Shown: one piece after another, positions 1 to 64,000 of the stretch
How the letters are laid out: every line of letters starts with the position of its first letter
How positions within the stretch are numbered: position 1 is the first letter of the stretch
NCBI GenBank assembly: GCA_964536925.1
Contig: CAZHZF010000009.1
Location: 1,724 to 65,723 of the forward strand
DNA length: 64,000 nt
Reading direction: 5' to 3'
Source of the DNA: an uncultured Dehalococcoidales bacterium
GTDB lineage: Bacteria; Chloroflexota; UBA6077; FW602-bin22
The notes under the pieces: model-generated
What the model saw: the letters and a program-made list of their open reading frames with translations, nothing else
Database searches by the model: none
Told to the model about the DNA's origin: nothing
Program-made: the position numbers and the translations under genes

Positions 1-975
1 TCCGATCGCATTCGCGAGATCGGCATGGCTAACCCGAGCGATGTCGATGAGGCGCTCGATCGGTCGCAATCCCTGCTGTTCGAACTCGCCCAGAGGCGCA
101 TCTCGCGGCAGTTCACGCCACTGCGGGATGCGCTCCACGAGTTCTTCGATCGGCTCGACGAGTTGCAGAATCGGCGCGGCGACCTCATCGGGCTCCCGAC
201 TGGCTTCATCGAGCTCGATCGGATCACTGGCGGCCTGCACGATGGAGACCTGATCATCCTGGCGGCCCGCCCCTCGATGGGCAAGAGCGCGCTCGGATTC
301 AACATCGCCCGCAACTGCGCCGCAGCCTCGCACGGTGTCCTTGTCTTCAGCCTGGAGATGTCGATCGAGCAGATCGTCCAGCGCATGATCTGTAGCGAGG
401 CATCCGTCGACGCCCAGCGCCTACGCCAGGGGTATATCGACGACGGCGAGTGGCGGCGCATCAGCGAGGCCTTCGGCACACTCTCGGAGTCGCCCATCTG
501 GTTCGACGATACGCCGGCCCTCTCCACCACCGAGATGCGCATGAAGGCACGTCGGCTGAAGTCGGAGCACGATATCCAACTCGTCGTCGTGGACTACATC
601 CAGTTGATGCGTGGGCGCGGGCTCGAGAACCGGGTGCAGGAAGTCGGCGAGATCTCAAGGAGTCTGAAGGAGCTGGCGCGCGACCTGAAGGTGCCCGTAC
701 TGGCACTCTCCCAGCTGTCGCGCGCAGTGGAATCGCGGCAAGATCATCGACCCGTGCTGTCCGACCTGCGAGAGTCCGGATCGATCGAGCAGGACGCCGA
801 CCTCGTGATGTTCATCCATCGCGAGGAGATGTACGATCGCCAGACCGAGAGGAAGAACCTCGCCGAGATCATCATCGCGAAGCATCGGAACGGCCCGGTC
901 GGAGGCTTCAACCTGCGGTTCTTCCCGAATCAGGTGAAGTTTGGCGATCTCGAGTCGTACCGCCAGCCGAACTGA
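1..975 (+). CDS. dnaB: Replicative DNA helicase DnaB, C-terminal RecA-like domain (5' end cut by window edge)
   Basis: Frame 1 is open from nt 1. Walker A 'ARPSMGKSALGFN', 'LVVVDYIQLM', 'SQLSRAVESR' and 'GSIEQDADLVMFIHRE' are canonical DnaB motifs. Stop TGA 973-975. Confidence 0.92.
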   Translation, partial: SDRIREIGMANPSDVDEALDRSQSLLFELAQRRISRQFTPLRDALHEFFDRLDELQNRRGDLIGLPTGFIELDRITGGLHDGDLIILAARPSMGKSALGFNIARNCAAASHGVLVFSLEMSIEQIVQRMICSEASVDAQRLRQGYIDDGEWRRISEAFGTLSESPIWFDDTPALSTTEMRMKARRLKSEHDIQLVVVDYIQLMRGRGLENRVQEVGEISRSLKELARDLKVPVLALSQLSRAVESRQDHRPVLSDLRESGSIEQDADLVMFIHREEMYDRQTERKNLAEIIIAKHRNGPVGGFNLRFFPNQVKFGDLESYRQPN

Positions 976-1633
976 TCGGACGTCGGTGTCCGGCCCGGAA
1001 TCCACGATCTCGCTGCCGACCAGGTTGCTCGCCGAGGTTGTGCCCACTCTCGATCAGGCGGAATTACGAGTCCTGCTGGCTCTCTACGTGCGGGGGGTCG
1101 GCGCGCCCGGCGGCCAGAGCGCGGTCGATGATCTGCAGGGCGACACGAGTCTGCTGCAGTCGCTGGCGCGCGATAGCCCTGTGGCGGCGAGGGAAGCGGT
1201 GCATCGTGCGATCGATCGACTGCTCGCGCGCGGCATCCTCGCCTATGCGGACGAAACGCGACACCACCTCAGGCTCAGAGCCACTGCCAGCGTCGTTCCC
1301 GGGGCCATCCTCGCAACCGGGGATGAGCAGGCGAAACGCGCGCTCGTCGCGCGACTCTATGAGGAGAACATCGGCCTCCTGCAGCCCATCATCGTCGAAG
1401 AACTGCACGCGGCCGCCCGACTCTACCCCGAACCCTGGATCGTCGAGGCGTTCGCCGAGGCCGCCCGGTACAATAGGCGCAACTGGCGTTATGTTCGGCG
1501 AATCCTCGAGCGGTGGGCGACGCAGGGGCGGGGGCCCGCTGCGACTGGGGCAGGCACTTCCGCGACTGCAACCGCCCGCCCAGCCGGGTGGGTTCAGACC
1601 TACCGAAGAGGCGAACATCTGCCCGATCTGTAA
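941..1633 (+). CDS. DnaD-domain (DnaB_2) replication/primosome organiser-like protein
   Basis: 'LYEENIGLLQPIIVEELHAAARLYPEPWIVEAFAEAARYNRRNWRYVRRILERWATQG' fits the DnaD-domain signature as I remember it. ATG 941 overlaps dnaB by 35 nt; the alternative GTG 986 lies 10 nt after the dnaB stop. Confidence 0.7.
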   Translation: MAISSRTASRTDRTSVSGPESTISLPTRLLAEVVPTLDQAELRVLLALYVRGVGAPGGQSAVDDLQGDTSLLQSLARDSPVAAREAVHRAIDRLLARGILAYADETRHHLRLRATASVVPGAILATGDEQAKRALVARLYEENIGLLQPIIVEELHAAARLYPEPWIVEAFAEAARYNRRNWRYVRRILERWATQGRGPAATGAGTSATATARPAGWVQTYRRGEHLPDL

Positions 1634-2321
1634 GGGCGCGGGCTGGATGCGCTGGGATGTTCCCGTTGGCGACCCGAACTTCGGTCGGGCGTTCATGTGC
1701 GAGTGCCTCAGCAAGGATGTCGCGGTGCGTAACCTGGCCGGTCTGCGCCTGCGCTCGAACCTGGACGCCCTGCAGCACCTGACGTTCGAGACCTTCGACG
1801 CCACCATTCCGGGCGTCGCCGACGCGCTCGCCGCCGCGCGAGAGTTCATCACCGACACGCGTGGGTGGCTGGTGCTGTACGGCGGCTTCGGCGTGGGAAA
1901 GACGCACCTCGCCGCGGCGATCGCACATGCACTCGTCGAGCGCGGTACACCGATACTCTTCCAGGTCGTTCCGGTCCTGCTCACCGAGATGCGCGCGGCC
2001 TTCAATCCCGCAACCGATGTCGCACTGCGAGACCTGGTGAACTCCGTCATGCGCGTGCAGGTCCTGATCCTCGACGACTTCGGCGAGGAGTACGACACCC
2101 CCTGGGTGCGCGAGCAACTCTTTCTGTTGCTCAACCACCGTTACAACCATCGCCTGCCGACCGTGATCACGACGAATCGGCCGCTGGAAGCCATCGATCA
2201 GCGCATTTGCTCGCGCATGATGGACCGTTCGCTCTCCCGCACCGTGGCTGTTGGCGCGGCAGACTATCGCCAGCGTCCCCTCAGCGCCCGTCGCCCGACG
2301 CGAGGACGCTCCCCTCGCTGA
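1491..2321 (+). CDS. DnaC/DnaI-like AAA+ helicase loader (IstB-like ATPase) with N-terminal CxxCxGxG...CxC zinc motif
   Basis: C-terminal part of track ORF 450..2321. Motifs: 'CPICKGAGW...CEC', Walker A 'GGFGVGKTHLAAA', Walker B 'VLILDDFG', 'TTN' sensor. Only the last ~276 aa look like protein. The ATG 1491 start is uncertain and overlaps the DnaD-like gene. Confidence 0.75.
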   Translation: MFGESSSGGRRRGGGPLRLGQALPRLQPPAQPGGFRPTEEANICPICKGAGWMRWDVPVGDPNFGRAFMCECLSKDVAVRNLAGLRLRSNLDALQHLTFETFDATIPGVADALAAAREFITDTRGWLVLYGGFGVGKTHLAAAIAHALVERGTPILFQVVPVLLTEMRAAFNPATDVALRDLVNSVMRVQVLILDDFGEEYDTPWVREQLFLLLNHRYNHRLPTVITTNRPLEAIDQRICSRMMDRSLSRTVAVGAADYRQRPLSARRPTRGRSPR

Positions 2322-3090
2322 CGAGGCGGGTGTCCCCGTCGGGGAGGCGCACGAGAAGCGCGCCGGCTCGATCGACATCCTCGGCGACCCCGCGAAGAAG
2401 CGTTCCCCCGGGAACCTCGATGGTGACGAGCCGCCCGATCGTCACGAGGCGATCGCGCCAGTGTTGCTGCGTGCGCTCTGGCGCAGTGCGCCACTCCTCG
2501 ATTCTGTAGGAAAGGCTATCGAGCAGGCTCGCCGCGAGATGCGCCCGATCGACCCCAGAACTGCTGGCGAGCCGCAGACTGGTCGCCGGGAACGCGGCAC
2601 GCGCCGGCAGATCACTCAACTCCTGATGGACGTTGATGCCGATGCCGACAATCGCGCGGGCGTGCCCAAAATCCGTCTGGCGGTTCTCGACCAGAACGCC
2701 CGAGACCTTGCGCCCGCCCAGCAACACATCATTCGGCCACTTGAGCGTCGCGGCCAGACCAGTCACCTTCCAGATCGCGTCGCAGACGGCAAGCGCCGGG
2801 GCCGGGGCCAGCCCTGTCAGTGGGCCGTCACTCGCGACCATCAGGGAGAGGAGGATCGACGATCCAGGCGGCGCGACCCACGCGCGGCCACGGCGTCCTC
2901 GACCGGCGCGCTGCTCGTTGGCGAAGACAGCCACGCTTTCGCAGTCGAGCCGCCAGATGACATCGCTCGTTGACCCGACGCCGGCGAGGACCACCACGCG
3001 CCAGTGCGTCCGCAGATGGGATCGAATGCGCCGTGCATGAAAAGAGCCGAGGGAACCTTTCGGCTCCCCCGGCTCAGTGTTGCCGAGCAA
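2281..3090 (-). CDS. birA: Biotin--[acetyl-CoA-carboxylase] ligase, class I (no N-terminal HTH)
   Basis: 'GVGSTSD', 'ANEQRAGRGRRGR.W' (GRGRxGR biotin-binding loop) and 'LKWPNDVL..GRKVSGVL' are present. The only in-frame canonical start upstream of the conserved core is TTG 3090. Confidence 0.85.
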   Translation of the reverse strand: MLGNTEPGEPKGSLGSFHARRIRSHLRTHWRVVVLAGVGSTSDVIWRLDCESVAVFANEQRAGRGRRGRAWVAPPGSSILLSLMVASDGPLTGLAPAPALAVCDAIWKVTGLAATLKWPNDVLLGGRKVSGVLVENRQTDFGHARAIVGIGINVHQELSDLPARAAFPATSLRLASSSGVDRAHLAASLLDSLSYRIEEWRTAPERTQQHWRDRLVTIGRLVTIEVPGGTLLRGVAEDVDRAGALLVRLPDGDTRLVSEGSVLASGDGR

Positions 3091-3180
3091 CAGAGCTCAG
3101 CGTTCTCCGCCAAACCTGACCGTGGGTCTAGGTCCCCACACCCCCTGTGGCGATATGGGACGCTCTGTTGCTCGGGCAAC
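3079..3180 (-). promoter_or_regulatory. 18-bp imperfect inverted repeat (arms 3079-3096 and 3162-3180, one bulged G) spanning the birA start codon
   Basis: gttgccgagcaacagagc (3079-3096) versus gctctgttgctcgggcaac (3162-3180), read directly from the sequence. The arm at 3079-3096 contains TTG 3090-3088 (minus strand). Confidence 0.6.
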
Positions 3181-3196
3181 TACTACTGTCCTTCAA
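3128..3196 (-). CDS. Candidate 22-codon leader ORF (MKDSSSCPSNRASHIATGGVGT) upstream of birA
   Basis: Minus strand carries AAAGGAGGTG (GGAGG 3209-3205) 8 nt before TTG 3196, with TAG stop at 3130-3128. It is out of frame with birA and contains the 5' arm of the helix. Confidence 0.3.
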   Translation of the reverse strand: MKDSSSCPSNRASHIATGGVGT

Positions 3197-3226
3197 ACGC
3201 ACCACCTCCTTTCGACACCGAGCGGC

Positions 3227-3255
3227 ATCCTATCACGGCACCTCCGGGTCGTCAA
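3227..3255 (-). promoter_or_regulatory. Sigma70-like promoter for the birA leader
   Basis: Minus strand TTGACG (3255-3250), 17-nt spacer, TAGGAT (3232-3227), about 15-20 nt upstream of the strong SD. Confidence 0.45.
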
Positions 3256-3346
3256 CGCGTATGTGCTCGCGAGAGATCCCGAGCCGGACGCGCGGTATGA
3301 TCCACACCGGGGCGAACACCGCCGTACTGGCCGGACCTTCGTCACC

Positions 3347-3375
3347 TTGACAGTGCCAGTACCCGTGAATACGAT
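3347..3375 (+). promoter_or_regulatory. Sigma70-like promoter for the ferredoxin gene
   Basis: TTGACA (3347-3352), 17-nt spacer, TACGAT (3370-3375). A GAGGAG SD follows, just before GTG 3403. Confidence 0.45.
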
Positions 3376-3402
3376 GGGCGCCAATCCCCCGAGGAGCGGC
3401 CC

Positions 3403-3645
3403 GTGACCTACGTCATCTGCGAGCCCTGCATCAACACCAAGGACGCTTCCTGCGTGGATGTCTGCCCGGTCGACTGCATCCACTCTTCCGACGCGGATAC
3501 GCAGTACTTCATCGATCCGGACGAGTGCATCGACTGTGGCGCGTGCGAGCCGGCGTGTCCGGTGAGCGCGATCTTTCCCGAGGACTCCGTACCGGACAAC
3601 TGGAAGTCGTTCGTCACCCTGAACGCGGACTACTTCAAGAAGTAG
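3403..3645 (+). CDS. fdxA: 7Fe (3Fe-4S/4Fe-4S) ferredoxin, FdxA type
   Basis: 'MTYVI.EPC...KD.SCV.VCPVDCI' and 'IDPDECIDCGACEPACPVSAIF.ED.VP' are collinear with actinobacterial/Thermus FdxA. Confidence 0.9.
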   Translation: MTYVICEPCINTKDASCVDVCPVDCIHSSDADTQYFIDPDECIDCGACEPACPVSAIFPEDSVPDNWKSFVTLNADYFKK

Positions 3646-3652
3646 CCTGCAT

Positions 3653-3685
3653 CCGGTCGCGCCCCCTTAACGTCGGGCCGACCGG
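3653..3685 (+). terminator. GC-rich hairpin after the ferredoxin gene (weak or no U-tract)
   Basis: ccggtcg(c)gccc - loop ccttaacgtc - gggccgaccgg. Only a distant 'ttctta' follows. Confidence 0.3.
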
Positions 3686-3729
3686 GGACCCGCCGGTTCT
3701 TATCCTGGAGCGTCGATAAACCGTGGCCG

Positions 3730-5040
3730 ATGCAGGCTGGAGAGGCGGCGCCCGCCGAGGCTGAGGGCAGTTTCGGCAGCGTCCTCCGAAACCGGTCGTT
3801 CCTCGCGCTCTGGCTGGCGCAGGTCCTATCTCAGATCGCCGACAACATCGTCTACTTCACGTTGCTCGTTGAGGTCTATCGGCGAACCGAATCGAACGCG
3901 GCGGTCAGCGCGCTCGTGCTCGTCTTCACCGTGCCGGCCCTCACGTTCGGACTGCTGGCCGGGGTCCTGGTCGATCGAGTCGACAAGAGGCTCGTGCTGC
4001 TCGGGAGCAATCTCGGTCGAGCGTTGGTCGGTCTGGTGCTCGTTCTCGCACCGGGCTCCTTCGGCGCGCTTCTCGCACTCGGGTTCGTCGCTTCGATCTT
4101 CCGCCAGTTCTTCATGCCCGCCGAGGCCGCGGCTCTACCGCGTATCCTGCAGCCGAAAGACCTGCTGCCGGCCAACGCGCTATTCACGTTGACCTACAAC
4201 GCCTCGTTCATTGTGGGCTTCGCCGGCGCAGGTCCCCTGCTGAAGTTTGCCGGCACGGATAGCGCCTACTTGATTTCGACGATCCTCTTCGCGGCCGCCA
4301 CCGGGCTCTGCCTGGCACTGCCGATCATCGTCCCCGAGACGCAAAATGTGGTGCAGCGCACCACCGTCCGCGCGATCGGCTTGATCGCCCGAGAATTGCG
4401 GGAGGGGTGGGCGTTTCTACGTTCCAGCCGCGAGACAACGCGCACCATGCTTCAACTGGCATTCGCCTGGTCACTCTCGGGCATCACTGCCGCCGTCGCC
4501 CCAGGGTACGCATCCACCGTCCTCGGCCTGTCGGAGGAGGACGCCTTCTATCTGATCTTCCCGGCCGGGTGCGGCGTCATCCTCGGCTCGATCATGGTTG
4601 GCCGCTTCGGCCGTCACGCCCAACCGCACTTGCTGATCGCCGCGGGGTTCGTCGGTATCGGCCTCGCGACAATTCTGCTGTCGAGCTATCGCCGTATCCT
4701 CGACCTGCTGCTCGTGCAATTCCCGGCAGCCGGATCGATCGACCTGCATCCGGGCGGCCTCCCCGGCTTCCTCATCGTGGTGATGGGCCTCTCCGCCTGC
4801 CTCGGCCTCGCGAACGCAGCGACGGTGATCCCGGCGAACACCGCACTGCAGCGTGGGACGCCAGACGACCTCCGCGGCCGAGTCTTCTCGGTGCTCAACG
4901 CGCTGGGGAACACCGGGTCGACCGCGCCGATCCTGATCGTAGGCATCGCTGCAGACCTGATCGGCATGCGCTATCTGCTATTGGGGATCGGTATCACAGT
5001 GCTGGTCGTCGGGCTGGTCAGCCTACGGCGACCGCGTTGA
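3730..5040 (+). CDS. MFS transporter
   Basis: About 12 hydrophobic segments and the loop motif 'LLAGVLVDRVDKRLVLL'. 436 aa. Confidence 0.8.
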   Translation: MQAGEAAPAEAEGSFGSVLRNRSFLALWLAQVLSQIADNIVYFTLLVEVYRRTESNAAVSALVLVFTVPALTFGLLAGVLVDRVDKRLVLLGSNLGRALVGLVLVLAPGSFGALLALGFVASIFRQFFMPAEAAALPRILQPKDLLPANALFTLTYNASFIVGFAGAGPLLKFAGTDSAYLISTILFAAATGLCLALPIIVPETQNVVQRTTVRAIGLIARELREGWAFLRSSRETTRTMLQLAFAWSLSGITAAVAPGYASTVLGLSEEDAFYLIFPAGCGVILGSIMVGRFGRHAQPHLLIAAGFVGIGLATILLSSYRRILDLLLVQFPAAGSIDLHPGGLPGFLIVVMGLSACLGLANAATVIPANTALQRGTPDDLRGRVFSVLNALGNTGSTAPILIVGIAADLIGMRYLLLGIGITVLVVGLVSLRRPR

Positions 5041-5085
5041 CACACCTGTAAGGCGCACATACCATACCCGAGCCCTCCCCCGGCC

Positions 5086-6300
5086 ATGGTTGGCGCGAGG
5101 CGCGTGGAGCGACACCTGGATCTCTTCGACAAGATCGCACGGCTGACCAGGCCGCAGCAGGCACAGGCGGGCGGTTTCTATCCCTACTTCGTGCCGATCG
5201 ATTCGCCATCGGGTCCAGAGGTGATCATCGATGGCAAGCCAACGATCATGCTCGGGTCGAACAATTACCTGGGGCTCACGCAGCATCCACACGTCGTGGC
5301 TGCCGCGCATCGCGCGATCGACCGATACGGAACGGGATGCACCGGGTCGCGGCTTCTGAATGGAACGCTCACGCTCCACCAGGAACTCGAAACAAGGCTG
5401 GCGCGGTTCATGGGCACCGAGGCAGCCCTTGTCTTCACGACCGGGTTCCAGGTCAATCTCGGGGTGGTCTCCTCGCTCGTGGGGCGCAACGACGTTCTGA
5501 TCCTCGATCGATCCGATCATGCGAGCATCGTGGACGGCGCACGTCTGGCGTTCGGCCGCACGCTCCGATATCCACACAACGACATGGCGGTCCTCGAGCG
5601 GCTGCTGATCGAGCATCACGGGAAGTCGGGCATTCTGATCGTCGTGGACGGGGTCTTCTCCATGGAGGGGGACATCGCCCGACTGCCGGAGATCGTGCGG
5701 TTGGCGCGGAAGTACGGTGCCCGGGTGATGGTGGATGACGCCCACGGGGTTGGCGTCCTCGGCGCGGGCGGGCGCGGAACAGCCGAGCACTTCGGCCTCC
5801 AGGACCAGGTCGACCTGATCATGGGGACGTTCAGCAAGTCTTTCGCGTCCACGGGCGGTTTCATCGCCGGTACGGCCGAGGTGATCTATTTCATCAAGCA
5901 CAGCGCCCGGGCGTTTCTCTTCTCGGCCAGCATCCCGCCCGCCAGTGCCGCAGCCGCGCTGGCCGCGCTCGATGTGATCGAGACCGAGCCGGAGCGGCGT
6001 ACGACGCTCTGGGCGAACGCTCATCGCATGAAGGCGGAGCTCACGGGGATGGGGTTCGATACCGGCGTGAGCGAGACCCCGATCATCCCCATCGTCGTCG
6101 GCGAGGAGTTCCGACTCGCCCAGTTCTGGAAGTGCGTGTTCGAGAAGGGTGTGTTCGTGAACGCGGCGATCACGCCGGCCGTCGAACCTGGCCACGCTCT
6201 ACTGCGCACCAGCTATATGGCCACGCACCAGGATCATCACCTGGACCGCGCCCTGACTGTGTTCCGCGAGGCTGGCAGAGAGTTCGGGCTCATCTCCTGA
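5086..6300 (+). CDS. PLP-dependent alpha-oxoamine synthase, serine-palmitoyltransferase-like branch (BioF/Kbl not excluded)
   Basis: 'LGSNNYLGL', 'GSRLLNGT', 'DRSDHASIVDG', 'VDDAHGVG', PLP-lysine motif 'GTFSKSFAS', 'LLRTSYMATH'. Confidence 0.85.
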   Translation: MVGARRVERHLDLFDKIARLTRPQQAQAGGFYPYFVPIDSPSGPEVIIDGKPTIMLGSNNYLGLTQHPHVVAAAHRAIDRYGTGCTGSRLLNGTLTLHQELETRLARFMGTEAALVFTTGFQVNLGVVSSLVGRNDVLILDRSDHASIVDGARLAFGRTLRYPHNDMAVLERLLIEHHGKSGILIVVDGVFSMEGDIARLPEIVRLARKYGARVMVDDAHGVGVLGAGGRGTAEHFGLQDQVDLIMGTFSKSFASTGGFIAGTAEVIYFIKHSARAFLFSASIPPASAAAALAALDVIETEPERRTTLWANAHRMKAELTGMGFDTGVSETPIIPIVVGEEFRLAQFWKCVFEKGVFVNAAITPAVEPGHALLRTSYMATHQDHHLDRALTVFREAGREFGLIS

Positions 6301-6310
6301 GGGAGCCGAC

Positions 6311-7444
6311 GTGCGGGCGCTGATCCTCATGGCGGACACCGGCGGCGGCCATCGCGCCGTCAGCAGGGCTCTGGCCGACAGTCTCGCCCGACAGCACCGT
6401 GAGGGAGTCGCGGTCTCCATCGTCGATCCCCTCGCACGAACCCGTCGCGGCCTTGTGCGCCAGATCGCCGACCTCTACGGACCGGCGCAGAAGTACGGGC
6501 GCGCGATCTACGGCGCGGTCTTTCGTCTTACCGACTCAGTCGACACGTTCGCGCGCGTCCGAGACGCTCTCGGAGCACCCCTCATCGATACGATCGAGGA
6601 GATCCTCGCCGTCGAGAATCCCGATGTCGTGGTGTTCGCTCACTCTCTCGTCATCAGCCCCGGTCTGGATGCGATCGAGCGCCGGGCGCAGGCAGGGGCG
6701 CGCCGTGTTCGCGACGTCACGATGGTGACCGATCTGGCCACGATCCACGCCAGTTGGTACGACCCTCGCGTCGCCCTCTACTGTGCGCCCACCGATCCAG
6801 TCGCGCGAACCCTGCGTGGGTTCGGTGTGGCCGACGAACGGATCACTCTGACCGGTCTGCCTGTCAACCCGCGCTTCGGCTCGGTAGACACCGAGATACG
6901 CACCCTCCGCACCGCGCTGCGCTTGGTCGGGGACGCCCCGACCGCGCTCCTGATGACGGGGGGCGATGGCAGCGGCCCGGTCGTGCCGCTGGTGACCTCG
7001 CTGTCGCGGGCGCTGCCAGAACTCCAGTTGATCGTCGTCTGCGGACGTAACGAGCGCCTGCGGCGCACGCTCGAGAGCTTCTGCCTGCCACCCCTGGTGC
7101 GGATACTCGGCTTCGTCGACAACGTCCACGAGTTGATGCACGCGTCCGACTTCGTCATCTCCAAGGGTGGCCCTCAGAGCATCTGCGAGGCGCTCGCCTC
7201 CCACCGACCGGTGATCGTGACCGACCTACTCCCGGGCCAGGAGGCGGGAAACGCCGCATATGTGGTGCGGAGCGGGGCCGGATTCTATGCGCCGACGACG
7301 GGAGATGTCCTGACGGCCACCCGACGTCTGCTGTGGGATGATGCATTGCGCGCTCGCCTGAGCGCGGCGGCCGGGGCGGTCAGCTTTCGGGGCACAGCCG
7401 ACCGCGTCGCCAGCCTCATCGCCGGTCAGGCCGTCGCCGCCTGA
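6311..7444 (+). CDS. GT28 glycosyltransferase, MGDG-synthase/UgtP(YpfP)-like glycolipid synthase
   Basis: N-terminus 'ILMADTGGGHRAVSRAL'; C-terminal 'ILGFVDNVHELMHASDFVISKGGPQSICEALASHRPVIV...PGQEAGNA'. GTG start is preceded by GAGGGAG. Confidence 0.8.
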   Translation: MRALILMADTGGGHRAVSRALADSLARQHREGVAVSIVDPLARTRRGLVRQIADLYGPAQKYGRAIYGAVFRLTDSVDTFARVRDALGAPLIDTIEEILAVENPDVVVFAHSLVISPGLDAIERRAQAGARRVRDVTMVTDLATIHASWYDPRVALYCAPTDPVARTLRGFGVADERITLTGLPVNPRFGSVDTEIRTLRTALRLVGDAPTALLMTGGDGSGPVVPLVTSLSRALPELQLIVVCGRNERLRRTLESFCLPPLVRILGFVDNVHELMHASDFVISKGGPQSICEALASHRPVIVTDLLPGQEAGNAAYVVRSGAGFYAPTTGDVLTATRRLLWDDALRARLSAAAGAVSFRGTADRVASLIAGQAVAA

Positions 7445-7447
7445 GCC

Positions 7448-8419
7448 GTGCGGGCACTTGTCACCGGCGCCACGGGGTTCATCGGATCGCACCTGGTGGA
7501 CCGTCTCTGTGCGGACGGGTGGAACGTCACCTGTCTGACCAGAGGCTCAACTGGCGGTTGGCTCCGACCGCACGACGTGCGGATCGTTCGCACGGCGTTC
7601 GATGACGTTGGGCGCCTTGCCCACGAGGTGTCGGGTTGTGAACTGGTCTTCCACGTCGCGGGTGCGATCAAGGCGCTGACCTGGGATGACTATCGGCGTG
7701 GCAATGTAGAGGCAACGCGCCACCTGGTCGACGCGTGCCGCTCCGCGGAGCGCCGTCCGGGGCGGCTCGTCATCGTCTCGAGCCAGGCCGCGGGTGGCAC
7801 CGGCACACCGGCGCGCCCGCGTCGAGAGGACGACCCGGATGCGCCGACCTCTGCCTACGGCCGAAGCAAGCTCCTCGCGGAACAGATTGCTCGCGATGCG
7901 ACGGATCTGGATGTCGTCGTCGTGCGGCCTTCGACGGTCTTCGGTCCGCGCGATCCGGCACTCCGGCCCTTCTTTCGGCTCGCCTCGCGCGGAGTCGTGC
8001 CACGCCCTCTCGCCGACCCGATCGTATCGGTCATCTACGTGGCGGACCTCGTGGAGTGTCTGGTCGCCGCCTCGAGCGTGCCCACCGCGCGGGGCCGCGT
8101 GTACCACGCCGCGAATCGGGATCCCGTGAGCTTTCGCGACCTGGGCCGAGCGATCGCCTCGGCGTACGGCGTCCGCGCCCTCGAAATCCCCGTGCCCGAC
8201 CCACTCCTACTGGGCGCCGGCTTTGTTTCGGGTGCGATCGGACGCATCACGGGGAGAGCGCGACCGTTCGACCTCGCCAAGGCGCGGGAGATTCTCCAAT
8301 CGGCGTGGGTCGCCGATACCTCACGCGCGTCGTCGGAGTTGGGCTTCACACCGCGGACGCCATACAGCGAAGGCCTCACGATCACCGCGAACTGGTATCG
8401 ATCGCAGGGGTGGCTCTAG
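7448..8419 (+). CDS. NAD-dependent epimerase/dehydratase family (extended SDR) oxidoreductase
   Basis: 'MRALVTGATGFIGSHLV', 'SS.A', 'YGRSK' (YxxxK). GTG lies 3 nt after the upstream TGA. Confidence 0.85.
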   Translation: MRALVTGATGFIGSHLVDRLCADGWNVTCLTRGSTGGWLRPHDVRIVRTAFDDVGRLAHEVSGCELVFHVAGAIKALTWDDYRRGNVEATRHLVDACRSAERRPGRLVIVSSQAAGGTGTPARPRREDDPDAPTSAYGRSKLLAEQIARDATDLDVVVVRPSTVFGPRDPALRPFFRLASRGVVPRPLADPIVSVIYVADLVECLVAASSVPTARGRVYHAANRDPVSFRDLGRAIASAYGVRALEIPVPDPLLLGAGFVSGAIGRITGRARPFDLAKAREILQSAWVADTSRASSELGFTPRTPYSEGLTITANWYRSQGWL

Positions 8420-8444
8420 CGTCAGTCCGGTGTCTCCGCGGCGA

Positions 8445-9215
8445 TCAGATGTTGCTGCGTGACTGGCCACCATCGACGTTGATGCAGGCGCCGGTCACCA
8501 GGCTCGCTCGATCGGAACAGAGGAACGTCACCACGCTGGCGATCTCCTCCGGCGTACCGAACCGCCCCATCGGCAGATCGGCCGCGATGAAGCGACGCAT
8601 CGCCTCCGGGTCCGCGTCGATGCGTCGCTGCCACGATCCTCCGGGAAAGACTATCGACCCGGGGGCAACCGCGTTGACCCGCACGCCGTGCGGCGCCAAC
8701 TGGCGAGCCATCTGTTTCGCCGTGGCGAGTTCGGCGGCCTTCACCGCGTTGTAGGTGATGGGCCCTCCCGATTCACGGCCGTAGATCGAAGAGATGAACA
8801 CAATCGCGCCGCGACGACGGGCGATCATCTCTGGCACCACCGCACGCGAAGCCCTGACCGCCGGGGTCAGGTTGAGCGCGAAGACCGTCTCCCAATCCGC
8901 ATCCGTAGCCTCCCAGGTCGTTGCACCGCGGCTCCCGCCCACGTTGTTGACGAGAATATCGATCGGTCCGTGCGCGCTCCTCGTCGCATCGATGACGCCC
9001 TGGACTCCCTCCGCGCTGGTCAGGTCGGCGACGACGCCGAGGACTTTGCCTCCGTCGGAACGGATCTCCTTCACCGCCGCATCGACATCCTCGCCATTGC
9101 GGGCGCAGACGGTCACCCGGCACTTCTCGCGCGCCAGTTCCCGCGCAATCGCTCGGCCGATCCCGCGGCTGGACCCGGTGACGACCGCGACACGATCGGT
9201 CAGCCCGAGATCCAC
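8445..9215 (-). CDS. Classical SDR oxidoreductase (FabG-like)
   Basis: 'VAVVTGSSRGIGRAIA', 'NNVG', 'SSIYG...YNAVKAA' (YxxxK), 'PGSIVFPG'. I prefer GTG 9215 (256 aa) over the track start at 9395. Confidence 0.85.
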   Translation of the reverse strand: MDLGLTDRVAVVTGSSRGIGRAIARELAREKCRVTVCARNGEDVDAAVKEIRSDGGKVLGVVADLTSAEGVQGVIDATRSAHGPIDILVNNVGGSRGATTWEATDADWETVFALNLTPAVRASRAVVPEMIARRRGAIVFISSIYGRESGGPITYNAVKAAELATAKQMARQLAPHGVRVNAVAPGSIVFPGGSWQRRIDADPEAMRRFIAADLPMGRFGTPEEIASVVTFLCSDRASLVTGACINVDGGQSRSNI

Positions 9216-9216
9216 C

Positions 9217-9609
9217 TCAGTCCCCTTCCCGGCCGCGGCGACGATCAGGTGGGCCGGGGAAGCGGCGACCGGGCGGTGGTCCGCCGGGGCGCCAACCGGG
9301 GCGCGAGAAACTCCGGCCCTCCCTGTCGGGGGGCGCCCCCCAGGGGGCGCGCGGAGGCGGGCGGGGCGGACGTGGCCGCTCCTCCATCTCTTCAACGCTC
9401 GGGCGTGCCGGAGGCGGCGCGGGTGGCGGCCCCAGCCAGTAGGTCACGACGAAGAATCCATCATTGTCGATCGCAATCGACGACACCTGATCCGGCCTCA
9501 GGTTGAGACGATTCAGATGCTCCTCAAGGCGGTCACTTGTCTCGAACAGACGCACCTGCCAGCGGCGCTCGCGCGTCGCCCGACGACCAGAGTCCTCAGC
9601 TTCGTTCAC
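9217..9609 (-). CDS. Hypothetical protein: ~60-aa folded-looking N-domain plus ~70-aa Pro/Arg/Gly-rich tail
   Basis: GTG 9609. The stop TGA 9219-9217 is separated by 1 nt from the SDR GTG (TGAGGTG). My manual count gives GC3 of ~72-75% in both halves. No family recognised. Confidence 0.5.
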   Translation of the reverse strand: MNEAEDSGRRATRERRWQVRLFETSDRLEEHLNRLNLRPDQVSSIAIDNDGFFVVTYWLGPPPAPPPARPSVEEMEERPRPPRPPPRAPWGAPPDREGRSFSRPGWRPGGPPPGRRFPGPPDRRRGREGD

Positions 9610-9711
9610 CCGAATGCCCTCATCGCTTCGCTTTTCCGGCGCTCTAACGGGCCGAGCGAACGTGCCGCTCCTAGAATCCGGAGTGTGAGAGTGTAGCGTC
9701 GGGGAGCGGGA

Positions 9712-12210
9712 TTGGAGACGTCATCCAGGAATTCGGGACGACGTGAAACCGCGGAACCAGCCGACCTGCCGGACGAGCGCCCTTCCTCTGGTGGCTGGGG
9801 CCTGTTCCTCGTCACCGGGCTCGTCACGTTCTGCCTCGGCCTCCTCCTGATCGCCGTCTTTGGGATCACTCTTGCCCTGATCGGCGCACGATCTCTCGAC
9901 GGCGTAGGTGGGATCATCGACGCCGTCACGCGTGATCTGCCGCCACCCGAGGCGGCGGTGTCACGCGACGTCTTCAAGAGCTCCTTCATCTACGACCGCA
10001 ATGGTGAAGTCCTCTACGAGATCTTCGATCCAAATGGCGGCCGCAGGACGGTCATTCCAATCTCGGAGATCCCGCAGCACCTGGTCGCGGCGACGCTCGC
10101 CACCGAGGACGCGAACTTCTACCAGAATCCCGGCTTCGATCTCCGGGCCATGGTGCGCGCGGTCTGGCAGAACTTCCGCGGTCAGTCGGTGCTCTCCGGC
10201 GCCAGCACGATCACGCAGCAGCTTGTGAAGAACGCCCTGTTCGATCCAGAGGAGCGGGTCGAGCAGTCCTTTGAACGAAAAGCGAAAGAGATTGTCCTCG
10301 CCTACAAGCTCTCGCAGATGTACTCGAAGGATCAGATCCTCGAGCGCTACCTGAACGAGATCAACTACGGCAACCTCGCCTACGGGATCGAGGCAGCTGC
10401 CCGGACCTACTTCGACAAGCCAGCGCGTTCGCTCGACCTGGCCGAGGCAAGCCTTCTCGCCGGCCTGCCCCAGTTGCCCTCGGCCTACAACCCCTTCGTC
10501 AATCTGCGAGCCGCCAAGGAGCGTCAGGCGGAGGTCCTTGGCCTCATGGTGCGTCAGGGATACATCTCCGAGGAGATCGCCGAGGCGGCCCTTCGCCAGG
10601 AGTTGAAGTTCGCCCGGCTGCGCACGGACATCGAGGCTCCGCACTTCGTGATGTACGTGCGGGACATCCTGGAGCGCCGGTTCGGCGTGGCGCGGCTGTA
10701 CTCCGGTGGGTTCCGCGTATTCACCACTCTGGACCTGAACGCGCAGCGCGCCGCCGAGGAGGTGGCCCGATCCCACGTCGCTCGCATTCGCGATCACGAT
10801 GTGGGCAACGCCGCGATCGTGGCGATCAACCCGAACAGTGGCGAGGTGCTGGCGATGGTGGGGAGTGTCGATTACTTCGACAACGCCATCGCCGGCCAGG
10901 TCAACATGGCAAACTCGCTCCGTCAGCCGGGGTCGACACTCAAGCCCTTCACCTATGCAGCGGCGATCGCGCGCGGGACGCACTCCCCGGGGACCATCAT
11001 TCGTGATGAGCCCACGACCTTCCGCGGTGCGGCCGGCGAGCCGTACATCCCCCAGAATCCGGATGGTCGTTTCCGCGGACCGGTCACGCTCCGCTATGCG
11101 CTGGCGAACTCGCTGAACATCCCGGCGCTCAGAGTCGTCAGCGACGTGACGCCGCAGGCAATGATCGACCTGGCGCGTCGGATGGGGATCACGTCCCTTG
11201 GCGACGCGCGGCAATACGGCCTCACCGTCACGCTGGGGAGCGGCGAGGTACGACTGCTGGACCTGACCTATGCGTACACCCCTTTTGCGAACGGCGGATT
11301 CCAGATCGGCCAGCCGGTGGTCGATCCTCGGCCCGGAAGCCGCGAGTTTGAGCCGGCCGTGATTCTCAAGGTCGTCGACGCCGAAGGGCGCGTCCTTGAG
11401 GAGTACAGCCCGCGCCCCGGTAAGCGCGTGATCACTCCGCAGGTGGCCTGGCTCATCAGCGACATCCTCAGCGACGACGAGGCTAGATCGGACACCTACG
11501 GCAGGAACAGCCCGCTGGCGATCGGGCGGCCCGCCGCGGTCAAGACCGGGACCACCGATCGATACCACGATAGCTGGACGATCGGCTACACCCCGGATCT
11601 GGTCGTCGGCGTGTGGGTGGGCAATGCCGACAACAAACCGATGCGGCAGGTTCTCGGCGTTTCCGGCGCCGGTGCCATCTGGAACGGGACAATCCAGCAA
11701 CTTCTCAAGAACACTGCGCCGCGACCCTTTATCCGGCCCGCGGGCCTCGTGCAGGTCGCTATCGATCCACGCACCGGGCTGCGTCCGGCCGCGAACGGGC
11801 CGTCGCGCCTGGAATGGTTTCTCGAAGGTAACGTGCCCACCCAGTGGACCGAGATCCTGCGGTCTCCCACCGCCACAGTCTCCGCTTCGCGGCCGCCGAC
11901 TCCCGTACCGACGGCCACGCCACGTCCCACACCACCCGTGGCGAGGCCGGTGGAACCATCACCCACTCCGGTCGATCCGAACATCGCGACCGTACCGTCG
12001 GTCGTGGGCATGCCCGAGGCTGCCGCCCGGCGGGCGATAGAGCAGGCGGGGCTCAACAATACTTACACAAACTATCAATCCTCCGCGGATGTCGCGGATC
12101 AAGCCTACTTCGCGCGCTTCAGCGCCGGGCAGGTGGTGAGCCAGACGCCTCAGCCGGGTGCGCGCGCCCCGCGCGGCACCACTGTCTTCATCGCTGTCAA
12201 GCGGGGCTAA
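9712..12210 (+). CDS. Class A penicillin-binding protein (PBP1A-type transglycosylase/transpeptidase) with C-terminal PASTA-like domain
   Basis: GT51 motifs 'EDANFYQNPGFD', 'GASTITQQLVKN', 'RKAKEIVLAYKLS'. Transpeptidase motifs 'STLKPF', 'SLN', 'KTGTT'. A P/T-rich linker is followed by 'VPSVVGMPEAAARRAIEQAGL...'. TTG start with an N-terminal TM segment. Confidence 0.9.
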   Translation: METSSRNSGRRETAEPADLPDERPSSGGWGLFLVTGLVTFCLGLLLIAVFGITLALIGARSLDGVGGIIDAVTRDLPPPEAAVSRDVFKSSFIYDRNGEVLYEIFDPNGGRRTVIPISEIPQHLVAATLATEDANFYQNPGFDLRAMVRAVWQNFRGQSVLSGASTITQQLVKNALFDPEERVEQSFERKAKEIVLAYKLSQMYSKDQILERYLNEINYGNLAYGIEAAARTYFDKPARSLDLAEASLLAGLPQLPSAYNPFVNLRAAKERQAEVLGLMVRQGYISEEIAEAALRQELKFARLRTDIEAPHFVMYVRDILERRFGVARLYSGGFRVFTTLDLNAQRAAEEVARSHVARIRDHDVGNAAIVAINPNSGEVLAMVGSVDYFDNAIAGQVNMANSLRQPGSTLKPFTYAAAIARGTHSPGTIIRDEPTTFRGAAGEPYIPQNPDGRFRGPVTLRYALANSLNIPALRVVSDVTPQAMIDLARRMGITSLGDARQYGLTVTLGSGEVRLLDLTYAYTPFANGGFQIGQPVVDPRPGSREFEPAVILKVVDAEGRVLEEYSPRPGKRVITPQVAWLISDILSDDEARSDTYGRNSPLAIGRPAAVKTGTTDRYHDSWTIGYTPDLVVGVWVGNADNKPMRQVLGVSGAGAIWNGTIQQLLKNTAPRPFIRPAGLVQVAIDPRTGLRPAANGPSRLEWFLEGNVPTQWTEILRSPTATVSASRPPTPVPTATPRPTPPVARPVEPSPTPVDPNIATVPSVVGMPEAAARRAIEQAGLNNTYTNYQSSADVADQAYFARFSAGQVVSQTPQPGARAPRGTTVFIAVKRG

Positions 12211-12217
12211 GCGAGTC

Positions 12218-12254
12218 GGGCGTCACGGGCAGATCCGGGCAAGCCGGTGCGCCC
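12218..12254. terminator. Hairpin between the convergent PBP1A and hisF genes
   Basis: gggcg(t)cac ... gtgcgccc forms 8 bp with one bulge. No U-tract. Confidence 0.25.
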
Positions 12255-12257
12255 CAA

Positions 12258-13013
12258 TCACAGACGCACGGGTACTCCGCGCTCCCTCAGGTAGGCCTTC
12301 GCCTCGGGTATCGAGTGCATGCCGTAGTGGAAGATCGAGGCGCAGAGGACCGCGTGGGCATGCCCCTCATCGATTGCCTCGTAGAGGTGCTGCAGCTTCC
12401 CGGCACCGCCTGAGGCGACAACCGGCACGCTCACCGCATCGGCGATCGCCCGCGTGACGCGGAGTTCGTAACCATCCCGCGTGCCGTCGGCGTCGATGCT
12501 GTTGACGACGATCTCCCCGGCGCCGCGCCGCACGCCCTCGCGCGCCCACTCGATCGCGTCACGACCGGTTCTCCGCCGACCGCCGTGGGTGTAGACCTCG
12601 TACATGGACCCGTTCCAGAGCGCATCGATAGAGAGGACGATGCATTGCGACCCGAAACCGTGGGCTCCCGCGTCGATAAGGGATGGGTCTGCCACCGCCG
12701 CGGAGTTGAGGGACACCTTGTCCGCACCCGCACGCAGCATGCGGCGGATGTCGTCAGTCGTCCGTATCCCGCCGCCCACCGTCAGGGGAATGAAGAGTTG
12801 ATCGGCTGTTCGTTCGACGACATCCAGAAAGATCTCCCTCTGTTCTGCCGACGCTGTAATGTCGTAGTAGACGAGTTCGTCCGCACCGTCGGCGTTGTAC
12901 CGCCGGGCGAGTTCGATGGGATCACCCACATCGACGTCCGCAGAGAACTTCTGGCCCCGGATGACACGCCCGGAATGGACATCCAGGCACGGGATGATGC
13001 GGGTCGTGAGCAT
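12258..13013 (-). CDS. hisF: Imidazole glycerol phosphate synthase cyclase subunit
   Basis: 'RIIPCLDV', '[13 protein letters not shown]', 'VVASGGAG'. Confidence 0.95.
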
Positions 13014-13015
13014 CG

Positions 13016-13735
13016 TCAGACCGCTGCGGCGCGCGTCACGGCATCGGAGAGTGCGAACCGACCTTCATACAGCGCCCGACCCACGATGACGCCCTCGACG
13101 CCGGTCGCTGCCAGGCGATTGAGGTCTTCCAGGCTAGACACGCCACCGGATGCGATCACGGGCACCGCGACCTCACGCACCAGTTCCGCGATCGCGGCGA
13201 TATTAGGGCCCTCGAGCGCGCCGTCTCGGGCGATATCGGTATAGAAGAGGCGACGGACGCCATCGGACACCAGCCGGCGGGCGAGATCAAGCGCGAGAGC
13301 CGATGAGGTAGCGGTCCAGCCGTCAGTCGCGACCCGCCCGTCACGCGCGTCGATCCCGACGATGACCCGCTCGGGCCAGAGCCGCGCCGCTTCTGCCACC
13401 GTGTGGGGTTGGCGTACGGCGAGCGTTCCGAAGGCGACACGGTCGACTCCGAGGTCGATGAGTTCCCGCGCGCGGTCGAGCGAGCGTATACCGCCGCCTA
13501 CCTGCAGACAGACACCGGGAATGCGTACAAGCCGACTGAGGGCCGAGCGATTATCCGGGCCAGACCCTCGCGCCGCGTCGAGATCGACCACGTGGATCCT
13601 TCGCGCGCCCCCTTCCATCCAGCGGCGCGCAACGCTCTCGGGATCGTGATCGAAGATCGTCTCGCGATCGAAATCTCCCTGAACGAGACGAACTACACGC
13701 CCGTCGCGCAGATCGATGGCCGGGATGACCTCCAC
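13016..13735 (-). CDS. hisA: ProFAR isomerase
   Basis: '[15 protein letters not shown]', 'QVGGGIRS', 'VIASGGVSS'. It lies 2 nt upstream of hisF. Confidence 0.9.
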
Positions 13736-13825
13736 GAGCGATCGACTATAAGGCTCCTGACCAGGGTCGCTCCTCGGAACACCCGGCGAGACGATAACAT
13801 CACACCGAAAGGCCCGAGAGGCGAC

Positions 13826-15049
13826 GTGGCACTCCGCAATATCGACTTCGACGCCCTGAGATCACTGCGCGATCGGCACGGCGCGGCCTTTCCGCGCGGT
13901 CGGATCCTGTTCCGCGAGGGGGACACCAGCGCGGAGTTCTACGTGATCCTTCAAGGGTCGGTAGAGCTTTCCATCAAGGACAAGGCCACGGGAAACAAGA
14001 CCGTCCTGCACGTCGCTCAGGCCGGTGCGTTCTTTGGCGAGATGTCGTGCTTCAGTGGGCTCCCTCGTTCGGCCACGGCCACCGCAGCCGAGGACTCCGT
14101 GCTGCTTTTCTTCAACCAGGACACCGCGATCCAGCTGCTGCGGGCCAGTCCTCGCTTCGCGCTCGGTGTCATCCAGACCCTCTGCGATCGCATTCGTGCC
14201 GCGAACGAGCGGATCGCCACTCTTGCCGACTCGGCGGGCGGCACTTCGCCCCCGGTCACCGCGCCTCCGTCCGGTCCACGGGCGATGCCGGCCGGCCTCG
14301 CCCAGACTGCCGCCGCCGCGGCGCGCGCCGCGCGGCCTCAGGAGGCCCGCGAGATCCCGGCCGCTGACTACGATCGCGCGACCCTCTGGGCCAAGACTGT
14401 CGAGTGTCCCGTCAGCAGAACTCGGTTCGGCGCGCTCAACGTCCGGCCCGACGTGCTGTCGGTCAAGAGTCGTGATACGGATTTCCGGGAGGTCTACGGC
14501 GGACCGAATCCGCTCTGGTACCTCGTGTACGTCTGTCCGGAGTGCCGGTACGCGGCGTACCCGGACGACTTTGCCGGACCATCCGCTGACGAGATCGAGC
14601 GCCTGCGCAATTCCACGTCCGAACGCGGGGTGATCGGTGGCTCGTGCGATTTCGCGGGAGCCAGGGGTCTCGCGGATGGAGTGACGGCATATCAACTCGC
14701 CATCGCCTCGTATGCGATGCGCGCGGAGAATCCCCAGCGGCTCGGCGGTCTCTACCACCGCCTGGCGTGGCTGCACCGTGAGGCCGGCGACGCCGACGCC
14801 GAGATGGCGGCACTGCGTCAGGCGGTCGCGGAATACACGCGCGCTGCCAGCGCCTCGTCACCCGCGGATATGACACTCCTTTACACCATCGGCGAACTAC
14901 ACCTTCGGCTCGGCGACCCGTCGAACGCGATCCGATTTTTCGCGCAGACGAGTCAGCACCCGGACTTCAAACGCCAGCCCGACATCCAGCGGCTCTGCCG
15001 GGATCGGTGGACCGCCGCTCGCGCGGCACCGCGCCCGAGTGCGAGCTAA
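13826..15049 (+). CDS. Cyclic-nucleotide-binding domain fused to a DUF2225-like zinc-ribbon/TPR-like domain
   Basis: cNMP motifs 'FREGDTSAEFYVILQGSV...FFGEMS...RSATA'; then 'CPVSRTRF...DTDFREVYGGPNPLWYLVYVCPECRYAAYPDDF'. GTG 13826 is preceded by GAAAGG..GAGAGG. The track ORF start at 13403 runs antisense through hisA. Confidence 0.75.
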   Translation: MALRNIDFDALRSLRDRHGAAFPRGRILFREGDTSAEFYVILQGSVELSIKDKATGNKTVLHVAQAGAFFGEMSCFSGLPRSATATAAEDSVLLFFNQDTAIQLLRASPRFALGVIQTLCDRIRAANERIATLADSAGGTSPPVTAPPSGPRAMPAGLAQTAAAAARAARPQEAREIPAADYDRATLWAKTVECPVSRTRFGALNVRPDVLSVKSRDTDFREVYGGPNPLWYLVYVCPECRYAAYPDDFAGPSADEIERLRNSTSERGVIGGSCDFAGARGLADGVTAYQLAIASYAMRAENPQRLGGLYHRLAWLHREAGDADAEMAALRQAVAEYTRAASASSPADMTLLYTIGELHLRLGDPSNAIRFFAQTSQHPDFKRQPDIQRLCRDRWTAARAAPRPSAS

Positions 15050-15609
15050 GTGCGAGGAGGTGGATCGATGAGGTGCGCGATGGCGCGCTGGGACTCGAGC
15101 ACCAGCGCGATGTGATCGTCGAGGGGTCGGCCCAGAGAGTCCGCCCCCTCGACAATATCCTCGCGCCGCACGGCCCGTGCGAATGCCTTGTCCTTCATCT
15201 TCTTTCGCACGGAGTCGACTGTGACATCGTGAATCGTCCGACTCGGGCGAACGAGAATGACCGCGCCGATGAATCCACAGAGTTCGTCCACTGCGAAGAG
15301 CGCCCGATCCATGGTCGATCGGCGAGACAGACCCAGATGCTCCGCGTGCGCCTGGATCGCGTAGATCGCTGGCTCAGGGACACCGCGCGCGCGCAGGATC
15401 GGCTCACCCGCCTGCGGATGAAGGTCGAGCGTTGGATGGCGCTCGTAGTCGAAGTCGTGGAGAAGTCCCGCCAGACCCCAGAGATCCTCATCCTCGCCGT
15501 AGTGTCGTGCGTAGGCGCGCATCGCCGCTTCGACCGACAGGGCGTGCCGTCGGAGCGCCTCACTCTGCGTCCATTCAGTCAGCAGCGCCCAGGCCTCACT
15601 CCTCAGCAT
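15046..15609 (-). CDS. HD-domain metal-dependent phosphohydrolase
   Basis: 'RHALSVEAAMR', 'AGLLHDFDY', 'AIQAH'. ATG 15609 chosen; an earlier start is possible. Confidence 0.8.
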   Translation of the reverse strand: MLRSEAWALLTEWTQSEALRRHALSVEAAMRAYARHYGEDEDLWGLAGLLHDFDYERHPTLDLHPQAGEPILRARGVPEPAIYAIQAHAEHLGLSRRSTMDRALFAVDELCGFIGAVILVRPSRTIHDVTVDSVRKKMKDKAFARAVRREDIVEGADSLGRPLDDHIALVLESQRAIAHLIDPPPRT

Positions 15610-15778
15610 GCAACGCCGCCCAACGCCGATACAGGACCACGAACGCATCGGAAAGTGCGGCGAACTCACGATCCAGTTCGGCGACACGCGCGTCAGGATC
15701 GTCTGATGGTTCGATGCCGCTTCTGACGAGGAAGATCTGGCGCCGGATCGCGTCGATCCGTGAATCCACAGCGTGCAA
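15596..15778 (-). CDS. Possible small helical protein (~60 aa)
   Basis: Open frame between the isomerase stop (15799) and the HD gene, overlapping the HD start by 14 nt. TTG 15778 or GTG 15769. No clear SD. Confidence 0.25.
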   Translation of the reverse strand: MHAVDSRIDAIRRQIFLVRSGIEPSDDPDARVAELDREFAALSDAFVVLYRRWAALHAEE

Positions 15779-15798
15779 GTCGCGCTCGACGCCGGCGA

Positions 15799-16638
15799 TC
15801 AGACCGTCAGTCCAAGCTGCCGTTCCAGATACTCCTTGCTCATCTGCACCGACTCTCGGGGAGTCCTTCGCGTGTAATCCAGTTCGATGGTCACCCATCC
15901 GCCGTACCCTCGTGTGCGCAGGATCTCGACACAGCCGGAAAGGTCCACCTTGCCGCGCCCGAGTTCAACGAAGTCGCGGATCACCGCGGTTCCGCCTGCT
16001 CCGGTCGCCTCGGGTGGAATATTGGGATCCCAGTCTTTCAGATGCACGTACTTGATGCGCTCCGCGTAGCGCGAGAACAGATCGATCTCCGCGGTCGGGT
16101 GATCCGGATTCCCCTTGCGAAAGTGGGCTGTATCCGCAGCGAGGGCGACGAAACGCGGATCGACCCGATCGAGCACAAAGTCGATCTCACCGATCGTCTC
16201 CAGAACCGTGTTCACGTGTGGATGGATGCACGATTGGACGCCGAGATCGAGCGAACGCCGCCCGATCTCGTTCGCACAATGGACCATGTTCAGAAGGTGC
16301 TCGCGGGTGGGGCCCTGGGCTGGCCGGCGGCCCGGGCCAAGGACCAGGCGATCGGCACCATTCAGACTCAGGAAGCGAGCGATGCGGCTGTTCTGGCCCA
16401 CGAGGGTCTCGAAGCGAGAGCCATCGTGCATTTCCCCGCCGCCATACAGCGCCACCAGGCGCAGTCGGCGCGCCTCGAGAATGCTCCGGAACTCATCGAG
16501 CCGATCGAAGCCGAAGTCATCCACCACGAATGCGAACGCTTCGAAGCCCTCGAAACCCATCTCGGAGATCTCGCGCGTGGCGGTGTCGAACCCATCACGA
16601 CCCCAGGTGATGCCGTGACACGCGATCCGGGGAGCCAT
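15799..16638 (-). CDS. Sugar phosphate isomerase/epimerase (xylose-isomerase-like TIM barrel)
   Basis: 'GFEGFE', 'HPH', 'KYVHLKD' and 'WVTIELD' are typical of AP_endonuc_2/TIM-barrel proteins. Confidence 0.8.
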   Translation of the reverse strand: MAPRIACHGITWGRDGFDTATREISEMGFEGFEAFAFVVDDFGFDRLDEFRSILEARRLRLVALYGGGEMHDGSRFETLVGQNSRIARFLSLNGADRLVLGPGRRPAQGPTREHLLNMVHCANEIGRRSLDLGVQSCIHPHVNTVLETIGEIDFVLDRVDPRFVALAADTAHFRKGNPDHPTAEIDLFSRYAERIKYVHLKDWDPNIPPEATGAGGTAVIRDFVELGRGKVDLSGCVEILRTRGYGGWVTIELDYTRRTPRESVQMSKEYLERQLGLTV

Positions 16639-16676
16639 GGGCGGATGGTAGCGTAGCCGTTCCTATACTCGACGAC

Positions 16677-16802
16677 ATGCCGCTCGCCGTGGCACCGCTC
16701 CACGGGGAATTGGGCAGTCTGGATGAGGTGGCGCTCCTGGTCCTTTCGGTGCTGATCGGACTGGCATTGGCACTCATCCTTCGCCCGAGTCATAGGTCAT
16801 GA
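16677..16802 (+). CDS. Candidate 41-aa single-TM peptide (MPLAVAPLHGELGSLDEVALLVLSVLIGLALALILRPSHRS)
   Basis: It is below the track size cutoff. Its stop overlaps the ATG of the next gene (ATGA at 16799-16802). TATACT (16664-16669) lies 7 nt before its ATG. No SD. Confidence 0.3.
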   Translation: MPLAVAPLHGELGSLDEVALLVLSVLIGLALALILRPSHRS

Positions 16803-17938
16803 TCTCGCGACTCCGCGGCGGCACGCATCCTCTCATCATGGCGGTGGCGGTCTTCGCAACCTTGAACCTGAGTTGCGGGATTCCCGCGGAACCGACGCGA
16901 CCCGCGAACGTCGCTCAGGCCGCGACCGCGATCGCGCTGACTCAAGCTGCTCCGGCGACGCCGACACCGCGAGCCACGGTTGCTCCGGTCCCGACGCGCG
17001 AATTCCGCCCTCGCGTGGAGGGGCGCCTGGTCGTGGGGAGAGATACCACGATCGACGTGATCGAAGCCGGCATCAGTCGCACAGTCTTCGAGGCAGCGGC
17101 CGGCGGGAACGTCAAGGAACCGCGCTTCTCGTCGAACGGGCAGCAGGTGATCTTTGCCTACGCGCCGCCGCGCCCCGACCTCCCCGCCGATGCCCCGCTG
17201 ACGGATCAACTCATCTATTCGGACATTCTCGTAGCCGACCTGGGCAGCCGAACCCATCGCGTGGCGGTGGCGCACGACCGACCGGGTACAGTCCTCGAGA
17301 CGCCGATCTGGGCACCCGACGGCGGCTCGATCGTTTACGCGTACTACTCGCCCATGTACGAAGAGCGGCGGCTCGTCGGCCAGATCTCCGAGATCAGGCG
17401 TTCGTTTCCCGACGGCCGCACCGACACCGTCGCCCCGGACGGCCTGTATCCCGCACTGACCCCGTCCGGGTCACACCTCGTCTACGTGCACGAGTCGATG
17501 GCCGATGGGCTCAGCATCCGCGTTCGCGAACTGGCGACCGGAAGCGAGCATGTGCTCGTGGCGGCTGCGCGCTTCCAGGCCGTCAGGTCGCCCGTCGTCT
17601 CACCCGATGGCACGGTGGTTGCGTTTGGAGGCGCGGGCGCGGCCCCGGAAGCCCGTTCGATTCCACCGATCGCGCGCCTCACGTCGCTTCTGATCTCGTC
17701 CGTCGAGGCGCACGGGTTGCCGTGGGAGATCTGGACGATTCCCGTGAGCGGCGGAGCCATGCGTCAGATCACGCAGTTCTCCGAGGACTCGCCAGGCTGC
17801 GCGTGGTCGCGCGACGGGACTCATCTCCTTTGCCTGGGCGGCGGCGGGCTCTACCGGGTCCGAGCCGATGGTTCTGCCACCGAGGCCGTGCTCGACCACG
17901 GGGGGCACGGAGGCCTGGACTGGCGGTGGTTCGCCTGA
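16799..17938 (+). CDS. Lipoprotein with TolB-like (PD40/WD40-like) beta-propeller repeats
   Basis: Signal peptide plus lipobox 'LNLSC'. Repeated 'S.DG..v.fa' units: SSNGQQVIFAY, APDGGSIVYAY, TPSGSHLVYV, SPDGTVVAFGG, SRDGTHLLCLG. Confidence 0.75.
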   Translation: MISRLRGGTHPLIMAVAVFATLNLSCGIPAEPTRPANVAQAATAIALTQAAPATPTPRATVAPVPTREFRPRVEGRLVVGRDTTIDVIEAGISRTVFEAAAGGNVKEPRFSSNGQQVIFAYAPPRPDLPADAPLTDQLIYSDILVADLGSRTHRVAVAHDRPGTVLETPIWAPDGGSIVYAYYSPMYEERRLVGQISEIRRSFPDGRTDTVAPDGLYPALTPSGSHLVYVHESMADGLSIRVRELATGSEHVLVAAARFQAVRSPVVSPDGTVVAFGGAGAAPEARSIPPIARLTSLLISSVEAHGLPWEIWTIPVSGGAMRQITQFSEDSPGCAWSRDGTHLLCLGGGGLYRVRADGSATEAVLDHGGHGGLDWRWFA

Positions 17939-18933
17939 GCGGGCTCCCTCTCGGGAAGGTCCCTTCCGAAGTTCTGATCCAGCGCGCCCTCACACGGCTT
18001 GGGTTCCCACGGGGTGAGGTGATCGTCGGGCCTTCCATCGGTGTCGACGCGGCGGCGCTGACGATACCCGGCGGGATAGCCGTCGTCTCGTCCGATCCCA
18101 TCACCGGAGCCCAGCGGCGGGCCGGGTGGCTGGCGGTTCATGTGGCGTGCAACGACATCGCGGTGATGGGCGCCGAACCGGTCGGCATCCTCGCGACCAT
18201 CCTCCTGACGCAGCCGGACGCCGGCAGCGATCTCGAGCGGCTCACGCAGGATATCGACGAGGCCTGCCGGGACCTCGGAATCGCCGTGTTGGGCGGTCAC
18301 ACCGAAGTCACCGCCGCGGTCAATCAGCCTGTGCTGATGCTCACCGCGATCGGGGCCACGGATTCATCTCGCCTGATTCGGCCCGGCGCGGCCAATCCGG
18401 GCGACACGCTGTTACTCGTGCGTGCGGCCGCGATCGAGGGTACTGCCATCCTGGCTACTGAGTTTGCCGACGAGTTGATCGGTGCTCTTGGCATCGAGCA
18501 GGTCGAGTCCGCCCAGCGGTTCTGGCAAGAGATCTCCATCGTGGCATCCGCGCTCGCCGCGGCGCGCGCCGGGGCAAAAGCGATGCACGATGTCACCGAG
18601 GGCGGGGTTGTTACCGCACTTGACGAAGTCGCCAGAGCGACCGGGTTGGGTGTTCGCGTGAACGTGGAGGCGATCCCGCGGCGCGAAGTCACCGACGCGA
18701 TCTGTTCCCACTTCGGGCTGGATCCGCTGGCGCTCATCTCCAGCGGCGCGCTCCTCATCGCGACGGACCGGCCCGCCGCGATCGAGGCTGCCGTCCGCGC
18801 GACGGGCACGGCCTGCGTCGCGATCGGCGAACTCATCCGCGGGCCGAGCCGGCTTCTGACCCGCGGAAAGTCACTGGGGCTGAACCCGCCGGCGAGAGAC
18901 GAACTCTGGCGCTTATACGAGGAGCGGCTCTGA
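17926..18933 (+). CDS. AIR-synthase-related protein (PurM/ThiL/HypE superfamily)
   Basis: 'DAAAL', 'SSDPITG', '[10 protein letters not shown]', 'GGHTEV', 'MHDVTEGG'. GTG 17926 overlaps the upstream stop. Confidence 0.8.
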
Positions 18934-18946
18934 CCCGTACCTATAC

Positions 18947-20758
18947 TTGCCCGGCTCGGTGGACCAATCTCGCATCCGCAACTTCTCCATCATCGCGCAT
19001 GTCGATCATGGCAAGACCACCCTGAGCGATCGGATCCTCGAGCAGACGGGCACGATCTCCGATCGCGAAGTGGCCGACCTGGTCCTCGATTCGATGGACC
19101 TCGAGCGCGAGAAGGGCATCACGATCAAGGCGCGCGCCGTCCGGATGTTCCATCGCGGGGGCGATGGCGAGACCTACGAACTCAATCTGATCGATACCCC
19201 GGGGCACGTCGACTTCAACTACGAGGTCAGCCGGAGTCTCCAGGCGTGTGAGGGTGCATTGCTCGTCGTCGATGCCGCCCAGGGCATCGAAGCGCAGACG
19301 CTGGCGAACACCTACCTCGCGTTGGAGCACGACCTCACGATCATCCCGATCATCAACAAAATCGACCTCCCGAGCGCGAACCCCGCCACGGTCGCCGCGG
19401 AGATCGAGGAGGTCATCGGCATCGCGCGCGAGGATGTCCTGCTCGCCTCGGCGAAGGAGGGCCGCGGCGTCGCCGAGATTCTCGAGGCGGTCATCCAGCG
19501 CATCCCACCGCCACGCGGCGATCATGCCGCTCCCCTTCGCGCGCTCGTCTTCGACTCACACTACGACTCGTACCGCGGCGTGATCGCCTATGTACGCCTC
19601 GTGGACGGCGAGATTCAAGCGGGCGAGCGGATCATAGTTATGTCAACGGGCCGGACGGCGGACATCCTGGACCTCGGCGTGTTTCAGCCCGAAGGCGTGA
19701 GCGTCCCGGGTCTCGCCGCCGGGGAGGTGGGGTATGTCGCCACGGGACTGAAGAACGTCGAGGACTGTCAGGTGGGCGACACCATTACTCTGGCGCGTGC
19801 ACCCGCGGCCGCCCCGCTGCCTGGCTATCGACCAGCGAAGCCGATGGTGTTTGCCGGGGTCTATCCGGTCGAGAACAATGCGTACCCTGGCCTCCGCGAG
19901 GCCCTGCAGAAACTCAAGCTGAACGACGCCGCGCTCTCATACGAGCCGGAATCGACAGTCGCTCTCGGTTTTGGCTTTCGATGCGGGTTTCTCGGCCTTC
20001 TCCATATGGAGATCGTCCAGGAGCGGTTGGAGCGCGAGTTCGATCTCGAACTGCTGATCACCTCGCCCAGCGTCGAGTACCGCGCTGTTCTCCGGAGCGG
20101 CGAGGAACGGGTGGTCGACAATCCCGCCCAGATGCCGGATCCCGGCGTGCTTGAGGCGATCCTGGAACCGTGGATGCGCATCAGCATCGTGAGTCCAACC
20201 CGCTACATCGGCGCGATCATGGAACTCGTGACGACACGGCGCGGGTCGTTCGACCGTATGGACTACCTCGACGAACAGCGCGTGCTCCTCCAGTATCGGA
20301 TCCCCCTCAGCGAGATCCTGGTCGAGTTCTACGACCAGTTGAAGACACGCACGCAGGGGTACGCATCGCTCGACTACTCCTTCGACCGGTACGAGCAGGC
20401 AGATCTCGTTAAGCTCGACATTCTGGTGAATGCGCAACCCGTCGATGCCCTCTCGGTGATTACCCACCGCGATAACGCCTACGATCGAGGCCGCGATCTC
20501 GCGGAGCGGCTGCGCAAGCTCATCCCGCGGCAGATGTTCGAGGTTCCGATACAGGCATCGATCGGCAGCAAGATCATCGCCCGTGAGACGATCCCGGCGA
20601 TGCGCAAGAACGTACTCGCGAAATGCTACGGCGGGGACATCACGCGGAAGCGAAAGCTTCTCGAGCGCCAGGCCGAGGGCAAGAAGCGTATGAAGCGCGT
20701 CGGGAACGTGGAGATTCCCCAGGAGGCGTTCATGGCCGTCCTGAATATGGGCGATTAG
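18947..20758 (+). CDS. lepA: Translation elongation factor 4
   Basis: '[20 protein letters not shown]', 'DTPGHVDF', 'NKID', C-terminal '[32 protein letters not shown]'. Start is TTG 18947 or GTG 18959. Confidence 0.95.
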
Positions 20759-21690
20759 GTCGTCGAGGCCGCCACGCGATCGCGTCGCCGCCAGAAGGCG
20801 AGCCTTGCGAGTTCTCCCTTCTCCCACGAGACGAGAAGGGCCGCGGCATTGAAAACCGAGGAGTACGTGCCGCTGATCATGCCGACGAGCAGCGTCAGGG
20901 CGAAGAGCCTGGTCGTGACGCCACCAAAGATGATGAGAGCGAGCAGGGTGAACGCCACCGTCAACGACGTCGTCAGCGATCGTCCGATCGTCTGCATGAT
21001 GCTGTGGTTCGCAACGACGTCGAAGGGAAGACTGTTGTAGCGTCGAACATTCTCGCGAATCCGGTCGAACACGACGATCGTATCGTGGACCGAAAAGCCG
21101 ATGACGGTAAGCATTGCGGTCACAAAAAGAGAGTCCACTTCGACGAAAAGCAGCTTACCGAGGATCGAGAACATGCCGAGCACGAGTAACGCATCGTGCA
21201 GGAGGGCAATGATCGCGCATACGCCATAGCGGACCGGGTGTTCCACGTGGCGAAACGCCCACGCGACGAACAGCAGGATCGCGACTGACGCGAGACCCAC
21301 CGCGGCGAGCGCTCGGGCCGCGATCTCCTGACTGACAATCGGGCCTACGGTCTCGAAGCGCAATTCCTCGAACGGACCGAATCGCTCGGCCAGCCGCGAC
21401 GCGATCGCCACCTTCTCATCCCCGTCGGCGCGGATCTCCTTCGCCCGGATGAGGACGCCCCGATCGCCCGTCGTTTGCACGATCGCGTCGCCGTACTCGA
21501 ATTCTCCGAGGACTTCCCTGACCTCCCCGGGCGCGACCGCCTGTGCGAACCGCACCTCCCACAACGTCCCACCGGTGAAGTCCACCGCGAGGCGCAGACC
21601 AGGCGGAATCAGAAGCGAGATCGCCCCGGGCAGGATCAGCACGAGCGAGATGATGTAGAAGAGGTGCCGCTTTCCGACGATGTCGATCAT
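20755..21690 (-). CDS. secF: Protein translocase subunit SecF
   Basis: '[18 protein letters not shown]', 'DFTGG', '[14 protein letters not shown]'. ATG 21690 overlaps the secD stop (ATGA). Confidence 0.9.
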
Positions 21691-23066
21691 GCCCGTGCCT
21701 CGGCCGCCACGAGCCCGAGCGTTCCTTCGCGCGGCAGGATCCGCAGTTGCTGGAGCACGAGCAAAAGCGTCCGTGTGACCGTGATAGCGGTGAACATCGA
21801 GATGACGACGCCGACGCCGAGGGTGAGTGCGAAGCCCTGAATAATGCTCGCGCCAAAGGTCGCGCCGAACCAGTACAGGATGGCGCAGGTGATGAGCGTG
21901 GAGATGTTGGAGTCGCGGATCGATGTCCAAGCTCGTGCAAATCCCGCGTCGATCGCAGCGGCGAGAGTCCTCCCCGAGCGCAGTTCCTCTTTCATCCGCT
22001 CGAAGATCAGGATGTTGGCGTCGACCGCCATACCGATCGAGAGGATGAACCCCGAGATGCCCGCAAGCGTCAGGACGACGGGAATGAGCTTGAAGAACGC
22101 CATCGTGATGATCGCGTAGATGATCAGCGCCAGAGTCGCCAGGACACCGTAGGCCCGGTAGTACAGGATCATGAATCCGGCGACGAGTCCGAGACCGACG
22201 GCCCCGGCGATCAGACTCTTCTGGACGGAGTCCTGGCCCAGGGTCGGACCGACGGTCCGATTCTGGACGACCGTCAGGGGCACGGGCAGCGCACCGTACT
22301 TCAGCTGCGCCACGATGCTCTGGGCTTCCTCGAGCGGGAAGCCCCGTGGGCCTCCACCGGTGATGGTGCCCTGACCGCCGACGATGGGGCTCTGGATCAC
22401 CGGCGACGAGATCACCCGCTTGTCGAGCACGATCGCGAGGTAGCGTCCGACATTCGCGGTCGTGAACGCGCCGAACAACTCGGCACCCTCGCTCCCCATC
22501 GAGAAGACGATCACCCGGCGGTTCAGTTCATCCGAGCTCACCCACGCCGAGACGAGGTGCCGCCCCTGGATAACCGTGGGAAAGACGCGGTCCGGAAGGG
22601 CCACCGCGGCGTCGGCCGGGGGATCCCCCAGTGAGGTCCGGACGTATTCGCCAGGGGCCAGAGGCGTGGTCGCGGCGTCGATGAATTCCAGAAGTCCCGT
22701 GTTCCCGAAGGTACGAATCGCCTGGTCGGGGTCGTCGACACCGGGGATCTCCACGAGGATGCGGTTGTTCTGGACGGCCTGTATCACCGGCTCAGAGACG
22801 CCGAGCGCGTTGACGCGGTTCTCGATGATGCGCTGTGCCGCGGCCATCGCATCGGGATCCAGTTGCTGCCCGATCGGGACGCGCGCCTCGAGCAGCACCT
22901 GGATGCCGCCGCGCAGATCGAGCCCCTCGCGGAGCCTGATGTCGCGCTGCGCCGGTACACCGATGAATGAAAGGTCAATCACTTCTGCGCCGGGGCGGGC
23001 GACCGCGCTGGCGGCGATCGTGACCATGAGAACGAGGGCGATCCGACGCCAGAGGTTACCTCGCAT
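21687..23066 (-). CDS. secD: Protein translocase subunit SecD
   Basis: 'GLDLRGG', 'LGPTLGQDS', 'GISGFILSIGMAVDANILIFER'. Confidence 0.9.
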   Translation of the reverse strand: MRGNLWRRIALVLMVTIAASAVARPGAEVIDLSFIGVPAQRDIRLREGLDLRGGIQVLLEARVPIGQQLDPDAMAAAQRIIENRVNALGVSEPVIQAVQNNRILVEIPGVDDPDQAIRTFGNTGLLEFIDAATTPLAPGEYVRTSLGDPPADAAVALPDRVFPTVIQGRHLVSAWVSSDELNRRVIVFSMGSEGAELFGAFTTANVGRYLAIVLDKRVISSPVIQSPIVGGQGTITGGGPRGFPLEEAQSIVAQLKYGALPVPLTVVQNRTVGPTLGQDSVQKSLIAGAVGLGLVAGFMILYYRAYGVLATLALIIYAIITMAFFKLIPVVLTLAGISGFILSIGMAVDANILIFERMKEELRSGRTLAAAIDAGFARAWTSIRDSNISTLITCAILYWFGATFGASIIQGFALTLGVGVVISMFTAITVTRTLLLVLQQLRILPREGTLGLVAAEARA

Positions 23067-23979
23067 CGGCCTTGTCTCTCACCCAGCGTTCCCGGACAAG
23101 GCTGTGGCGGAATCCACCACCTTCGTGGGCACCGTCGGGGTAAGCATGGAGTTCCACGGGCCCTGCCAGACGCTTCCGCAACGCATAGGCGGTGTGCGGA
23201 GGACAGATGTCGTCGTTGAGCCCCACGCTCATCAGGACGGGGCAGGTGACCCGCGCCGCGAAGTTGATCGTATCGAAATGATCGAGACAGCTCAGCACGC
23301 GCTCACGGGCCCCGGGCTGGACGCGTAGGTAGTCCCGCACCTCCTCGTACGGGTACGAACTCCCCAACGCCAGCGCATCGCGCATCGCCGTGAGATAGGG
23401 GACATCGGCCGAGGCCGCGCGCACGGCCACCGGTCCCGCCGCACCCACGATCGCGAGTCCTCCCCCCTGGCTCCCGCCCAGGGTGACGATCCGCTCGGGA
23501 TCCACTCCGGGCAGACTCACGAGGATCTCGAGGGCGCGCCACACGTCGCAGTAGACCCCACGGTAGGCGTACTCGCGCGGGTCCTCGAGCCCCGCTGTCA
23601 TCAGGCCGGGGAATCCCGGGGCGTACATCTGATCGCTCATGTGGTGTCCCCGGGGACTGATCTGGAGCGCCACAAAGCCAGCTCGCGCCCATGCCCGAGG
23701 GACCGCCGGAGCACCGCTGTATCCCGGGAAGATCGCGAGCCCGGGCAGAGCCCCCGCGATCCGCGGGCGTGCCTCCCAGCCGAAGATCTCCACGCCGCCA
23801 AGACTGCGGTAATAGACCTCGAAGACATCTACCTCGTCAGTCGACCGTAGCGTCGATCGCTCGCGGATCAAACCCACGGGGACTCTGGCCAGATCCCGAC
23901 GGGTCTGAGTCCAGAACTCCTCGAATCCAGCGGGCATCGTGGTGGAGTCGACGAAGGCTTCGAGAGCGCTCGAGATCAT
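23056..23979 (-). CDS. Acetyl xylan esterase / cephalosporin-C deacetylase family (AXE1)
   Basis: 'FEEFW', 'GGSQGGGLA' (GxSxG) and the C-terminal 'H' catalytic region. Its start overlaps the sucD stop. Confidence 0.8.
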
Positions 23980-24848
23980 GCCAGGTTACGGCGGGCGACG
24001 ATCTCCGCGACCTGCACTGGACCGGGGGCGACCTCGATGCCGGCCTGCTCGAGCGCCTGAACCTTCCCTTGTGCGGACCCTGTCCCGCCGGTGATGATCG
24101 CGCCGGCGTGCCCCATTCGGCGACCGGGGGGCGCGGTGAGACCGGCGATGAACCCCACGATCGGCTTTGTCACCGCCGTCCGCGCATACTCCGCGGCCGC
24201 CTCTTCGTCCGTGCCGCCGATCTCGCCGACAAGCACGATCGCACGGGTCTCCGGATCGGCCTCGAACAGGGTCAGGCAGTCGATGAAACTCGTCCCATTG
24301 ATCGGGTCACCACCGATTCCGACGACAGTCGACTGACCGATTCCTCGTTGAGTGAGCGCGCCGACGATCTCGTAGGTCAGCGTGCCACTGCGGGAGACGA
24401 TCCCGATACCGCCGGGCCGATGGATCTGGCCCGACATGATGCCCACCTTAGCCTTACCCGGAGAGATCAGGCCCGGGCAATTTGGGCCGATCAGACGGGC
24501 GCCGCGGGAGCGCACGTGGGGAACGACACGCACCATGTCGAGGATCGGTATCCCCTCGGTGATGCAGACGATCAGCGCGATCCCGTTGTCCGCCGCCTCG
24601 AGGATCGCGTCCGCCGCGAACGGCGCGGGGACGTAGATGATGCTCGCATTCGCGGCCGTGGCGGCGACCGCCGCGCGCATCGTGTCGAACACCGGCACCC
24701 CGGCAACCGCTTGACCACCTCGGCCCGGCGTGACACCGCCAACCACGTTTGTGCCGTACTCGACCATCTGGCGGGCGTGAAACTCGCCCTCACGCCCGGT
24801 GATTCCCTGGACGATGAGACGCGTGGATCGATCGACAAGGATGCTCAC
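23976..24848 (-). CDS. sucD: Succinyl-CoA synthetase alpha subunit
   Basis: 'GITGREG', '[11 protein letters not shown]', 'SRSGTLTYE', 'MGHAGAI'. Confidence 0.95.
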
Positions 24849-25981
24849 GGCCGGTTCGCCAGGCGCACGGCCGCCTCCGCGGCCGCGAGCATCGTCGTTT
24901 GCGCCTCGATTCCCGCCGCGGCCAGGAGCGCCCGGCCCTCGGCCTCGTTCGTGCCCACAAGCCGTACGACCATGGGTACCGACACATCCACCTCATCGCG
25001 AGCCTGAAGGATCCCGCGCGCGACCTCATCGCACCGCGTGATCCCGCCAAAGATGTTGATCAGAATCGATCGGACGTTTGGGTCAGACAGGATGATCCGC
25101 AGCGCGGCCGCGACCCGCTCCGAACGCGCCCCACCTGCGACGTCCATGAAATTCGCCGGAGATGAGCCGGCAAGCTTTACCGCATCCATGGTCGCCATCG
25201 CCAGACCGGCGCCGTTGACGATGCAGCCCACCGCACCATCGAGTCGAACGAAGTTGATTCCTTCCGACCGAGCCTGCTGCTCGAACGGATCCTCGGCCTC
25301 GAGATCGCGCATCGCCTCCAGGTCGGGATGACGATACAGGGCGTTGTCATCGACTGTCAGTTTGGCGTCGAGCGCGATGAACTGATCGCTCCCATCGATG
25401 ACGAGGGGATTGATCTCACAGAGAGACGCATCTGTCTCGAGGACCGTACGGAAGAGACCGCTAACGATCGGAACGAACCGTCGGACTGACCCGACATCGA
25501 AGCCAAGCTGGAATCCGAGGTCACGAGCCTGGTAGTCTGCGATGCCGAGGAACGGATCCGCGGTCATCCGGACGATTCGCTCGGGGGTGCGCGCGGCCAC
25601 CTCTTCGATGTCCATCCCGCCCTCGGCCGACGCCATGACCGTCAACCCGCGCTGCGCCCGGTCGAGGATACAGCCGAGATAGATCTCGCGCCTTATGTCG
25701 ATCGCGGGCACGACGAGCACCCGCCGGACTAGGAGGCCGCGGATCGACATGCCCAGAATCGCGTGGGCGGCAGCCTGCGCCTCCGCCGGGCTGGCGGCAA
25801 GCTTTACCCCACCGGCTTTCCCGCGCCCGCCGGTCAGGACTTGCGCCTTCACGACCACGCGGCCGCCGATCCGCGCCGCGGCGTCGCCGGCCTCCTCAAC
25901 CGTCGTGCAAACGAAACCCTCGGTGATCGGAACGCCACGCGCGGCCAGAAGTCCCCGAGCCTGGTACTCGTGAAGATTCAT
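24845..25981 (-). CDS. sucC: Succinyl-CoA synthetase beta subunit
   Basis: '[12 protein letters not shown]', '[10 protein letters not shown]', '[10 protein letters not shown]'. Confidence 0.95.
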
Positions 25982-26009
25982 CGCCGGTTACCGCGGTCGT
26001 CCACGCGCC

Positions 26010-26528
26010 TCAGGCCGCGCCCGCCGCATCGTCGCCCGTCCGTTCGAGCCGTCGCAGTTGATCGGGGCTCTCGAGCCGGTCGACGAACAGAACGCCGTCC
26101 AGGTGGTCGATCTCGTGCTGAAGCGCCTGCCCGAGGAGACCGTCACCGCGCATACGGAACTCACGCCAGCGTCGATCCCGCGCCTTGACCGTGACGGCCC
26201 AGTTCCGCCGGACGTTGGCCACGTATCCGGGGATCGAGAGGCACCCTTCGTCTGGTTCCCACTCGCCCGTCGACTTCACGATTTCCGGGTTGATCAGGGC
26301 GATGTCCTGACCCGCCGCTGGATCGTCGTAGTCCTCCGGGATGCGCACCACGGTGACGCGCAGGGGAACACCGATCTGCGGCGCGGCGAGACCAACCCCG
26401 CGCGCGTGCTCCATCGTCTCGAAGAGATCGTCGATGAGCCGATGGAGCCCGGTGTCGCGCGAGCCCACGCGTTTGCACTTCACCCGCAAGCGCTCGTCCG
26501 GGTGGAGCAGGATCTCCCGAAGCGCCAT
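26010..26528 (-). CDS. def: Peptide deformylase
   Basis: 'GVGLAAPQIG', 'EGCLSIPG', 'QHEIDHLDG'. ATG 26528 gives 172 aa; the track start at 26654 overlaps priA. Confidence 0.9.
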   Translation of the reverse strand: MALREILLHPDERLRVKCKRVGSRDTGLHRLIDDLFETMEHARGVGLAAPQIGVPLRVTVVRIPEDYDDPAAGQDIALINPEIVKSTGEWEPDEGCLSIPGYVANVRRNWAVTVKARDRRWREFRMRGDGLLGQALQHEIDHLDGVLFVDRLESPDQLRRLERTGDDAAGAA

Positions 26529-26538
26529 GCGGCGAGCA

Positions 26539-28812
26539 TCATAGAAGCGCGATGGGATCAACGTCGACTGTCCAGTTGGGTCCCCAGCGGTAATCCCCGG
26601 CCAGCGCGCGCGATCCGTTGCCCCGGAGGATGATCTGCCAGCGCGCCTGCCCACGCAGGCGGCGATAGAAGCACGGAGAGGGGCCGAGGATATCGACTGT
26701 CGGCTTGCCGGCCGAGGTACTCATCTGCGTGAGGTCGCGGGCGGCGAGATCGCACTGAGCCTCGGCGTGTCGATCGTCGCGCGCCGAGACGACCGCGCGG
26801 ACCAGATCGCCAAATGGCGGGTAGCGATGTTCGCGTCGGAATGCGAGTTCGGCCCGCACAAAGGCCGAGTAGGAGCCGCGCGTCGCCGCCTGAATTGAAG
26901 GATGATCGGGGCTGAATGTCTGAACGATCACGTGGCCGCGCTCGGGTCCGCGCCCGGCCCTCCCGATCAACTGGCTGATCATCTGGAACGTGCGCTCCCC
27001 GGCTCGATAGTCGGGCATCCATAGCTGTGTATCGGCGCTGATCGCGGCCGCGACGGCGACGCCGGGGAAATCGAGTCCCGTGGCGACCCTCTGAGTCCCT
27101 ACCAGAATATCGATGCGTCCCCCGAGCATCGCCTCGGTGATCGCGCGGGCGGCGTCGCCACCGCGCACGTCGCTATCCCATCGCGCGACTCTGGCCCGTG
27201 GGAAACGCTGGCGCACCGCCTCGACGACGCGTTGCGTCCCCGCGCCGAAGTACTGGAGCGCGTGCAGGGCGCACGCCGGACACGTCTCGACCGGTTCCGC
27301 CCGCAATCCGCATTGATGGCACAGATGCAGGCGAAGGTCACCGTGGTAGGTCAAGGCGACATCGCAGCGGCGGCACCGGGGGACGTACCCGCACCCGGGG
27401 CAAAGCCCCAATGTCGCGGTACCTCGCCGGTTCAGCAGCAGGATCGATTGCCGGTTCCGTTCCAGCGCCGCGGCAAGTGCCGCGTGCAGCGGACCGCTCA
27501 CCAGGGGATCCTCTCCTCGACGGACAGCGGCCCTCAGGTCGACCACCTCCACTCGCGGCCCCGGGTTGTCTGGCCCTCCCACGATGCGATGAGACATTTC
27601 GATCAGCCGCGACCGGCCGCCGCGCGTTCGGTGCCAGGTCTCCACATCGGGCGTCGCGCTGCCCAGCACCGCAAGTGCGCCGGAGATCTCGGCGAGGCGC
27701 AAGGCGACGGCGCGCGCGTGGAGGCGTGGTCGAGCCGGGCTCTTGTACGACGCATCGTGTTCTTCATCGATCACGATCAACCCGAGGCGATCGATCGGAG
27801 CGAAGAGCGCGGAACGCGTCCCGATCACAACATCCACGTGCCCCGATCGGATGCGAGACCAGGCCGCGCGCTTCTCTCGCGCCCCGAGACTGCCGTGCAG
27901 CGCCGCGACCCGTCCCGGAAACGTGGCGCCGAACCGATGCGCCAATTGCGGCGTGAGCGCGATCTCCGGTACGAGGACGAGTGCTTGCTTCCCCCGCGCG
28001 ACAGCCTCGGTTGCCAGACCGAGGTAAACATTCGTCTTACCGCTTGCAGTCACGCCGTGGAGGAGGACGCTTCCCGGCCGGGGTTCGTCCATCCGCGCGC
28101 TCAGATCGCGGACGACAGCCCTCTGTGCCGCCGACATCACGATCTCCGTGCGTCCCGGAGAACGATGGGAGCGCGCGACGGACTCACAGGCAATCCAACC
28201 ACGGCGTACCAGAGCATCGACCACCGCGCGGGTCGCCCCTGTCTCCACCAGAAGCAAGTCCAGGTCCACCTGACCGTCGGGTCGCGCCGCGATCGATGCG
28301 AGCACGGTCCGCTGCCGGGACCCGAGCCGTGACGCCGACGGATCGTCGGACCTGAGCAGACGTACGCGATAGGTTGTGTCCGCAGACGCCCGCATGCGCC
28401 AGGAGACGGCTGTATCCGGGGTCGACCCGGGCGTCGGAGGCGATCCCGCGTTTCCGGCCGTCCACTCCGGCGAGTCCCGCCCAGGCCGCGTGCTGGCCGG
28501 CGCCGCGAGCGCGAGAACCCGTGACAGGGGTGCCAGATAGTAGGCAGCCACCCACAGGCACAGGGCGACGATCTGTGGGCGGAGCCTCGACCGTCGCGAA
28601 TAGATGGCCTCGAGCCCACGGGTGGGGAAGGGGGGCCGCTCCACGTTCTCGCGCACGACGATGCCGAGCAGGCGTCGTGTCCCGAACGGCACGGCGACGA
28701 TGGTTCCCACCGGCGGTGCCGGGCCAGGCGCATCGACGTGATAGGTGTAGGCCGCCCGTCCCGAGAGCGAACGCTCCACGATGCCGATGTCGCAGTACGT
28801 CCGCCCCGCCAT
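26539..28812 (-). CDS. priA: Primosomal protein N' (PriA helicase)
   Basis: 'GVTASGKT', 'DEEHD', zinc cluster 'CPGCG...CRRCD...CHQCG...CPAC', 'QLIGRAGR'. ATG 28812 chosen. Confidence 0.9.
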   Translation of the reverse strand: MAGRTYCDIGIVERSLSGRAAYTYHVDAPGPAPPVGTIVAVPFGTRRLLGIVVRENVERPPFPTRGLEAIYSRRSRLRPQIVALCLWVAAYYLAPLSRVLALAAPASTRPGRDSPEWTAGNAGSPPTPGSTPDTAVSWRMRASADTTYRVRLLRSDDPSASRLGSRQRTVLASIAARPDGQVDLDLLLVETGATRAVVDALVRRGWIACESVARSHRSPGRTEIVMSAAQRAVVRDLSARMDEPRPGSVLLHGVTASGKTNVYLGLATEAVARGKQALVLVPEIALTPQLAHRFGATFPGRVAALHGSLGAREKRAAWSRIRSGHVDVVIGTRSALFAPIDRLGLIVIDEEHDASYKSPARPRLHARAVALRLAEISGALAVLGSATPDVETWHRTRGGRSRLIEMSHRIVGGPDNPGPRVEVVDLRAAVRRGEDPLVSGPLHAALAAALERNRQSILLLNRRGTATLGLCPGCGYVPRCRRCDVALTYHGDLRLHLCHQCGLRAEPVETCPACALHALQYFGAGTQRVVEAVRQRFPRARVARWDSDVRGGDAARAITEAMLGGRIDILVGTQRVATGLDFPGVAVAAAISADTQLWMPDYRAGERTFQMISQLIGRAGRGPERGHVIVQTFSPDHPSIQAATRGSYSAFVRAELAFRREHRYPPFGDLVRAVVSARDDRHAEAQCDLAARDLTQMSTSAGKPTVDILGPSPCFYRRLRGQARWQIILRGNGSRALAGDYRWGPNWTVDVDPIALL

Positions 28813-28856
28813 GTCAGGCGCGGCTGACGTCGGCGCGATGTCGCCCGAGCGCCCCG

Positions 28857-29480
28857 TCACACGTCGAGCGTGACGAGGCGGGGCACGTCCCGCGCGCGCT
28901 CGAATCGGATGAGTTCGAGGACTTCGGTCACGCACCGACCAGGATCACCATCTGGGTTCACGACGCGATAGTCGAACTCCTCCGCGGCGGCGATCTCCCG
29001 TTGCGCGGCCTCTACGCGGCCCTCGATCTCATCTCGGGATGCCTCCGGTCCGCTGCCACGCAGCCGCCGCTCCAGCGACTCGAGCGAGGAAGGGAGGAGG
29101 AAGATCGAGATGACCTGGGGCAACGCCCTGCGAATCTGCCGGAATCCCTGAACATCGATCTTCAGCACCGGTTCGCGGTGGGACCTGAGCGCTTCGATCA
29201 CTCCCGATCGCGGAGTCCCGCGCGGGCTTCCCACGTACTCAGCCCATTCGAGGAGGTCGCCAGCGGTGATGCGTCGCGCGAACTCCTCTCGGGTCACGAA
29301 GTGGTAGTCGACCCCATCCGTCTCCGAGGACCGCGGCGCGCGGGTGACCAGCGTGACCACACGGCACAGGCGCGGGTCCGCCGCGAGGACCGCGCGGAGG
29401 ATTGTGTCCTTGCCCACACCCGAAGGCCCGGCGAGAACGTAGAGCCGACCCGCGATCGTGCACCGCCCGCCAGCAGCCAC
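28857..29480 (-). CDS. gmk: Guanylate kinase
   Basis: 'LAGPSGVGKDT', 'TRAPR..E.DGVDYHFV', 'EWAEY.G...GT'. GTG 29480 is preceded by GAAGGGTAGG. Confidence 0.9.
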   Translation of the reverse strand: MAAGGRCTIAGRLYVLAGPSGVGKDTILRAVLAADPRLCRVVTLVTRAPRSSETDGVDYHFVTREEFARRITAGDLLEWAEYVGSPRGTPRSGVIEALRSHREPVLKIDVQGFRQIRRALPQVISIFLLPSSLESLERRLRGSGPEASRDEIEGRVEAAQREIAAAEEFDYRVVNPDGDPGRCVTEVLELIRFERARDVPRLVTLDV

Positions 29481-29497
29481 CGCTATACCTACCCTTC

Positions 29498-31246
29498 GTG
29501 CTGGACTCGCTCGGCCTCGCCGCGATCGCCGATGAGATCGGACGGCGTCTGCCGGCGCGCGTTCAGGATGTGCTTCAAGTCGACCCCGGCGCGCTGCAGC
29601 TGGAACTGTACGCCCGCGGCGAATCGACCGCCCTGCATGCGTCGGTGCGGCACGATGCACCGGGCATCTGGATCACCAGCACTCGGGCGCGTCGGGCTCC
29701 TACATCAACGCCGTTCGGCCTCGTCGCCCGGAAGTGGCTGAGCGGCGCATCGCTGGAGTCGGCCGTGGCACTCTCGGACGAGAGGATCATCCATCTCACG
29801 TTCGCGTGCCGCCCCCGCGATACGGCCCCTCGGGCGATCACCCTCATCGTTGAGGCGACCGGACGTCTCGCGAATCTCATTCTTATCGACGAGGTCGGGC
29901 GTATCCTCGACGCGGCGAAGCGCATTCCCCGTCGAATCAACAGTGTGCGCCAGATCCTGCCCCACCTTGTGTACGCGCCTCCCCCTCAACAGGCCAAGTT
30001 GCCACCCCGGCAACTCGACCCGGTCCAGATCGGGGCGATCCTGCGGGACTCCACGATGGGCAGCCTGGATCGGGCGTTGGTCGAGGCAATCCGGGGTATC
30101 GGCCCCATCACGGCACGCGAGATCGCGTTTCGCGCCTGCGGAGATCCTGGCACGCCTCCGCGTGACGCGGCGCCCGAGCGCGTGGCCGCAGTGATGACCG
30201 AACTGCTCGCACCTCTCCGCGGGACGGCGCCTTGGGCACCGTGCGTCGCCGGTGCGGCGGGGCGCGCCGGCGCGACCGCCGCGCCGTTCCTCCTGACGCA
30301 TCGCGACGCGAGGGCATCGCCATCCATGAGCGCCGCCGTCGAAGCGGCACTTTCGGCACTGACGCCACTGGAGCGGACACAGTCCCATTCCGCGGGCGAA
30401 AGCCAACGCCGCGCGGTGCACCGCCAGATCGAGCGCCTCCAGGCGCGCGCCAGAGCCCTGGAGCGCGAGATGGAAGGAGCCGACTCGGGCGACGATGCAC
30501 GACGGGAGGGCGAGCTACTCCTGACCTATCTGGGCGGCGTGCCTCCCGGGGCAGCCGAGATCGAACTCGAGGGTATTCGGCTTCACCTGGACCCACGACT
30601 CACCGCTGCACAGAATGCACAGGCGCGCTTCGCCCGATATCGCCATGCGAAGCAGACACGAGAGGCGCTGCCACCGCTCATTGAGCGAGCGCGATCGGAG
30701 ATCGCAGCGCTGGCAGAAGCCGCCGTGCATCTGGAGATCGCGCGCGATCAGGCGACCGCGCAGGCCATCGCGGACGAACTGATGTCACAGGGCCTACTTC
30801 CCGGCGAGGTCCCGCGTGCTCGCCGGGCACCGCGGGCAGCGCCCTATCTGAGGTTCGAGCGTGGCGCGTACGAGTGCCTCGTCGGCCGTTCGGGCATCGA
30901 AAACCGGGCTCTCACCTTTCGCGAGGCGCGTCCGCGCGATCTCTGGCTTCACGCCCGCGGGGTCGTCGGCGCACACGTGATCCTGCGCGGCGCGGCGGCG
31001 CCGGACGACGACACGCTGCTCTGGGCGGCGGGGATCGCGGCGGCTCACTCCGAGGCGCGGGGGGAGCTCCGTGTGCTCGTCGACGTGACGGAACGCCGGC
31101 ATGTGCGGTCCATACCGGGTGCGCCAGGCGCCGTTTCCTACACCCATGAACGCGTGCTCGAGGTCCGGCCCGTGGCAGCGATGCCTACGCGGGCCGGGTC
31201 GCGCCGTAGTAGCGCGCGGACCAGTACTCGTCCGCGATCGAACTGA
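29498..31246 (+). CDS. rqcH: NFACT-family ribosome quality control protein (RqcH / FbpA-like)
   Basis: NFACT-N-like N-terminus 'LDSLGLAAIADEI', a central coiled coil, and the NFACT-R/DUF814 motif 'DLWLHARGVVGAHVILRG'. GTG 29498 is only 17 nt from the divergent gmk start. Confidence 0.8.
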   Translation: MLDSLGLAAIADEIGRRLPARVQDVLQVDPGALQLELYARGESTALHASVRHDAPGIWITSTRARRAPTSTPFGLVARKWLSGASLESAVALSDERIIHLTFACRPRDTAPRAITLIVEATGRLANLILIDEVGRILDAAKRIPRRINSVRQILPHLVYAPPPQQAKLPPRQLDPVQIGAILRDSTMGSLDRALVEAIRGIGPITAREIAFRACGDPGTPPRDAAPERVAAVMTELLAPLRGTAPWAPCVAGAAGRAGATAAPFLLTHRDARASPSMSAAVEAALSALTPLERTQSHSAGESQRRAVHRQIERLQARARALEREMEGADSGDDARREGELLLTYLGGVPPGAAEIELEGIRLHLDPRLTAAQNAQARFARYRHAKQTREALPPLIERARSEIAALAEAAVHLEIARDQATAQAIADELMSQGLLPGEVPRARRAPRAAPYLRFERGAYECLVGRSGIENRALTFREARPRDLWLHARGVVGAHVILRGAAAPDDDTLLWAAGIAAAHSEARGELRVLVDVTERRHVRSIPGAPGAVSYTHERVLEVRPVAAMPTRAGSRRSSARTSTRPRSN

Positions 31247-32936
31247 CGATCACGCCGGTCCGCTCGCTCCCGGCGTGGATGAACTCGCCGCCGGAGAGGT
31301 AGATCCCCACGTGGGAGAGTCCCGGCATGTAGGTATCGGTGAAGAACACGAGATCGCCCGGTTGGAGAGCCCCTCGCTCCACACGCTCGCCGGACTGAAC
31401 CTGCCCCCACAGGTCGTGATTCGGCAGGGCGCGCCCAGCGCGATCGAACACGAACCAGGTGAAGCCCGTGCAGTCGAAGCCGCTGCGCGGTGAGTGGCCA
31501 CCCCACGTGTACGCGAATCCCACGTACTCGCGCGCGATCCGCACGACAGACGGAACTTCGGGAGACGGCGCGGCGGCGGTCGGGGGGACGGGAATCAGCG
31601 GCCGAAGGATCGAGACCGCGACCTGGAGAGGACTGGGAGCGGGCGGTGCGGCCACGGGCGCCACCGCGGGCACAGGCTCGCGCGGCGGCGCGACCAGATC
31701 GTTGGGACCCGGCAACTCGATCCTCATCCCCGGAACGATCAGGTCCGTCTGGGGCAGATTGTTCTTCCGCACCAGCGCGCGAGCGTCGACACCGAAGCGC
31801 GCAGCGATCGACACCAGGGAGTCGCCAGGCTGCACGATGTACTCGGTCGGAGGCGGTGTTGAGGGTCGCGCCGGCGGGATCGGCACCCCGGGAACGATCA
31901 GCCGCTGACTCGGCACCACGACGTACGGCTCGCGCAGTCGATTCGCCTCGATCACCGCCATCGGGGCGACTCCGAATCGCGTCGCGATCGACCGGACGGT
32001 CTCCCCTTCCTTTACGACGTGCAGAATGCCATCCACCCGCGGCACCACGATCCTCTGACCGATCATCAACCCATCGGCGGCCTCCACGGTCATCCCGTTT
32101 GCGTGGACGATCGTCTCGGTCCGAACGCCGAATCGCGCTGCGATCGCCGCCAGGGACTCGCCCGGTTGGACCAGATGCTCGATCACCCGGGGCTCGACGA
32201 CCGGAAGGGGCGTCGCGGCACGTGCGGCCTCGACGACCCTTAGCGCCGCGCCAACGGACCCAACCTCTGAGGGACGCACCTGAGAGGGAGGCGGAGGCCG
32301 ACCAAGGGACGGCGCCTCGGCGGGCGCGATGGCGGCAGCGGTACGCTCGCGCCCGGACGAGGCTGGGGGTGGTCGGCCGCCAGGGACCACCAGCGCCGCC
32401 GGCCTCACCAGAGGATCGCCGAGGACGAGACCGTTCCACTGGGCGATGGCACCGGGATCGATCCCGAAGATCGCGGCCACCCGCTCCGGTGTGTCGCCGG
32501 GACTCGCGTAGTAGAGGACGCCGGATACCGGCAGAATCGTCAGTTCCGCACCGATCGCGATGCGGTCGGGATCGGCGATTCCGTTCGCCCAGATGATCGT
32601 CTGCGGCGAGACGCGGTAGCGCTGCGCCAGAGCGCTGACGGTGTCATCGCGCGCGACTCGGTGGGTTCGCATCGCGCCGGTGCTCTGCAACCGCTCCGCC
32701 TCCGCGGCCGGCGGTGGCGCGAAGATCGGGACCCGAGGTTCGAGAAGGGGGCGAACGATCGGCGCGTCGCGCCCGAGCGCATCCTCGAAGAGCGCGACAT
32801 CGAGATAGCGATCCATCGCGACGCGCGTCGGACTCTCGAGAGCGCTTGACGTGACGAAAAGGGCCAGCGTGAGAACGACCAGGTGCCGGGCGGCGCGCGC
32901 CGCGACCGAGTGCGGTGCGATGGCAGGCAGATTCAG
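31185..32936 (-). CDS. Secreted peptidoglycan hydrolase: ~5 LysM repeats plus C-terminal NlpC/P60 domain (start upstream of the track ATG 32816, exact codon unknown)
   Basis: Repeated 'H.V..GDT....A.R.GV....I...N......I..GQ.L.IP'. NlpC/P60 motifs 'YTWGG....GFDCTGF' and 'PGDLVFF...HVGIY'. A signal-peptide-like 'RAARHLVVLTLALFVTSSALES' is in frame at 32897-32835. Confidence 0.85.
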   Translation of the reverse strand: MNLPAIAPHSVAARAARHLVVLTLALFVTSSALESPTRVAMDRYLDVALFEDALGRDAPIVRPLLEPRVPIFAPPPAAEAERLQSTGAMRTHRVARDDTVSALAQRYRVSPQTIIWANGIADPDRIAIGAELTILPVSGVLYYASPGDTPERVAAIFGIDPGAIAQWNGLVLGDPLVRPAALVVPGGRPPPASSGRERTAAAIAPAEAPSLGRPPPPSQVRPSEVGSVGAALRVVEAARAATPLPVVEPRVIEHLVQPGESLAAIAARFGVRTETIVHANGMTVEAADGLMIGQRIVVPRVDGILHVVKEGETVRSIATRFGVAPMAVIEANRLREPYVVVPSQRLIVPGVPIPPARPSTPPPTEYIVQPGDSLVSIAARFGVDARALVRKNNLPQTDLIVPGMRIELPGPNDLVAPPREPVPAVAPVAAPPAPSPLQVAVSILRPLIPVPPTAAAPSPEVPSVVRIAREYVGFAYTWGGHSPRSGFDCTGFTWFVFDRAGRALPNHDLWGQVQSGERVERGALQPGDLVFFTDTYMPGLSHVGIYLSGGEFIHAGSERTGVIVSSIADEYWSARYYGATRPA

Positions 32937-33023
32937 ACGGGGGCCAGATGATGGCCGCCAGTTGCGCCGCCAGATGGTCCCTAACGCCTCCGCGGAGTCC
33001 TCGACTGGCCCCTCGCGGCGGTG

Positions 33024-33052
33024 ACTATAGATTGACGATAACTACCCGTCCA
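33024..33052 (-). promoter_or_regulatory. Candidate promoter for the LysM-NlpC/P60 gene
   Basis: Minus strand TGGACG (33052-33047), 17-nt spacer, TATAGT (33029-33024). GGAGG follows at 32991-32987. Confidence 0.3.
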
Positions 33053-33063
33053 GAAGGGGTCCC

Positions 33064-34503
33064 TCAGTCGAACAGCGCTGCGATCGCCGCGCACGTCGGC
33101 AACGCAGACTGGCGCCCCGCAAGCCATATCCGCTCACCAGCGAGCCATTCGTCGGTCTCTGCCAGCGCGGCTTCCACCTGACGGGGCGCGGTTCCCCCTG
33201 GGACGTCTCGAGCAGACAACGAGGAGGCCACGTCGATCTGCAACGCGTCCTCATCGAATTCCGGCGCGTGCGCGCGTAACTCCGCCAGGCTCAGGTCCGT
33301 CAGACGGCGTCCCCGGGTAACACAGTCCGCGACGATCCTCCCCACGATGTGATGCGCGATGCGGAAAGGGACACCGCGCGCGGCCAGGTGGTCCGCGTAG
33401 TCGGTCGCGAGTGCGAACCCCTCTCCGGCCGCTGCTGCGAGCCGCTCCTCATCGAACTCCGCGGTCGCCATCATCGGTGCCAGCACCGCCAGGGATACCG
33501 CCGCTGTATCGACCGCGTCGAAGAGCGCGGCCTTATCCTCCTGGAAGTCCTTGTTGTACGTCAGCACGGTCCCCTTCAGGACCGTGAGGATCGTCACGAT
33601 CTGGGCGATCGACCGCCCCGCCTTGCCGCGGATCAACTCCGCGTAGTCCGGATTCTTCTTCTGGGGCATGATGCTGGAGCCGGTGGAGAACGCGTCGGAG
33701 AGCCGGACGAAACCGAACTCCGTCGTCGACCACAGGACGATCTCCTCGGCGAGTCGTGACAGGTGAGTCATCAGCAGGGCGCAGGCGAAGATCGTCTCAA
33801 CCTGGTAGTCGCGGTCCGAGACCGCGTCCATGCTGTTGCGAGTCACGCCATCCATACCCAGATCCCGCGCCACCATCGATCGGTCGATCGGGTACGGCAC
33901 TCCCGCCAGGGCGCCCGACCCCAGCGGAGAGACGTTCGCGGTATCGAAACAGTCGTGGAGCCGCCGTACGTCGCGACGGAACATCTCCACGTAGGCCAGC
34001 AGGTGATGACCCAGGACTACAGGCTGGGCACGCTGCAGATGCGTGTACGCGGGCATCCGGGTTCGGCAATGGCGCCGGGCCTGGAGCAATAGCGTCGCGA
34101 TGACGTCGAGCGCCCGTCCGACGAGGATGAGGACGGCCTCGCGAGTCCACAGCCGAGTGTCGAGTGCGACCTGATCGTTCCGACTGCGCGCGGTATGCAG
34201 TTTCCCGGCTACATCGCCGATGAGTTCGTGGAGGCGCCCCTCGACGTTCCCGTGGATGTCCTCCCTTGCGGTGCGAAACACGAATTCCTCGCGATCGATC
34301 TCCGCGAGTACGCGCATCAGACCGCTGGCGATCGTCCGCCCCTCTTCGGCCCGGATGATCCCGGTGGCCACGAGCATCCGGCAGTGGGCGAGCGAGCCAA
34401 GGATGTCCTGATGAGCCAGACGTCGGTCGACCGAGATCGAGGCTCCGAACTCCACGGCAACGCGACTCGGCTCCTCGTTGAACCTGCCGCCCCAGAGTTC
34501 CAT
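33064..34503 (-). CDS. argH: Argininosuccinate lyase
   Basis: 'MELWGGRF', 'HTARSRNDQV', 'GSSIMPQKKNPD'. Confidence 0.95.
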   Translation of the reverse strand: MELWGGRFNEEPSRVAVEFGASISVDRRLAHQDILGSLAHCRMLVATGIIRAEEGRTIASGLMRVLAEIDREEFVFRTAREDIHGNVEGRLHELIGDVAGKLHTARSRNDQVALDTRLWTREAVLILVGRALDVIATLLLQARRHCRTRMPAYTHLQRAQPVVLGHHLLAYVEMFRRDVRRLHDCFDTANVSPLGSGALAGVPYPIDRSMVARDLGMDGVTRNSMDAVSDRDYQVETIFACALLMTHLSRLAEEIVLWSTTEFGFVRLSDAFSTGSSIMPQKKNPDYAELIRGKAGRSIAQIVTILTVLKGTVLTYNKDFQEDKAALFDAVDTAAVSLAVLAPMMATAEFDEERLAAAAGEGFALATDYADHLAARGVPFRIAHHIVGRIVADCVTRGRRLTDLSLAELRAHAPEFDEDALQIDVASSLSARDVPGGTAPRQVEAALAETDEWLAGERIWLAGRQSALPTCAAIAALFD

Positions 34504-34513
34504 CTCCCGGAGT

Positions 34514-35209
34514 CTAGGACGACCTCCCACTCTCACCGAGAGGCAGACGCCGCAGGATCGCGCGAACGATGACCCGAGTCATCCCGACGTCCTGCTCGAG
34601 ATCGATCCACGACTCGATCATCGCCGACTCCCGCGTGCGCCCGTCCCAGAATCCGGACAGCCGGCGCGGGTCCGCGGTAATCTGCACTACCGCGGTGCCG
34701 ATGACGCGCTCGGGTGAGACGTGAATCCAGTCGGCCCCCGCACGAATGCGCGTCTCGCTCGACGCACTCCGCGCCGAGATCTCGATCGATCGAACCGCGG
34801 TCTGATCCCGGTCGATGAAGCCGAAGTGAACCGCCGTTGCCCGGGGGGAGTTCTCGCGAGGACCCGGGTTCGATCGACGCCAGCGTGTCGGATCGACGCG
34901 AGACGGGGCCCACCTACGTGCACGTACTCCTGTGAACGGTTCATCGGGCGCTCCTCTGGCCGCGGCCAGGGCACGGCGATACGCCAGGTTGATCGCGCGC
35001 ATGTCGTCGGTTGCCGAGGGATGCGGGTTGACATCCGGGTGGTTCGCGCGGCACAGAGCACGAAAGGCGCGTCGGATCGCCGCCTCCGAGGCGCCGGGAT
35101 GCAGGCCCAGACGGGAGAGCGCGTCGGCGGATTCCATCTGATTCGTCACGGCTCGCGTGGACACCACGTGGTGCGGCAGAAGGTATCGGAGAGGCTGTCG
35201 AGCGCCCAT
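34514..35209 (-). CDS. J-domain protein with uncharacterised C-terminal domain
   Basis: 'LGLHPGASEAAIRRAFRALCRANHPDVN' carries the HPD motif. ATG 35209 has AGGA 7 nt upstream. The C-terminal ~130 aa are not recognised. Confidence 0.7.
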   Translation of the reverse strand: MGARQPLRYLLPHHVVSTRAVTNQMESADALSRLGLHPGASEAAIRRAFRALCRANHPDVNPHPSATDDMRAINLAYRRALAAARGAPDEPFTGVRARRWAPSRVDPTRWRRSNPGPRENSPRATAVHFGFIDRDQTAVRSIEISARSASSETRIRAGADWIHVSPERVIGTAVVQITADPRRLSGFWDGRTRESAMIESWIDLEQDVGMTRVIVRAILRRLPLGESGRSS

Positions 35210-35279
35210 CGGTGAATCCTGTACTCGTTCGTTTGGCGCCCGAGGGCCACATCGGCGAATACGATGGTAAGATCGACTG

Positions 35280-36566
35280 ATGGTCATTCCGCCCGGGGTC
35301 GCGGACACAGCCGAGTACCAGGGGATCATCGCCTGGCTGGAGGACCAGCGCCGACAGGACCGTGCCGAGATCGCCCGCATCGCGCTCGAAGTCGAGCGGC
35401 TGTTCTCGCTGGTGCGCGAGCAGGTCGGCGCGGGCGCTGAGTTGCGCGCGGGACTCGAGGCAGTGCGCAACACCCTCGTGCGATTCCCCCTCCTGGAAGA
35501 TGGAGTCCGCCAGGCCCGGGATCAGGTCGCCGCGTCGGTAGAGCGCCTCGACTCCCAGGGGCAGCAGCATGCACAGGCGATCCTTTCCCGGGCAGCCGAG
35601 GCGGATCGGGATCGTCGGCGCGTCGCTGAGGTCATCGGTGCCATCGATGAGATCCAGAACGCGATACAGGCCCAGAACGGCCGCATTCAGGTTGTGGGCG
35701 ACGAGGTACGGCGCGACCGTGCCGCGTTCATCGAGGTTCCGGCCACAGTCCACGCGCTCGATCAGCGCTTGGGCCAGATGGGCCATCGGCTCGAGCAACA
35801 GAACGAGGCGATCCGCCGGACTGAAGCCCACATCATCTCTGTCCAGGAGCGACTCGAGGCCCTGATCGCCGAGGTGGAGAAGGGCAATCACTGGCGCCAG
35901 CTCGCCGAGGTTCGATGGACTCGTCAGGCGGGCGAATGGCAGCAGAACCTGGTGAACTTCAAGGAGTCCATGGACGATCAGATCCGGCCCGCGCGCGTTG
36001 CCCTGGAACAGGTCGGCCAGGTCCGCGACGAGATCCGCGGACTGACCTCGGCGCTCTTCGAGCATTCTCACCGACTGGATGAACTCGTCGCAGCCCACAG
36101 TCGCCTCGACGGCATCACCTCGCAGCAGCGCGACCTTCTGGGGCGCGTCAGCCAGGTGGTCGACGCACAGCGACGCAGATTCGACGAACAGGCGAGCGCG
36201 CAGCTCCGTCTTGACGAGTCGATCGGTCGAGGAGTCGATGAGCGACAGGCGCTCGATCGCCGAGCCGACGAGCAGGCTCGGGCGATCGACGCCCTTCAGC
36301 AGGAGATGCGCAACCGGGTGGCGAGTATCGACATCCTGAGGAACGACCTCGAGACCCGGGAGGTCACGCTCCGATCGGATGCACAGGCACTTCGCGAGGC
36401 GTTCGATCGGCAGATCGAGTCCGTGCGGTTGGCGGTTGCGGAGACGGGCGTTCAGATCGCGGAGGCGCGACGCCTTCTCAATGCGTTTCTGATGCGGCTG
36501 GCCTCCGATGCCGAGGAGCATGCACGCGAACTCGACGAGGTGCCCGGCCGCAGCGGTCGCGCCTGA
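35280..36566 (+). CDS. 428-aa coiled-coil-rich protein, no recognisable domain
   Basis: E/R/Q/A/L-rich heptad-like sequence throughout, with high GC3 in this frame. The 555-aa antisense ORF is its shadow. The stop overlaps the next start (TGATG). Confidence 0.65.
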   Translation: MVIPPGVADTAEYQGIIAWLEDQRRQDRAEIARIALEVERLFSLVREQVGAGAELRAGLEAVRNTLVRFPLLEDGVRQARDQVAASVERLDSQGQQHAQAILSRAAEADRDRRRVAEVIGAIDEIQNAIQAQNGRIQVVGDEVRRDRAAFIEVPATVHALDQRLGQMGHRLEQQNEAIRRTEAHIISVQERLEALIAEVEKGNHWRQLAEVRWTRQAGEWQQNLVNFKESMDDQIRPARVALEQVGQVRDEIRGLTSALFEHSHRLDELVAAHSRLDGITSQQRDLLGRVSQVVDAQRRRFDEQASAQLRLDESIGRGVDERQALDRRADEQARAIDALQQEMRNRVASIDILRNDLETREVTLRSDAQALREAFDRQIESVRLAVAETGVQIAEARRLLNAFLMRLASDAEEHARELDEVPGRSGRA

Positions 36567-37240
36567 TGCCACCCAACCGCGGCACGCGAGCAGGCCAGGG
36601 CGCGGCACCGGCCGGAACTCCGCCTGCCGCGCCCACCGCGCGTCGGCAATCCTCCGGGACGATGGCTCTCACACTCGGGGCCGTCTTCCTGCTGTCGGTC
36701 GGGATCATCATCTACGCGTTGTGGTCGCTGCTTATGGGTGGCGACGAGATGGTGCTGCCGCCGATTCCGACCCGGGCACCGGTGTCTATCCCGGCCGGAG
36801 CCGTCCAGTTCAACAGCATCGAGGAGTTCGAGCGCGGATTCCGCGGTCGCACGAACGCCCCGTTCGCCCTGGTCGTTCGGAATGCGGACCTCACCACTCG
36901 CATCGCGGCTGAGACGCAGAAGAACCCGACGCTGCCGTTTCGGGTCACCCAGACGGAGATCCAGGACGGTCGCATCACCCTCATCGGCCAATTGCGGGTT
37001 CCAGGTGGATTCGATGCACCGGCACGCGTGGTAATCGAGCCGCGGGCGATCTCAGGTCGCGTTCAATACGATATCCCGGAGATCGACTTCGGGCCGATCC
37101 CCGCTCCCGGCCCGGCCCGAGACATCATCGCAGATACCATCGATCGATCGCTGTCGGACCTTCGGATCAGTGAGACCATGTTTGTCGAGGGTCTCGAGGC
37201 GCGCGGAGGCGCGCTCACGATCGTCGGGCGCTTGAGGTAG
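36566..37240 (+). CDS. Bitopic membrane protein (basic/Pro-rich N-tail, one TM, ~150-aa extracytoplasmic domain; DUF2993/LmeA-like impression)
   Basis: TM segment 'LTLGAVFLLSVGIIIYALWSLL'. Translationally coupled on both sides (TGATG upstream; a 3-nt gap to pbp2). Confidence 0.6.
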   Translation: MPPNRGTRAGQGAAPAGTPPAAPTARRQSSGTMALTLGAVFLLSVGIIIYALWSLLMGGDEMVLPPIPTRAPVSIPAGAVQFNSIEEFERGFRGRTNAPFALVVRNADLTTRIAAETQKNPTLPFRVTQTEIQDGRITLIGQLRVPGGFDAPARVVIEPRAISGRVQYDIPEIDFGPIPAPGPARDIIADTIDRSLSDLRISETMFVEGLEARGGALTIVGRLR

Positions 37241-37243
37241 GGC

Positions 37244-39154
37244 GTGGGATCCATCGAACCGATCCGCTCCATCGGCGAAGTGCCGGACGAGCCGACCGAT
37301 CCGTACCGGCGCCGCCTGCTGACTTTCGGAGCGATTGGAGCGGCCGCCTCGCTGGCGGTGCTCGGGCGCCTTGGCTTCGTCCAGTTACTCGGTTCGGATG
37401 TCTATCGGGCGGAAGCCGAACAGAATCGGACGTCCGAGCAGGCGCTTCCCGCCGATCGCGGATTGATCGTCGATCGGAACGAACTCCCTCTGGCGCGCAA
37501 TCAGGCGGCGTTCGATATCGGGGTGGTCCCGGCGAATCTCCCCACGCGAGAGGCGGAGATAGCGGCGGTGTTCGAGTACCTGGGGACAGTCCTGGGCCTG
37601 AACCCCGCGGACCTCCGTGCCGCGTTCATCAATCGCAAGCAGGCGAACCCGTTCTCCTTCGTTCCGGTCGTGCGAGCTCAGTCACCCGAGGTCGCGCACC
37701 GCATTCAAGAGCACCTGCCGCGCTTGCCGGGAGTCGATGTCCGTGCACGTGCCCGGCGGGAGTACGTCGATCCGCTCGTGACAGCACACGTCACCGGCTA
37801 TGTGGGACCTGTTACTACGGAGGAACTCGGGGCGGCCCGTGATGCGGCGGGCGCGCGATACGACCTCGACGACACCATCGGCAAGATGGGCGTGGAATAC
37901 ACCAGGGAATGGGACCTGCGCGGACTGTCCGGCGTACGTCGGACGGAGGTTGACGTCGAGGGGCGATTCAAACGGCTCATCGGCGAGGAGCCGTCACGGG
38001 CAGGTCGCACCGTCCGGGTGACGATCGATTTGCCTTTCCAGCGCGAGGTTACGCGGCTGCTTCAGCAAGGGATCGCCGCCCACGAGGCCGCGAGCGTGGT
38101 CGCGCTCGACCCGCGTAATGGCGACGTGATCGCCATGGTCCATCTTCCATCGTTCGATCCGAACACTCTCGTCGTCGGATTGAGCGATGCGGAGTTCGAC
38201 CATCTGCAACGTACCGGTGATGTCTTCCTGAATGGTGCCATCACCTCGGCCTATTCTCCGGGGTCCTTATTCAAGGTGGTGACCGCGATCGCGGGGTTGC
38301 ACGAAGCCGTGATCCAGGACAACGCCCAACTTGACTGTCAGGGTGAACTCGTCTTTCCGTCGCGGCTCACCCCTGGTGGGGCGGCTCGGTTTCCGTGCTG
38401 GGCGAGGCATGGCACGCAGGATTGCGCCAGTGCACTGGCGAACTCGTGCAACACGTTCTTCTACCAGGTCGGGGCGGGGGATCCCCGTGGGGATTGGAAC
38501 GGCCTGGGGATCGAGCGACTTGCCCGGTGGGCGCGCGCCTTGGGGCTCGGGACACCCACCGGCATCGATCTCCCCGGCGAAGTGGCGGGCCTCGTGCCCG
38601 ATCCGGAATGGAAGCGCCGCGAGCGGCGGGAGGACTGGTTCAAAGGGGACTCATACAACGTGGCTATCGGCCAGGGCTTCGTCACGGTCACTCCCCTTCA
38701 GGCCGCCAATCTGATCGCAACCGTGGCGAACGGCGGTCGCGTTCTGCGGCCGCGCATCGTGCGCGACGTGCACGATCACGGCACAACCGCGCCAGGTCAG
38801 CGCCGACCTGTGGTCATTCGTGACCTGGGACTCGACCCGGCACACCTCCAGATCGTTCGCGCGGGTCTGCATGCATCGATGCGTCTCGGCCGCTCGCCGT
38901 TGGGCTCACCTATCGCCGGCACGGCATGGCGCTCGGGGTTGCGCGATCTCCCCGTTGCGGGGAAGACGGGCACCGCCGAATGGGTGACATCCGCGGGAGA
39001 GCGCCGGACCCACGGGTGGTTCGCGGGTTGGGCGCCCTTCGATGATCCGCAGCTCGCCGTTGCGGTCTTCCTAAGGAATGGCCCCGGGGGGACCGAAGCG
39101 GCGCGGCTCGCACGGGACATGTTCGCGTTCTACTTCGGCGTGGCGGAGGCCTGA
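37244..39154 (+). CDS. mrdA: Penicillin-binding protein 2 (elongation-specific class B transpeptidase)
   Basis: N-terminal TM, 'SLFKVVT' (SxxK), 'SCN' (SxN), 'KTGTAE' (KTG). Confidence 0.9.
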   Translation: MGSIEPIRSIGEVPDEPTDPYRRRLLTFGAIGAAASLAVLGRLGFVQLLGSDVYRAEAEQNRTSEQALPADRGLIVDRNELPLARNQAAFDIGVVPANLPTREAEIAAVFEYLGTVLGLNPADLRAAFINRKQANPFSFVPVVRAQSPEVAHRIQEHLPRLPGVDVRARARREYVDPLVTAHVTGYVGPVTTEELGAARDAAGARYDLDDTIGKMGVEYTREWDLRGLSGVRRTEVDVEGRFKRLIGEEPSRAGRTVRVTIDLPFQREVTRLLQQGIAAHEAASVVALDPRNGDVIAMVHLPSFDPNTLVVGLSDAEFDHLQRTGDVFLNGAITSAYSPGSLFKVVTAIAGLHEAVIQDNAQLDCQGELVFPSRLTPGGAARFPCWARHGTQDCASALANSCNTFFYQVGAGDPRGDWNGLGIERLARWARALGLGTPTGIDLPGEVAGLVPDPEWKRRERREDWFKGDSYNVAIGQGFVTVTPLQAANLIATVANGGRVLRPRIVRDVHDHGTTAPGQRRPVVIRDLGLDPAHLQIVRAGLHASMRLGRSPLGSPIAGTAWRSGLRDLPVAGKTGTAEWVTSAGERRTHGWFAGWAPFDDPQLAVAVFLRNGPGGTEAARLARDMFAFYFGVAEA

Positions 39155-39156
39155 CT

Positions 39157-40263
39157 CTGGAGACTCGAGCGTGGCGTCACTTCGACTATCCGCTGATCAT
39201 CGGAACATTCGCCCTGTTAGGCCTCGGTGTCGTGATGATCTTCAGCGCGACGCAATCCTCCGCCGATGGCATCCGTGTGACACCTCTGGTGATTCGCCAT
39301 CTGGTCTACCTGGCGATAGGAACGGGTTTTCTCTTTCTCTTCGCGTTCACTGACTATCGCGGCCTAGCGTCGCTCGCCTACCCGATGTACGGCATAGGGC
39401 TCCTGGCCCTCATCATCGTGCTGATTCTTGGTCGAATGGAGCATGGATCCACACGCTGGATCAACCTCTTCGATCTGATCCAGATTCAGCCGTCGGAGCC
39501 GGCCAAGCTCGCAACAGTCCTGGCGCTGGCCCGGTTCTTCTCGACCCACCGGGAGTCGATCCATCGTCCACGCACCGTTGCGCTCTCGCTGGTGCTCGTC
39601 GCCGTGCCCGCGTTGCTCGTGGTGGTGGAACCGGACCTGGGAACCTCACTGGTGTACTTCGCGATCTGGGCCGGGGTCGCCTTCATTGCCGGCGTTCCGC
39701 TGTGCTACTTCCTCATCCTCGGCGTCGCCGCGGTTGGCCTGGCACGACTCATCTGGCCGCTGGCGCCGAGATACATGCAGGATCGCCTCACCATCTTCCT
39801 GGATCCCGAAGCTGATCCGACGGGACAGGGGTACAACATCATCCAGGCCGCGATCTCGGTCGGATCGGGAGGGCTGTTCGGTCGAGGATTCCTCAGCGGC
39901 ACCCAGAGCCAACTCGAGTTCCTGCGCGTTCGCTACGCCGACTTCATCTTCTCGGTCCTTGCCGAGGAACTCGGATTCATTGGCGCCGGAATCCTGTTCG
40001 TTCTCGTGACGATTGTCGTCCTGCGCGGCCTTCGGGCAGCGGCGATCGCATCGGAGCCTTTCGGTCGCCTGATCACCGTGGGCGTCGTCAGTATGCTGCT
40101 GTTTCAGTTTGTCGTGAACGTCGGCATGAACGTTCGGCTCCTGCCGGTCACCGGCATTCCGCTGCCTTTCATCAGTTACGGGGGCAGCTCCCTGATCACG
40201 TTCCTGGCCGGGATCGGATTGGTGCAGAGCATTACCATGCGCCACCAGAAACTCGAGTTCTGA
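39157..40263 (+). CDS. rodA: SEDS glycosyltransferase RodA (proposed CTG start)
   Basis: 'RWINLFDLIQIQPSEPAKL', 'GLFGRGFLSGTQSQLEFL..RYADFIFSVLAEELGF', 'TGIPLPFISYGGSS'. The conserved TM1 'WRHFDYPLIIGTFALLGLGVVMIFSAT' lies upstream of the track start at 39232. GGAGG 39145-39149 sits 7 nt before CTG 39157. Confidence 0.85.
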   Translation: METRAWRHFDYPLIIGTFALLGLGVVMIFSATQSSADGIRVTPLVIRHLVYLAIGTGFLFLFAFTDYRGLASLAYPMYGIGLLALIIVLILGRMEHGSTRWINLFDLIQIQPSEPAKLATVLALARFFSTHRESIHRPRTVALSLVLVAVPALLVVVEPDLGTSLVYFAIWAGVAFIAGVPLCYFLILGVAAVGLARLIWPLAPRYMQDRLTIFLDPEADPTGQGYNIIQAAISVGSGGLFGRGFLSGTQSQLEFLRVRYADFIFSVLAEELGFIGAGILFVLVTIVVLRGLRAAAIASEPFGRLITVGVVSMLLFQFVVNVGMNVRLLPVTGIPLPFISYGGSSLITFLAGIGLVQSITMRHQKLEF

Positions 40264-40281
40264 GCTCAGGACGGCCCCTCC

Positions 40282-41646
40282 ATGACGTACGTTCCCCACA
40301 CCGCGCTCGACCGCACGGAGATGCTCGCGACCATTGGCGTTCGATCGATCGAGGACCTCTTCGCGGACATTCCCGCCGATCGGCGCATCCACCATCTGGA
40401 TCTCCCGGATCCCCTTTCGGAGATGGAGACTGCCCGCCTGATGGCGCGGATCGCCGGTGAGAATCAGCCCCTCACCAATCTGGCCAGCTTCCTGGGCGCG
40501 GGTGGCTATCGCCACTTCATCCCATCGGTTGTGGCCCACATCACCGGCCGGAGCGAGTTCTACACCGCCTACACCCCCTATCAGCCAGAGGTCAGCCAGG
40601 GCACACTCCAGGTCATCTACGAGTATCAATCGATGGTCGCCGAACTGACCGGCATGGATGTGGCCAACGCCTCGATGTACGACGGCGCGAGCGCGCTCGG
40701 CGAAGCCGTCCTGATGGCGGCGGCCGTGACGCGCCGCAAACGCGTCGCGATCGCCTCTTCGGTGCACCCGCAGTACCGGGCCGTGGCCGAGACCTATGCG
40801 AGCGGACCGGATATCGACGTCCGCATGATTGCCCAAACACATGCCGGCGCGTTCGACGCGCGCCTCAGCGTGGCGGCGGCGACGGCATCTCTGGATGATT
40901 CGTGCGCCGCGCTCATCGTTCAGCAACCGAACTTCCTCGGGGCGATCGAAGATCTGCGCGCGCTCGCTGATGCGGCGCACCGCGTGGGCGCTCTCCTCAT
41001 CGTGGCCGTGAACCCGATCGCGCTCGCTCTGCTGGAGTCGCCCGGCAGCGCCGGAGCCGACATCGTGGTCGGCGAGGGCCAGCCTCTCGGCATCCCGCTG
41101 TCGTTTGGCGGGCCGTGGCTCGGCATCTTCGCGGCGCGCAATGAGTTCGTCCGCCAGATGCCGGGGCGCATCGTGGGTATCACCACCGACGTGGATGGGC
41201 GGCGTGGACTGGTCCTCACACTTCAGTCGCGCGAGCAGCACATCAGGCGAGAGAGGGCCACCTCGAACATCTGCACCAATCAGGCCCTGTGCGCTCTGGC
41301 CTCCACGGTCTATCTCGCGACGGTCGGACGAATCGGCTTGCGAACAGTGGCCCGACTCTGTCTCGAGCGCGCCCACGACGCGGCGAGGCGCATCGGGGCT
41401 CTGCCGGGCGTTCGACTCGCCTGCACGTCACCCTTCTTTCACGAGTTCGTCGTTCGGACGCCGCTGCCGGGCACGGAACTCCTCCACCGCCTGCGGGCAG
41501 ACGGCGTAATTGGCGGCTACCCGCTCGGTCGCGACTACCACGACTTGCAGGACGCGATCCTGGTGTGTGTCACCGAGGCGAACACAACCGAAGAGATCGA
41601 TCTACTGGTCGGCGCGATCGGCCGACACGTCCCGGGAGCGAACTGA
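40282..41646 (+). CDS. gcvPA: Glycine dehydrogenase (decarboxylating) subunit 1
   Basis: 'FLGAGGYRHFIP', 'YTPYQPE.SQG.LQ', 'GGP..G'. 454 aa. Confidence 0.95.
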   Translation: MTYVPHTALDRTEMLATIGVRSIEDLFADIPADRRIHHLDLPDPLSEMETARLMARIAGENQPLTNLASFLGAGGYRHFIPSVVAHITGRSEFYTAYTPYQPEVSQGTLQVIYEYQSMVAELTGMDVANASMYDGASALGEAVLMAAAVTRRKRVAIASSVHPQYRAVAETYASGPDIDVRMIAQTHAGAFDARLSVAAATASLDDSCAALIVQQPNFLGAIEDLRALADAAHRVGALLIVAVNPIALALLESPGSAGADIVVGEGQPLGIPLSFGGPWLGIFAARNEFVRQMPGRIVGITTDVDGRRGLVLTLQSREQHIRRERATSNICTNQALCALASTVYLATVGRIGLRTVARLCLERAHDAARRIGALPGVRLACTSPFFHEFVVRTPLPGTELLHRLRADGVIGGYPLGRDYHDLQDAILVCVTEANTTEEIDLLVGAIGRHVPGAN

Positions 41647-43112
41647 TGACCGATCGATTGCTGTTCGAGATCTCGCACCCCGGCCGCACGGGGGTCAGCC
41701 TCCCCGAGCCGGAGGACACGATACCCCTCGCCGATCTCCTGCCGGGAGTGGCGCTGCGCGAGGAACTGCGGCTTCCAGAGGTCGCCCAGTTGGACGTGGT
41801 CCGTCATTTCGTGCGGCTCTCGCAGAAGAACTTCTCGATCGATACGAACTTCTATCCGCTCGGGTCCTGCACGATGAAGTACAACCCGAAGATCCACGAG
41901 GACGTGGTGCGACTGGATGGGTTCGCCCACCTTCATCCTGCGCAGGACGAGGACGACGTCCAGGGCGCGCTCCGATTGATGGCGGAACTGGAGGGGTACC
42001 TCGCCGAGATCGCGGGGATGAAGGCGGTCTCGCTGCAACCCGCGGCGGGCGCCCACGGCGAACTCACCGGCGTCCTGATCATGCGCGCGTTCCATCGCGA
42101 GCGCGGGGACGCGGCGCGACGCCGCATTCTCGTGCCTGACAGCGCCCACGGCACGAACCCGGCTACCGCGGCCATCTGCGGGTACGAAGTCACGCCGATC
42201 CGCTCCGATGAGCGCGGGGGAGTCGATCTCAGCGATCTGGCCGGCAAATTGGGGAGCGATGTCGCCGGTCTGATGGTGACGATCCCCAGCACACTTGGGC
42301 TCTTCGATGAGGGAATCGCGACGGTCGCGGACATGGTGCACCGGGCGGGCGGCCTGGTGTACTGCGACGGCGCGAACCTGAACGCGGTCGTCGGCCGGGC
42401 ACGGTTTGGCGATCTCGGCGGAGACATCATGCACTTCAACCTCCACAAGACCTTCACCACGCCGCACGGCGGGGGTGGACCTGGCGCGGGGCCGGTGGCG
42501 GTACGGGCCGACCTCGAGCGCTACCTCCCGGTCCCCAGGATCGTGCCGCACCCGGATCGCGAGGGCGTCTATACCTGTGAAACCGCCCGCCCCCTGTCGG
42601 TAGGGCGCGTGCGGTCGTTCTTTGGAAACTTCGGCATGCTGGTCCGCGCCTATACGTACATCCGCATGCTGGGCTACGCCGGGCTCGCCGATGTCTCCGG
42701 ATGCGCGGTGTTGAACGCCAACTATCTCCGCGTGAGACTGTCGGACGTCTACGACGTACCGTACGATCGCATCTGCATGCACGAGTTCGTGATGTCTGCC
42801 CGCCGCCAGAAGGCTGTGAGCGGGGTCCGGGCGCTCGACATCGCGAAGCGACTGATCGATTTCGGCTATCACCCGCCCACAATCTACTTCCCCCTCGTCG
42901 TCGAGGAGGCGCTCATGATCGAACCGACCGAAACCGAAAATCGCGAGACCCTCGACGCCTTTGTGGACACGATGCGACGCATCGCGACCGAGGCCAGCGA
43001 CACACCGGAGGTCCTGCAGGAGGCGCCCCACGGTACGCCGGTGCGCAGGCTCGACGAGGTCACGGCGGCTCGTCGTCCCAACGTGCGGTATCAGGCAGTG
43101 GCGGCTCCGTGA
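41646..43112 (+). CDS. gcvPB: Glycine dehydrogenase (decarboxylating) subunit 2
   Basis: 'MTDRLLFE.S.PGR', 'PLGSCTMKYNP', PLP site 'HFNLHKTF..PHGGGGPG'. The ATG overlaps the gcvPA stop (TGATG). Confidence 0.95.
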   Translation: MTDRLLFEISHPGRTGVSLPEPEDTIPLADLLPGVALREELRLPEVAQLDVVRHFVRLSQKNFSIDTNFYPLGSCTMKYNPKIHEDVVRLDGFAHLHPAQDEDDVQGALRLMAELEGYLAEIAGMKAVSLQPAAGAHGELTGVLIMRAFHRERGDAARRRILVPDSAHGTNPATAAICGYEVTPIRSDERGGVDLSDLAGKLGSDVAGLMVTIPSTLGLFDEGIATVADMVHRAGGLVYCDGANLNAVVGRARFGDLGGDIMHFNLHKTFTTPHGGGGPGAGPVAVRADLERYLPVPRIVPHPDREGVYTCETARPLSVGRVRSFFGNFGMLVRAYTYIRMLGYAGLADVSGCAVLNANYLRVRLSDVYDVPYDRICMHEFVMSARRQKAVSGVRALDIAKRLIDFGYHPPTIYFPLVVEEALMIEPTETENRETLDAFVDTMRRIATEASDTPEVLQEAPHGTPVRRLDEVTAARRPNVRYQAVAAP

Positions 43113-43190
43113 TCCGGTCGGTGCCGATGACGCACGCCGTAGGCGCTCGGGGATGAGTTCAGGGGTGGGTCCCCGTGTGGAGGCGCGTGA

Positions 43191-43919
43191 TTGATCGGCG
43201 CGGGTCGCAAAGTGCATCCGGCGCGCGGCGCCATCCACCTCCCCCCGTGGCGCCATCGTCGAGAGATCGTCTCCCTCAATGAGGCGGATGTCGACCTTCG
43301 CGATACGCGCGCCGTCGACGACCTGGTCGTCGCAGCCAGTGATGCGGGCGCGGAACTCGTGGTGTTTTCGACAGCCGTACGGGCCGCTGGAGAGCCCCTC
43401 AGCGCCGCCGGATTCGCCCCGATCGAAGAGATCCTCGAACTGGAGCGACCATCCGACGGACTCATCCGCGGCGACATAGTGCCGACCGTCGCGGTTGAGA
43501 CCTTCTTGAACGACCTCGTTCGACTCGATCATGCCTGTTTCCCCTGGCTCTGGTGGAACAGTCCTGAGGAGATGGCGCGTTACGTCCAGAGCCCCGACGC
43601 GCTTGCCTGGCTCACGGGACCGATCGACGGGACACTCGCCGTGGACGCCTACATCGCAGTGACGCGGTCCGGAACCACCGGGTATATCGATCGCCTCGCC
43701 GTGGCTCCCGCGCGCCGCGGCCGGGGCCTGGGCGCGGCACTGACCCTTCACGCGATCGATCATCTCGCGCGATCGGGTGCCCGCCGCATCGCGCTGACGA
43801 CACAGCACGATAACGTTCGGGCCCAGAATCTGTATTCCCGCCTCGGATTTCGCCCCAATGGTTTCCGCCTCACGATCTGGGGACGCTGGATCGGTCAACC
43901 GCGCGATAGGACGCCCTGA
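43191..43919 (+). CDS. GNAT-family N-acetyltransferase
   Basis: 'YIDRLAVAPARRGRGLGAALTLHAI' (Q/RxxGxG/A acetyl-CoA motif), 'NVRAQNLYSRLGF'. Start uncertain (TTG 43191). Confidence 0.75.
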   Translation: MIGAGRKVHPARGAIHLPPWRHRREIVSLNEADVDLRDTRAVDDLVVAASDAGAELVVFSTAVRAAGEPLSAAGFAPIEEILELERPSDGLIRGDIVPTVAVETFLNDLVRLDHACFPWLWWNSPEEMARYVQSPDALAWLTGPIDGTLAVDAYIAVTRSGTTGYIDRLAVAPARRGRGLGAALTLHAIDHLARSGARRIALTTQHDNVRAQNLYSRLGFRPNGFRLTIWGRWIGQPRDRTP

Positions 43920-45148
43920 TGAAGGTTCTGATGCTCTCCTGGGAGTTCCCACCGCACAACGTGGGGGGGCTCGGCAAACACGTCATGGAACTGGTGCCGG
44001 CTCTGGCAAGAGCGGGCGTGGAGGTTCACCTCCTGACTCCCGGTTGGAGTGGCACGAGCGGCGAGGAGGTGGTGGAGCAGGTCGCGACTGTGGGCGCGGA
44101 CATCGCGCCCGCCACGACCACGATCTTCAGGGTCGAGCCGCCGTCGGAGGACATCGCGGACTTCTTCACGCACGCGATGCGGATGAACGTCGCGATCGGC
44201 GATGCGGGACGTCAGTTGCTCCGCGACGGGACCTACGATCTGATCCACGCGCACGACTGGCTGGTCGCTTTCGCGGGGGTTGGCCTCAAGCATGAGTTCC
44301 GCGTGCCGCTGGTCGCCACAATCCACGCGACGGAGTACGGCCGCAACCGAGGTCTTCCCACGGGTGATGTGCCCAGGGCCATCCATAACGTGGAGTGGTG
44401 GCTGACTTACGAGGCGTGGCGGGTCATCTGTTGCAGCCGTTACATGGCGAGCGAGATCCAGAGCGTCTTCGCGACGCCCGCGGACAAACTAGACGTCATC
44501 CCGAATGGCGTCGATCCCGGCCGTTTCGATGCGCTCGCCGGAGTCGATCTGACCGAGTTTCGCCGGCAGTACGCGAGCGATGATGAATCGGTGGTCTACT
44601 GTGTCGGACGCGTCGTTCACGAGAAGGGCGTGCACGTCCTCGTCGAGGCGATGCCGCATATCCTCGCGACCAGGCCCAGAACCAAGTTCGTGATCGCGGG
44701 CACGGGCGGGTCCCTGGCGCAGTGCCGTGCCCGCGTGCAGGAACTCGGTCTCGGCGAGAAGGTCTACTTCACCGGATTCATCTCCGACGAGGCGCGGGAT
44801 CGGCTCTTTCGCGTGGCGGACGTGGCGGTCTTTCCCAGTCTGTACGAGCCGTTCGGCATCGTGGCGATCGAGGCGATGGCGGCGGGGACTCCGGTTGTGG
44901 CGTCGGCCGTGGGCGGACTTGACGAGGTGGTTGACCTCCACGAAACCGGCATCAAGGTGTACCCCGACGATCCACGATCCATCGCCTGGGGCGTCGTCCA
45001 TACGCTGGACCATCCGGACTGGGCCGAGGCACGGGCCGCGAATGCGAGCCGGGTCGTCCGCGAGCGTTTCAACTGGGAAGGCGTCGCCCGTGACACCGTC
45101 GCTGTCTACGAGCGCGTCGTCGCCGAGAGGCGCCGCACGGACTGGTAA
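43919..45148 (+). CDS. GT-B glycosyltransferase (GT4 / glycogen-synthase-like)
   Basis: 'MKVLMLSWEFPPHNVGGLGKHV', 'HAHDW', 'PSLYEPFGIVAIEAMAAGTPVVAS..GGL.E'. Confidence 0.85.
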   Translation: MKVLMLSWEFPPHNVGGLGKHVMELVPALARAGVEVHLLTPGWSGTSGEEVVEQVATVGADIAPATTTIFRVEPPSEDIADFFTHAMRMNVAIGDAGRQLLRDGTYDLIHAHDWLVAFAGVGLKHEFRVPLVATIHATEYGRNRGLPTGDVPRAIHNVEWWLTYEAWRVICCSRYMASEIQSVFATPADKLDVIPNGVDPGRFDALAGVDLTEFRRQYASDDESVVYCVGRVVHEKGVHVLVEAMPHILATRPRTKFVIAGTGGSLAQCRARVQELGLGEKVYFTGFISDEARDRLFRVADVAVFPSLYEPFGIVAIEAMAAGTPVVASAVGGLDEVVDLHETGIKVYPDDPRSIAWGVVHTLDHPDWAEARAANASRVVRERFNWEGVARDTVAVYERVVAERRRTDW

Positions 45149-45151
45149 GGC

Positions 45152-45922
45152 GTGCGTTTCGATGTCCTGACCACCTTTCCGGAGATGATCCGTTGCTCCG
45201 TTGGTGTGAGCGTGATCGGACGAGCCTGCGAGCGCGGGCTCATCACCGTCCGGACCTGGGACATCCGCGACTTCGCGACCGATCGGCATCGAACGACCGA
45301 CGAACCGCCGTATGGCGGAGGGGCGGGCATGGTGATGCGGCCCGAGCCGATCTTCGCCGCGGTCGAGGCGGCGATCGCAGATTCACCAGCCGCCACCCTT
45401 CACCGCCGCGTGATCCTGCTCGCGGCGCAGGGTCAGCGTTTCACGCATCAGCGCGCTGGCGAGTTCGCGCTAGCGGATCAGATCGTACTGATCTGCGGGC
45501 GATATGAGGGCGTGGACGAGCGGGTTCGCGAGCATCTGGCCACGGATGCCCTCTCGATCGGCGACTACGTTCTCACCGGCGGGGAGATCGCCGCACTGGC
45601 CGTGATCGACGCGACCGCGCGCCTCGTGCCGGGAGTGCTGGGGTCGCCCGAGTCGGCAGTCGAGGAGTCGTTCGCGTCGGGGCTTCTGGAGTACCCGCAC
45701 TACACGAGGCCTCAGTCGTACCGTGGCTGGAACGTACCGACAGTCCTGCTCTCCGGCGACCACGGAGCGATCGCGCGATGGCGCCGCGAGCGGTCGATCG
45801 AGCGCACGATGGCGGAGCGACCCGACCTCCTCGAATCGGCGGCGCTCTCCGACTCGGATCGTCGGTACCTCGGCACATTGCGGCCGCGGCCCGACCCGGA
45901 CGGGTCGCCGGACGATCCCTGA
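45152..45922 (+). CDS. trmD: tRNA (guanine37-N1)-methyltransferase
   Basis: 'FDVLT.FPEM', 'YGGGAGMVM', 'CGRYEGVDERV', 'SIGDYVLTGGE'. Confidence 0.95.
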   Translation: MRFDVLTTFPEMIRCSVGVSVIGRACERGLITVRTWDIRDFATDRHRTTDEPPYGGGAGMVMRPEPIFAAVEAAIADSPAATLHRRVILLAAQGQRFTHQRAGEFALADQIVLICGRYEGVDERVREHLATDALSIGDYVLTGGEIAALAVIDATARLVPGVLGSPESAVEESFASGLLEYPHYTRPQSYRGWNVPTVLLSGDHGAIARWRRERSIERTMAERPDLLESAALSDSDRRYLGTLRPRPDPDGSPDDP

Positions 45923-46729
45923 GTGGCGCTCGCTGCCTGGGCGCTCGCGTCGGGAAGCGCCGGAAACGCATTCCTCGTCAGCACGCCGCGCACGGCGCTC
46001 CTGATCGATGCCGGCATCAATCTCGCTACGCTCGCGGAAGCCCGTTCGGCCTGGCTGCCTGGAAGGGCGCTCGATGCGATCGTTCTGACGCACGAGCACA
46101 ACGATCACGCCCGCAACGCGCTGGCGATCGCGACCGAATCGAACGCGCCGCTCTACGCAACCCAGGGGACGCATGAAAACCTTGGCGGACAGGCGGAGAG
46201 ATATCGGCCCGTGGATCGCCGGAACCTGTGGCCCGGTCAGCCACAGCGCATCGGCGACATCGAGATCGTGCCGCGCTCGATCGTCCACGATGCATCGGAT
46301 CCCATCGGACTGACGATCGAGCACGATGGCGCGGCGGTCGCGATCGCCGTGGACATGGGGACTCTGCGCGGCCGCGACATCGAGTGGATGGCCCGATCCG
46401 ACCTGCTGGTGATCGAGGCCAATCACGATCTCGGCCAGCTCTGGGACGGTCCGTATCCGCGAAATCTCAAGGCACGCATCGCCAGCGGGCGCGGCCATCT
46501 CTCCAACGCGCAGGCCGCGGCCGCCGCGCTCGCGTGTGCGCGCCGCGGTCGGGTGAGGGAGGTGTGGCTGGCACACCTGAGCGAGACGAACAACAGCGCC
46601 GATACCGCGCTCGCGACGGTTCTTCGGGCGCTTCAGACCCGTCGGGTTTCGGTCCGGGTCTGCGGCCGCTACGAGGCAAGCGTTTCATGGTCGTCGGCCG
46701 GGAGCTTTCGCCAGATGGCGCTGCTCTAG
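45923..46729 (+). CDS. MBL-fold metallo-hydrolase
   Basis: 'LIDAG', 'LTHEHNDH' (HxHxDH), 'GHLSN'. The GTG directly follows the trmD stop. Confidence 0.8.
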   Translation: MALAAWALASGSAGNAFLVSTPRTALLIDAGINLATLAEARSAWLPGRALDAIVLTHEHNDHARNALAIATESNAPLYATQGTHENLGGQAERYRPVDRRNLWPGQPQRIGDIEIVPRSIVHDASDPIGLTIEHDGAAVAIAVDMGTLRGRDIEWMARSDLLVIEANHDLGQLWDGPYPRNLKARIASGRGHLSNAQAAAAALACARRGRVREVWLAHLSETNNSADTALATVLRALQTRRVSVRVCGRYEASVSWSSAGSFRQMALL

Positions 46730-46743
46730 CCGATCCGATCACT

Positions 46744-47499
46744 TCAGGCCCGAAACGCCCAGACCACCAGTCGATGGCTGTAATCGCTCGTCAGCGGGTT
46801 GAAGACCCCCGTACAGGTGATCAGTGTGAGCTCCTCCCGGGCGGCATCACGCGTCACGGAGAGATCGTCCCGCGGTACGACGTTCCGGCCCGCCACGACG
46901 TACTGGATCTCCCCGAGATCCGTGCCAAGCGAGATATGTTCGCCATCCTGCAAGTCCTCGAGCCGCGCGAAGACGTTGCCGCTGGTCAAACTCTGCACGT
47001 GACCGGAGAGCACCACGTTACCTCCGGTGCCCGGCAGAGCCGTCCCCTGCAGGTGCCCGGCGACGAAGCGCGGTACAACCCACTCACCGTTCTCGATCCG
47101 AGAGGGGACCACCGGTGCCTCGAGGCCGATCGATGGCGCGCGAATGCGCAGGATCTCCCGTACGGAACGGACGGTAGGCGTCGCGCCGGCAGCGGGACGC
47201 GGCGGAGTGACAGCAGGCAGGGCAGGAGCGGCGGCGATCGCGGGGACCGACTGTGTCGTCACCGGCGTGCCTGTCGCGACGGGCTCCGCTCGCGACGCCT
47301 CCCGTGTCGAGACGGCCGCAGCGACCGCGGTGTGCACTACCGCCAGGGTTGCCGTCGCGGCGATTCGCGCGTCTCGTCGCTCCAACTCGCGGAGCGCCTC
47401 GGTCTGTTCGATCTCGGTCCTGCCCCAGATCAGCGCCGTCAGGAGAAGCGCCAGCAGTCCGACCGCTGTAAGGACATTACCGACTCGCTTCCGGTCCAC
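46744..47499 (-). CDS. Sortase-family transpeptidase
   Basis: N-terminal TM, A/P/T-rich linker, 'VLSGHV' (His), 'LTLITC' (TLxTC Cys), 'HRLVV' (Arg). Confidence 0.8.
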   Translation of the reverse strand: MDRKRVGNVLTAVGLLALLLTALIWGRTEIEQTEALRELERRDARIAATATLAVVHTAVAAAVSTREASRAEPVATGTPVTTQSVPAIAAAPALPAVTPPRPAAGATPTVRSVREILRIRAPSIGLEAPVVPSRIENGEWVVPRFVAGHLQGTALPGTGGNVVLSGHVQSLTSGNVFARLEDLQDGEHISLGTDLGEIQYVVAGRNVVPRDDLSVTRDAAREELTLITCTGVFNPLTSDYSHRLVVWAFRA

Positions 47500-47537
47500 G
47501 TTACACCCGCGCAGCCCGACCGTCTCCGAAACGGCGG

Positions 47538-48092
47538 CTAGGCAACCACACGCATCCGGCGCAGCAGACCAAGAACGTACACGACATCCTCGTCCACATC
47601 GCGATCACGGAGAAGGGCGGTATCCAGGTAGGTCGCGTACCGATTATCCGACCCGGTGTGAACGGCGATCATCTCGCCGAGTGCCTGCTGCCGCTCGGCG
47701 AGATGCTCGTAACGGCTCAGAGGTTCTGCGAGATCGCGCAGCGCCCCGACGATCAGTCGACGCAGATCGTCGAGATCAGCGCTGGTCTGCAGGCTGGCGA
47801 GAACCGCGGCGTCCGCCTCGGACCCCGATCGGTCGAGCCGCATCGACCAGAGTGCACGCTCGGCATCCAGCGCCTCGCGCTCACGGGCCGAGATCAGCCG
47901 ATTGACTGCATGCCAGCTATCGCGATTCTCCTGAAGCATCGAGGCACTGGCCGAACCCCGGCGGCGTGCCTCCTCCAGGCGTTGCCGTTCCGCGTCCAAC
48001 TGCGCGCGACGGCGCTTGAGATTGACGATCTGGGCGTCGAGATCCTGGCGTCGGGCCTCGAGCGAGGCCGACGTATCAGCGAGGGAGACCAT
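47538..48092 (-). CDS. Hypothetical coiled-coil protein
   Basis: ATG 48092 chosen. 'LEARRQDLDAQIVNLKRRRAQLDAERQRLEEARRR'. No family recognised. Confidence 0.5.
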   Translation of the reverse strand: MVSLADTSASLEARRQDLDAQIVNLKRRRAQLDAERQRLEEARRRGSASASMLQENRDSWHAVNRLISAREREALDAERALWSMRLDRSGSEADAAVLASLQTSADLDDLRRLIVGALRDLAEPLSRYEHLAERQQALGEMIAVHTGSDNRYATYLDTALLRDRDVDEDVVYVLGLLRRMRVVA

Positions 48093-48139
48093 ATGCGGCT
48101 CGATTATGGCGGTCCTGAGCGAGTGGTAGCATCTCATGA

Positions 48140-48898
48140 GTGTTCGCCCTCGATCCCGCGCGGCGGGCACCGCTCATCGTCGCCCATCGGGGCGCGAGCG
48201 GAGAGGCGCCGGAGAACACCTTCGCCGCCTTCCAGCGCGCGATCGAACAGGGTGCGGACGCAATCGAGTGCGACGTCCACCTGAGTGCGGACGGCGTTCC
48301 CGTGGTCCTCCACGATCACGCCCTCGACCGCACGACCGATCTTCGCGGTCTGGTGCGCGAGCGCACGTGGGAGGAACTCAGTCGGGCAGACGCCGGTTCG
48401 TGGTTCGGAGTGCCGTTTCGCGGCGAGCGGATCCCCAGGCTCGACGACCTGCTCGCCTGGTGTCGCGGGCGCATTCCCCTCTCCATCGAACTGAAGAACG
48501 GCCCGATCTTCTATCCCGGTCTGGAACGACTCATCGTGGATCGGGTACGCGAGAGTGAGATGCTCGATCAGGTCAGCGTCATCTCCTTCGATCATCCAGC
48601 GCTACTCCGTCTGCGGGCGCTGGAGAGGCGACTCGCCACCGGTGCGCTGTATGCTGCACGTCTGGTGGATGGGCCCGGCATCGCGCGGGCGACCGGGGTG
48701 CAGGCGCTGCTCCCTCACGTTGCGTTCGTCGATCGGGCGATGGTCGAGGAGGCGCATCGCGCGGGCATCGCCGTCTCCGTCTGGACAGTCAACCAGAGCG
48801 ATGACGTGAGCCTGGCACTCTCCGCCGGCGTCGATGCGGTGGCGACCGATTTTCCGGCGCGCACCCGTCGCCTGATCGTGGAGGCCAGCGGCGGGTAG
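48140..48898 (+). CDS. Glycerophosphodiester phosphodiesterase
   Basis: 'IVAHRGASGEAPENT', 'ECDVHLSADGVPVVLHD', 'VSVWTVN'. Confidence 0.9.
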   Translation: MFALDPARRAPLIVAHRGASGEAPENTFAAFQRAIEQGADAIECDVHLSADGVPVVLHDHALDRTTDLRGLVRERTWEELSRADAGSWFGVPFRGERIPRLDDLLAWCRGRIPLSIELKNGPIFYPGLERLIVDRVRESEMLDQVSVISFDHPALLRLRALERRLATGALYAARLVDGPGIARATGVQALLPHVAFVDRAMVEEAHRAGIAVSVWTVNQSDDVSLALSAGVDAVATDFPARTRRLIVEASGG

Positions 48899-48936
48899 CC
48901 CGGCAGCGGTTCCGGTGCCCAATCTAGACTGAGACG

Positions 48937-51318
48937 ATGGAGTCAGAGCGGAGCCGGGCCAGGCGTGTGCTCGAATTCGGCCTGGTGCTCGATCAACTTG
49001 CCGAGTTGACCGCCTTCGGGCCGTCGCGAGAACTCGCCCTGAGCCTTGAACCGGCGACAACGCGCGCCGAGGCGGAGCGCCGGCTTGGCCTGGCCGCCGA
49101 GGCGCGATGGACTCTCGATGCGACCTCACTCGGCGGGGTGGGCGGTGTCCGGGACATTCGGGGCCCGGTGGAGCGGGCGCGCGCCGGTGGGCGCCTGGAG
49201 GCGGCGGAACTCCTCGATGTCGGATCAACGGTCGCCGCCGGGCGCCTCGTCCGGCGGGCGATCGCGCCCCACCGAGAGCGGGTGCCGGGACTCTTCGACC
49301 TCGTGGAAGGAATCCGCGATCACAGCGCCCTCGAGGATGCCATCTCGCACGCGATCGATGCCCGCGGCGCTGTCCTCGACTCGGCGTCAGCCTCGCTCGC
49401 GCGCATCCGGTCGTCCGCGCGCACCGCCCACAGCCGACTGATGGACCGTCTTCAGGCGATGTTGAGTTCGCAGACGTATCGCGACGTCATCCAGGACCCG
49501 ATCGTGACCAGTCGCGACGGTCGTTATGTCATTCCCATCCGATCGGATGAGAAGGGCAAGGTACGCGCGATCGTGCACGATCAGTCTTCTAGCGGCGCGA
49601 CACTGTTCGTGGAGCCGCTCGAGGTCGTGGACCTGAATAACCAGGTCAGGCAACTGGAGATCGAGGAGAGGCACGAGGTCGATCGGATCCTTCTGGCGCT
49701 GAGCGCGCGTGTGGGCGAGGTTGGGGCCGCGATTCAGGATGGTCTGGAGCGACTCGCACGAGTCGATCTCGCCTTCGCGATCGCCCGACTGGCGGCAAGG
49801 CATCGCGCGGTCATCCCTGACCTGGCCGACGCGGCTGGCGCCGACCGGGAGGCGCGACTGATGCTGCGCGCGGCGCGTCATCCGCTTCTTCGCGGAGATG
49901 TCGTCCCGATCGATGTCCACCTGACTCAGTCCGCGCGCATCATCGTGATTACGGGCCCCAACACGGGCGGCAAGACCGTCGCGCTCAAGACGATCGGTCT
50001 TCTCACATTGATGGCGCAGGCGGGCCTGCCCATACCTGCCGCGGAGGGATCGATCGTTCCGGCGACCGATGCCGTCTTCGCCGACATCGGCGACGAACAG
50101 AGCATCGAACAGAGCCTCTCGACCTTCTCCTCACATCTCACCCACATCGTAAACATCCTGCGTGAGGCGACGGATCGCTCCCTGGTGCTGCTCGATGAGG
50201 TGGGTTCTGGAACCGATCCTGTCGAGGGTGCGGCGCTGGCGCGCACCATTCTCGAGGAGTTCCGGACGCGAGGCTGCCTCGCCGCGGCGACGACGCACTA
50301 CGCGGAACTGAAGGTATACGCGCATACCACCGAGGGCGTCGCGAACGCGAGCGTCGAGTTCGATATCGAGTCGTTGCGGCCCACGTACCGACTGATCGTC
50401 GGAGCGGCCGGACGCAGCAACGCCATGGATATCGCCACGCGTCTCGGCCTCGAGCCCGTTCTGATCGAACGCGCTCGCGCGGCGATTGGCTCGCGCGACC
50501 GTGACCTCTCCTCGGCAATGGAGGACCTGCGGCGGGCGACCGATTCGGCGCACGATGCCCGGCGCGCGGCCACGGAGGAGCATCGGCGGGTCGCGACGCT
50601 GGCAGCCACGCTCCTGGAGAGAATCGAGCAGACCGACCGCGAGCGGCGGAAGGCGATCGAGCGTGCCTATCGTGGTGCCCAGCGAGAGCTCGATGACTTG
50701 CGCCGGAGGATCGGCGAGATCGCGAGCAGCGCGAGTACGGTCCAGGGATCGCCGCACCTCTCCTCGGCTGCTCGGGAGATACGGCAGTTGCAGCGCCACA
50801 TCGACGCGGCGGTGCCCGAGCCGGAGAACAGGCCCACCTTCAAAGTGGGCGATTGGGTGAGACACACGGACCTCGGTATGGTGGGGCAGGTGCTGCGTCT
50901 CGACGCGGACGCTGCCGAGATCCAGATCGGGGGGATGCGTAGCCGCGCGACGCTCGGGCGGCTCACCGCGGCGACCCGCGCCGAAGCGACCGCGGATCGT
51001 GGAGAGAGCAGCCCCGCCAGGAACAGTGGCACCACGGTCCTGCGACCGAGCCGGCCAGCACCCGTGGAGAGCAGCCAGGTCGATATCCGTGGGTGGCGCG
51101 CCGCGGATGTTGCCGCCGACCTCGACCGGATCCTGAACGACGCCTATCTCGCTGGCCTGCCCTGGGTACGCGTGATCCACGGCAAGGGCACGGGGGCACT
51201 CCGCGACGCCGTCCAGGAGTTCCTGGCCGAGCATCCGCTGGTCAGCAGCTACCGGCCGGCCAGCGCGCGGGAGGGCGGCGAGGGGGCGACTCTGGCAGCG
51301 CTGGTGGGCTCCGCGTGA
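48937..51318 (+). CDS. mutS2: Endonuclease MutS2 (MutS-II ATPase plus Smr domain)
   Basis: 'ITGPNTGGKTV', 'LLDEVGSGTDP', C-terminal Smr 'VDIRGWRA...VRVIHGKGTGALR'. Confidence 0.95.
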   Translation: MESERSRARRVLEFGLVLDQLAELTAFGPSRELALSLEPATTRAEAERRLGLAAEARWTLDATSLGGVGGVRDIRGPVERARAGGRLEAAELLDVGSTVAAGRLVRRAIAPHRERVPGLFDLVEGIRDHSALEDAISHAIDARGAVLDSASASLARIRSSARTAHSRLMDRLQAMLSSQTYRDVIQDPIVTSRDGRYVIPIRSDEKGKVRAIVHDQSSSGATLFVEPLEVVDLNNQVRQLEIEERHEVDRILLALSARVGEVGAAIQDGLERLARVDLAFAIARLAARHRAVIPDLADAAGADREARLMLRAARHPLLRGDVVPIDVHLTQSARIIVITGPNTGGKTVALKTIGLLTLMAQAGLPIPAAEGSIVPATDAVFADIGDEQSIEQSLSTFSSHLTHIVNILREATDRSLVLLDEVGSGTDPVEGAALARTILEEFRTRGCLAAATTHYAELKVYAHTTEGVANASVEFDIESLRPTYRLIVGAAGRSNAMDIATRLGLEPVLIERARAAIGSRDRDLSSAMEDLRRATDSAHDARRAATEEHRRVATLAATLLERIEQTDRERRKAIERAYRGAQRELDDLRRRIGEIASSASTVQGSPHLSSAAREIRQLQRHIDAAVPEPENRPTFKVGDWVRHTDLGMVGQVLRLDADAAEIQIGGMRSRATLGRLTAATRAEATADRGESSPARNSGTTVLRPSRPAPVESSQVDIRGWRAADVAADLDRILNDAYLAGLPWVRVIHGKGTGALRDAVQEFLAEHPLVSSYRPASAREGGEGATLAALVGSA

Positions 51319-51758
51319 CCATTCCCGCGGAGATCGAGGCCCTCGTCGAGGTCACACTCACACTGATCGGGGCGTACCTGGCCGCGACCTGGATCTGCCT
51401 GATCGTCTGGACCGTTCGCGATGCACGGGCGCGGACCGGCGATGTCGTCGTTCAGATTCTGTCGGGTCTGCTCGTGCTGCTGTTCAATCTGCCCGGCCTC
51501 ATCCTGTACATCATCCTGAGACCGGCAGAGACCGTCGAGGAGGCGTCGCTGCGTCGACAGCGCCTCGCCGCGCTCGCCGATGCGCGGGCATTCCACTGCG
51601 GCTCCTGCCAGGCGCCGGTCGAATCGAGCTACGCGTTCTGTCCCCGTTGCCGATCGCCGTTACTGCAGCCCTGTCCGCAGTGCCAGCGACCGGTGCGACG
51701 GGATTGGAACGGCTGCCCCGCCTGTGGGGCAGCCGTTCACGTTGCCGGATCGGGTTGA
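51315..51758 (+). CDS. Membrane protein with two TM segments and C-terminal double zinc ribbon
   Basis: GTG 51315 overlaps the mutS2 stop (GTGA). 'CGSC....FCPRC....CPQC....CPAC'. Confidence 0.65.
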   Translation: MTIPAEIEALVEVTLTLIGAYLAATWICLIVWTVRDARARTGDVVVQILSGLLVLLFNLPGLILYIILRPAETVEEASLRRQRLAALADARAFHCGSCQAPVESSYAFCPRCRSPLLQPCPQCQRPVRRDWNGCPACGAAVHVAGSG

Positions 51759-51791
51759 CCCGACCCGGCGACGTGCGGGCTTACCGGGGTT

Positions 51792-52892
51792 CTAGACGAC
51801 CGCTTCCTGGGTCTGGCGGTCGAACGTGTGCATGCGGGCCAGATCGAGCACGATATCGAGCTGCTGGCCAGCCTTCACCGGCGAACGCGCATCCATCCGC
51901 GCGACGAATTCCGACTCACCTGTGAGCAGATAGACGAACTGCTCGGACCCCATCGGCTCGACGACGTTCACCTGCACGCGCATCGAACTCTCCGGGGGCG
52001 CGTTCGGGTTCGTCGACTTGTCGAAGATGTCCTCCGGGCGGATCCCGAAGACCACGTCCTTGCCCAGATACGCGCCCAGGCGCTCGGCCTTGTCGGCCGG
52101 CACGCGCACCTTGAACGAACCACCATCGATGTACATCGCGTCTGGCGTTCCCGTGACCTTCGCATCGAAGAAGTTCATCGCCGGGGAGCCAATGAAACCC
52201 GCCACGAACATGTTCGACGGCCGGTCGTACAGCGTCTGCGGCGTATCCAGCTGCTGGAGCACGCCATCCCGAAGAACGGCGATCCGACTGCCCATCGTCA
52301 TCGCCTCGACCTGGTCGTGCGTGACATAGATGACCGTCGTCTGCAGGCGCTGGTGCAGCTTGATCAACTCCGCACGCGTCGCCACGCGCAGCTTGGCATC
52401 CAGGTTCGAGAGCGGCTCGTCCATGAGGAAGACCTTCGGCTCTCGCACGATGGCGCGCCCGAGCGCCACGCGCTGGCGCTGACCGCCAGACAATTGCTTC
52501 GGCTTGCGATTGAGCAGCGTGCCGATGCCCAGAATCTCCGCCGCGTCGTGGACGCGCTTGTCGATCTCGCGCTTCGGCGTCTTGCGGAGCTTCAGACCGA
52601 ATGCCAGATTGTCGTAGACGCTCATATGCGGGTAGAGCGCGTACGATTGGAACACCATCGCGATGTCCCGATCCTTCGGCGCGACGTCGTTCACGAGTCG
52701 GTCGCCGATGTAGATGTTGCCCTGGGTGAGCTCCTCCAGGCCCGCGATGAGCCGCAGAGTCGTCGACTTGCCGCAGCCCGACGGGCCCACCAGCACCAGG
52801 AACTCCTTGTCCTGGACGTTGATGTTCACATCGTTGACCGCGGTGACCTCACCGAAACGCTTCGTGACGTGATCCAGGTTTACGCTTGCCAT
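51792..52892 (-). CDS. Sugar-type (CUT1, MalK/MsiK/UgpC-like) ABC transporter ATP-binding protein; no adjacent permease or binding-protein genes
   Basis: 'GPSGCGKST', 'LSGGQRQRVALGRA', 'FLMDEPLSNLD', plus a C-terminal TOBE-like regulatory domain. ATG 52892 is preceded by GGAGGA. Confidence 0.9.
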   Translation of the reverse strand: MASVNLDHVTKRFGEVTAVNDVNINVQDKEFLVLVGPSGCGKSTTLRLIAGLEELTQGNIYIGDRLVNDVAPKDRDIAMVFQSYALYPHMSVYDNLAFGLKLRKTPKREIDKRVHDAAEILGIGTLLNRKPKQLSGGQRQRVALGRAIVREPKVFLMDEPLSNLDAKLRVATRAELIKLHQRLQTTVIYVTHDQVEAMTMGSRIAVLRDGVLQQLDTPQTLYDRPSNMFVAGFIGSPAMNFFDAKVTGTPDAMYIDGGSFKVRVPADKAERLGAYLGKDVVFGIRPEDIFDKSTNPNAPPESSMRVQVNVVEPMGSEQFVYLLTGESEFVARMDARSPVKAGQQLDIVLDLARMHTFDRQTQEAVV

Positions 52893-53062
52893 CCGCTTCG
52901 TATCCTCCGATTCGACTTCGAAAACAGAACTCTTCGGCAAAAGCCGCTTCTCGAACGGATCAGGTAGCGGGCAACCACCCACCTGACCCCAGTCCCTCCC
53001 GCCCGATAGGCCCCCCGTCGCGAAAGTGCCGCCATAGTACCCGCGCCCGAGGTCGAACGCAA

Positions 53063-53938
53063 CTACCCCCCGGGCATGCGATGCAGGTAGAGCACCGCCA
53101 CACTCACCAGTGCCAGCGCGACGACCGTCGCCGCGAGCGGCCGATCGCCCAGCAGGAGGTCCTCTGGCGAGCCTCCCGCATCGCGCCGGTGAACGAGAAA
53201 CAGGTAACGAAAGATGCCGAAGACCACGATCGGGATCGTGAGCATCATCGTGTGATCGTCCGGCAGGTTATCGGCTGAGAACGTGTACAGCGAGTAGGCC
53301 ATGATCAGGCTGGCGGTGACGATCGTGATCATCTGCTCGAGTAGGGGTGCGCTGTATTCGCGGAGGATCAGACGATGGTCCGCGGCCGAGTCGCCGAGCA
53401 GGATCAACTCGTGCCGCCGCTTCGCCAGGCCCAGGAAGAGCGCCGCCAGGATGGTGCACAGATAGAGCCATGGCGAGATCGGCACGGCGATGGCCACGGC
53501 TCCGGCGACGGCACGAAGCACGTAGAAGGCCGCCAGGGTGAACAGATCGATCAACAGGACCCGCTTCAGCCCCAGGTTGTAGGCGCCGTTGAGAACGAGA
53601 TACGCGGCGACGATCGCGCCGAACTCGGGTCGCATGGCGAACGCGACGGACAGTCCCGCGATCGCGAGGACGGCCGCGGCGACGACCGCCACGATCGCTG
53701 AGAGCCTGCCCGAGGCGATCGGTCGGGTGCGCTTGCGTGGATGTTGCCGATCCGCCCCGGCATCCAGCAGATCGTTCATCAGATACACCGCGCTGGATAC
53801 CGCGCAGAACACCAGGAACGCGATCAGGCTCGTGACGAGCGCCCCCGTGTCGAAGAGTCGCACCGCGAACACCACACCCACGAAGAGGAGCAGATTCTTC
53901 GTCCACTGCCGGGGACGAAGCGCCTCGATCAGCGCCAT
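53063..53938 (-). CDS. UbiA-family prenyltransferase, decaprenyl-phosphate phosphoribosyltransferase (DPPR synthase)-like
   Basis: 'RPRQWTKNLLLF', 'YLMNDLLDAGADRQHPRKRTRPIASG' (NDxxDxxxDRxHPxKxxRP). About 8-9 TM segments. Confidence 0.8.
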   Translation of the reverse strand: MALIEALRPRQWTKNLLLFVGVVFAVRLFDTGALVTSLIAFLVFCAVSSAVYLMNDLLDAGADRQHPRKRTRPIASGRLSAIVAVVAAAVLAIAGLSVAFAMRPEFGAIVAAYLVLNGAYNLGLKRVLLIDLFTLAAFYVLRAVAGAVAIAVPISPWLYLCTILAALFLGLAKRRHELILLGDSAADHRLILREYSAPLLEQMITIVTASLIMAYSLYTFSADNLPDDHTMMLTIPIVVFGIFRYLFLVHRRDAGGSPEDLLLGDRPLAATVVALALVSVAVLYLHRMPGG

Positions 53939-53972
53939 CGACGCCCGGTCGAACGCGGGTGACCCATCGTCG

Positions 53973-54998
53973 TCACGAGTCGCGGGCGAGCAGTCCGACG
54001 TGCGGGAGATATTCCGTCAGCGGGAACTCGATGGGGTAAGACAGGTGTGGAGTCGGACTGCCGATCGCACGTCCGGCGTGCCTCCGGAGGCGCTCCGCGG
54101 CCCGCAGCCCGGCGAGAGCGGGGCCGCCCACAAACAGCGGGACATGCGCGGGGATGCCCGATCCCGGATAGAGATCCTCGAAGTGACGCACCTGTTCGGT
54201 CACTGTCTGCGCGGCGAGTTCGACGATCTCCTCGGCCGATGCCTGTGGCTCGATCCTCTGGCTATGGATCAGGTGGGGTAGCTCATCGAGCACGATGCAC
54301 ACGTCGATCGCCGACTGATCGGCGTTGACGCAAACCCCATCGAACTGCCCGATCGCTCGGCCGACCGCGATCGCCCGGAGATCGAGCGCCTGTGTCCGAA
54401 TGCCGGCGAACCGCATGGTCTCCAGGATGCCACGGGTCGCGTCGCGCGGCACCGCGACCCCGAAGATCTCCGTGCCCGCCTCGGACTGGTCGACTTCGTT
54501 CCAGAAGACCTCGAAGCGGGATGGCGACACGCCTAGAGTGCGCGCGACGTCCTGGGCAACGATCGGCCGCGGACGCCGACCGCGTCGGGCGATCTCAGCC
54601 ACACGCGCGACCGCCCCGAATCCCGGCACGGCACACTGCACGGCGGAGAGCGGGATCGCCCGGCGATGCAACGCGTCGCGCAGAAAGCGCCCGAGCTCTC
54701 GCGGATCGAGGACGAGCGGACCGGAGATGAGTCGCGCGTCGAACGGCACGGTGTCCCAGAAGAGCACCTCGCCGGCCTCGGCGGCCACGATGCGAAGCAC
54801 ACCGCCATCACAGGTAAGCGCGACATCGATGCGCCCCAGGAACGGCCAGCGAATGCCTCGCCGCAGCCGGGGCGGCCCCGATTCCGCCGCCAGCGCGCCG
54901 AAATCGACCATGGTCTCCGGCACAGCTTCGACAGTCGCCGCTCCGGGCGCCTCGTGCTGGTCCGGGGCTCGCCTGAAGAAGCGACGCAGGCGGTCCAC
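53973..54998 (-). CDS. PilM/FtsA-like actin-fold protein (degenerate nucleotide-binding motifs)
   Basis: The overall pattern resembles PilM: '...AVPGFGAVARVAEI', 'FGVAVPRDATRGILETMRFAGIRTQALDLRAIAVGRA', 'VNADQSAIDVCIV'. No pilN/O follow. Confidence 0.5.
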   Translation of the reverse strand: MDRLRRFFRRAPDQHEAPGAATVEAVPETMVDFGALAAESGPPRLRRGIRWPFLGRIDVALTCDGGVLRIVAAEAGEVLFWDTVPFDARLISGPLVLDPRELGRFLRDALHRRAIPLSAVQCAVPGFGAVARVAEIARRGRRPRPIVAQDVARTLGVSPSRFEVFWNEVDQSEAGTEIFGVAVPRDATRGILETMRFAGIRTQALDLRAIAVGRAIGQFDGVCVNADQSAIDVCIVLDELPHLIHSQRIEPQASAEEIVELAAQTVTEQVRHFEDLYPGSGIPAHVPLFVGGPALAGLRAAERLRRHAGRAIGSPTPHLSYPIEFPLTEYLPHVGLLARDS

Positions 54999-55061
54999 GC
55001 AGGCGATCCTAGTTCAGCCCCGCACAAGAATCGTGTTAGACGACATCGCTACACTCCTTCC

Positions 55062-55889
55062 GTGCCCCGCCTGTACGTGACCGGAGCAGGCGGATTCATC
55101 GGCAGTCGCCTCATCGGGCTGCGGCCCACCTTGTGGCAGGTCGTGGGCCAGTGGCGGCGGACGCAGCCACCGGAGGGTACGGTGGCGATGCCCTGCCTCG
55201 ATCTGGGCGACGCGGCCGCGGTCACGGCGAGCCTCCGGGACGAGCGCCCCGATGTCGTCCTCCATCTGGCGTACGACATGGGCGCGGGTTCGGAACCTAA
55301 CCTGGCGTGGTCCCGTAACGTGTTCGCGGCCGCCGACGCGGTTGGCGCGGCCATCGTGTTCATGTCGACGGACCTGGTCTTCGACGGTAATCGGGGCTGG
55401 TATCGAGAGGATGAGCCCGTGGCGCCCACGATCGACTACGGGCGCTGGAAAGCGACGCTCGAGGCGGAGGTCGCCACACGGGGTGGAGTCTCCGCACGCA
55501 CGTCGCTCGTATGGTCGGCAGATCCGCCATCGGTGCCGATCCAGCGGATGATCCTCGATCCACTCCGGCGCGGCGAGTCGCCCCGCCTCTTCGCCGACGA
55601 ATGGCGATCTCCCACCGACGTGACCGACCTGGCACTGGGGCTCTGGGAAGTCGTGCAATCCGGCGCGCGCGGGGCAATCGTGCATCTCGCCGGACCGGAG
55701 AGAATCACCCGATACGAGCACGGCCAGTTGATCGCGCGGAAGTTCGGGCTGGCCGCCGACTTTCCGCCCAGCTACCGTGCCCAGGTGGCGCCAGACCGCC
55801 CTCGCGACACGACACTTGCCATGACCGACGCGACGCGGGCGCTGGTACGGACGACCCGATTCCGAGGACCGTCCGAGATCCTCGGCTGA
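55062..55889 (+). CDS. RmlD-like NAD(P)-dependent sugar-nucleotide reductase (dTDP-4-dehydrorhamnose reductase family)
   Basis: 'LYVTGAGGFIGSRL', 'STDLVFDG....Y.EDEPVAP...YGRWK'. GTG 55062; the 5' part of the track ORF is spurious. Confidence 0.7.
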   Translation: MPRLYVTGAGGFIGSRLIGLRPTLWQVVGQWRRTQPPEGTVAMPCLDLGDAAAVTASLRDERPDVVLHLAYDMGAGSEPNLAWSRNVFAAADAVGAAIVFMSTDLVFDGNRGWYREDEPVAPTIDYGRWKATLEAEVATRGGVSARTSLVWSADPPSVPIQRMILDPLRRGESPRLFADEWRSPTDVTDLALGLWEVVQSGARGAIVHLAGPERITRYEHGQLIARKFGLAADFPPSYRAQVAPDRPRDTTLAMTDATRALVRTTRFRGPSEILG

Positions 55890-55892
55890 TCG

Positions 55893-57077
55893 TCACGCCG
55901 CCACGGGCACCTTGATCTCGATCGTCGACCCAGCCGGCTGTCGAAAACCCTCGTAGATCTGCATCATCGTGTGCGTATCCCGCAGGCCCGCCCGCTCCGG
56001 CGGCCGATTGTTGAGAACCGAGTCGCAGAACGCGCGGATCTCATTCGCATAGCCCAGCAGAAAGGTGTGCCGGTTGTAGAGCACACCCAGACTCATCTCC
56101 GGCTCCCAGACGATCGGAGCCGACTCATCCGGTGTAAAGAAGTCCGCGCTTCGCCCGTAATAGTGGCCCGAGAACTTGCGGTAGTAAGTCAACTTCACGA
56201 TGTTGTCGACGACGATATGGCTCCCATCTCCCATGAGTTCAACGTGCTCGAGGGGTGCTCCGGCAGCCTGTCCCCCGGAGGAGTGCAGTGACGCGACCGC
56301 ACCGCTCGGGAATGTGAACTGAGCGAAGAATCCACGACTCTGCGGATCCCACACGTAGCTCATCGTCCGCGCATCGCCCATCAGGTACTGGATGACGGCG
56401 AACGGGTGCCAGACGTGATCGAGAAAGCCCACCGCGAGAGGATCGCGATCGAGCGCATACCGCGTCTCGGGCGGCGGCATGCGCTGCGGGTAGCGGATCG
56501 ACAACTGTCGGGCGCCGCCGAACTCCGGCCGCTGGCTGATCTCCCTGGCCTTGATGTAGGTCGGGACGAACATCTTCTTGTAGCCAACCTGGGTGAAGCG
56601 GCCGGTCTGCCGCTCAACCGCTTGCATCGCCTCAACCTCGGCGAGGTTCGCCGCGGGCGGCTTCTCGATCCAGGCGTGGGCGCCGGCGCGCATGATGTCC
56701 ATCGCGATGCCCGGGAAACGGGGGCGCCCCTTCTCGTCGTAATTGGTGACGACAAAGACGCAGTCGAGATTCTCGCGCGAGAGCATCTCGCGGTAATCCG
56801 CGTACGCCCGCGCCGCACCGAACTCCCGTGCGTACGCCTTGGCCCGATCGAGGTCGACGTCGGCCACCGCGATCAGATCGACCGGCGCCCAGTGAAAGGA
56901 CGAGTAGATGTTGCGATAGGAATGCCCACCGCAGCCGACGAATCCCGCGCGGACCCTACGGGTCGATTCCGCGCGGTACTCGACGGTGTTCGGCCACTCG
57001 CGCCAGTCCGGAAGGCCGAGTGTCTGCTGCCGTCGCTGCTCGCTCGTTGGAGCCCCGCGGGTCTGCCTCTCCGACAT
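55893..57077 (-). CDS. Gfo/Idh/MocA-family oxidoreductase
   Basis: 'GFVGCGGHSYRN', 'AHAWIEKPPA'. Confidence 0.8.
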   Translation of the reverse strand: MSERQTRGAPTSEQRRQQTLGLPDWREWPNTVEYRAESTRRVRAGFVGCGGHSYRNIYSSFHWAPVDLIAVADVDLDRAKAYAREFGAARAYADYREMLSRENLDCVFVVTNYDEKGRPRFPGIAMDIMRAGAHAWIEKPPAANLAEVEAMQAVERQTGRFTQVGYKKMFVPTYIKAREISQRPEFGGARQLSIRYPQRMPPPETRYALDRDPLAVGFLDHVWHPFAVIQYLMGDARTMSYVWDPQSRGFFAQFTFPSGAVASLHSSGGQAAGAPLEHVELMGDGSHIVVDNIVKLTYYRKFSGHYYGRSADFFTPDESAPIVWEPEMSLGVLYNRHTFLLGYANEIRAFCDSVLNNRPPERAGLRDTHTMMQIYEGFRQPAGSTIEIKVPVAA

Positions 57078-57445
57078 CAGTCCGTTCCTCCATCGAGAAT
57101 CTCGATCTGCCGACTACCGGTGTCGTACGCGACCACCATTCGTGCCGTCACGCTGCCCGGGTTATTCGCATCGTGCCGTGCCCCGCGCGGGATGAAGATC
57201 GCGTCGCCGGGCTTGAGCCGATAGCGCTTCCCCTCCAGGCTGTGTTCGAGTTCGCCTTCGAGCAGGTACAGCACTTCGTCGCAGTTCGGGTGGCGCATGA
57301 GGGGGTTCTTCGCCCCCGGCTCGATCTCTACGAAGCCGAACGTGACATTCGCGCCTGGCTGGGCGTCGCCGGTGACGAGCCACTGGATGCGACCCCAGGG
57401 CATCGCCGTGGCCTGAGCGGCATCACGCCGTCGAATCGGATCCAT
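57077..57445 (-). CDS. Cupin-domain protein
   Basis: 'HPNCDEVLYLLEGELE', 'GDAIFIPRGARH'. Confidence 0.8.
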   Translation of the reverse strand: MDPIRRRDAAQATAMPWGRIQWLVTGDAQPGANVTFGFVEIEPGAKNPLMRHPNCDEVLYLLEGELEHSLEGKRYRLKPGDAIFIPRGARHDANNPGSVTARMVVAYDTGSRQIEILDGGTD

Positions 57446-57448
57446 CGG

Positions 57449-57874
57449 TCACTTCCCTCTTTCCGGCTCGCTCGATCCCTCGAAAAGCACCACCGCCTCG
57501 CCGGCAATCGCCTCGATCCCGTCCCCCCGCACCAAACGGGTCGCGAGGGTCAATCGCGCGCGTGCCTCGTCGACTGCGGTGATCTCCACCGTGGCCTCCA
57601 CCTCCTCGCCGACGTAGACGGGCGCCCGGAACCGCATCGACTGCGAGAGATAGACCGCACCGGGACCGGGTACGCGCATCGCGAGCAGGGTGGAGAACAT
57701 CGATGCCGCCAGCATACCGTGAACGATCGGTCGGCCGAAGCGGGTGCTCGCCGCATACTCGGCGTCCAGATGCACGGGATTGAGATCACCCGTCAGGTGC
57801 GCGAAGCGCGAGACATCATCGGCGGAGAAGGTGCGGCGCTCCGCCGCGCGCTCGCCCAGCCGCGGCCAACTCAC
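57449..57874 (-). CDS. MaoC-like (R)-hydratase / hot-dog fold protein
   Basis: 'FAHLTGDLNPVHLD...A..T.FGRPIVHGML'. GTG 57874 overlaps the upstream stop (GTGA). Confidence 0.8.
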   Translation of the reverse strand: MSWPRLGERAAERRTFSADDVSRFAHLTGDLNPVHLDAEYAASTRFGRPIVHGMLAASMFSTLLAMRVPGPGAVYLSQSMRFRAPVYVGEEVEATVEITAVDEARARLTLATRLVRGDGIEAIAGEAVVLFEGSSEPERGK

Positions 57875-59067
57875 CGGATGGCGGCGACGCCGGCGCTCGC
57901 CCGTGCCAACGTCCGCACGGCCGAAGCCAGTCGGTCCATCTCGGCCTCGGTGTTGAAGAAGGCGCAGCAGACGCGCACGCCACCGATCCCATCGGGACCG
58001 CGATTGGCCCGCATGATGAACCCGTCCGCGCGCAAGCGATCGCGAAGTTCGGCACCCGGCACGCCGCGAATCGCGAGGCCAACCATCCCCGTGCGCAGGG
58101 TTCGGTGCACCGGCGTGAAGTCGATGACACCCGGTTCGCCGGCGAGCTGGGTGCGGAGGCGATCCGCCAGACCGAGCGAACGGTCCGCGACCTCGCCGAG
58201 CGGCGCCCGCTCGACGAATGCGAGGCCGGCCGCCATCGCGGGGTACAGCGGATAGGGCCGCGCCCCGAACTCGAAGCGCCGAGCCGTCGGATCCGGCTCG
58301 AATTCGGCCGTCGCCGCGTCGAAACGCACCGTGCCGCCCGCGCCAACCAGCGCCGGCTCGATCTCGGCGAGGCGCTCCCGGCGGACGTACATCGCCCCGG
58401 TGCCAAACGGGCCGAGCGCCCACTTGTAGAAGCCCGCGGCGTAGAAGTCCACACCCATCTGGGCCAGCGGATAGCGATCCTGACCCACCGCCTGGGTTCC
58501 ATCGAGGATCAATCTGGCTCCCACCGAGTGGGCGAGATCGGCCAATTCGCGGACGGGGACCTTGAATCCGTTCTCTGATGTCACGTGACTCACCGAGATC
58601 AGTCGCGTGCGCGCGCCGACCTGGGAGCCGACATCCTCGAGCACCGCGCCCGCGTCACGATCGTGGTGCAGGTCGAAATGACGGACGACGACGCCGTACC
58701 GACGCGCCATGACTGTCCAGATCGCCCGCGCCGCGGGATGATCCTGAACGCAGGAGATGATCTCATCGCCGGGCTGAAACTTCAGCCCGTGACCGATGAG
58801 ATTGAACCCCTCGGCGGTGGAGCGGAGCAGCGCAACCTCATCCGGATCGACAAGCCAGTGCGCCGCCACGGCACGACGGGTCTCCTCCATCCGGGTGAAC
58901 TCCTCGAGGTGGCGCGCCATCAGATCCGGTGACTCCGCCTCGACCTGCCGATAGAGGGATACGATCGTGTCCGTGACCGCGCGCGGACTCGGACCGATGC
59001 CAGCCGTATTGAGATACGTACACGTCGCCAGAGCCGGGATCTCCTGACGGATGGCCTCGATGTTCAT
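57871..59067 (-). CDS. Class V aminotransferase-fold PLP enzyme (cysteine desulfurase / isopenicillin-N-epimerase-like)
   Basis: 'YLNTAGIGP', 'SHVTSENG', 'LDGTQAVG', 'YKW' lysine region. Confidence 0.85.
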   Translation of the reverse strand: MNIEAIRQEIPALATCTYLNTAGIGPSPRAVTDTIVSLYRQVEAESPDLMARHLEEFTRMEETRRAVAAHWLVDPDEVALLRSTAEGFNLIGHGLKFQPGDEIISCVQDHPAARAIWTVMARRYGVVVRHFDLHHDRDAGAVLEDVGSQVGARTRLISVSHVTSENGFKVPVRELADLAHSVGARLILDGTQAVGQDRYPLAQMGVDFYAAGFYKWALGPFGTGAMYVRRERLAEIEPALVGAGGTVRFDAATAEFEPDPTARRFEFGARPYPLYPAMAAGLAFVERAPLGEVADRSLGLADRLRTQLAGEPGVIDFTPVHRTLRTGMVGLAIRGVPGAELRDRLRADGFIMRANRGPDGIGGVRVCCAFFNTEAEMDRLASAVRTLARASAGVAAIR

Positions 59068-59146
59068 GCCTGTGCGCTCCTTCAGATCTTCGCGACCGGA
59101 CCGACTCGCGCGTTTCGACGGCGGCTGCTTGTGATGCTGGCCTGAC

Positions 59147-59731
59147 CTAGACGTGAAACAGCGACCAGGGGGGGCGTGTGGGGTCCGGAGGGCGCGGTGC
59201 GGGCTGAAGTCCGCGGGCGCCGGAGAGGGCCCAGGCGATCGCCCATTTGGTGAGGTTCTGCACCCGTTCGTGGGCGTTCAGGACGTCGATATCCCAGTAT
59301 TCGGCGCCCGTGATCTCGTCCTGATCGTGCGATGGCTCGCTCGACGGATCCGGCTCCAGCCGGAACGCGACATACACATTGGTGCTCGGACCGCCGATCG
59401 AGCCCTGGCCACCGACGGAATGGCGGAAGCCGAGGACCTCGACCACGCTCGCGCGGACACCGGCTTCTTCCAGAACCTCCCGTTCGACGGCTGTGACGAG
59501 TGGTTCATCGTGCTCCGCGTAACCGCCCGGAAGTTGCCACCACCCGCGCCCCGGCTCGTGGCCGCGCCGGATCAAGAGGACCCGATTCTGCCGGATGACA
59601 ACGCCGCCAACCCCGATCGAGAAGTCGCCGAAGTGGATGAAGCCGCAGCCGGGCGCCGGGCACGCCGGCCGATCGCGGCCGCCATCCAGGCGCTGGATCA
59701 GGGGGGTCGCACACCTGGGACAGAACTTCAC
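59147..59731 (-). CDS. NUDIX hydrolase with N-terminal zinc ribbon
   Basis: 'CPRC....CP..GC'; Nudix box 'GGYAEHDEPLVTAVEREVLEEAGV'. GTG 59731 is preceded by AGGAGG. Confidence 0.85.
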   Translation of the reverse strand: MKFCPRCATPLIQRLDGGRDRPACPAPGCGFIHFGDFSIGVGGVVIRQNRVLLIRRGHEPGRGWWQLPGGYAEHDEPLVTAVEREVLEEAGVRASVVEVLGFRHSVGGQGSIGGPSTNVYVAFRLEPDPSSEPSHDQDEITGAEYWDIDVLNAHERVQNLTKWAIAWALSGARGLQPAPRPPDPTRPPWSLFHV

Positions 59732-59822
59732 GGGTGCCTCCTGCGCGGCAATGTATCACGAGTTCGTTGCAGAATCGGCGAATCGAGCCCCCTGGCGTGC
59801 CCGTGCCTGGTACGGTTCACGC

Positions 59823-60047
59823 GTGGGTCCTCCCGATGAAGGTCTCCTCGCTATCGTCGCGACGATCGTTTCCGGCGCGATCGTCGCCCCATTCGTCGTC
59901 TGGCTGTGGCCGAGAAGGTTGCGTCGTCCGCGGGCCCAGGCGCGCGGGTCACGGACGCCGGCAGGGGACACAAAGGCGCCCGGCAGCGGAACCGCCGTAC
60001 CGCCCAGGCGCCAGACGACCGTCAGGGAGCGTACCGCCGGCCGCTAG
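59823..60047 (+). CDS. Possible small membrane protein (one TM, basic tail)
   Basis: An open frame with TM 'GLLAIVATIVSGAIVAPFVVWLW' lies in the otherwise unassigned 360-bp gap. Start could be ATG 59751 or GTG 59823. No SD. Confidence 0.2.
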   Translation: MGPPDEGLLAIVATIVSGAIVAPFVVWLWPRRLRRPRAQARGSRTPAGDTKAPGSGTAVPPRRQTTVRERTAGR

Positions 60048-60062
60048 AGAGGCCGCTCGACG

Positions 60063-60083
60063 GATCGCCCCGAGGGGGCGGTC
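60063..60083. terminator. GC-rich hairpin just downstream of the Gfo/Idh/MocA gene stop
   Basis: ggatcgcccc-gag-ggggcggtc forms 9 bp including one G-U pair. No U-tract. Confidence 0.3.
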
Positions 60084-60091
60084 GCCGAGGC

Positions 60092-61297
60092 TCAGTATGC
60101 GATCTTCACCGGAGTGCCGCGCTTCTTCGCGCTGGCGAGAATCGCGTCGCAGATCACCGCGGCGCGATAGCCATCCACGAATGTGGCGCCATGCGGCGCG
60201 ACCGTTCGATCGTTGACGATGGCATCGAAGAAATGATGGACCTCGTGAACGAAGAGATGCTCCCACCCGATGATGTGGCCGTGCGGCCACCACACGCTCC
60301 AGAAGGGGTGGTAGCTCTCACTCACGAGGACATTGGTGAACCCGGTCGCCTCTCGAGTGCCGTGCTCGTCGGGGAGGTAGACCTCTAGCTCGTTCAGCCG
60401 TTCGAGGTTGAACGCGATCGATCCCTTCTCGCCATTGATCTCGAAGCGATTGGCATTCTTGCGGCCGCGCGCGAAGCGCGACGCCTCCAGCGTACCCACG
60501 GCGCCGTTCGCGAAGTCGAACATCGAGACAAACGCATCGTCGACGTCCACGCGCTCCCGCGTGCCGGGTCGGGTCGCCGAGGGCCGCGTGGAGATGAACG
60601 TGCGCGTCAGGGCATTGACCTCCCTGGGCTCTCCAACGAGGTATCGCGCCAGATCGATGATGTGTGCCCCAAGATCGCCCAGGACGCCGGACCCGGCCCG
60701 ATTCTTCTTCAGGCGCCAGACGATCGGAAATTCAGGATCCGTGATCCACTCCTGCAGGTAGGTCGCGCGGAAGTGGAAGATCCTGCCGAGTTTGCCCGCC
60801 TCGATGAGATCTCGGGCGAGTCGAATCGCCGGCACGAACCGATAGTTGAAGGCGCAGGAGTGCTTCACCTTCGCCTTCTCGACCGCATCAAGCATGGTCT
60901 TCGCCTCGGCAGCATCGCGGGCGAGCGGTTTCTCGCAGATGATGTGCTTGCCCGCCTCCGCGGCGGCGATGCACGGTGCGGCGTGGAGGTCGTTCGGCGC
61001 CCCGTTGTCGAACACCTGAACGTCTGGGTCCGCGACCAGATCCTGCCAGCGACGGTAGGTCCGGGCATAGCCGAATCGTCTCGCCGCCTCGCCGACCGCC
61101 TTCTGGTCGCGCCCGGCGATTGCGACCAATCGTGGGCGCGCCGGCGGCGGCCAGAAGATGTACGGCATCTTGATGAACGCGTTGCTGTGCGCCTTCCCCA
61201 TGAAGGCATAGCCGAGCATCCCGACGCCGAGTTCGGGAATCTCGGCATCGCTCGACTCCGCGATGCCCATGGTCACGAAACCAACCCGTTCGCTCAC
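60092..61297 (-). CDS. Gfo/Idh/MocA-family oxidoreductase
   Basis: 'VGMLGYAFMGKAH', 'HIICEKP'. 401 aa. Confidence 0.85.
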   Translation of the reverse strand: MSERVGFVTMGIAESSDAEIPELGVGMLGYAFMGKAHSNAFIKMPYIFWPPPARPRLVAIAGRDQKAVGEAARRFGYARTYRRWQDLVADPDVQVFDNGAPNDLHAAPCIAAAEAGKHIICEKPLARDAAEAKTMLDAVEKAKVKHSCAFNYRFVPAIRLARDLIEAGKLGRIFHFRATYLQEWITDPEFPIVWRLKKNRAGSGVLGDLGAHIIDLARYLVGEPREVNALTRTFISTRPSATRPGTRERVDVDDAFVSMFDFANGAVGTLEASRFARGRKNANRFEINGEKGSIAFNLERLNELEVYLPDEHGTREATGFTNVLVSESYHPFWSVWWPHGHIIGWEHLFVHEVHHFFDAIVNDRTVAPHGATFVDGYRAAVICDAILASAKKRGTPVKIAY

Positions 61298-61327
61298 GAG
61301 ACGCCCTCCCGACCGATCGATTCCGCG

Positions 61328-62326
61328 CTACTGCTGAAAGGCGGCGTCGAACGCCACCTGAGAGGGAGCGAAGTCAACCTGCCTCACGAGGCGCAGCGCC
61401 TCTGCCGCGCCGTGCTCCCGGTCCATTCCCGAATCCTCCCACTCGACGGAGAGGGGGCCGCGATATCCAATCGCATTGAGGGCCCGCATCATCGGTCCGA
61501 AGCGCACCTCGCCGTGCCCGGGCGATACGAAGTCCCATCCGCGCCGCCTGTCGCCGAAGTTCAAGTGCGAGGCGAGGATCGAGGAGTCACCGTCCAGCGT
61601 GCGCCGCGCGTCCTTCACGTGGACGTGGTAGATGCGATCCGGGAAGCGATGGATGAAGCGGGCCGGGTCCACCGACTGCCAGATGAGGTGGCTCGGATCG
61701 AAGTTGAAGCCGAACTCGGGGCGCCGATCGAGCGCCGCCAGCGCCCTCTCGGCGGTGTAGAGATCGTAGGCGATCTCGCCGGGGTGAACCTCGAGGGCGA
61801 ACCGGACGCCGAGCCGACCGAACTCATCCAGGATCGGGTTCCACGCGGCGGCGAAACGCTGGTATCCCTCGTCGATCATCGAGGGTTGCTGAGGCGGGAA
61901 GGCGAACCACAGGTGCCAGATGGGCGACCCCGTGAAACCGGTGACCACCTCCACGCCGAGGTTTTTCGCCGCCCGTGGCGCCGCCATGCAGAGATCGATC
62001 GCCCAGCGGCGCATGGCCGCCGGATCGCCGCGATGCTCGGGCGGGCCGTGATAGATCGCGTTGTGACGCGAGTCGATCGGGTCGTCGCAGACGAACTGGC
62101 CGGCGAGGTGGATGCTGAACGCGTACAACTCCAGGCCATGCCGGGCCAGAATCCCCCTCTGCTCGCGCGCGTATCCCGCGTCCGCCGCCGCCCGTGGGAC
62201 ATCCAGGTGATCGCCCCAGGAACAGAGTTCCAGGCCGTCGTATCCCCAGGCTTTCGCCTTCGCGGCCAGCGCTGCCAGCGGCATATCCGCCCACTGACCC
62301 GTGAACAGAGTGACCGGACGACCCAT
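61328..62326 (-). CDS. Sugar phosphate isomerase/epimerase (xylose-isomerase-like TIM barrel)
   Basis: 'GYDGLEL', 'FALEVHPGE', 'HVHVKD', 'LSVEWED'. Confidence 0.8.
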   Translation of the reverse strand: MGRPVTLFTGQWADMPLAALAAKAKAWGYDGLELCSWGDHLDVPRAAADAGYAREQRGILARHGLELYAFSIHLAGQFVCDDPIDSRHNAIYHGPPEHRGDPAAMRRWAIDLCMAAPRAAKNLGVEVVTGFTGSPIWHLWFAFPPQQPSMIDEGYQRFAAAWNPILDEFGRLGVRFALEVHPGEIAYDLYTAERALAALDRRPEFGFNFDPSHLIWQSVDPARFIHRFPDRIYHVHVKDARRTLDGDSSILASHLNFGDRRRGWDFVSPGHGEVRFGPMMRALNAIGYRGPLSVEWEDSGMDREHGAAEALRLVRQVDFAPSQVAFDAAFQQ

Positions 62327-62400
62327 TGTCGGCTCCTCGGTGGCGTCGAGAGGGCCATTATGATCGATGCCGCGAGCGCCGACTCGCTGCCGGAGGGGGC

Positions 62401-63642
62401 ATGAAGGCCGAGATCATCAGTTGCGGCACCGAGTTACTGCTCGGGCACATCGTTGATACAAACGCGGCGTGGCTGGCCCAACAGCTTGCCCCACTGGGAG
62501 TGGACGTGTACTTCGTCTCGCAGGTCGGCGACAACCAGGGGCGCGTCGTTGGACTGCTGAAACAGGCATGGTCACGATCGGATCTGATCGTGATGACGGG
62601 TGGAATCGGCCCGACTGAGGATGATGCGACCCGCGAGTCCATTGCCGAACTGCTGGGCGAGCGGATGTCCGTGATCCCCGAACTCGAGACCGAGTTGCGG
62701 AGCTTCTGGACCCGTCGCGGCCGCGAGATGCCAGAGCGGAACATCAAACAGGCGACGCTCATCCCCTCCGCCACCACCTTGCCGAACCCGCACGGCACCG
62801 CGCCGGGCTGGTTCGTTGAGAAGGACGGCCACATCATCGTCGCGATGCCGGGTGTTCCCCACGAGATGTTCCGGATGTGGAAGGATCACGCCGAGCCTCG
62901 GATCGTCAGTCGCCTCGGCGCCGGCGTGATCCATACGCGGATCCACAAGGTCCTCGGCCTGGGCGAATCGCAGGTCGAGGAGATGATCGATGATCTGATC
63001 CATGGGACCAACCCCACGGTCGCGACGTACGCGAAGGCCGACGGGATCTACGTGCGCGTCTCGGCGAAGGCCGCCTCGGTGGCAGCGGCGGAGAGCCTGA
63101 TGGCCCCGATCGAGGCCCGCCTCCGCGAGATTCTGGGAAACCACATCTACGGCATTGACGATGAGACGCTGGTGACCGCATGTGCCCGATCGCTGGCGGC
63201 GCGTGGCTTGACCCTGGCCACCTTCGAGGCGAACACGGGCGGCCTCGTCGCCAGTCAGATCACCGATGCGACCGGCATCGACGGGATCTACCTCGGCGGC
63301 CTGGTGGCCCGCACCTCGACACACATGGAGGACTTCGGAATCGATTCCGCAATCCTGGCGCACCACGGCCCTACCTCCGCCGAGGCAGCCCGGGCGATGG
63401 CGAGCGCGGCGCGCACACGCTTTGGGGCCTCGGTAGGACTCGGAGTCTCGGGTACCACCGGCGCCGAGGGGACATCGCGCCAGAATCCGGGCTCGCTCCA
63501 CCTGGCGGTCGACGTCGAGGGCCGCGTCACTTACGAGGTGGGCGGGATTTTCGGGACCACCGCGGCGCAGTTGAAGGGGCGTGCCGCGCTCGCCGCGCTC
63601 GACTTCCTGCGCCGCGCACTGGATAGAGATGGAGTGAATTGA
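62401..63642 (+). CDS. cinA: CinA-family competence/damage-inducible protein (NMN deamidase)
   Basis: 'MKAEIISCGTELLLG.IVDTN', 'TGGIGPTEDD', and a C-terminal CinA domain 'ESCTGG'-like 'EANTGGL'. ATG 62401. Confidence 0.9.
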   Translation: MKAEIISCGTELLLGHIVDTNAAWLAQQLAPLGVDVYFVSQVGDNQGRVVGLLKQAWSRSDLIVMTGGIGPTEDDATRESIAELLGERMSVIPELETELRSFWTRRGREMPERNIKQATLIPSATTLPNPHGTAPGWFVEKDGHIIVAMPGVPHEMFRMWKDHAEPRIVSRLGAGVIHTRIHKVLGLGESQVEEMIDDLIHGTNPTVATYAKADGIYVRVSAKAASVAAAESLMAPIEARLREILGNHIYGIDDETLVTACARSLAARGLTLATFEANTGGLVASQITDATGIDGIYLGGLVARTSTHMEDFGIDSAILAHHGPTSAEAARAMASAARTRFGASVGLGVSGTTGAEGTSRQNPGSLHLAVDVEGRVTYEVGGIFGTTAAQLKGRAALAALDFLRRALDRDGVN

Positions 63643-63644
63643 CG

Positions 63645-64000
63645 ATGTACGACCTGCACGGCCGAGTTGCCCTGGTCACGGGCGCCGGGCGCGGCATCGG
63701 CCGCGCGATCGCGCTGCGGCTCTCCGCCGAGGGGGCTAACGTCGCGATCGTCGATCTCGACCCTGCCACCGCGGACACCGTCGCGGCGGAGGTCGTGGGG
63801 AGCGGCGGTCGCGCCATCGCGATTGGGGCGGACGTCACGCGGGCCGACGCGATCGAGCGCATGCGCGATGAGACCATCGCCGCGCTCGGCCCCATCGACA
63901 TCCTGGTGAACAATGCCGGCATCAACATCGTGAAGCCGTTCCTCGACCTCTCCGAGGATGAGTGGGACCGCCTGTTCGCGATCAACATCCGGAGCTACTG
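63645..64000 (+). CDS. Classical SDR oxidoreductase (3' end cut by window edge)
   Basis: ATG 63645 lies 2 nt after the cinA stop. 'VALVTGAGRGIGRAIA', 'NNAG'. Confidence 0.85.
   Translation, partial: MYDLHGRVALVTGAGRGIGRAIALRLSAEGANVAIVDLDPATADTVAAEVVGSGGRAIAIGADVTRADAIERMRDETIAALGPIDILVNNAGINIVKPFLDLSEDEWDRLFAINIRSY

What the first reader, a model, noticed from the sequence alone, without database searches (positions are those of the whole stretch)
3730..9215. MFS / SPT-like oxoamine synthase / GT28 glycolipid synthase / extended-SDR operon: candidate glycosylated long-chain-base (sphingoid-like) lipid pathway
Seen in the sequence: four + strand genes lie in a row with gaps of 45, 10 and 3 nt. 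GAGGGAG precedes GTG 6311, and the third junction is TGA-N3-GTG at 7442-7450.

The oxoamine synthase carries 'GSRLLNGT', 'GTFSKSFAS' and 'LLRTSYMATH'. From memory these match bacterial serine palmitoyltransferase ('GSRMLNGT', 'GTFSKS', 'LLRCS..AEH') better than BioF or Kbl ('GTLSKA'/'GTLGKA').

Established knowledge:
- A GT28 MGDG-synthase-like enzyme paired with an MFS protein is the YpfP(UgtP)-LtaA glycolipid synthase/flippase arrangement of Staphylococcus.
- The bacterial ceramide reductase CerR belongs to the NAD-dependent epimerase/dehydratase family.

Inference: the module condenses acyl-CoA/ACP with an amino acid, reduces the keto-amine, glycosylates it and flips it. No bacterial ceramide synthase homologue is in the window, so N-acylation is either absent or encoded elsewhere. 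The convergent FabG-like SDR (8445-9215) could be a second reductase.

Such lipids are, to my knowledge, not described for Chloroflexota-like monoderms, and the Thermomicrobia have unusual long-chain-diol lipids of unknown biosynthesis.
Basis: partly seen in the sequence, partly recalled or inferred. Interest (0 to 1): 0.7.

Follow-up and report, generated by a model that had tools for sequence, protein, structure and literature searches.

The report
Chloroflexota sphingolipid-type gene cassette with glycosyltransferase
A bacterium of the phylum Chloroflexota carries a conserved three-gene set (a serine-palmitoyltransferase-like enzyme, a lipid glycosyltransferase and a reductase) that most likely makes a sugar-bearing sphingolipid, but it lacks the usual gene for attaching the second fatty chain.

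Summary
In detail: gene coordinates, gaps of 45, 10 and 3 nt, and the quoted motifs are all present.

The 404-aa oxoamine synthase is Spt-like:
- It scores 535 bits on the NCBIfam Bacteroidota-type SPT model, against 416 or less for BioF and Kbl models.
- Its closest solved structure is Sphingobacterium SPT.
- It keeps 15 of 17 published active-site residues.

AOS-GT28(-eSDR) is conserved in all 12 relatives that carry a GT28 (those with a taxon label are Chloroflexota). In Nitrospirota and other phyla the same AOS and eSDR families sit beside a ~370-aa GNAT, matching the Spt/bCerS/CerR ceramide core. Four related cassettes read AOS-GNAT-GT28. The window and eight relatives lack that GNAT, and it has no hit anywhere in the 64 kb.

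The best reading is a cassette for a beta-hexosyl sphingoid lipid. This would be a ceramide if an acyltransferase is encoded elsewhere, or a free-amine hexosyl-sphinganine if not.

The MFS link is weak. A promoter-like element conserved in five genomes lies between the MFS gene and the AOS gene, and the MFS shows no detectable similarity to any solved structure.

Chloroflexota were already predicted to make sphingolipids (Ding et al. 2024), so this is a new variant of a known kind.

The parts
5086..6300 (+). Spt-like alpha-oxoamine synthase (PLP-dependent). The true start may be GTG 5104.
   Evidence: NCBIfam NF047600 SerpalmtaseCFB scores 535 bits; the next family scores 416. The best PDB match is S. 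multivorum SPT 8GUH/3A2B at 416 bits, against 312 for Thermus BioF/Kbl. It keeps 15 of 17 SmSPT active-site residues. Orthologues sit in eSDR-AOS-GNAT clusters.
6311..7444 (+). GT28 (MGDG-synthase/UgtP-like) inverting lipid glycosyltransferase
   Evidence: It carries Pfam MGDG_synth and Glyco_tran_28_C. The best PDB match is Arabidopsis MGD1 4WYI at 142 bits, with the TGGGH and GQEAGN motifs kept. It lies directly downstream of the AOS, or one GNAT gene away, in 12 related loci.
7448..8419 (+). Extended SDR, putative 3-keto reductase of the sphingoid or ceramide intermediate (CerR-like role)
   Evidence: It carries Pfam Epimerase and 3Beta_HSD. Its top NCBIfam hits are sub-threshold: HpnA 126 bits and OleD 85-93 bits. 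AOS-linked SDRs from other phyla show the same profile. It is adjacent to the AOS in about 20 Nitrospirota loci and present in 42 of 80 GNAT loci.
5037..5065 (+). Promoter-like element (TTGACA-N17-TACCAT) in front of the AOS gene
   Evidence: It matches 10 of 12 consensus positions. The same TTGACA-N17-TAnnAT element is kept upstream of the AOS in L001, L043, L055 and L056, although the spacers differ.
3730..5040 (+). DHA3/LplT-like MFS transporter. It is a conserved neighbour in the close clade only, and its membership of the cassette is uncertain.
   Evidence: It carries Pfam MFS_1 and MFS_3. NCBIfam hits are TIGR00900 at 139 bits, the LplT domain of LplT-Aas fusions at 84 bits, and LplT at 54 bits, all far below their cut-offs. 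It is syntenic in L001, L043, L055 and L056 and absent from L002, L050, L051, L053 and L057. It has no PDB hit.
8445..9215 (-). Classical FabG-like SDR, convergent. It is a conserved neighbour and possibly an alternative keto-reductase.
   Evidence: It carries adh_short and adh_short_C2 and gives only generic FabG or sorbose reductase PDB hits. It is retained immediately after the cassette in L001, L043 (where the eSDR is missing), L055 and L056.

Best explanation
Genes 5086-8419 form a self-contained cassette, probably with its own promoter, for a glycosylated sphingoid lipid in a Chloroflexota bacterium.

Step 1 (family placement shown; substrates inferred): the Spt-like PLP enzyme condenses L-serine with a long-chain acyl-CoA to give 3-ketosphinganine. 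No dedicated ACP or acyl-ACP synthetase gene lies nearby, and the enzyme is of the Bacteroidota, acyl-CoA-using type.

Step 2 (inferred): the extended SDR reduces the 3-keto group with NAD(P)H. Its substrate is either the free base or the N-acylated oxo-ceramide.

Step 3 (inferred): the GT28 enzyme is an inverting GT-B transferase related to MGD1 and UgtP. It puts a beta-hexose from a UDP-sugar on the C1 hydroxyl.

N-acylation: sister cassettes carry a ~370-aa GNAT between the AOS and the GT28. Here that step is either encoded elsewhere in the genome, giving a hexosyl-dihydroceramide, or missing, giving hexosyl-sphinganine.

The upstream MFS and the downstream FabG-like SDR are conserved neighbours whose participation is unproven.
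For: AOS identity:
- SPT_CFB HMM scores 535 bits. Other models score lower: TIGR01825 416, Kbl 397, BioF 390, ALAS 252, CqsA 223.
- Ten family members from five phyla show the same ranking.
- The closest solved structure is SmSPT at 416 bits.
- 15 of the 17 residues named in PMC10196870 are identical. The two changes are F83L and M271L, and the M271 contact is through the main chain.
- More distant AOS proteins differ at positions 80, 81, 84, 85 and 243.
- In an NJ tree, SmSPT falls inside the clade that holds the window protein.

Pathway context:
- eSDR-AOS occurs in about 20 Nitrospirota loci.
- The GNAT lies directly after the AOS in 12 or more of them, and it is also found near the AOS in Bacteroidota MAGs.
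- Of 55 metagenomic GNAT loci with room upstream, 40 carry an AOS. Of all 80, 42 carry the eSDR family.
- This matches the published Spt/bCerS/CerR clustering (PMC11334938).

GT28 coupling:
- AOS-GT28 or AOS-GNAT-GT28 occurs in L001, L043, L055, L056, L002, L053, L059, L064, L050, L051 and L057 as well as the window.
- Seven further AOS and GT28 hits share contig lengths.
- The junctions are 10 nt and 3 nt.

Gly-Cer lipids correlate with Chloroflexota in the Black Sea.
Against: - No enzyme here has been assayed.
- The AOS scores below the NCBIfam equivalog cut-off (535 against 640).
- The GT28's closest characterised relatives glycosylate diacylglycerol.
- A GT28 that is not AOS-linked (L058, Dehalococcoidia) is as similar (41% identity) as several AOS-linked ones, and it nests among them in an unsupported NJ tree. 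There is therefore no clean 'sphingolipid GT28' clade.
- The GNAT is absent from the window.
- The eSDR is absent from the cassette in L043 and L050.
Confidence: 0.6

Rival explanations
1. Spt and the reductase make a sphingoid lipid, but the GT28 is an ordinary diacylglycerol glycosyltransferase (MGDG/DGDG-type). It would be co-located and co-regulated with them as part of a membrane-lipid remodelling unit, for example phosphorus-free lipids, and would not act on the sphingoid product.
For: The best characterised relatives are MGD1 (142 bits) and UgtP (79 bits), and both use DAG as acceptor. NCBIfam's top hit is diglucosyl-DAG synthase. The GT28 in L058, which is not AOS-linked, is equally similar.
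Against: The GT28 is inserted inside the pathway operon, between the AOS or GNAT and the eSDR. It has 3-10 nt or overlapping junctions in every one of the 12 cassettes, across GT28 divergence down to 36% identity. Co-regulation alone rarely preserves such order.
Confidence: 0.2
2. The extended SDR is a UDP-hexose 4-epimerase-type enzyme that supplies the sugar donor for the GT28. The keto reduction would then be done by the FabG-like SDR or by another enzyme.
For: It belongs to the Pfam Epimerase family. Its best PDB hits are sugar-nucleotide epimerases at 73 bits or less. It lies right after the GT28. Known 3-ketosphinganine reductases (BT_0972, TSC10, FVT1) are classical SDRs like the convergent FabG-like gene (PMC9278070).
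Against: The same SDR subfamily is linked to the AOS and the GNAT in lineages with no GT28 at all. This holds for about 20 Nitrospirota loci and for 42 of 80 GNAT loci, including eSDR-GNAT pairs. The GalE model scores only 58 bits, against 126 for HpnA and 85-93 for OleD, a lipid 3-keto reductase.
Confidence: 0.1
3. The AOS is the organism's BioF or Kbl (biotin or threonine metabolism), and its neighbours are unrelated. The biotin ligase gene BirA lies 2 kb upstream.
For: BirA (2281-3090, minus strand) is nearby. Many database entries for homologues are auto-named '8-amino-7-oxononanoate synthase'.
Against: The BioF model scores 390 bits, below its 426 cut-off. The Kbl model scores 397 bits, below its 460 cut-off. 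The SPT model scores 535. The SPT-type GSR[FL]LN loop and Ser243 are present. No bioA, bioB or bioD was seen in the window. BirA adjacency is limited to the close syntenic clade and is absent from L002, L050, L051, L053 and L057.
Confidence: 0.03

Closest known systems
Sphingobacterium multivorum serine palmitoyltransferase (PDB 3A2B, 8GUH) and the NCBIfam NF047600 Bacteroidota-type SPT
   Same: It aligns without gaps over 379 residues at 416 bits. The PLP and serine-binding residues are kept: Asn52, Gly80, Ser81, His138, Ser185, Asp210, His213, Thr241, Ser243 and Lys244. It is a soluble stand-alone enzyme with no dedicated ACP gene nearby.
   Different: It scores below the equivalog cut-off (535 against 640). 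It has Phe83Leu and Met271Leu. It comes from a Chloroflexota genome with monoderm-type wall genes (a sortase and a PBP that is PASTA-bearing in relatives). Its activity is untested.
Bacterial ceramide core pathway Spt / bCerS (GNAT) / CerR of Caulobacter and Bacteroides (Stankeviciute et al. 2022; Olea-Ozuna et al. 2021)
   Same: An Spt-like enzyme is paired with an NAD(P)-dependent epimerase/dehydratase-family reductase. Orthologues in other phyla add a ~370-aa GNAT in the same cluster.
   Different: The window has no GNAT. It has no AcpR or AasR. A GT28 is embedded in the operon. The reductase starts directly with its Rossmann motif (MRALVTGATGFIGSH), whereas CerR is reported to be periplasmic (PMC11087976).
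GT28 lipid glycosyltransferases: plant MGD1 and Bacillus/Staphylococcus UgtP (YpfP)
   Same: It has the same two-domain architecture, the catalytic His in TGGGH and the GQEAGN nucleotide-sugar motif.
   Different: Those enzymes glycosylate diacylglycerol. This one is operon-fused to a sphingoid-base pathway. It scores 151 bits against a 500 cut-off for the UgtP equivalog.
Known bacterial glycosphingolipid synthases: B. fragilis AgcT (BF9343_3149) and Zymomonas ZMO1957; Caulobacter Sgt1 and Sgt2 are also known sphingolipid glycosyltransferases
   Same: The proposed role is the same: adding the first sugar to a bacterial sphingolipid.
   Different: AgcT is a GT4 retaining enzyme that gives an alpha linkage (bioRxiv 10.1101/2023.05.23.541633). 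I did not check the families of the others. A GT28 is inverting and would give a beta-hexoside, as in eukaryotic glucosylceramide.
Spt-like 'clade B' proteins of Chloroflexota MAGs (Ding, von Meijenfeldt et al. 2024, ISME J)
   Same: They share the phylum and the prediction of sphingolipid synthesis. Gly-Cer lipids were correlated with Anaerolineae.
   Different: The main text of that paper has no occurrence of 'glycosyltransferase', and I did not see there a cassette lacking bCerS.
S. aureus ypfP-ltaA glycolipid synthase/flippase operon
   Same: A GT28 gene and an MFS gene lie in one neighbourhood.
   Different: Here the MFS lies upstream of the AOS, behind a conserved promoter-like element. 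It is absent from most cassettes and has no detectable similarity to any solved structure.

Membership tests
Bacterial serine palmitoyltransferase (alpha-oxoamine synthase family, Bacteroidota type) | PLP-lysine and the catalytic His/Asp/His set (SmSPT His138, Asp210, His213, Lys244) | tested here: met
   H145, D217, H220 and K251 are present in the window protein.
Bacterial serine palmitoyltransferase (alpha-oxoamine synthase family, Bacteroidota type) | Serine-pocket residues and the Gly80-Asn85 loop (Asn52, Gly80, Ser81, Leu84, Asn85, Ser185, Thr241, Ser243) | tested here: met
   All are identical. Only Phe83Leu and Met271Leu differ among the 17 residues named in PMC10196870. Distant AOS proteins differ at positions 80, 81, 84, 85 and 243.
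Bacterial serine palmitoyltransferase (alpha-oxoamine synthase family, Bacteroidota type) | Score at or above the curated equivalog cut-off of NF047600 (640 bits) | tested here: not met
   It scores 535 bits. None of the ten relatives scanned, including the two Bacteroidota MAG proteins, reaches the cut-off; they score 520-600.
Bacterial serine palmitoyltransferase (alpha-oxoamine synthase family, Bacteroidota type) | Closer to characterised SPT than to BioF, Kbl, ALAS, CqsA or cysteate acyltransferase | tested here: met
   The HMM margin is 119 bits or more. PDB scores are 416 for SPT, 312 for Thermus BioF/Kbl, 273 for E. coli Kbl, 262 for cysteate acyltransferase and 209 for BioF.
Bacterial serine palmitoyltransferase (alpha-oxoamine synthase family, Bacteroidota type) | Monophyly with characterised SPT in a supported tree that includes characterised non-SPT references | tested here: inconclusive
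   An NJ tree places SmSPT inside the clade. It has no support values, and its outgroups are uncharacterised AOS proteins.
Bacterial serine palmitoyltransferase (alpha-oxoamine synthase family, Bacteroidota type) | Condenses L-serine with a long-chain acyl thioester | not testable with these tools
   This needs an enzyme assay or heterologous expression.
Bacterial ceramide cluster Spt-bCerS-CerR | GNAT-type ceramide synthase encoded with, or alongside, Spt | tested here: not met
   tblastn with the AOS-linked GNAT (L002 9209-10330) finds nothing in the window at E <= 10. The same GNAT is present in sister cassettes L002, L053, L059 and L064.
Bacterial ceramide cluster Spt-bCerS-CerR | NAD(P)-dependent epimerase/dehydratase-family reductase linked to Spt | tested here: met
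   The eSDR at 7448-8419 has GATGFIGS and YGRSK motifs. The same subfamily is linked to the AOS and GNAT across phyla.
Bacterial ceramide cluster Spt-bCerS-CerR | Sequence homology of the reductase and GNAT to Caulobacter CCNA_01222 and CCNA_01212 | not tested
   The reference sequences were not obtainable. Stankeviciute et al. 2022 is not held in the library.
GT28 MGDG-synthase / UgtP lipid glycosyltransferases | MGDG_synth N-terminal domain plus Glyco_tran_28_C above Pfam gathering scores | tested here: met
   The scores are 63.3 bits (cut-off 25) and 42.4 bits (cut-off 22).
GT28 MGDG-synthase / UgtP lipid glycosyltransferases | Catalytic His in the TGGGH motif and the GQEAGN donor motif | tested here: met
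   Both align to MGD1 (4WYI).
GT28 MGDG-synthase / UgtP lipid glycosyltransferases | Diacylglycerol as acceptor (equivalog of UgtP) | tested here: not met
   PRK13609 scores 151 bits against a cut-off of 500. The acceptor itself cannot be tested here.
YpfP-LtaA glycolipid synthase/flippase pair | MFS homologous to LtaA, adjacent to the GT and co-transcribed with it | tested here: not met
   The MFS has no PDB hit at E <= 0.01. From memory, an LtaA structure is in the PDB. The MFS is separated from the GT28 by the AOS and by a conserved promoter-like element.
BioF / Kbl | Score above the equivalog cut-offs, and biotin or threonine-catabolism gene context | tested here: not met
   BioF scores 390, below 426. 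Kbl scores 397, below 460. No bioA, bioB, bioD or tdh was recognised in the window.

The most novel reading that the evidence does not exclude
The GNAT-less Spt-GT28-eSDR cassette, found in the window and in eight other related loci, makes a free-amine beta-hexosyl-sphinganine. That would be a lyso-glycosphingolipid, psychosine-like, serving as a genuine end product of a monoderm bacterium. The neighbouring LplT-like MFS, whose relatives flip single-chain lysolipids, would move it across the membrane. This would be a bacterial sphingolipid class with no N-acyl chain, made by a GT28 enzyme that has switched acceptor from diacylglycerol to a sphingoid base.
Probability: 0.18. Interest if true: 0.75.

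Novelty: new variant of a known kind. Interest (0 to 1): 0.55.

Why it matters
Bacterial sphingolipids were long thought to be confined to a few Gram-negative groups. Metagenomics now predicts them in many phyla, including Chloroflexota, which are abundant in anoxic waters and sediments where ceramides and glycosyl-ceramides of unknown origin accumulate.

This cassette is compact and directly clonable: three genes with a putative promoter of their own. It offers a genetic basis for the glycosylated fraction. It also points to a GT28, MGDG-synthase-type enzyme as a candidate bacterial sphingolipid glycosyltransferase. The one characterised bacterial example I checked (B. fragilis AgcT) is a GT4 enzyme that makes an alpha linkage.

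Related cassettes occur with and without the GNAT. That gives a natural experiment on whether N-acylation is needed, and on the order of acylation, reduction and glycosylation in bacteria.

Tried and rejected
- **BioF/Kbl reading:** rejected on HMM scores, active-site loop and gene context.
- **Link to Thermomicrobia long-chain 1,2-diols:** I found nothing that connects an Spt-type product to a 1,2-diol. No relative I retrieved is labelled Thermomicrobia.
- **Stankeviciute et al. 2022 (PMC8891067):** I wanted reference descriptions of bCerS and CerR, but the paper is not held. The roseoceramide paper had nothing relevant.
- **Unlinked GNAT in a closed genome:** I tried to find a GNAT in the closed 3.7-Mb genome that carries AOS-GT28 (L050) by matching 'longest_contig' values among GNAT hits. 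None of the 120 listed hits matched. The family has more than 8000 hits, so this says nothing either way.
- **Window's own contig:** I tried to fetch it through its eSDR protein. The exact-sequence look-up only showed that the proteins lie on an NCBI contig of 71,912 bp.
- **YpfP accepting ceramide:** a literature check found no supporting text in the library. My recollection of Jorasch et al. 2000 stays unverified and is not used as evidence.
- **RNA genes:** tRNA and Rfam scans of the window found nothing.
- **Structure prediction:** not run. Homologues of the eSDR could not be submitted as an alignment, and a GT28 model would only recover MGD1.

Full report
**1. Observation**

The four + strand ORFs lie at the stated coordinates:
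- MFS, 3730-5040
- AOS, 5086-6300
- GT28, 6311-7444
- extended SDR (eSDR), 7448-8419

The gaps are 45, 10 and 3 nt. A convergent classical SDR occupies 8445-9215. GAGGGAG precedes GTG 6311, and TGA-GCC-GTG forms the third junction. The three quoted peptide motifs are present. Pfam and NCBIfam confirm the family assignments.

The window has 62-70% G+C throughout and no tRNA or Rfam match. Its GT28, eSDR, HisF and ferredoxin proteins are recorded on an NCBI contig of 71,912 bp. The nearest relative is a Chloroflexi MAG contig, L001 (VGOZ01000064), with 96% AOS identity and the same gene order from DnaB to the PBP.

**2. The oxoamine synthase is Spt-like**

NCBIfam scores:

| Model | Bits | Cut-off |
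|---|---|---|
| Bacteroidota-type SPT, NF047600 | 535 | 640 |
| TIGR01825 | 416 | 535 |
| beta-proteobacterial SPT | 404 | 500 |
| Kbl | 397 | 460 |
| BioF | 390 | 426 |
| ALAS | 252 | 339 |
| CqsA | 223 | 428 |

Scores against solved structures:

| Structure | Bits |
|---|---|
| Sphingobacterium multivorum SPT (ungapped over 379 residues) | 416 |
| Thermus BioF/Kbl | 312 |
| Sphingomonas SPTs | about 300 |
| E. coli Kbl | 273 |
| cysteate acyltransferase | 262 |
| E. coli BioF | 209 |

Ikushiro et al. (PMC10196870) name 17 residues for the PLP and serine site and the Gly80-Asn85 loop. Of these, 15 are identical here. The two changes are Phe83Leu and Met271Leu. AOS proteins at 37-44% identity differ at positions 80, 81, 84, 85 and 243.

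Ten family members from Chloroflexota, Nitrospirota, Bacteroidota and Myxococcota MAGs give the same HMM ranking, scoring 520-600 bits on the SPT model. In an NJ tree, SmSPT falls inside the clade that contains the window protein. That tree has no support values and no characterised non-SPT references.

The protein is therefore SPT-like by every test I could run, but it fails NCBI's equivalog cut-off.

**3. Conserved partners**

In about 20 Nitrospirota loci an extended SDR with 29-37% identity to the window's lies immediately upstream of the AOS. In 12 or more of them a ~370-aa GNAT follows it directly. The same GNAT lies near the AOS in Cyclobacteriaceae, Flammeovirgaceae, Puia and Desulfobacterales MAGs.

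A metagenome scan seeded with the GNAT returned 80 loci:
- Of the 55 with room upstream, 40 carry an AOS, and in 28 it is directly upstream.
- Of all 80, 42 carry the eSDR family, including eSDR-GNAT pairs.
- Only one carries a GT28.

All AOS-linked SDRs share one NCBIfam profile: HpnA first, then OleD, SdmB and LegB, with GalE weak.

This triad matches the published Spt/bCerS/CerR clustering (PMC11334938; PMC11324152). I could not compare directly with the Caulobacter proteins.

**4. The GT28-bearing version**

Every related locus that carries a GT28 has it next to the AOS or one gene away. Those with a taxon label are Chloroflexota; several metagenome contigs are unlabelled.

| Arrangement | Loci |
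|---|---|
| MFS-AOS-GT28-eSDR | window, L001, L055, L056 |
| MFS-AOS-GT28 | L043 |
| AOS-GT28-eSDR | L051, L057 |
| AOS-GT28 | L050, a closed 3.7-Mb genome |
| AOS-GNAT-GT28-eSDR | L002, L053, L059 |
| AOS-GNAT-GT28 | L064 |

Seven more AOS and GT28 database hits share contig lengths. No non-Chloroflexota locus from the AOS scan has a GT28.

The GT28 is closest to Arabidopsis MGD1 (142 bits) and then to UgtP (79 bits). It keeps the TGGGH and GQEAGN motifs. A GT28 from Dehalococcoidia at 41% identity has no AOS neighbour (L058) and nests among linked ones in an NJ tree. The linked enzymes are therefore not a cleanly separate clade.

In the syntenic relatives the AOS is 77% identical, but the GT28 is only 49-56% and the eSDR 45-53%.

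**5. What is missing and what is peripheral**

The GNAT has no tblastn hit in the window at E <= 10. The only GNAT-fold gene I recognised is a small Acetyltransf_1 protein at 43191-43919, beside a GT4 gene.

At least nine GNAT loci have several kb of flank and no AOS. Bacteroides also keeps these genes apart. An unlinked acyltransferase therefore remains plausible, and I could not settle this.

The MFS accompanies the cassette only in the close clade. Its best models are DHA3/EntS/LplT-type, far below their cut-offs, and it has no PDB hit. A TTGACA-N17-TAnnAT element lies between it and the AOS. This element is conserved in L001, L043, L055 and L056 although the spacers differ. AOS-GT28-eSDR therefore probably has its own promoter.

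The FabG-like SDR is generic by sequence. It is kept right after the cassette in the close clade, including L043, which lacks the eSDR. Known 3-ketosphinganine reductases are classical SDRs (PMC9278070).

**6. Mechanism and rivals**

The most likely pathway is:
1. Serine plus acyl-CoA gives 3-ketosphinganine (Spt-like enzyme).
2. The 3-keto group is reduced (eSDR).
3. A beta-hexose is added at C1-OH (GT28).

N-acylation would be supplied in trans or be absent. I put this at 0.6.

Rivals:
- The GT28 is a plain DAG glycosyltransferase that is merely co-regulated (0.2).
- The eSDR is a UDP-sugar epimerase (0.1).
- The AOS is BioF or Kbl (0.03).

**7. Novelty**

Ding et al. 2024 (PMC11334938) and the 2025 follow-up (PMC12619533) already predict sphingolipid synthesis in Chloroflexota and correlate Gly-Cer with Anaerolineae. 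The claim that such lipids are undescribed for this phylum is therefore outdated at the level of prediction.

Three things appear to be new, as far as the searched library shows:
- the embedded GT28;
- its strict coupling to Spt in these genomes;
- the recurrent loss of the GNAT from the cassette.

B. fragilis AgcT, the bacterial glycosphingolipid synthase I checked, is a GT4 enzyme. I file this as a new variant of a known kind, of moderate interest.

Noticed in passing
window 5037-5065; L001 6797, L043 7902, L055 1965, L056 4716: A sigma-70-like element (TTGACA-N17-TAnnAT) overlaps the MFS stop codon and lies 21 nt before the AOS ATG. It is conserved in four relatives although the spacers differ, which suggests the AOS-GT28-eSDR unit has its own promoter and a very short leader.
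   Followed up: partly
window 5086-5106: The AOS may start at GTG 5104 rather than ATG 5086. An SD-like GAGG lies a few nt upstream, and relatives are called at 394-398 aa. However, the exact 398-aa product is not in the protein collection.
   Followed up: partly
window 43191-45148: A small GNAT (Acetyltransf_1) gene ends where a GT4/GT5-like glycosyltransferase gene begins (the coordinates share base 43919). This acetyltransferase-glycosyltransferase pair is 35 kb from the cassette. It is not the ~370-aa AOS-linked GNAT family.
   Followed up: no
L055, L056 versus window: Divergence is unequal within one syntenic block. The AOS is 77% identical, the FabG-like SDR 73-77%, the PBP 69-75% and the MFS 64-65%, but the GT28 is only 49-56% and the eSDR 45-53%. 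The tailoring enzymes evolve much faster than the Spt-like enzyme.
   Followed up: partly
L032 (uncultured archaeon MAG contig, 8001-9179); L031 (Kariarchaeota MAG, 107-1282): SPT-like AOS genes at 49-52% identity sit on contigs binned as archaeal. L032 has the full SmSPT residue set. Ding et al. found no archaeal Spt-like genes in the Black Sea. This could be a binning error or horizontal transfer.
   Followed up: partly
L022 3068-6238; L060 8255-15173: Other lineages attach different accessories to the eSDR-AOS(-GNAT) core. In Ca. Magnetobacterium these are an ACP, a ketoacyl synthase and a Wzx-like flippase. In L060 they are a LolA-like protein, a MacB-type ABC transporter and an outer-membrane factor. 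These are possible precursor-supply and export modules.
   Followed up: no
window 46744-47499; 9712-12210; 37244-40263: A sortase, a class A PBP (its L055 and L056 counterparts carry a PASTA domain) and a likely PBP2-RodA pair (assigned by eye from the ORF list, not scanned) fit a peptidoglycan-containing, monoderm-type envelope.
   Followed up: no
window 9217-9609 (minus strand); L055 6121-6444: A small ORF with no Pfam match (130 aa here, 107 aa in L055) lies between the FabG-like SDR and the PBP gene in both genomes.
   Followed up: no
window 13730-15049: A protein combines a cyclic-nucleotide-binding domain with DUF2225 and TPR repeats. It lies next to the hisA and hisF genes.
   Followed up: no

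Follow-up and report, generated by a model that had tools for sequence, protein, structure and literature searches.

Described wall-synthesis systems and the CC-TM-pbp2-rodA locus

In the canonical elongasome operon, mreB-mreC-mreD-pbp2(mrdA)-rodA(mrdB), the genes of the RodA-PBP2 pair follow those of MreB, MreC and MreD. GpsB of Firmicutes is a cytoplasmic coiled-coil adaptor which docks a short cytoplasmic tail of a penicillin-binding protein (PBP). DivIVA is reported to interact with RodA in Corynebacterium glutamicum (PMC4285798). On the outer side of the membrane, DUF2140 and DUF2993/LmeA have been predicted to be lipid-transfer domains of the TULIP type, the former being described as a family of monoderm Bacilli (PMC6791001). 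Mycobacterial LmeA maintains the mannosyltransferase MptA, a polyprenyl-phosphate-sugar glycosyltransferase (PMC7643837), and ypmS affects the shedding of capsular polysaccharide (PMC13537807).

The window, that is the whole stretch of DNA analysed here, has a length of 64,000 nucleotides, and its source genome is that of a lake Chloroflexota. Four genes of the + strand, encoding a coiled-coil protein (CC), a membrane protein (TM), PBP2 and RodA, form one tightly coupled unit (Table 1); the open reading frames (ORFs) and the directly read junctions agree in this with the earlier note on the same DNA. The coupling is more than chance, as tight junctions are kept by relatives at only 33-44% identity: 0-nt and 2-nt gaps were found at one such locus, a 1-nt overlap and an 11-nt gap at another. 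Elsewhere in the order a 3-nt gap and an 11-nt overlap were noticed.

Table 1. Features of the locus and their positions in the window
Feature	Position	Strand	Remark
CC	35280..36566	+	ORF, 428 aa
TGATG overlap, CC stop/TM start	36564..36568	+	read directly
TM	36566..37240	+	ORF, 224 aa
TM-pbp2 junction	TAG 37238-37240, GGC, GTG 37244	+	3-nt gap; read directly
pbp2	37244..39154	+	ORF, 636 aa, GTG start
PBP2 N-terminal cytoplasmic motif EPIRSIGE, codons	37256..37279	+	order consensus EPI[RTHS]SL[DNE][DE]P
GGAGG Shine-Dalgarno	39145..39149	+	within pbp2 3' end, 7 nt before CTG 39157
pbp2-rodA junction	TGA 39152-39154, 2 nt, CTG 39157	+	read directly
rodA	39157..40263	+	368 aa counted from CTG start
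gcvPA + gcvPB (glycine dehydrogenase subunits)	40282..43112	+	ORFs; begin 18 nt past rodA, co-directional

PBP2 is an MrdA-type class B PBP (TIGR03423, 516.7 bits with the cut-off at 455), with matches to PF03717 and PF00905 for the dimerisation and transpeptidase domains, and the adjoining gene encodes RodA (TIGR02210, 344 bits with the cut-off at 336.7; PF01098, 297.9 bits), the two being a canonical SEDS/class-B-PBP peptidoglycan synthase. The automatic start of the rodA ORF, GTG 39232, is placed too far downstream; read from the true start, CTG, the frame gives L-ETRAWRHFD and aligns with METRAWRHFD/METRIWRHFD of RodA proteins of relatives.

The four-gene unit probably continues into gcvPA-gcvPB. 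The synteny of rodA with these genes is seen again in the loci of relatives, where their coupling to rodA is as tight as that of CC, TM and pbp2, and they probably share a transcript with rodA as functionally unrelated passengers. No Rfam element or terminator-like site was found in 34400-43342, and Rfam, promoter and terminator scans of 33000-44000 gave no riboswitch (including no glycine riboswitch ahead of gcvP) and no internal terminator.

It had been stated correctly in the earlier note that mreBCD is missing from the window. This genome has two copies of mreB, one on contig C20 and the other on C13; mreC adjoins the latter and closes that contig, so that mreD would be located past its end. 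The assembly itself gave no MreD match. A stand-alone mreB-mreC accompanied by a polytopic mreD-like gene of 159-166 aa occurs in two further genomes, G395 (of the window's own family) and G251. Of 15 loci from outside the order, 11 have their best PBP2 behind mreB-mreC, and the arrangement mreB-mreC-pbp2 is retained in other orders of the same class. The present locus shares with the canonical operon the adjacent, orthologous pbp2 and rodA and the presence of mreB and mreC in the genome; it differs in being split, with mreBCD on its own. It can be said that in this order pbp2-rodA is detached from mreB-mreC-mreD, which persists as a separate operon, and that CC (followed by TM in the window's family) now heads pbp2-rodA.

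It had also been proposed, as one option, that CC and TM may be functional analogues of MreC and MreD. Both fill the slots upstream of pbp2 and the assembly gives no MreD match, however the mreC beside mreB, the mreBCD-like operons of G395 and G251 and the build of TM (one helix and an alpha/beta domain, with no MreC or MreD Pfam match) have in practice already refuted such a replacement, which has to be regarded as extremely improbable.

The coiled-coil family, its gene neighbours and the PBP2 tail

CC is a cytoplasmic heptad-repeat protein whose hydrophobic periodicity peaks at 3.51 residues, a heptad signal. No Pfam or NCBIfam family reaches its cut-off and a PDB sequence profile search returned generic coiled coils only, in line with the earlier description of a coiled-coil rod with no recognisable domain. 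Alignments reveal three conserved blocks, WLEDQRRQDR (residues 19-28), QWRQLAxxRWTRQxxEWQ (approximately 204-221) and QRRRFDEQASAQLRLDE (297-313), together with invariant prolines 70, 154 and 237. The spacing of these prolines prompted a search for internal repeats of about 83 residues, which was rejected because hhalign between the segments gave no more than 59% probability, a value without significance. Closer homologues share 40-44% identity and nearly all are exactly 428 aa long.

The CC family is defined here by a length of about 400-445 aa, an all-helical heptad rod and an N-terminal motif W-L-[DE]-[DE]-[EQ]-R-[RK]-x-D, all of which are found in the window's CC. It is a previously undescribed, Chloroflexota-wide family, detected at E<=1e-6 in 85 of the 401 sampled Chloroflexota genomes and in many families; the earlier view of CC as a lineage-specific component of this operon is weakened by this breadth and by the other neighbours of CC outside the order. 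With PBP2 in about 90% of the sample, and the exceptions apparently confined to a few families, the comparison of CC presence with peptidoglycan presence is uninformative.

JGI labels CC homologues as 'chromosome segregation ATPase', and NCBIfam models of SMC and Rad50 match weakly. An SMC/Rad50-type segregation protein is, however, a very improbable identity and was rejected: the match to TIGR02168 has 38 bits against a cut-off of 567, the matches span coiled-coil arm regions only, the 428-aa protein has neither ATPase head nor hinge, neither Walker A/B nor signature motifs, and the PDB matches are the generic ones mentioned above. As an all-helical, lineage-restricted heptad rod CC resembles crescentin, FilP/Scy and Ccrp, but differs in giving only insignificant matches to the crescentin rod model (12-16 bits where the cut-off is 100, E 0.0055-0.07). 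No DivIVA or GpsB Pfam match was obtained for CC or for four homologues (E<=1 or 0.1).

Within the order, 20 of the 22 genomes sampled have pbp2-rodA downstream of a CC homologue on one contig, at a CC identity of only 22-29%; in one genome, G363, CC and pbp2 are on different contigs. The synteny of both upstream genes with pbp2-rodA in relatives is confirmed, order-wide for CC and within the window's family for TM. CC-PBP2-RodA is kept at three loci where gcvP is not adjacent. In family f6 a gene of a class A PBP stands directly upstream of CC in three genomes and one gene further upstream in two more. Families f3 and f9 carry thrC and/or lysC between CC and pbp2, while in f10 CC-thrC-thrB and lysC-pbp2 are on separate contigs. 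Open frames of 963-1104 aa in three genomes were considered as CC-PBP2 fusions and dismissed, stops being found between the genes.

Outside the order, selB (a SelB-type factor by Pfam) follows CC directly at 14 of the 26 loci examined and nuoN often precedes it, (nuoN)-CC-selB being the most widespread CC context, present in nine families. There CC also adjoins thrC or mutS. Within or outside the order, the adjacency of CC and thrC was found in G340, G363, L012 and G203/G020. In the lineages outside the order pbp2 remains in a canonical mreB-mreC-pbp2 operon, as at three loci, and CC coexists with it. An 11-nt overlap joins CC to a TM homologue in G061, a distant genome; about 0.04 such adjacencies are estimated to be expected by chance.

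When the genome is translated in all six frames, the N-terminal cytoplasmic motif of PBP2 appears just once. It is carried by families f1, f2, f4-f7 and f10, which make up most of the order, and is absent from families f3 and f9, from 15 PBP2s outside the order and from this genome's own PBP2 paralogue. Every locus with CC, or CC and TM, directly before PBP2 carries it, and it is also kept in G363, where lysC precedes pbp2. The six-frame search returned PBP2 only, and the idea of an adaptor shared with other proteins bearing the motif was abandoned. The motif is proposed as a candidate docking peptide, to be bound by a partner in the cytoplasm. A single gain in the order may account for it, and it is therefore confounded with phylogeny.

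Two explanations of the gene order have to be weighed here. The best reading, tentative and drawn mostly from gene order, is that CC and TM have a scaffold or accessory role for the RodA-PBP2 synthase. Nearly as likely is an inherited synteny in which no function is shared: CC would be a housekeeping Chloroflexota coiled coil unrelated to peptidoglycan, heading whatever operon follows, and pbp2-rodA would have come to lie behind it a single time, in the order's ancestor, and stayed. The occurrence of CC across many families, its prevailing place before selB, its repeated adjacency to thrC and the gcvPA-gcvPB genes riding in the same unit are what such a history would leave, but the CC-pbp2 adjacency persists at low CC identity even where the linkage to gcvP is gone, a class A PBP has been recruited beside CC in f6, the PBP2 motif is specific to the order and the CC-TM adjacency recurs in G061. 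If no shared function exists, the locus calls for caution, for the order-wide coupled gene order also takes in the unrelated gcvP, thrC, lysC and selB.

The membrane protein and its relatives

TM is a bitopic protein with a basic N-terminal tail beginning with a conserved MPPxR, one transmembrane helix and an extracytoplasmic domain. The AF2 model (mean pLDDT 86.6) places the helix at about 30-57 and an alpha/beta domain at about 80-223, and the single-helix protein with an outside domain foreseen in the earlier note is in this way borne out. A diverged MreC or MreD, a possibility raised in that note, is not what was found: no Pfam or NCBIfam model, including MreC (PF04085) and MreD (PF04093), matches TM at E<=1, the modelled domain is mixed alpha/beta and the true mreC is elsewhere in the genome.

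A profile search with TM collected 619 representatives at E<=1e-3, recovering single-TM proteins of about 190 aa with E down to 1e-23. At E<=0.01, PF09911 (DUF2140) matches 65 of 111 members of the TM family (best 6e-12) and PF11209 (LmeA) 51 of 111 (best 4e-9), whereas the window's TM itself is matched by neither; the link between TM and DUF2140/LmeA is therefore transitive. The architecture of TM also matches the DUF2140/LmeA layout, with an N-terminal anchor and an alpha/beta extracytoplasmic domain of about 150-190 aa as in LmeA (DUF2993) and YpmS (DUF2140). Judged by these profiles of its relatives, TM probably belongs to the DUF2140/LmeA (TULIP-like) superfamily as a divergent member. 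It differs from LmeA and YpmS in lying below detection for both Pfam models, from LmeA in being coupled to a SEDS/bPBP pair and not to a GT-C mannosyltransferase, and from the DUF2140 proteins of Bacilli (PMC6791001) in that its family is found here in Chloroflexota. A Foldseek search of the PDB with a first, low-confidence model had CETP (2obd) on top, with a probability of 0.90 and a TM-score of 0.23, which is not significant, and the confident model returned nothing at E<=1e-3.

The window's family is the only one in which TM is inserted between CC and pbp2. Of the 401 genomes, 74 have homologues of TM, for the most part at a distance from pbp2 and among varied neighbours. This distribution, together with the metabolic nature of the other genes inserted at the same site (thrC, lysC), speaks for a general envelope lipid-handling (TULIP-like) protein, which would have been inserted at this locus in the one family and would not be linked to the synthase in mechanism. 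Such a reading is nevertheless rather unlikely, as both TM junctions are translationally coupled and conserved in relatives within the family at 33-39% identity, a second, distant CC-TM pair exists in G061, and the characterised relatives act in pathways of polyprenyl-linked envelope polymers (PMC7643837, PMC13537807).

A possible accessory role for the RodA-PBP2 synthase

According to the scaffold or accessory reading, CC would be a cytoplasmic scaffold or adaptor of the RodA-PBP2 synthase, and its most likely contact would be the order-specific peptide in the cytoplasmic tail of PBP2, a docking which would resemble that of DivIVA or GpsB on wall synthases. The likeness to the DivIVA-RodA and GpsB-PBP pairs consists in a soluble coiled coil whose gene is coupled to pbp2-rodA and in a PBP2 with a conserved N-terminal peptide. 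Unlike DivIVA and GpsB, CC is unrelated in sequence, much longer, with motifs of its own, and its family stands beside selB in most other Chloroflexota. TM would work at the outer face of the membrane, either handling a polyprenyl-linked lipid, namely undecaprenyl phosphate or lipid II, or keeping the polytopic glycosyltransferase stable, in a manner resembling the maintenance of MptA by LmeA in mycobacteria. In favour of this reading, a TM homologue in family f23 adjoins a DUF348-G5 wall protein. The scaffold or regulator interpretation of the earlier note stands in its synteny; its MreC/MreD-analogue option has fallen and the lineage specificity of CC is weakened.

Should the accessory role be true, a Chloroflexota-specific, non-homologous pair would join the factors which position or stabilise SEDS/bPBP synthases (MreC/D, RodZ, DivIVA, GpsB), a first functional context would be given to a coiled-coil family of about one fifth of the sampled Chloroflexota, and the poorly understood TULIP-like proteins of the DUF2140/LmeA group would be tied to peptidoglycan synthesis.

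A bolder, improbable extension takes in cell division. CC, docked on the EPIRSL peptide of PBP2, and the TULIP-like TM would be accessory factors by which RodA-PBP2, as the only SEDS/bPBP synthase left in the family, could serve elongation guided by MreB as well as septation guided by FtsZ. This would be a minimal machine for wall synthesis, so far unknown, in which divisome adaptors have non-homologous replacements. What is observed is that in the window's family the dcw cluster has lost ftsW, ftsI, ftsQ and ftsA and RodA is therefore the sole SEDS protein of the family, its gene being the only SEDS gene both here and in the family's two other genomes. With ftsZ kept, this loss makes the family a natural test case of how a single RodA-PBP2 pair builds the whole wall.

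The four-gene unit

The genes of a coiled-coil protein (CC), a bitopic membrane protein (TM), PBP2 (an MrdA-type class B penicillin-binding protein) and RodA (a SEDS glycosyltransferase) had been described in the earlier note as four coupled + strand genes, and both the ORF listing and direct reading of the junctions agree with it (table below). The identities of PBP2 and RodA can be regarded as secure by their profile scores, which exceed the NCBIfam equivalog cut-offs (TIGR03423, 516.7 vs 455; TIGR02210, 344 vs 336.7), while CC and TM passed no Pfam or NCBIfam cut-off in the profile search. The rodA frame upstream of its first ATG, GTG or TTG (GTG 39232) reads L-ETRAWRHFDYPLIIGTFALLGLGVVMIFSAT and aligns with the METRAWRHFD... 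N-terminus of RodA in relatives, therefore the start is placed at a CTG with GGAGG 7 nt before it; a start at 39232 would remove the conserved N-terminus and the first TM helix. Downstream, gcvPA-gcvPB follow rodA after a short gap or, in locus L009, overlap it by 4 nt, and neither a glycine riboswitch nor a terminator was found in the interval, so in much of the order the glycine cleavage genes appear to share a transcript with genes of wall synthesis.

Coordinates of the unit and of related genes (window positions unless a contig, C, or locus, L, is named)
Feature	Position	Strand	Remarks
CC ORF	35280-36566	+	428 aa; ORF listing
TM ORF	36566-37240	+	224 aa; ORF listing
PBP2 ORF	37244-39154	+	636 aa; ORF listing
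RodA frame	39157-40263	+	CTG start; ORF listing and direct reading
CC/TM junction	36564-36568	+	TGATG; read directly
TM/pbp2 junction	37238-37246	+	TAG, GGC, GTG in succession; read directly
pbp2/rodA junction	39152-39154	+	pbp2 TGA, 2 nt, CTG 39157; read directly
GGAGG before rodA	39145-39149		
gcvPA-gcvPB	40282-43112	+	begin 18 nt past rodA
Class A PBP gene	9844-11838 (C9:11567-13561)	+	~23 kb upstream of CC, same strand
J-domain protein, two small ORFs	34514-35210	-	small ORFs ~91-132 and 110-116 aa; divergent from CC
Same set in family relatives	L006 6248-7824; L009 109-1493		
dcw cluster of the window's genome	C11:21000-33400		outside the window
Solo PBP2 paralogue	C28:10435-12294	-	
Further class B PBP	C57:10923-13223	+	766 aa, long N-terminal extension

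CC has a hydrophobic periodicity of 3.51 residues, that of a heptad rod, with prolines at 70, 154 and 237 and no significant internal repeats by comparison. Close homologues (39-44% identity) are nearly all exactly 428 aa long and share in alignment the invariant blocks WLEDQRRQDR, QWRQLxxxRWxRQxxEWQ and QRRRFDEQASAQLRLDE; members of the wider family have ~400-445 aa and the common N-terminal motif W-L-[DE]-[DE]-[EQ]-R-[RK]-x-D, and the broad profile finds a homologue in 85 of the 401 sampled Chloroflexota genomes. Generic coiled coils were the only matches in the PDB, and the reading of CC as an SMC/Rad50 protein was rejected, its profile matches being coiled-coil noise. CC defines a new protein family.

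For TM, a search with a profile of the six sequences from the window's family gave 619 cluster representatives with E<=1e-3, mostly single-TM proteins of ~185-200 aa. DUF2140 is matched by 65 of 111 aligned members (best 6e-12) and LmeA by 51 (best 4e-9), neither being matched by the window protein itself, and there are good grounds for considering TM DUF2140/LmeA-like at the family level. For both families a TULIP lipid-transfer domain is predicted (PMC6791001); LmeA has a role in maintaining MptA, a mannosyltransferase (PMC7643837), and ypmS affects capsular polysaccharide shedding (PMC13537807). A confident AF2 model of TM made with a deep alignment (mean pLDDT 86.6) comprises a disordered basic tail, a helix at 30-57 and an alpha/beta domain; the structure search suggested in the earlier note was run with Foldseek against the PDB and returned no significant neighbour.

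Gene neighbourhoods inside and outside the order

Metagenomic contigs of family relatives keep the order CC-TM-PBP2-RodA-gcvPA-gcvPB with tight junctions, and 20 of the 22 genomes sampled from the order carry a CC homologue (22-29% identity) 5' of pbp2-rodA on the same contig. CC lies directly upstream of pbp2 in families f2, f4, f5, f6 and f7, where translational coupling is frequent (the genes are 3 nt apart in L075 and overlap by 11 nt in L074), and thrC and/or lysC intervene in f3 and f9. CC-thrC-thrB and lysC-pbp2 occupy two different contigs in f10 (genome G363), and the broad profile gave no CC match in G355, a 69%-complete MAG. No CC-PBP2 fusion exists in the order loci read. A class A PBP gene is found directly upstream of CC in three f6 genomes and one gene farther upstream in two more; the window encodes a class A PBP 46% identical to it. 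Only G000, G267 and G395, with relatives from metagenomes, all of the window's family, have TM between CC and pbp2. The synteny with pbp2-rodA in relatives on which the earlier note had made its proposal depend is thereby upheld for CC across the order and for TM within the family alone.

Outside the order, a bona fide selB directly follows CC in 14 of 26 loci, and CC-selB is a deeply conserved gene pair; the SelB-type gene lies ~5-70 nt 3' of CC in nine or more further families of Chloroflexota (L064, L065, L067, L069, L079, L107, L110-L114, L118, L121, L122), often with nuoN 5' of CC. In G340 and L012 CC is followed by thrC, and in f28 it is divergent from mutS. Since CC has these other neighbours there, and pbp2 stays in canonical mreB-mreC-pbp2 operons in such lineages (L097, L099, L102), the link of CC with pbp2-rodA is specific to the order. 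The main rival explanation, quite possible without being probable, is that the gene order reflects inherited synteny without shared function; it is supported by the similarly tight synteny of the unrelated genes selB, thrC, lysC and gcvP, which limits gene order alone as proof.

TM homologues occur in 74 of the 401 genomes, in contexts that vary among lineages. In f23 the homologue adjoins a DUF348-G5 wall protein, a conserved neighbourhood which links the TM family with the cell wall in a second lineage. The DUF348-G5 (RpfB/YabE-like) gene is 3' of the TM homologue in L018, L023, L028-L033, L035 and L037-L042, and the homologue is flanked by genes that on visual inspection of the sequence look scpB- and rluB-like. 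In the distant genome G061 the CC and TM homologues share an 11-nt overlap, and pbp2 is not near them; with CC-pbp2 in the order and TM-pbp2 in the family, each of the three possible pairs is thus adjacent somewhere.

The mre genes and the reduced divisome

The earlier note had proposed looking for mreB, mreC and mreD elsewhere in the genome, and had considered CC and TM as possible analogues of MreC and MreD. Two mreB genes (C20, C13) and mreC, at the extreme end of C13, are present; MreD gave no match in this genome, its expected position being past the C13 contig end. In G395 of the window's family and G251 of its order, a polytopic mreD-like gene of 159-166 aa comes after mreB-mreC, and beyond it are unrelated genes, not pbp2. 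The analogue reading is rejected in view of these genes. Among 15 loci outside the order (other orders of the class and the rest of the phylum), the best PBP2 match is preceded by mreB-mreC in 11 (L089, L090, L092, L093, L097-L103); with mreBCD standing apart in the window's order, the canonical mre-pbp2 operon was therefore split in that order.

By PF01098 the window rodA is the single SEDS gene in G000, G267 and G395, so that the family with the inserted TM gene is also the one with RodA as its sole SEDS protein; in the order's remaining families the profile gives 2-4 matches. The dcw cluster of G044 (L127), a relative from the same order, reads ftsI-murF-mraY-murD-ftsW-murG-murC-murB-ddl-ftsQ-ftsA-ftsZ. 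In the window's genome (C11) and G395 (L128) murD abuts murG and ddl lies ~100-550 nt from ftsZ, and in the former rsmH abuts murF; the fts gene loss thus shows in the gene order itself and does not stem from a gap in the assembly. The family's cluster reads rsmH-murF-mraY-murD-murG-murC-murB-ddl-ftsZ, without ftsI, ftsW, ftsQ and ftsA. In tblastn against the window's genome, which retains ftsZ, FtsA and FtsQ of G044 found nothing but a weak FtsA match to MreB, FtsW matched only the window rodA, and FtsI only the three other class B PBPs.

The PBP2 N-terminus and possible roles of CC and TM

Where PBP2 is encoded after CC, or after CC and TM, its cytoplasmic N-terminus opens with the conserved motif EPI[RTHS]SL[DNE][DE]P. 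An acidic stretch and then basic residues lead on to the TM helix; the window has MGSIEPIRSIGEVPDEP, L075 has MSIEPITSLNDPIDED and L077 has LEPIHSLDEPFDE. The window's genome contains the motif a single time, and the PBP2 of G363, where lysC precedes pbp2, keeps it; it is absent from the three PBP2s of f3 and f9, from all 15 examined outside the order and from the genome's own solo paralogue (C28). It may trace to one evolutionary gain, and besides synteny it is the best hint of a cytoplasmic partner. In the best reading, about as likely as the inherited-synteny rival and like it short of probable, CC would serve the synthase as a scaffold or adaptor in the cytoplasm, perhaps by way of the N-terminal peptide of PBP2, and TM as an outer-face lipid-handling or synthase-stabilising accessory.

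The window's genome, a Chloroflexota MAG, encodes two further class B PBPs, on C28 and C57. The C28 paralogue is 43% identical; its neighbours are a class IV aminotransferase-like gene on one side and a 451-aa ORF on the other.
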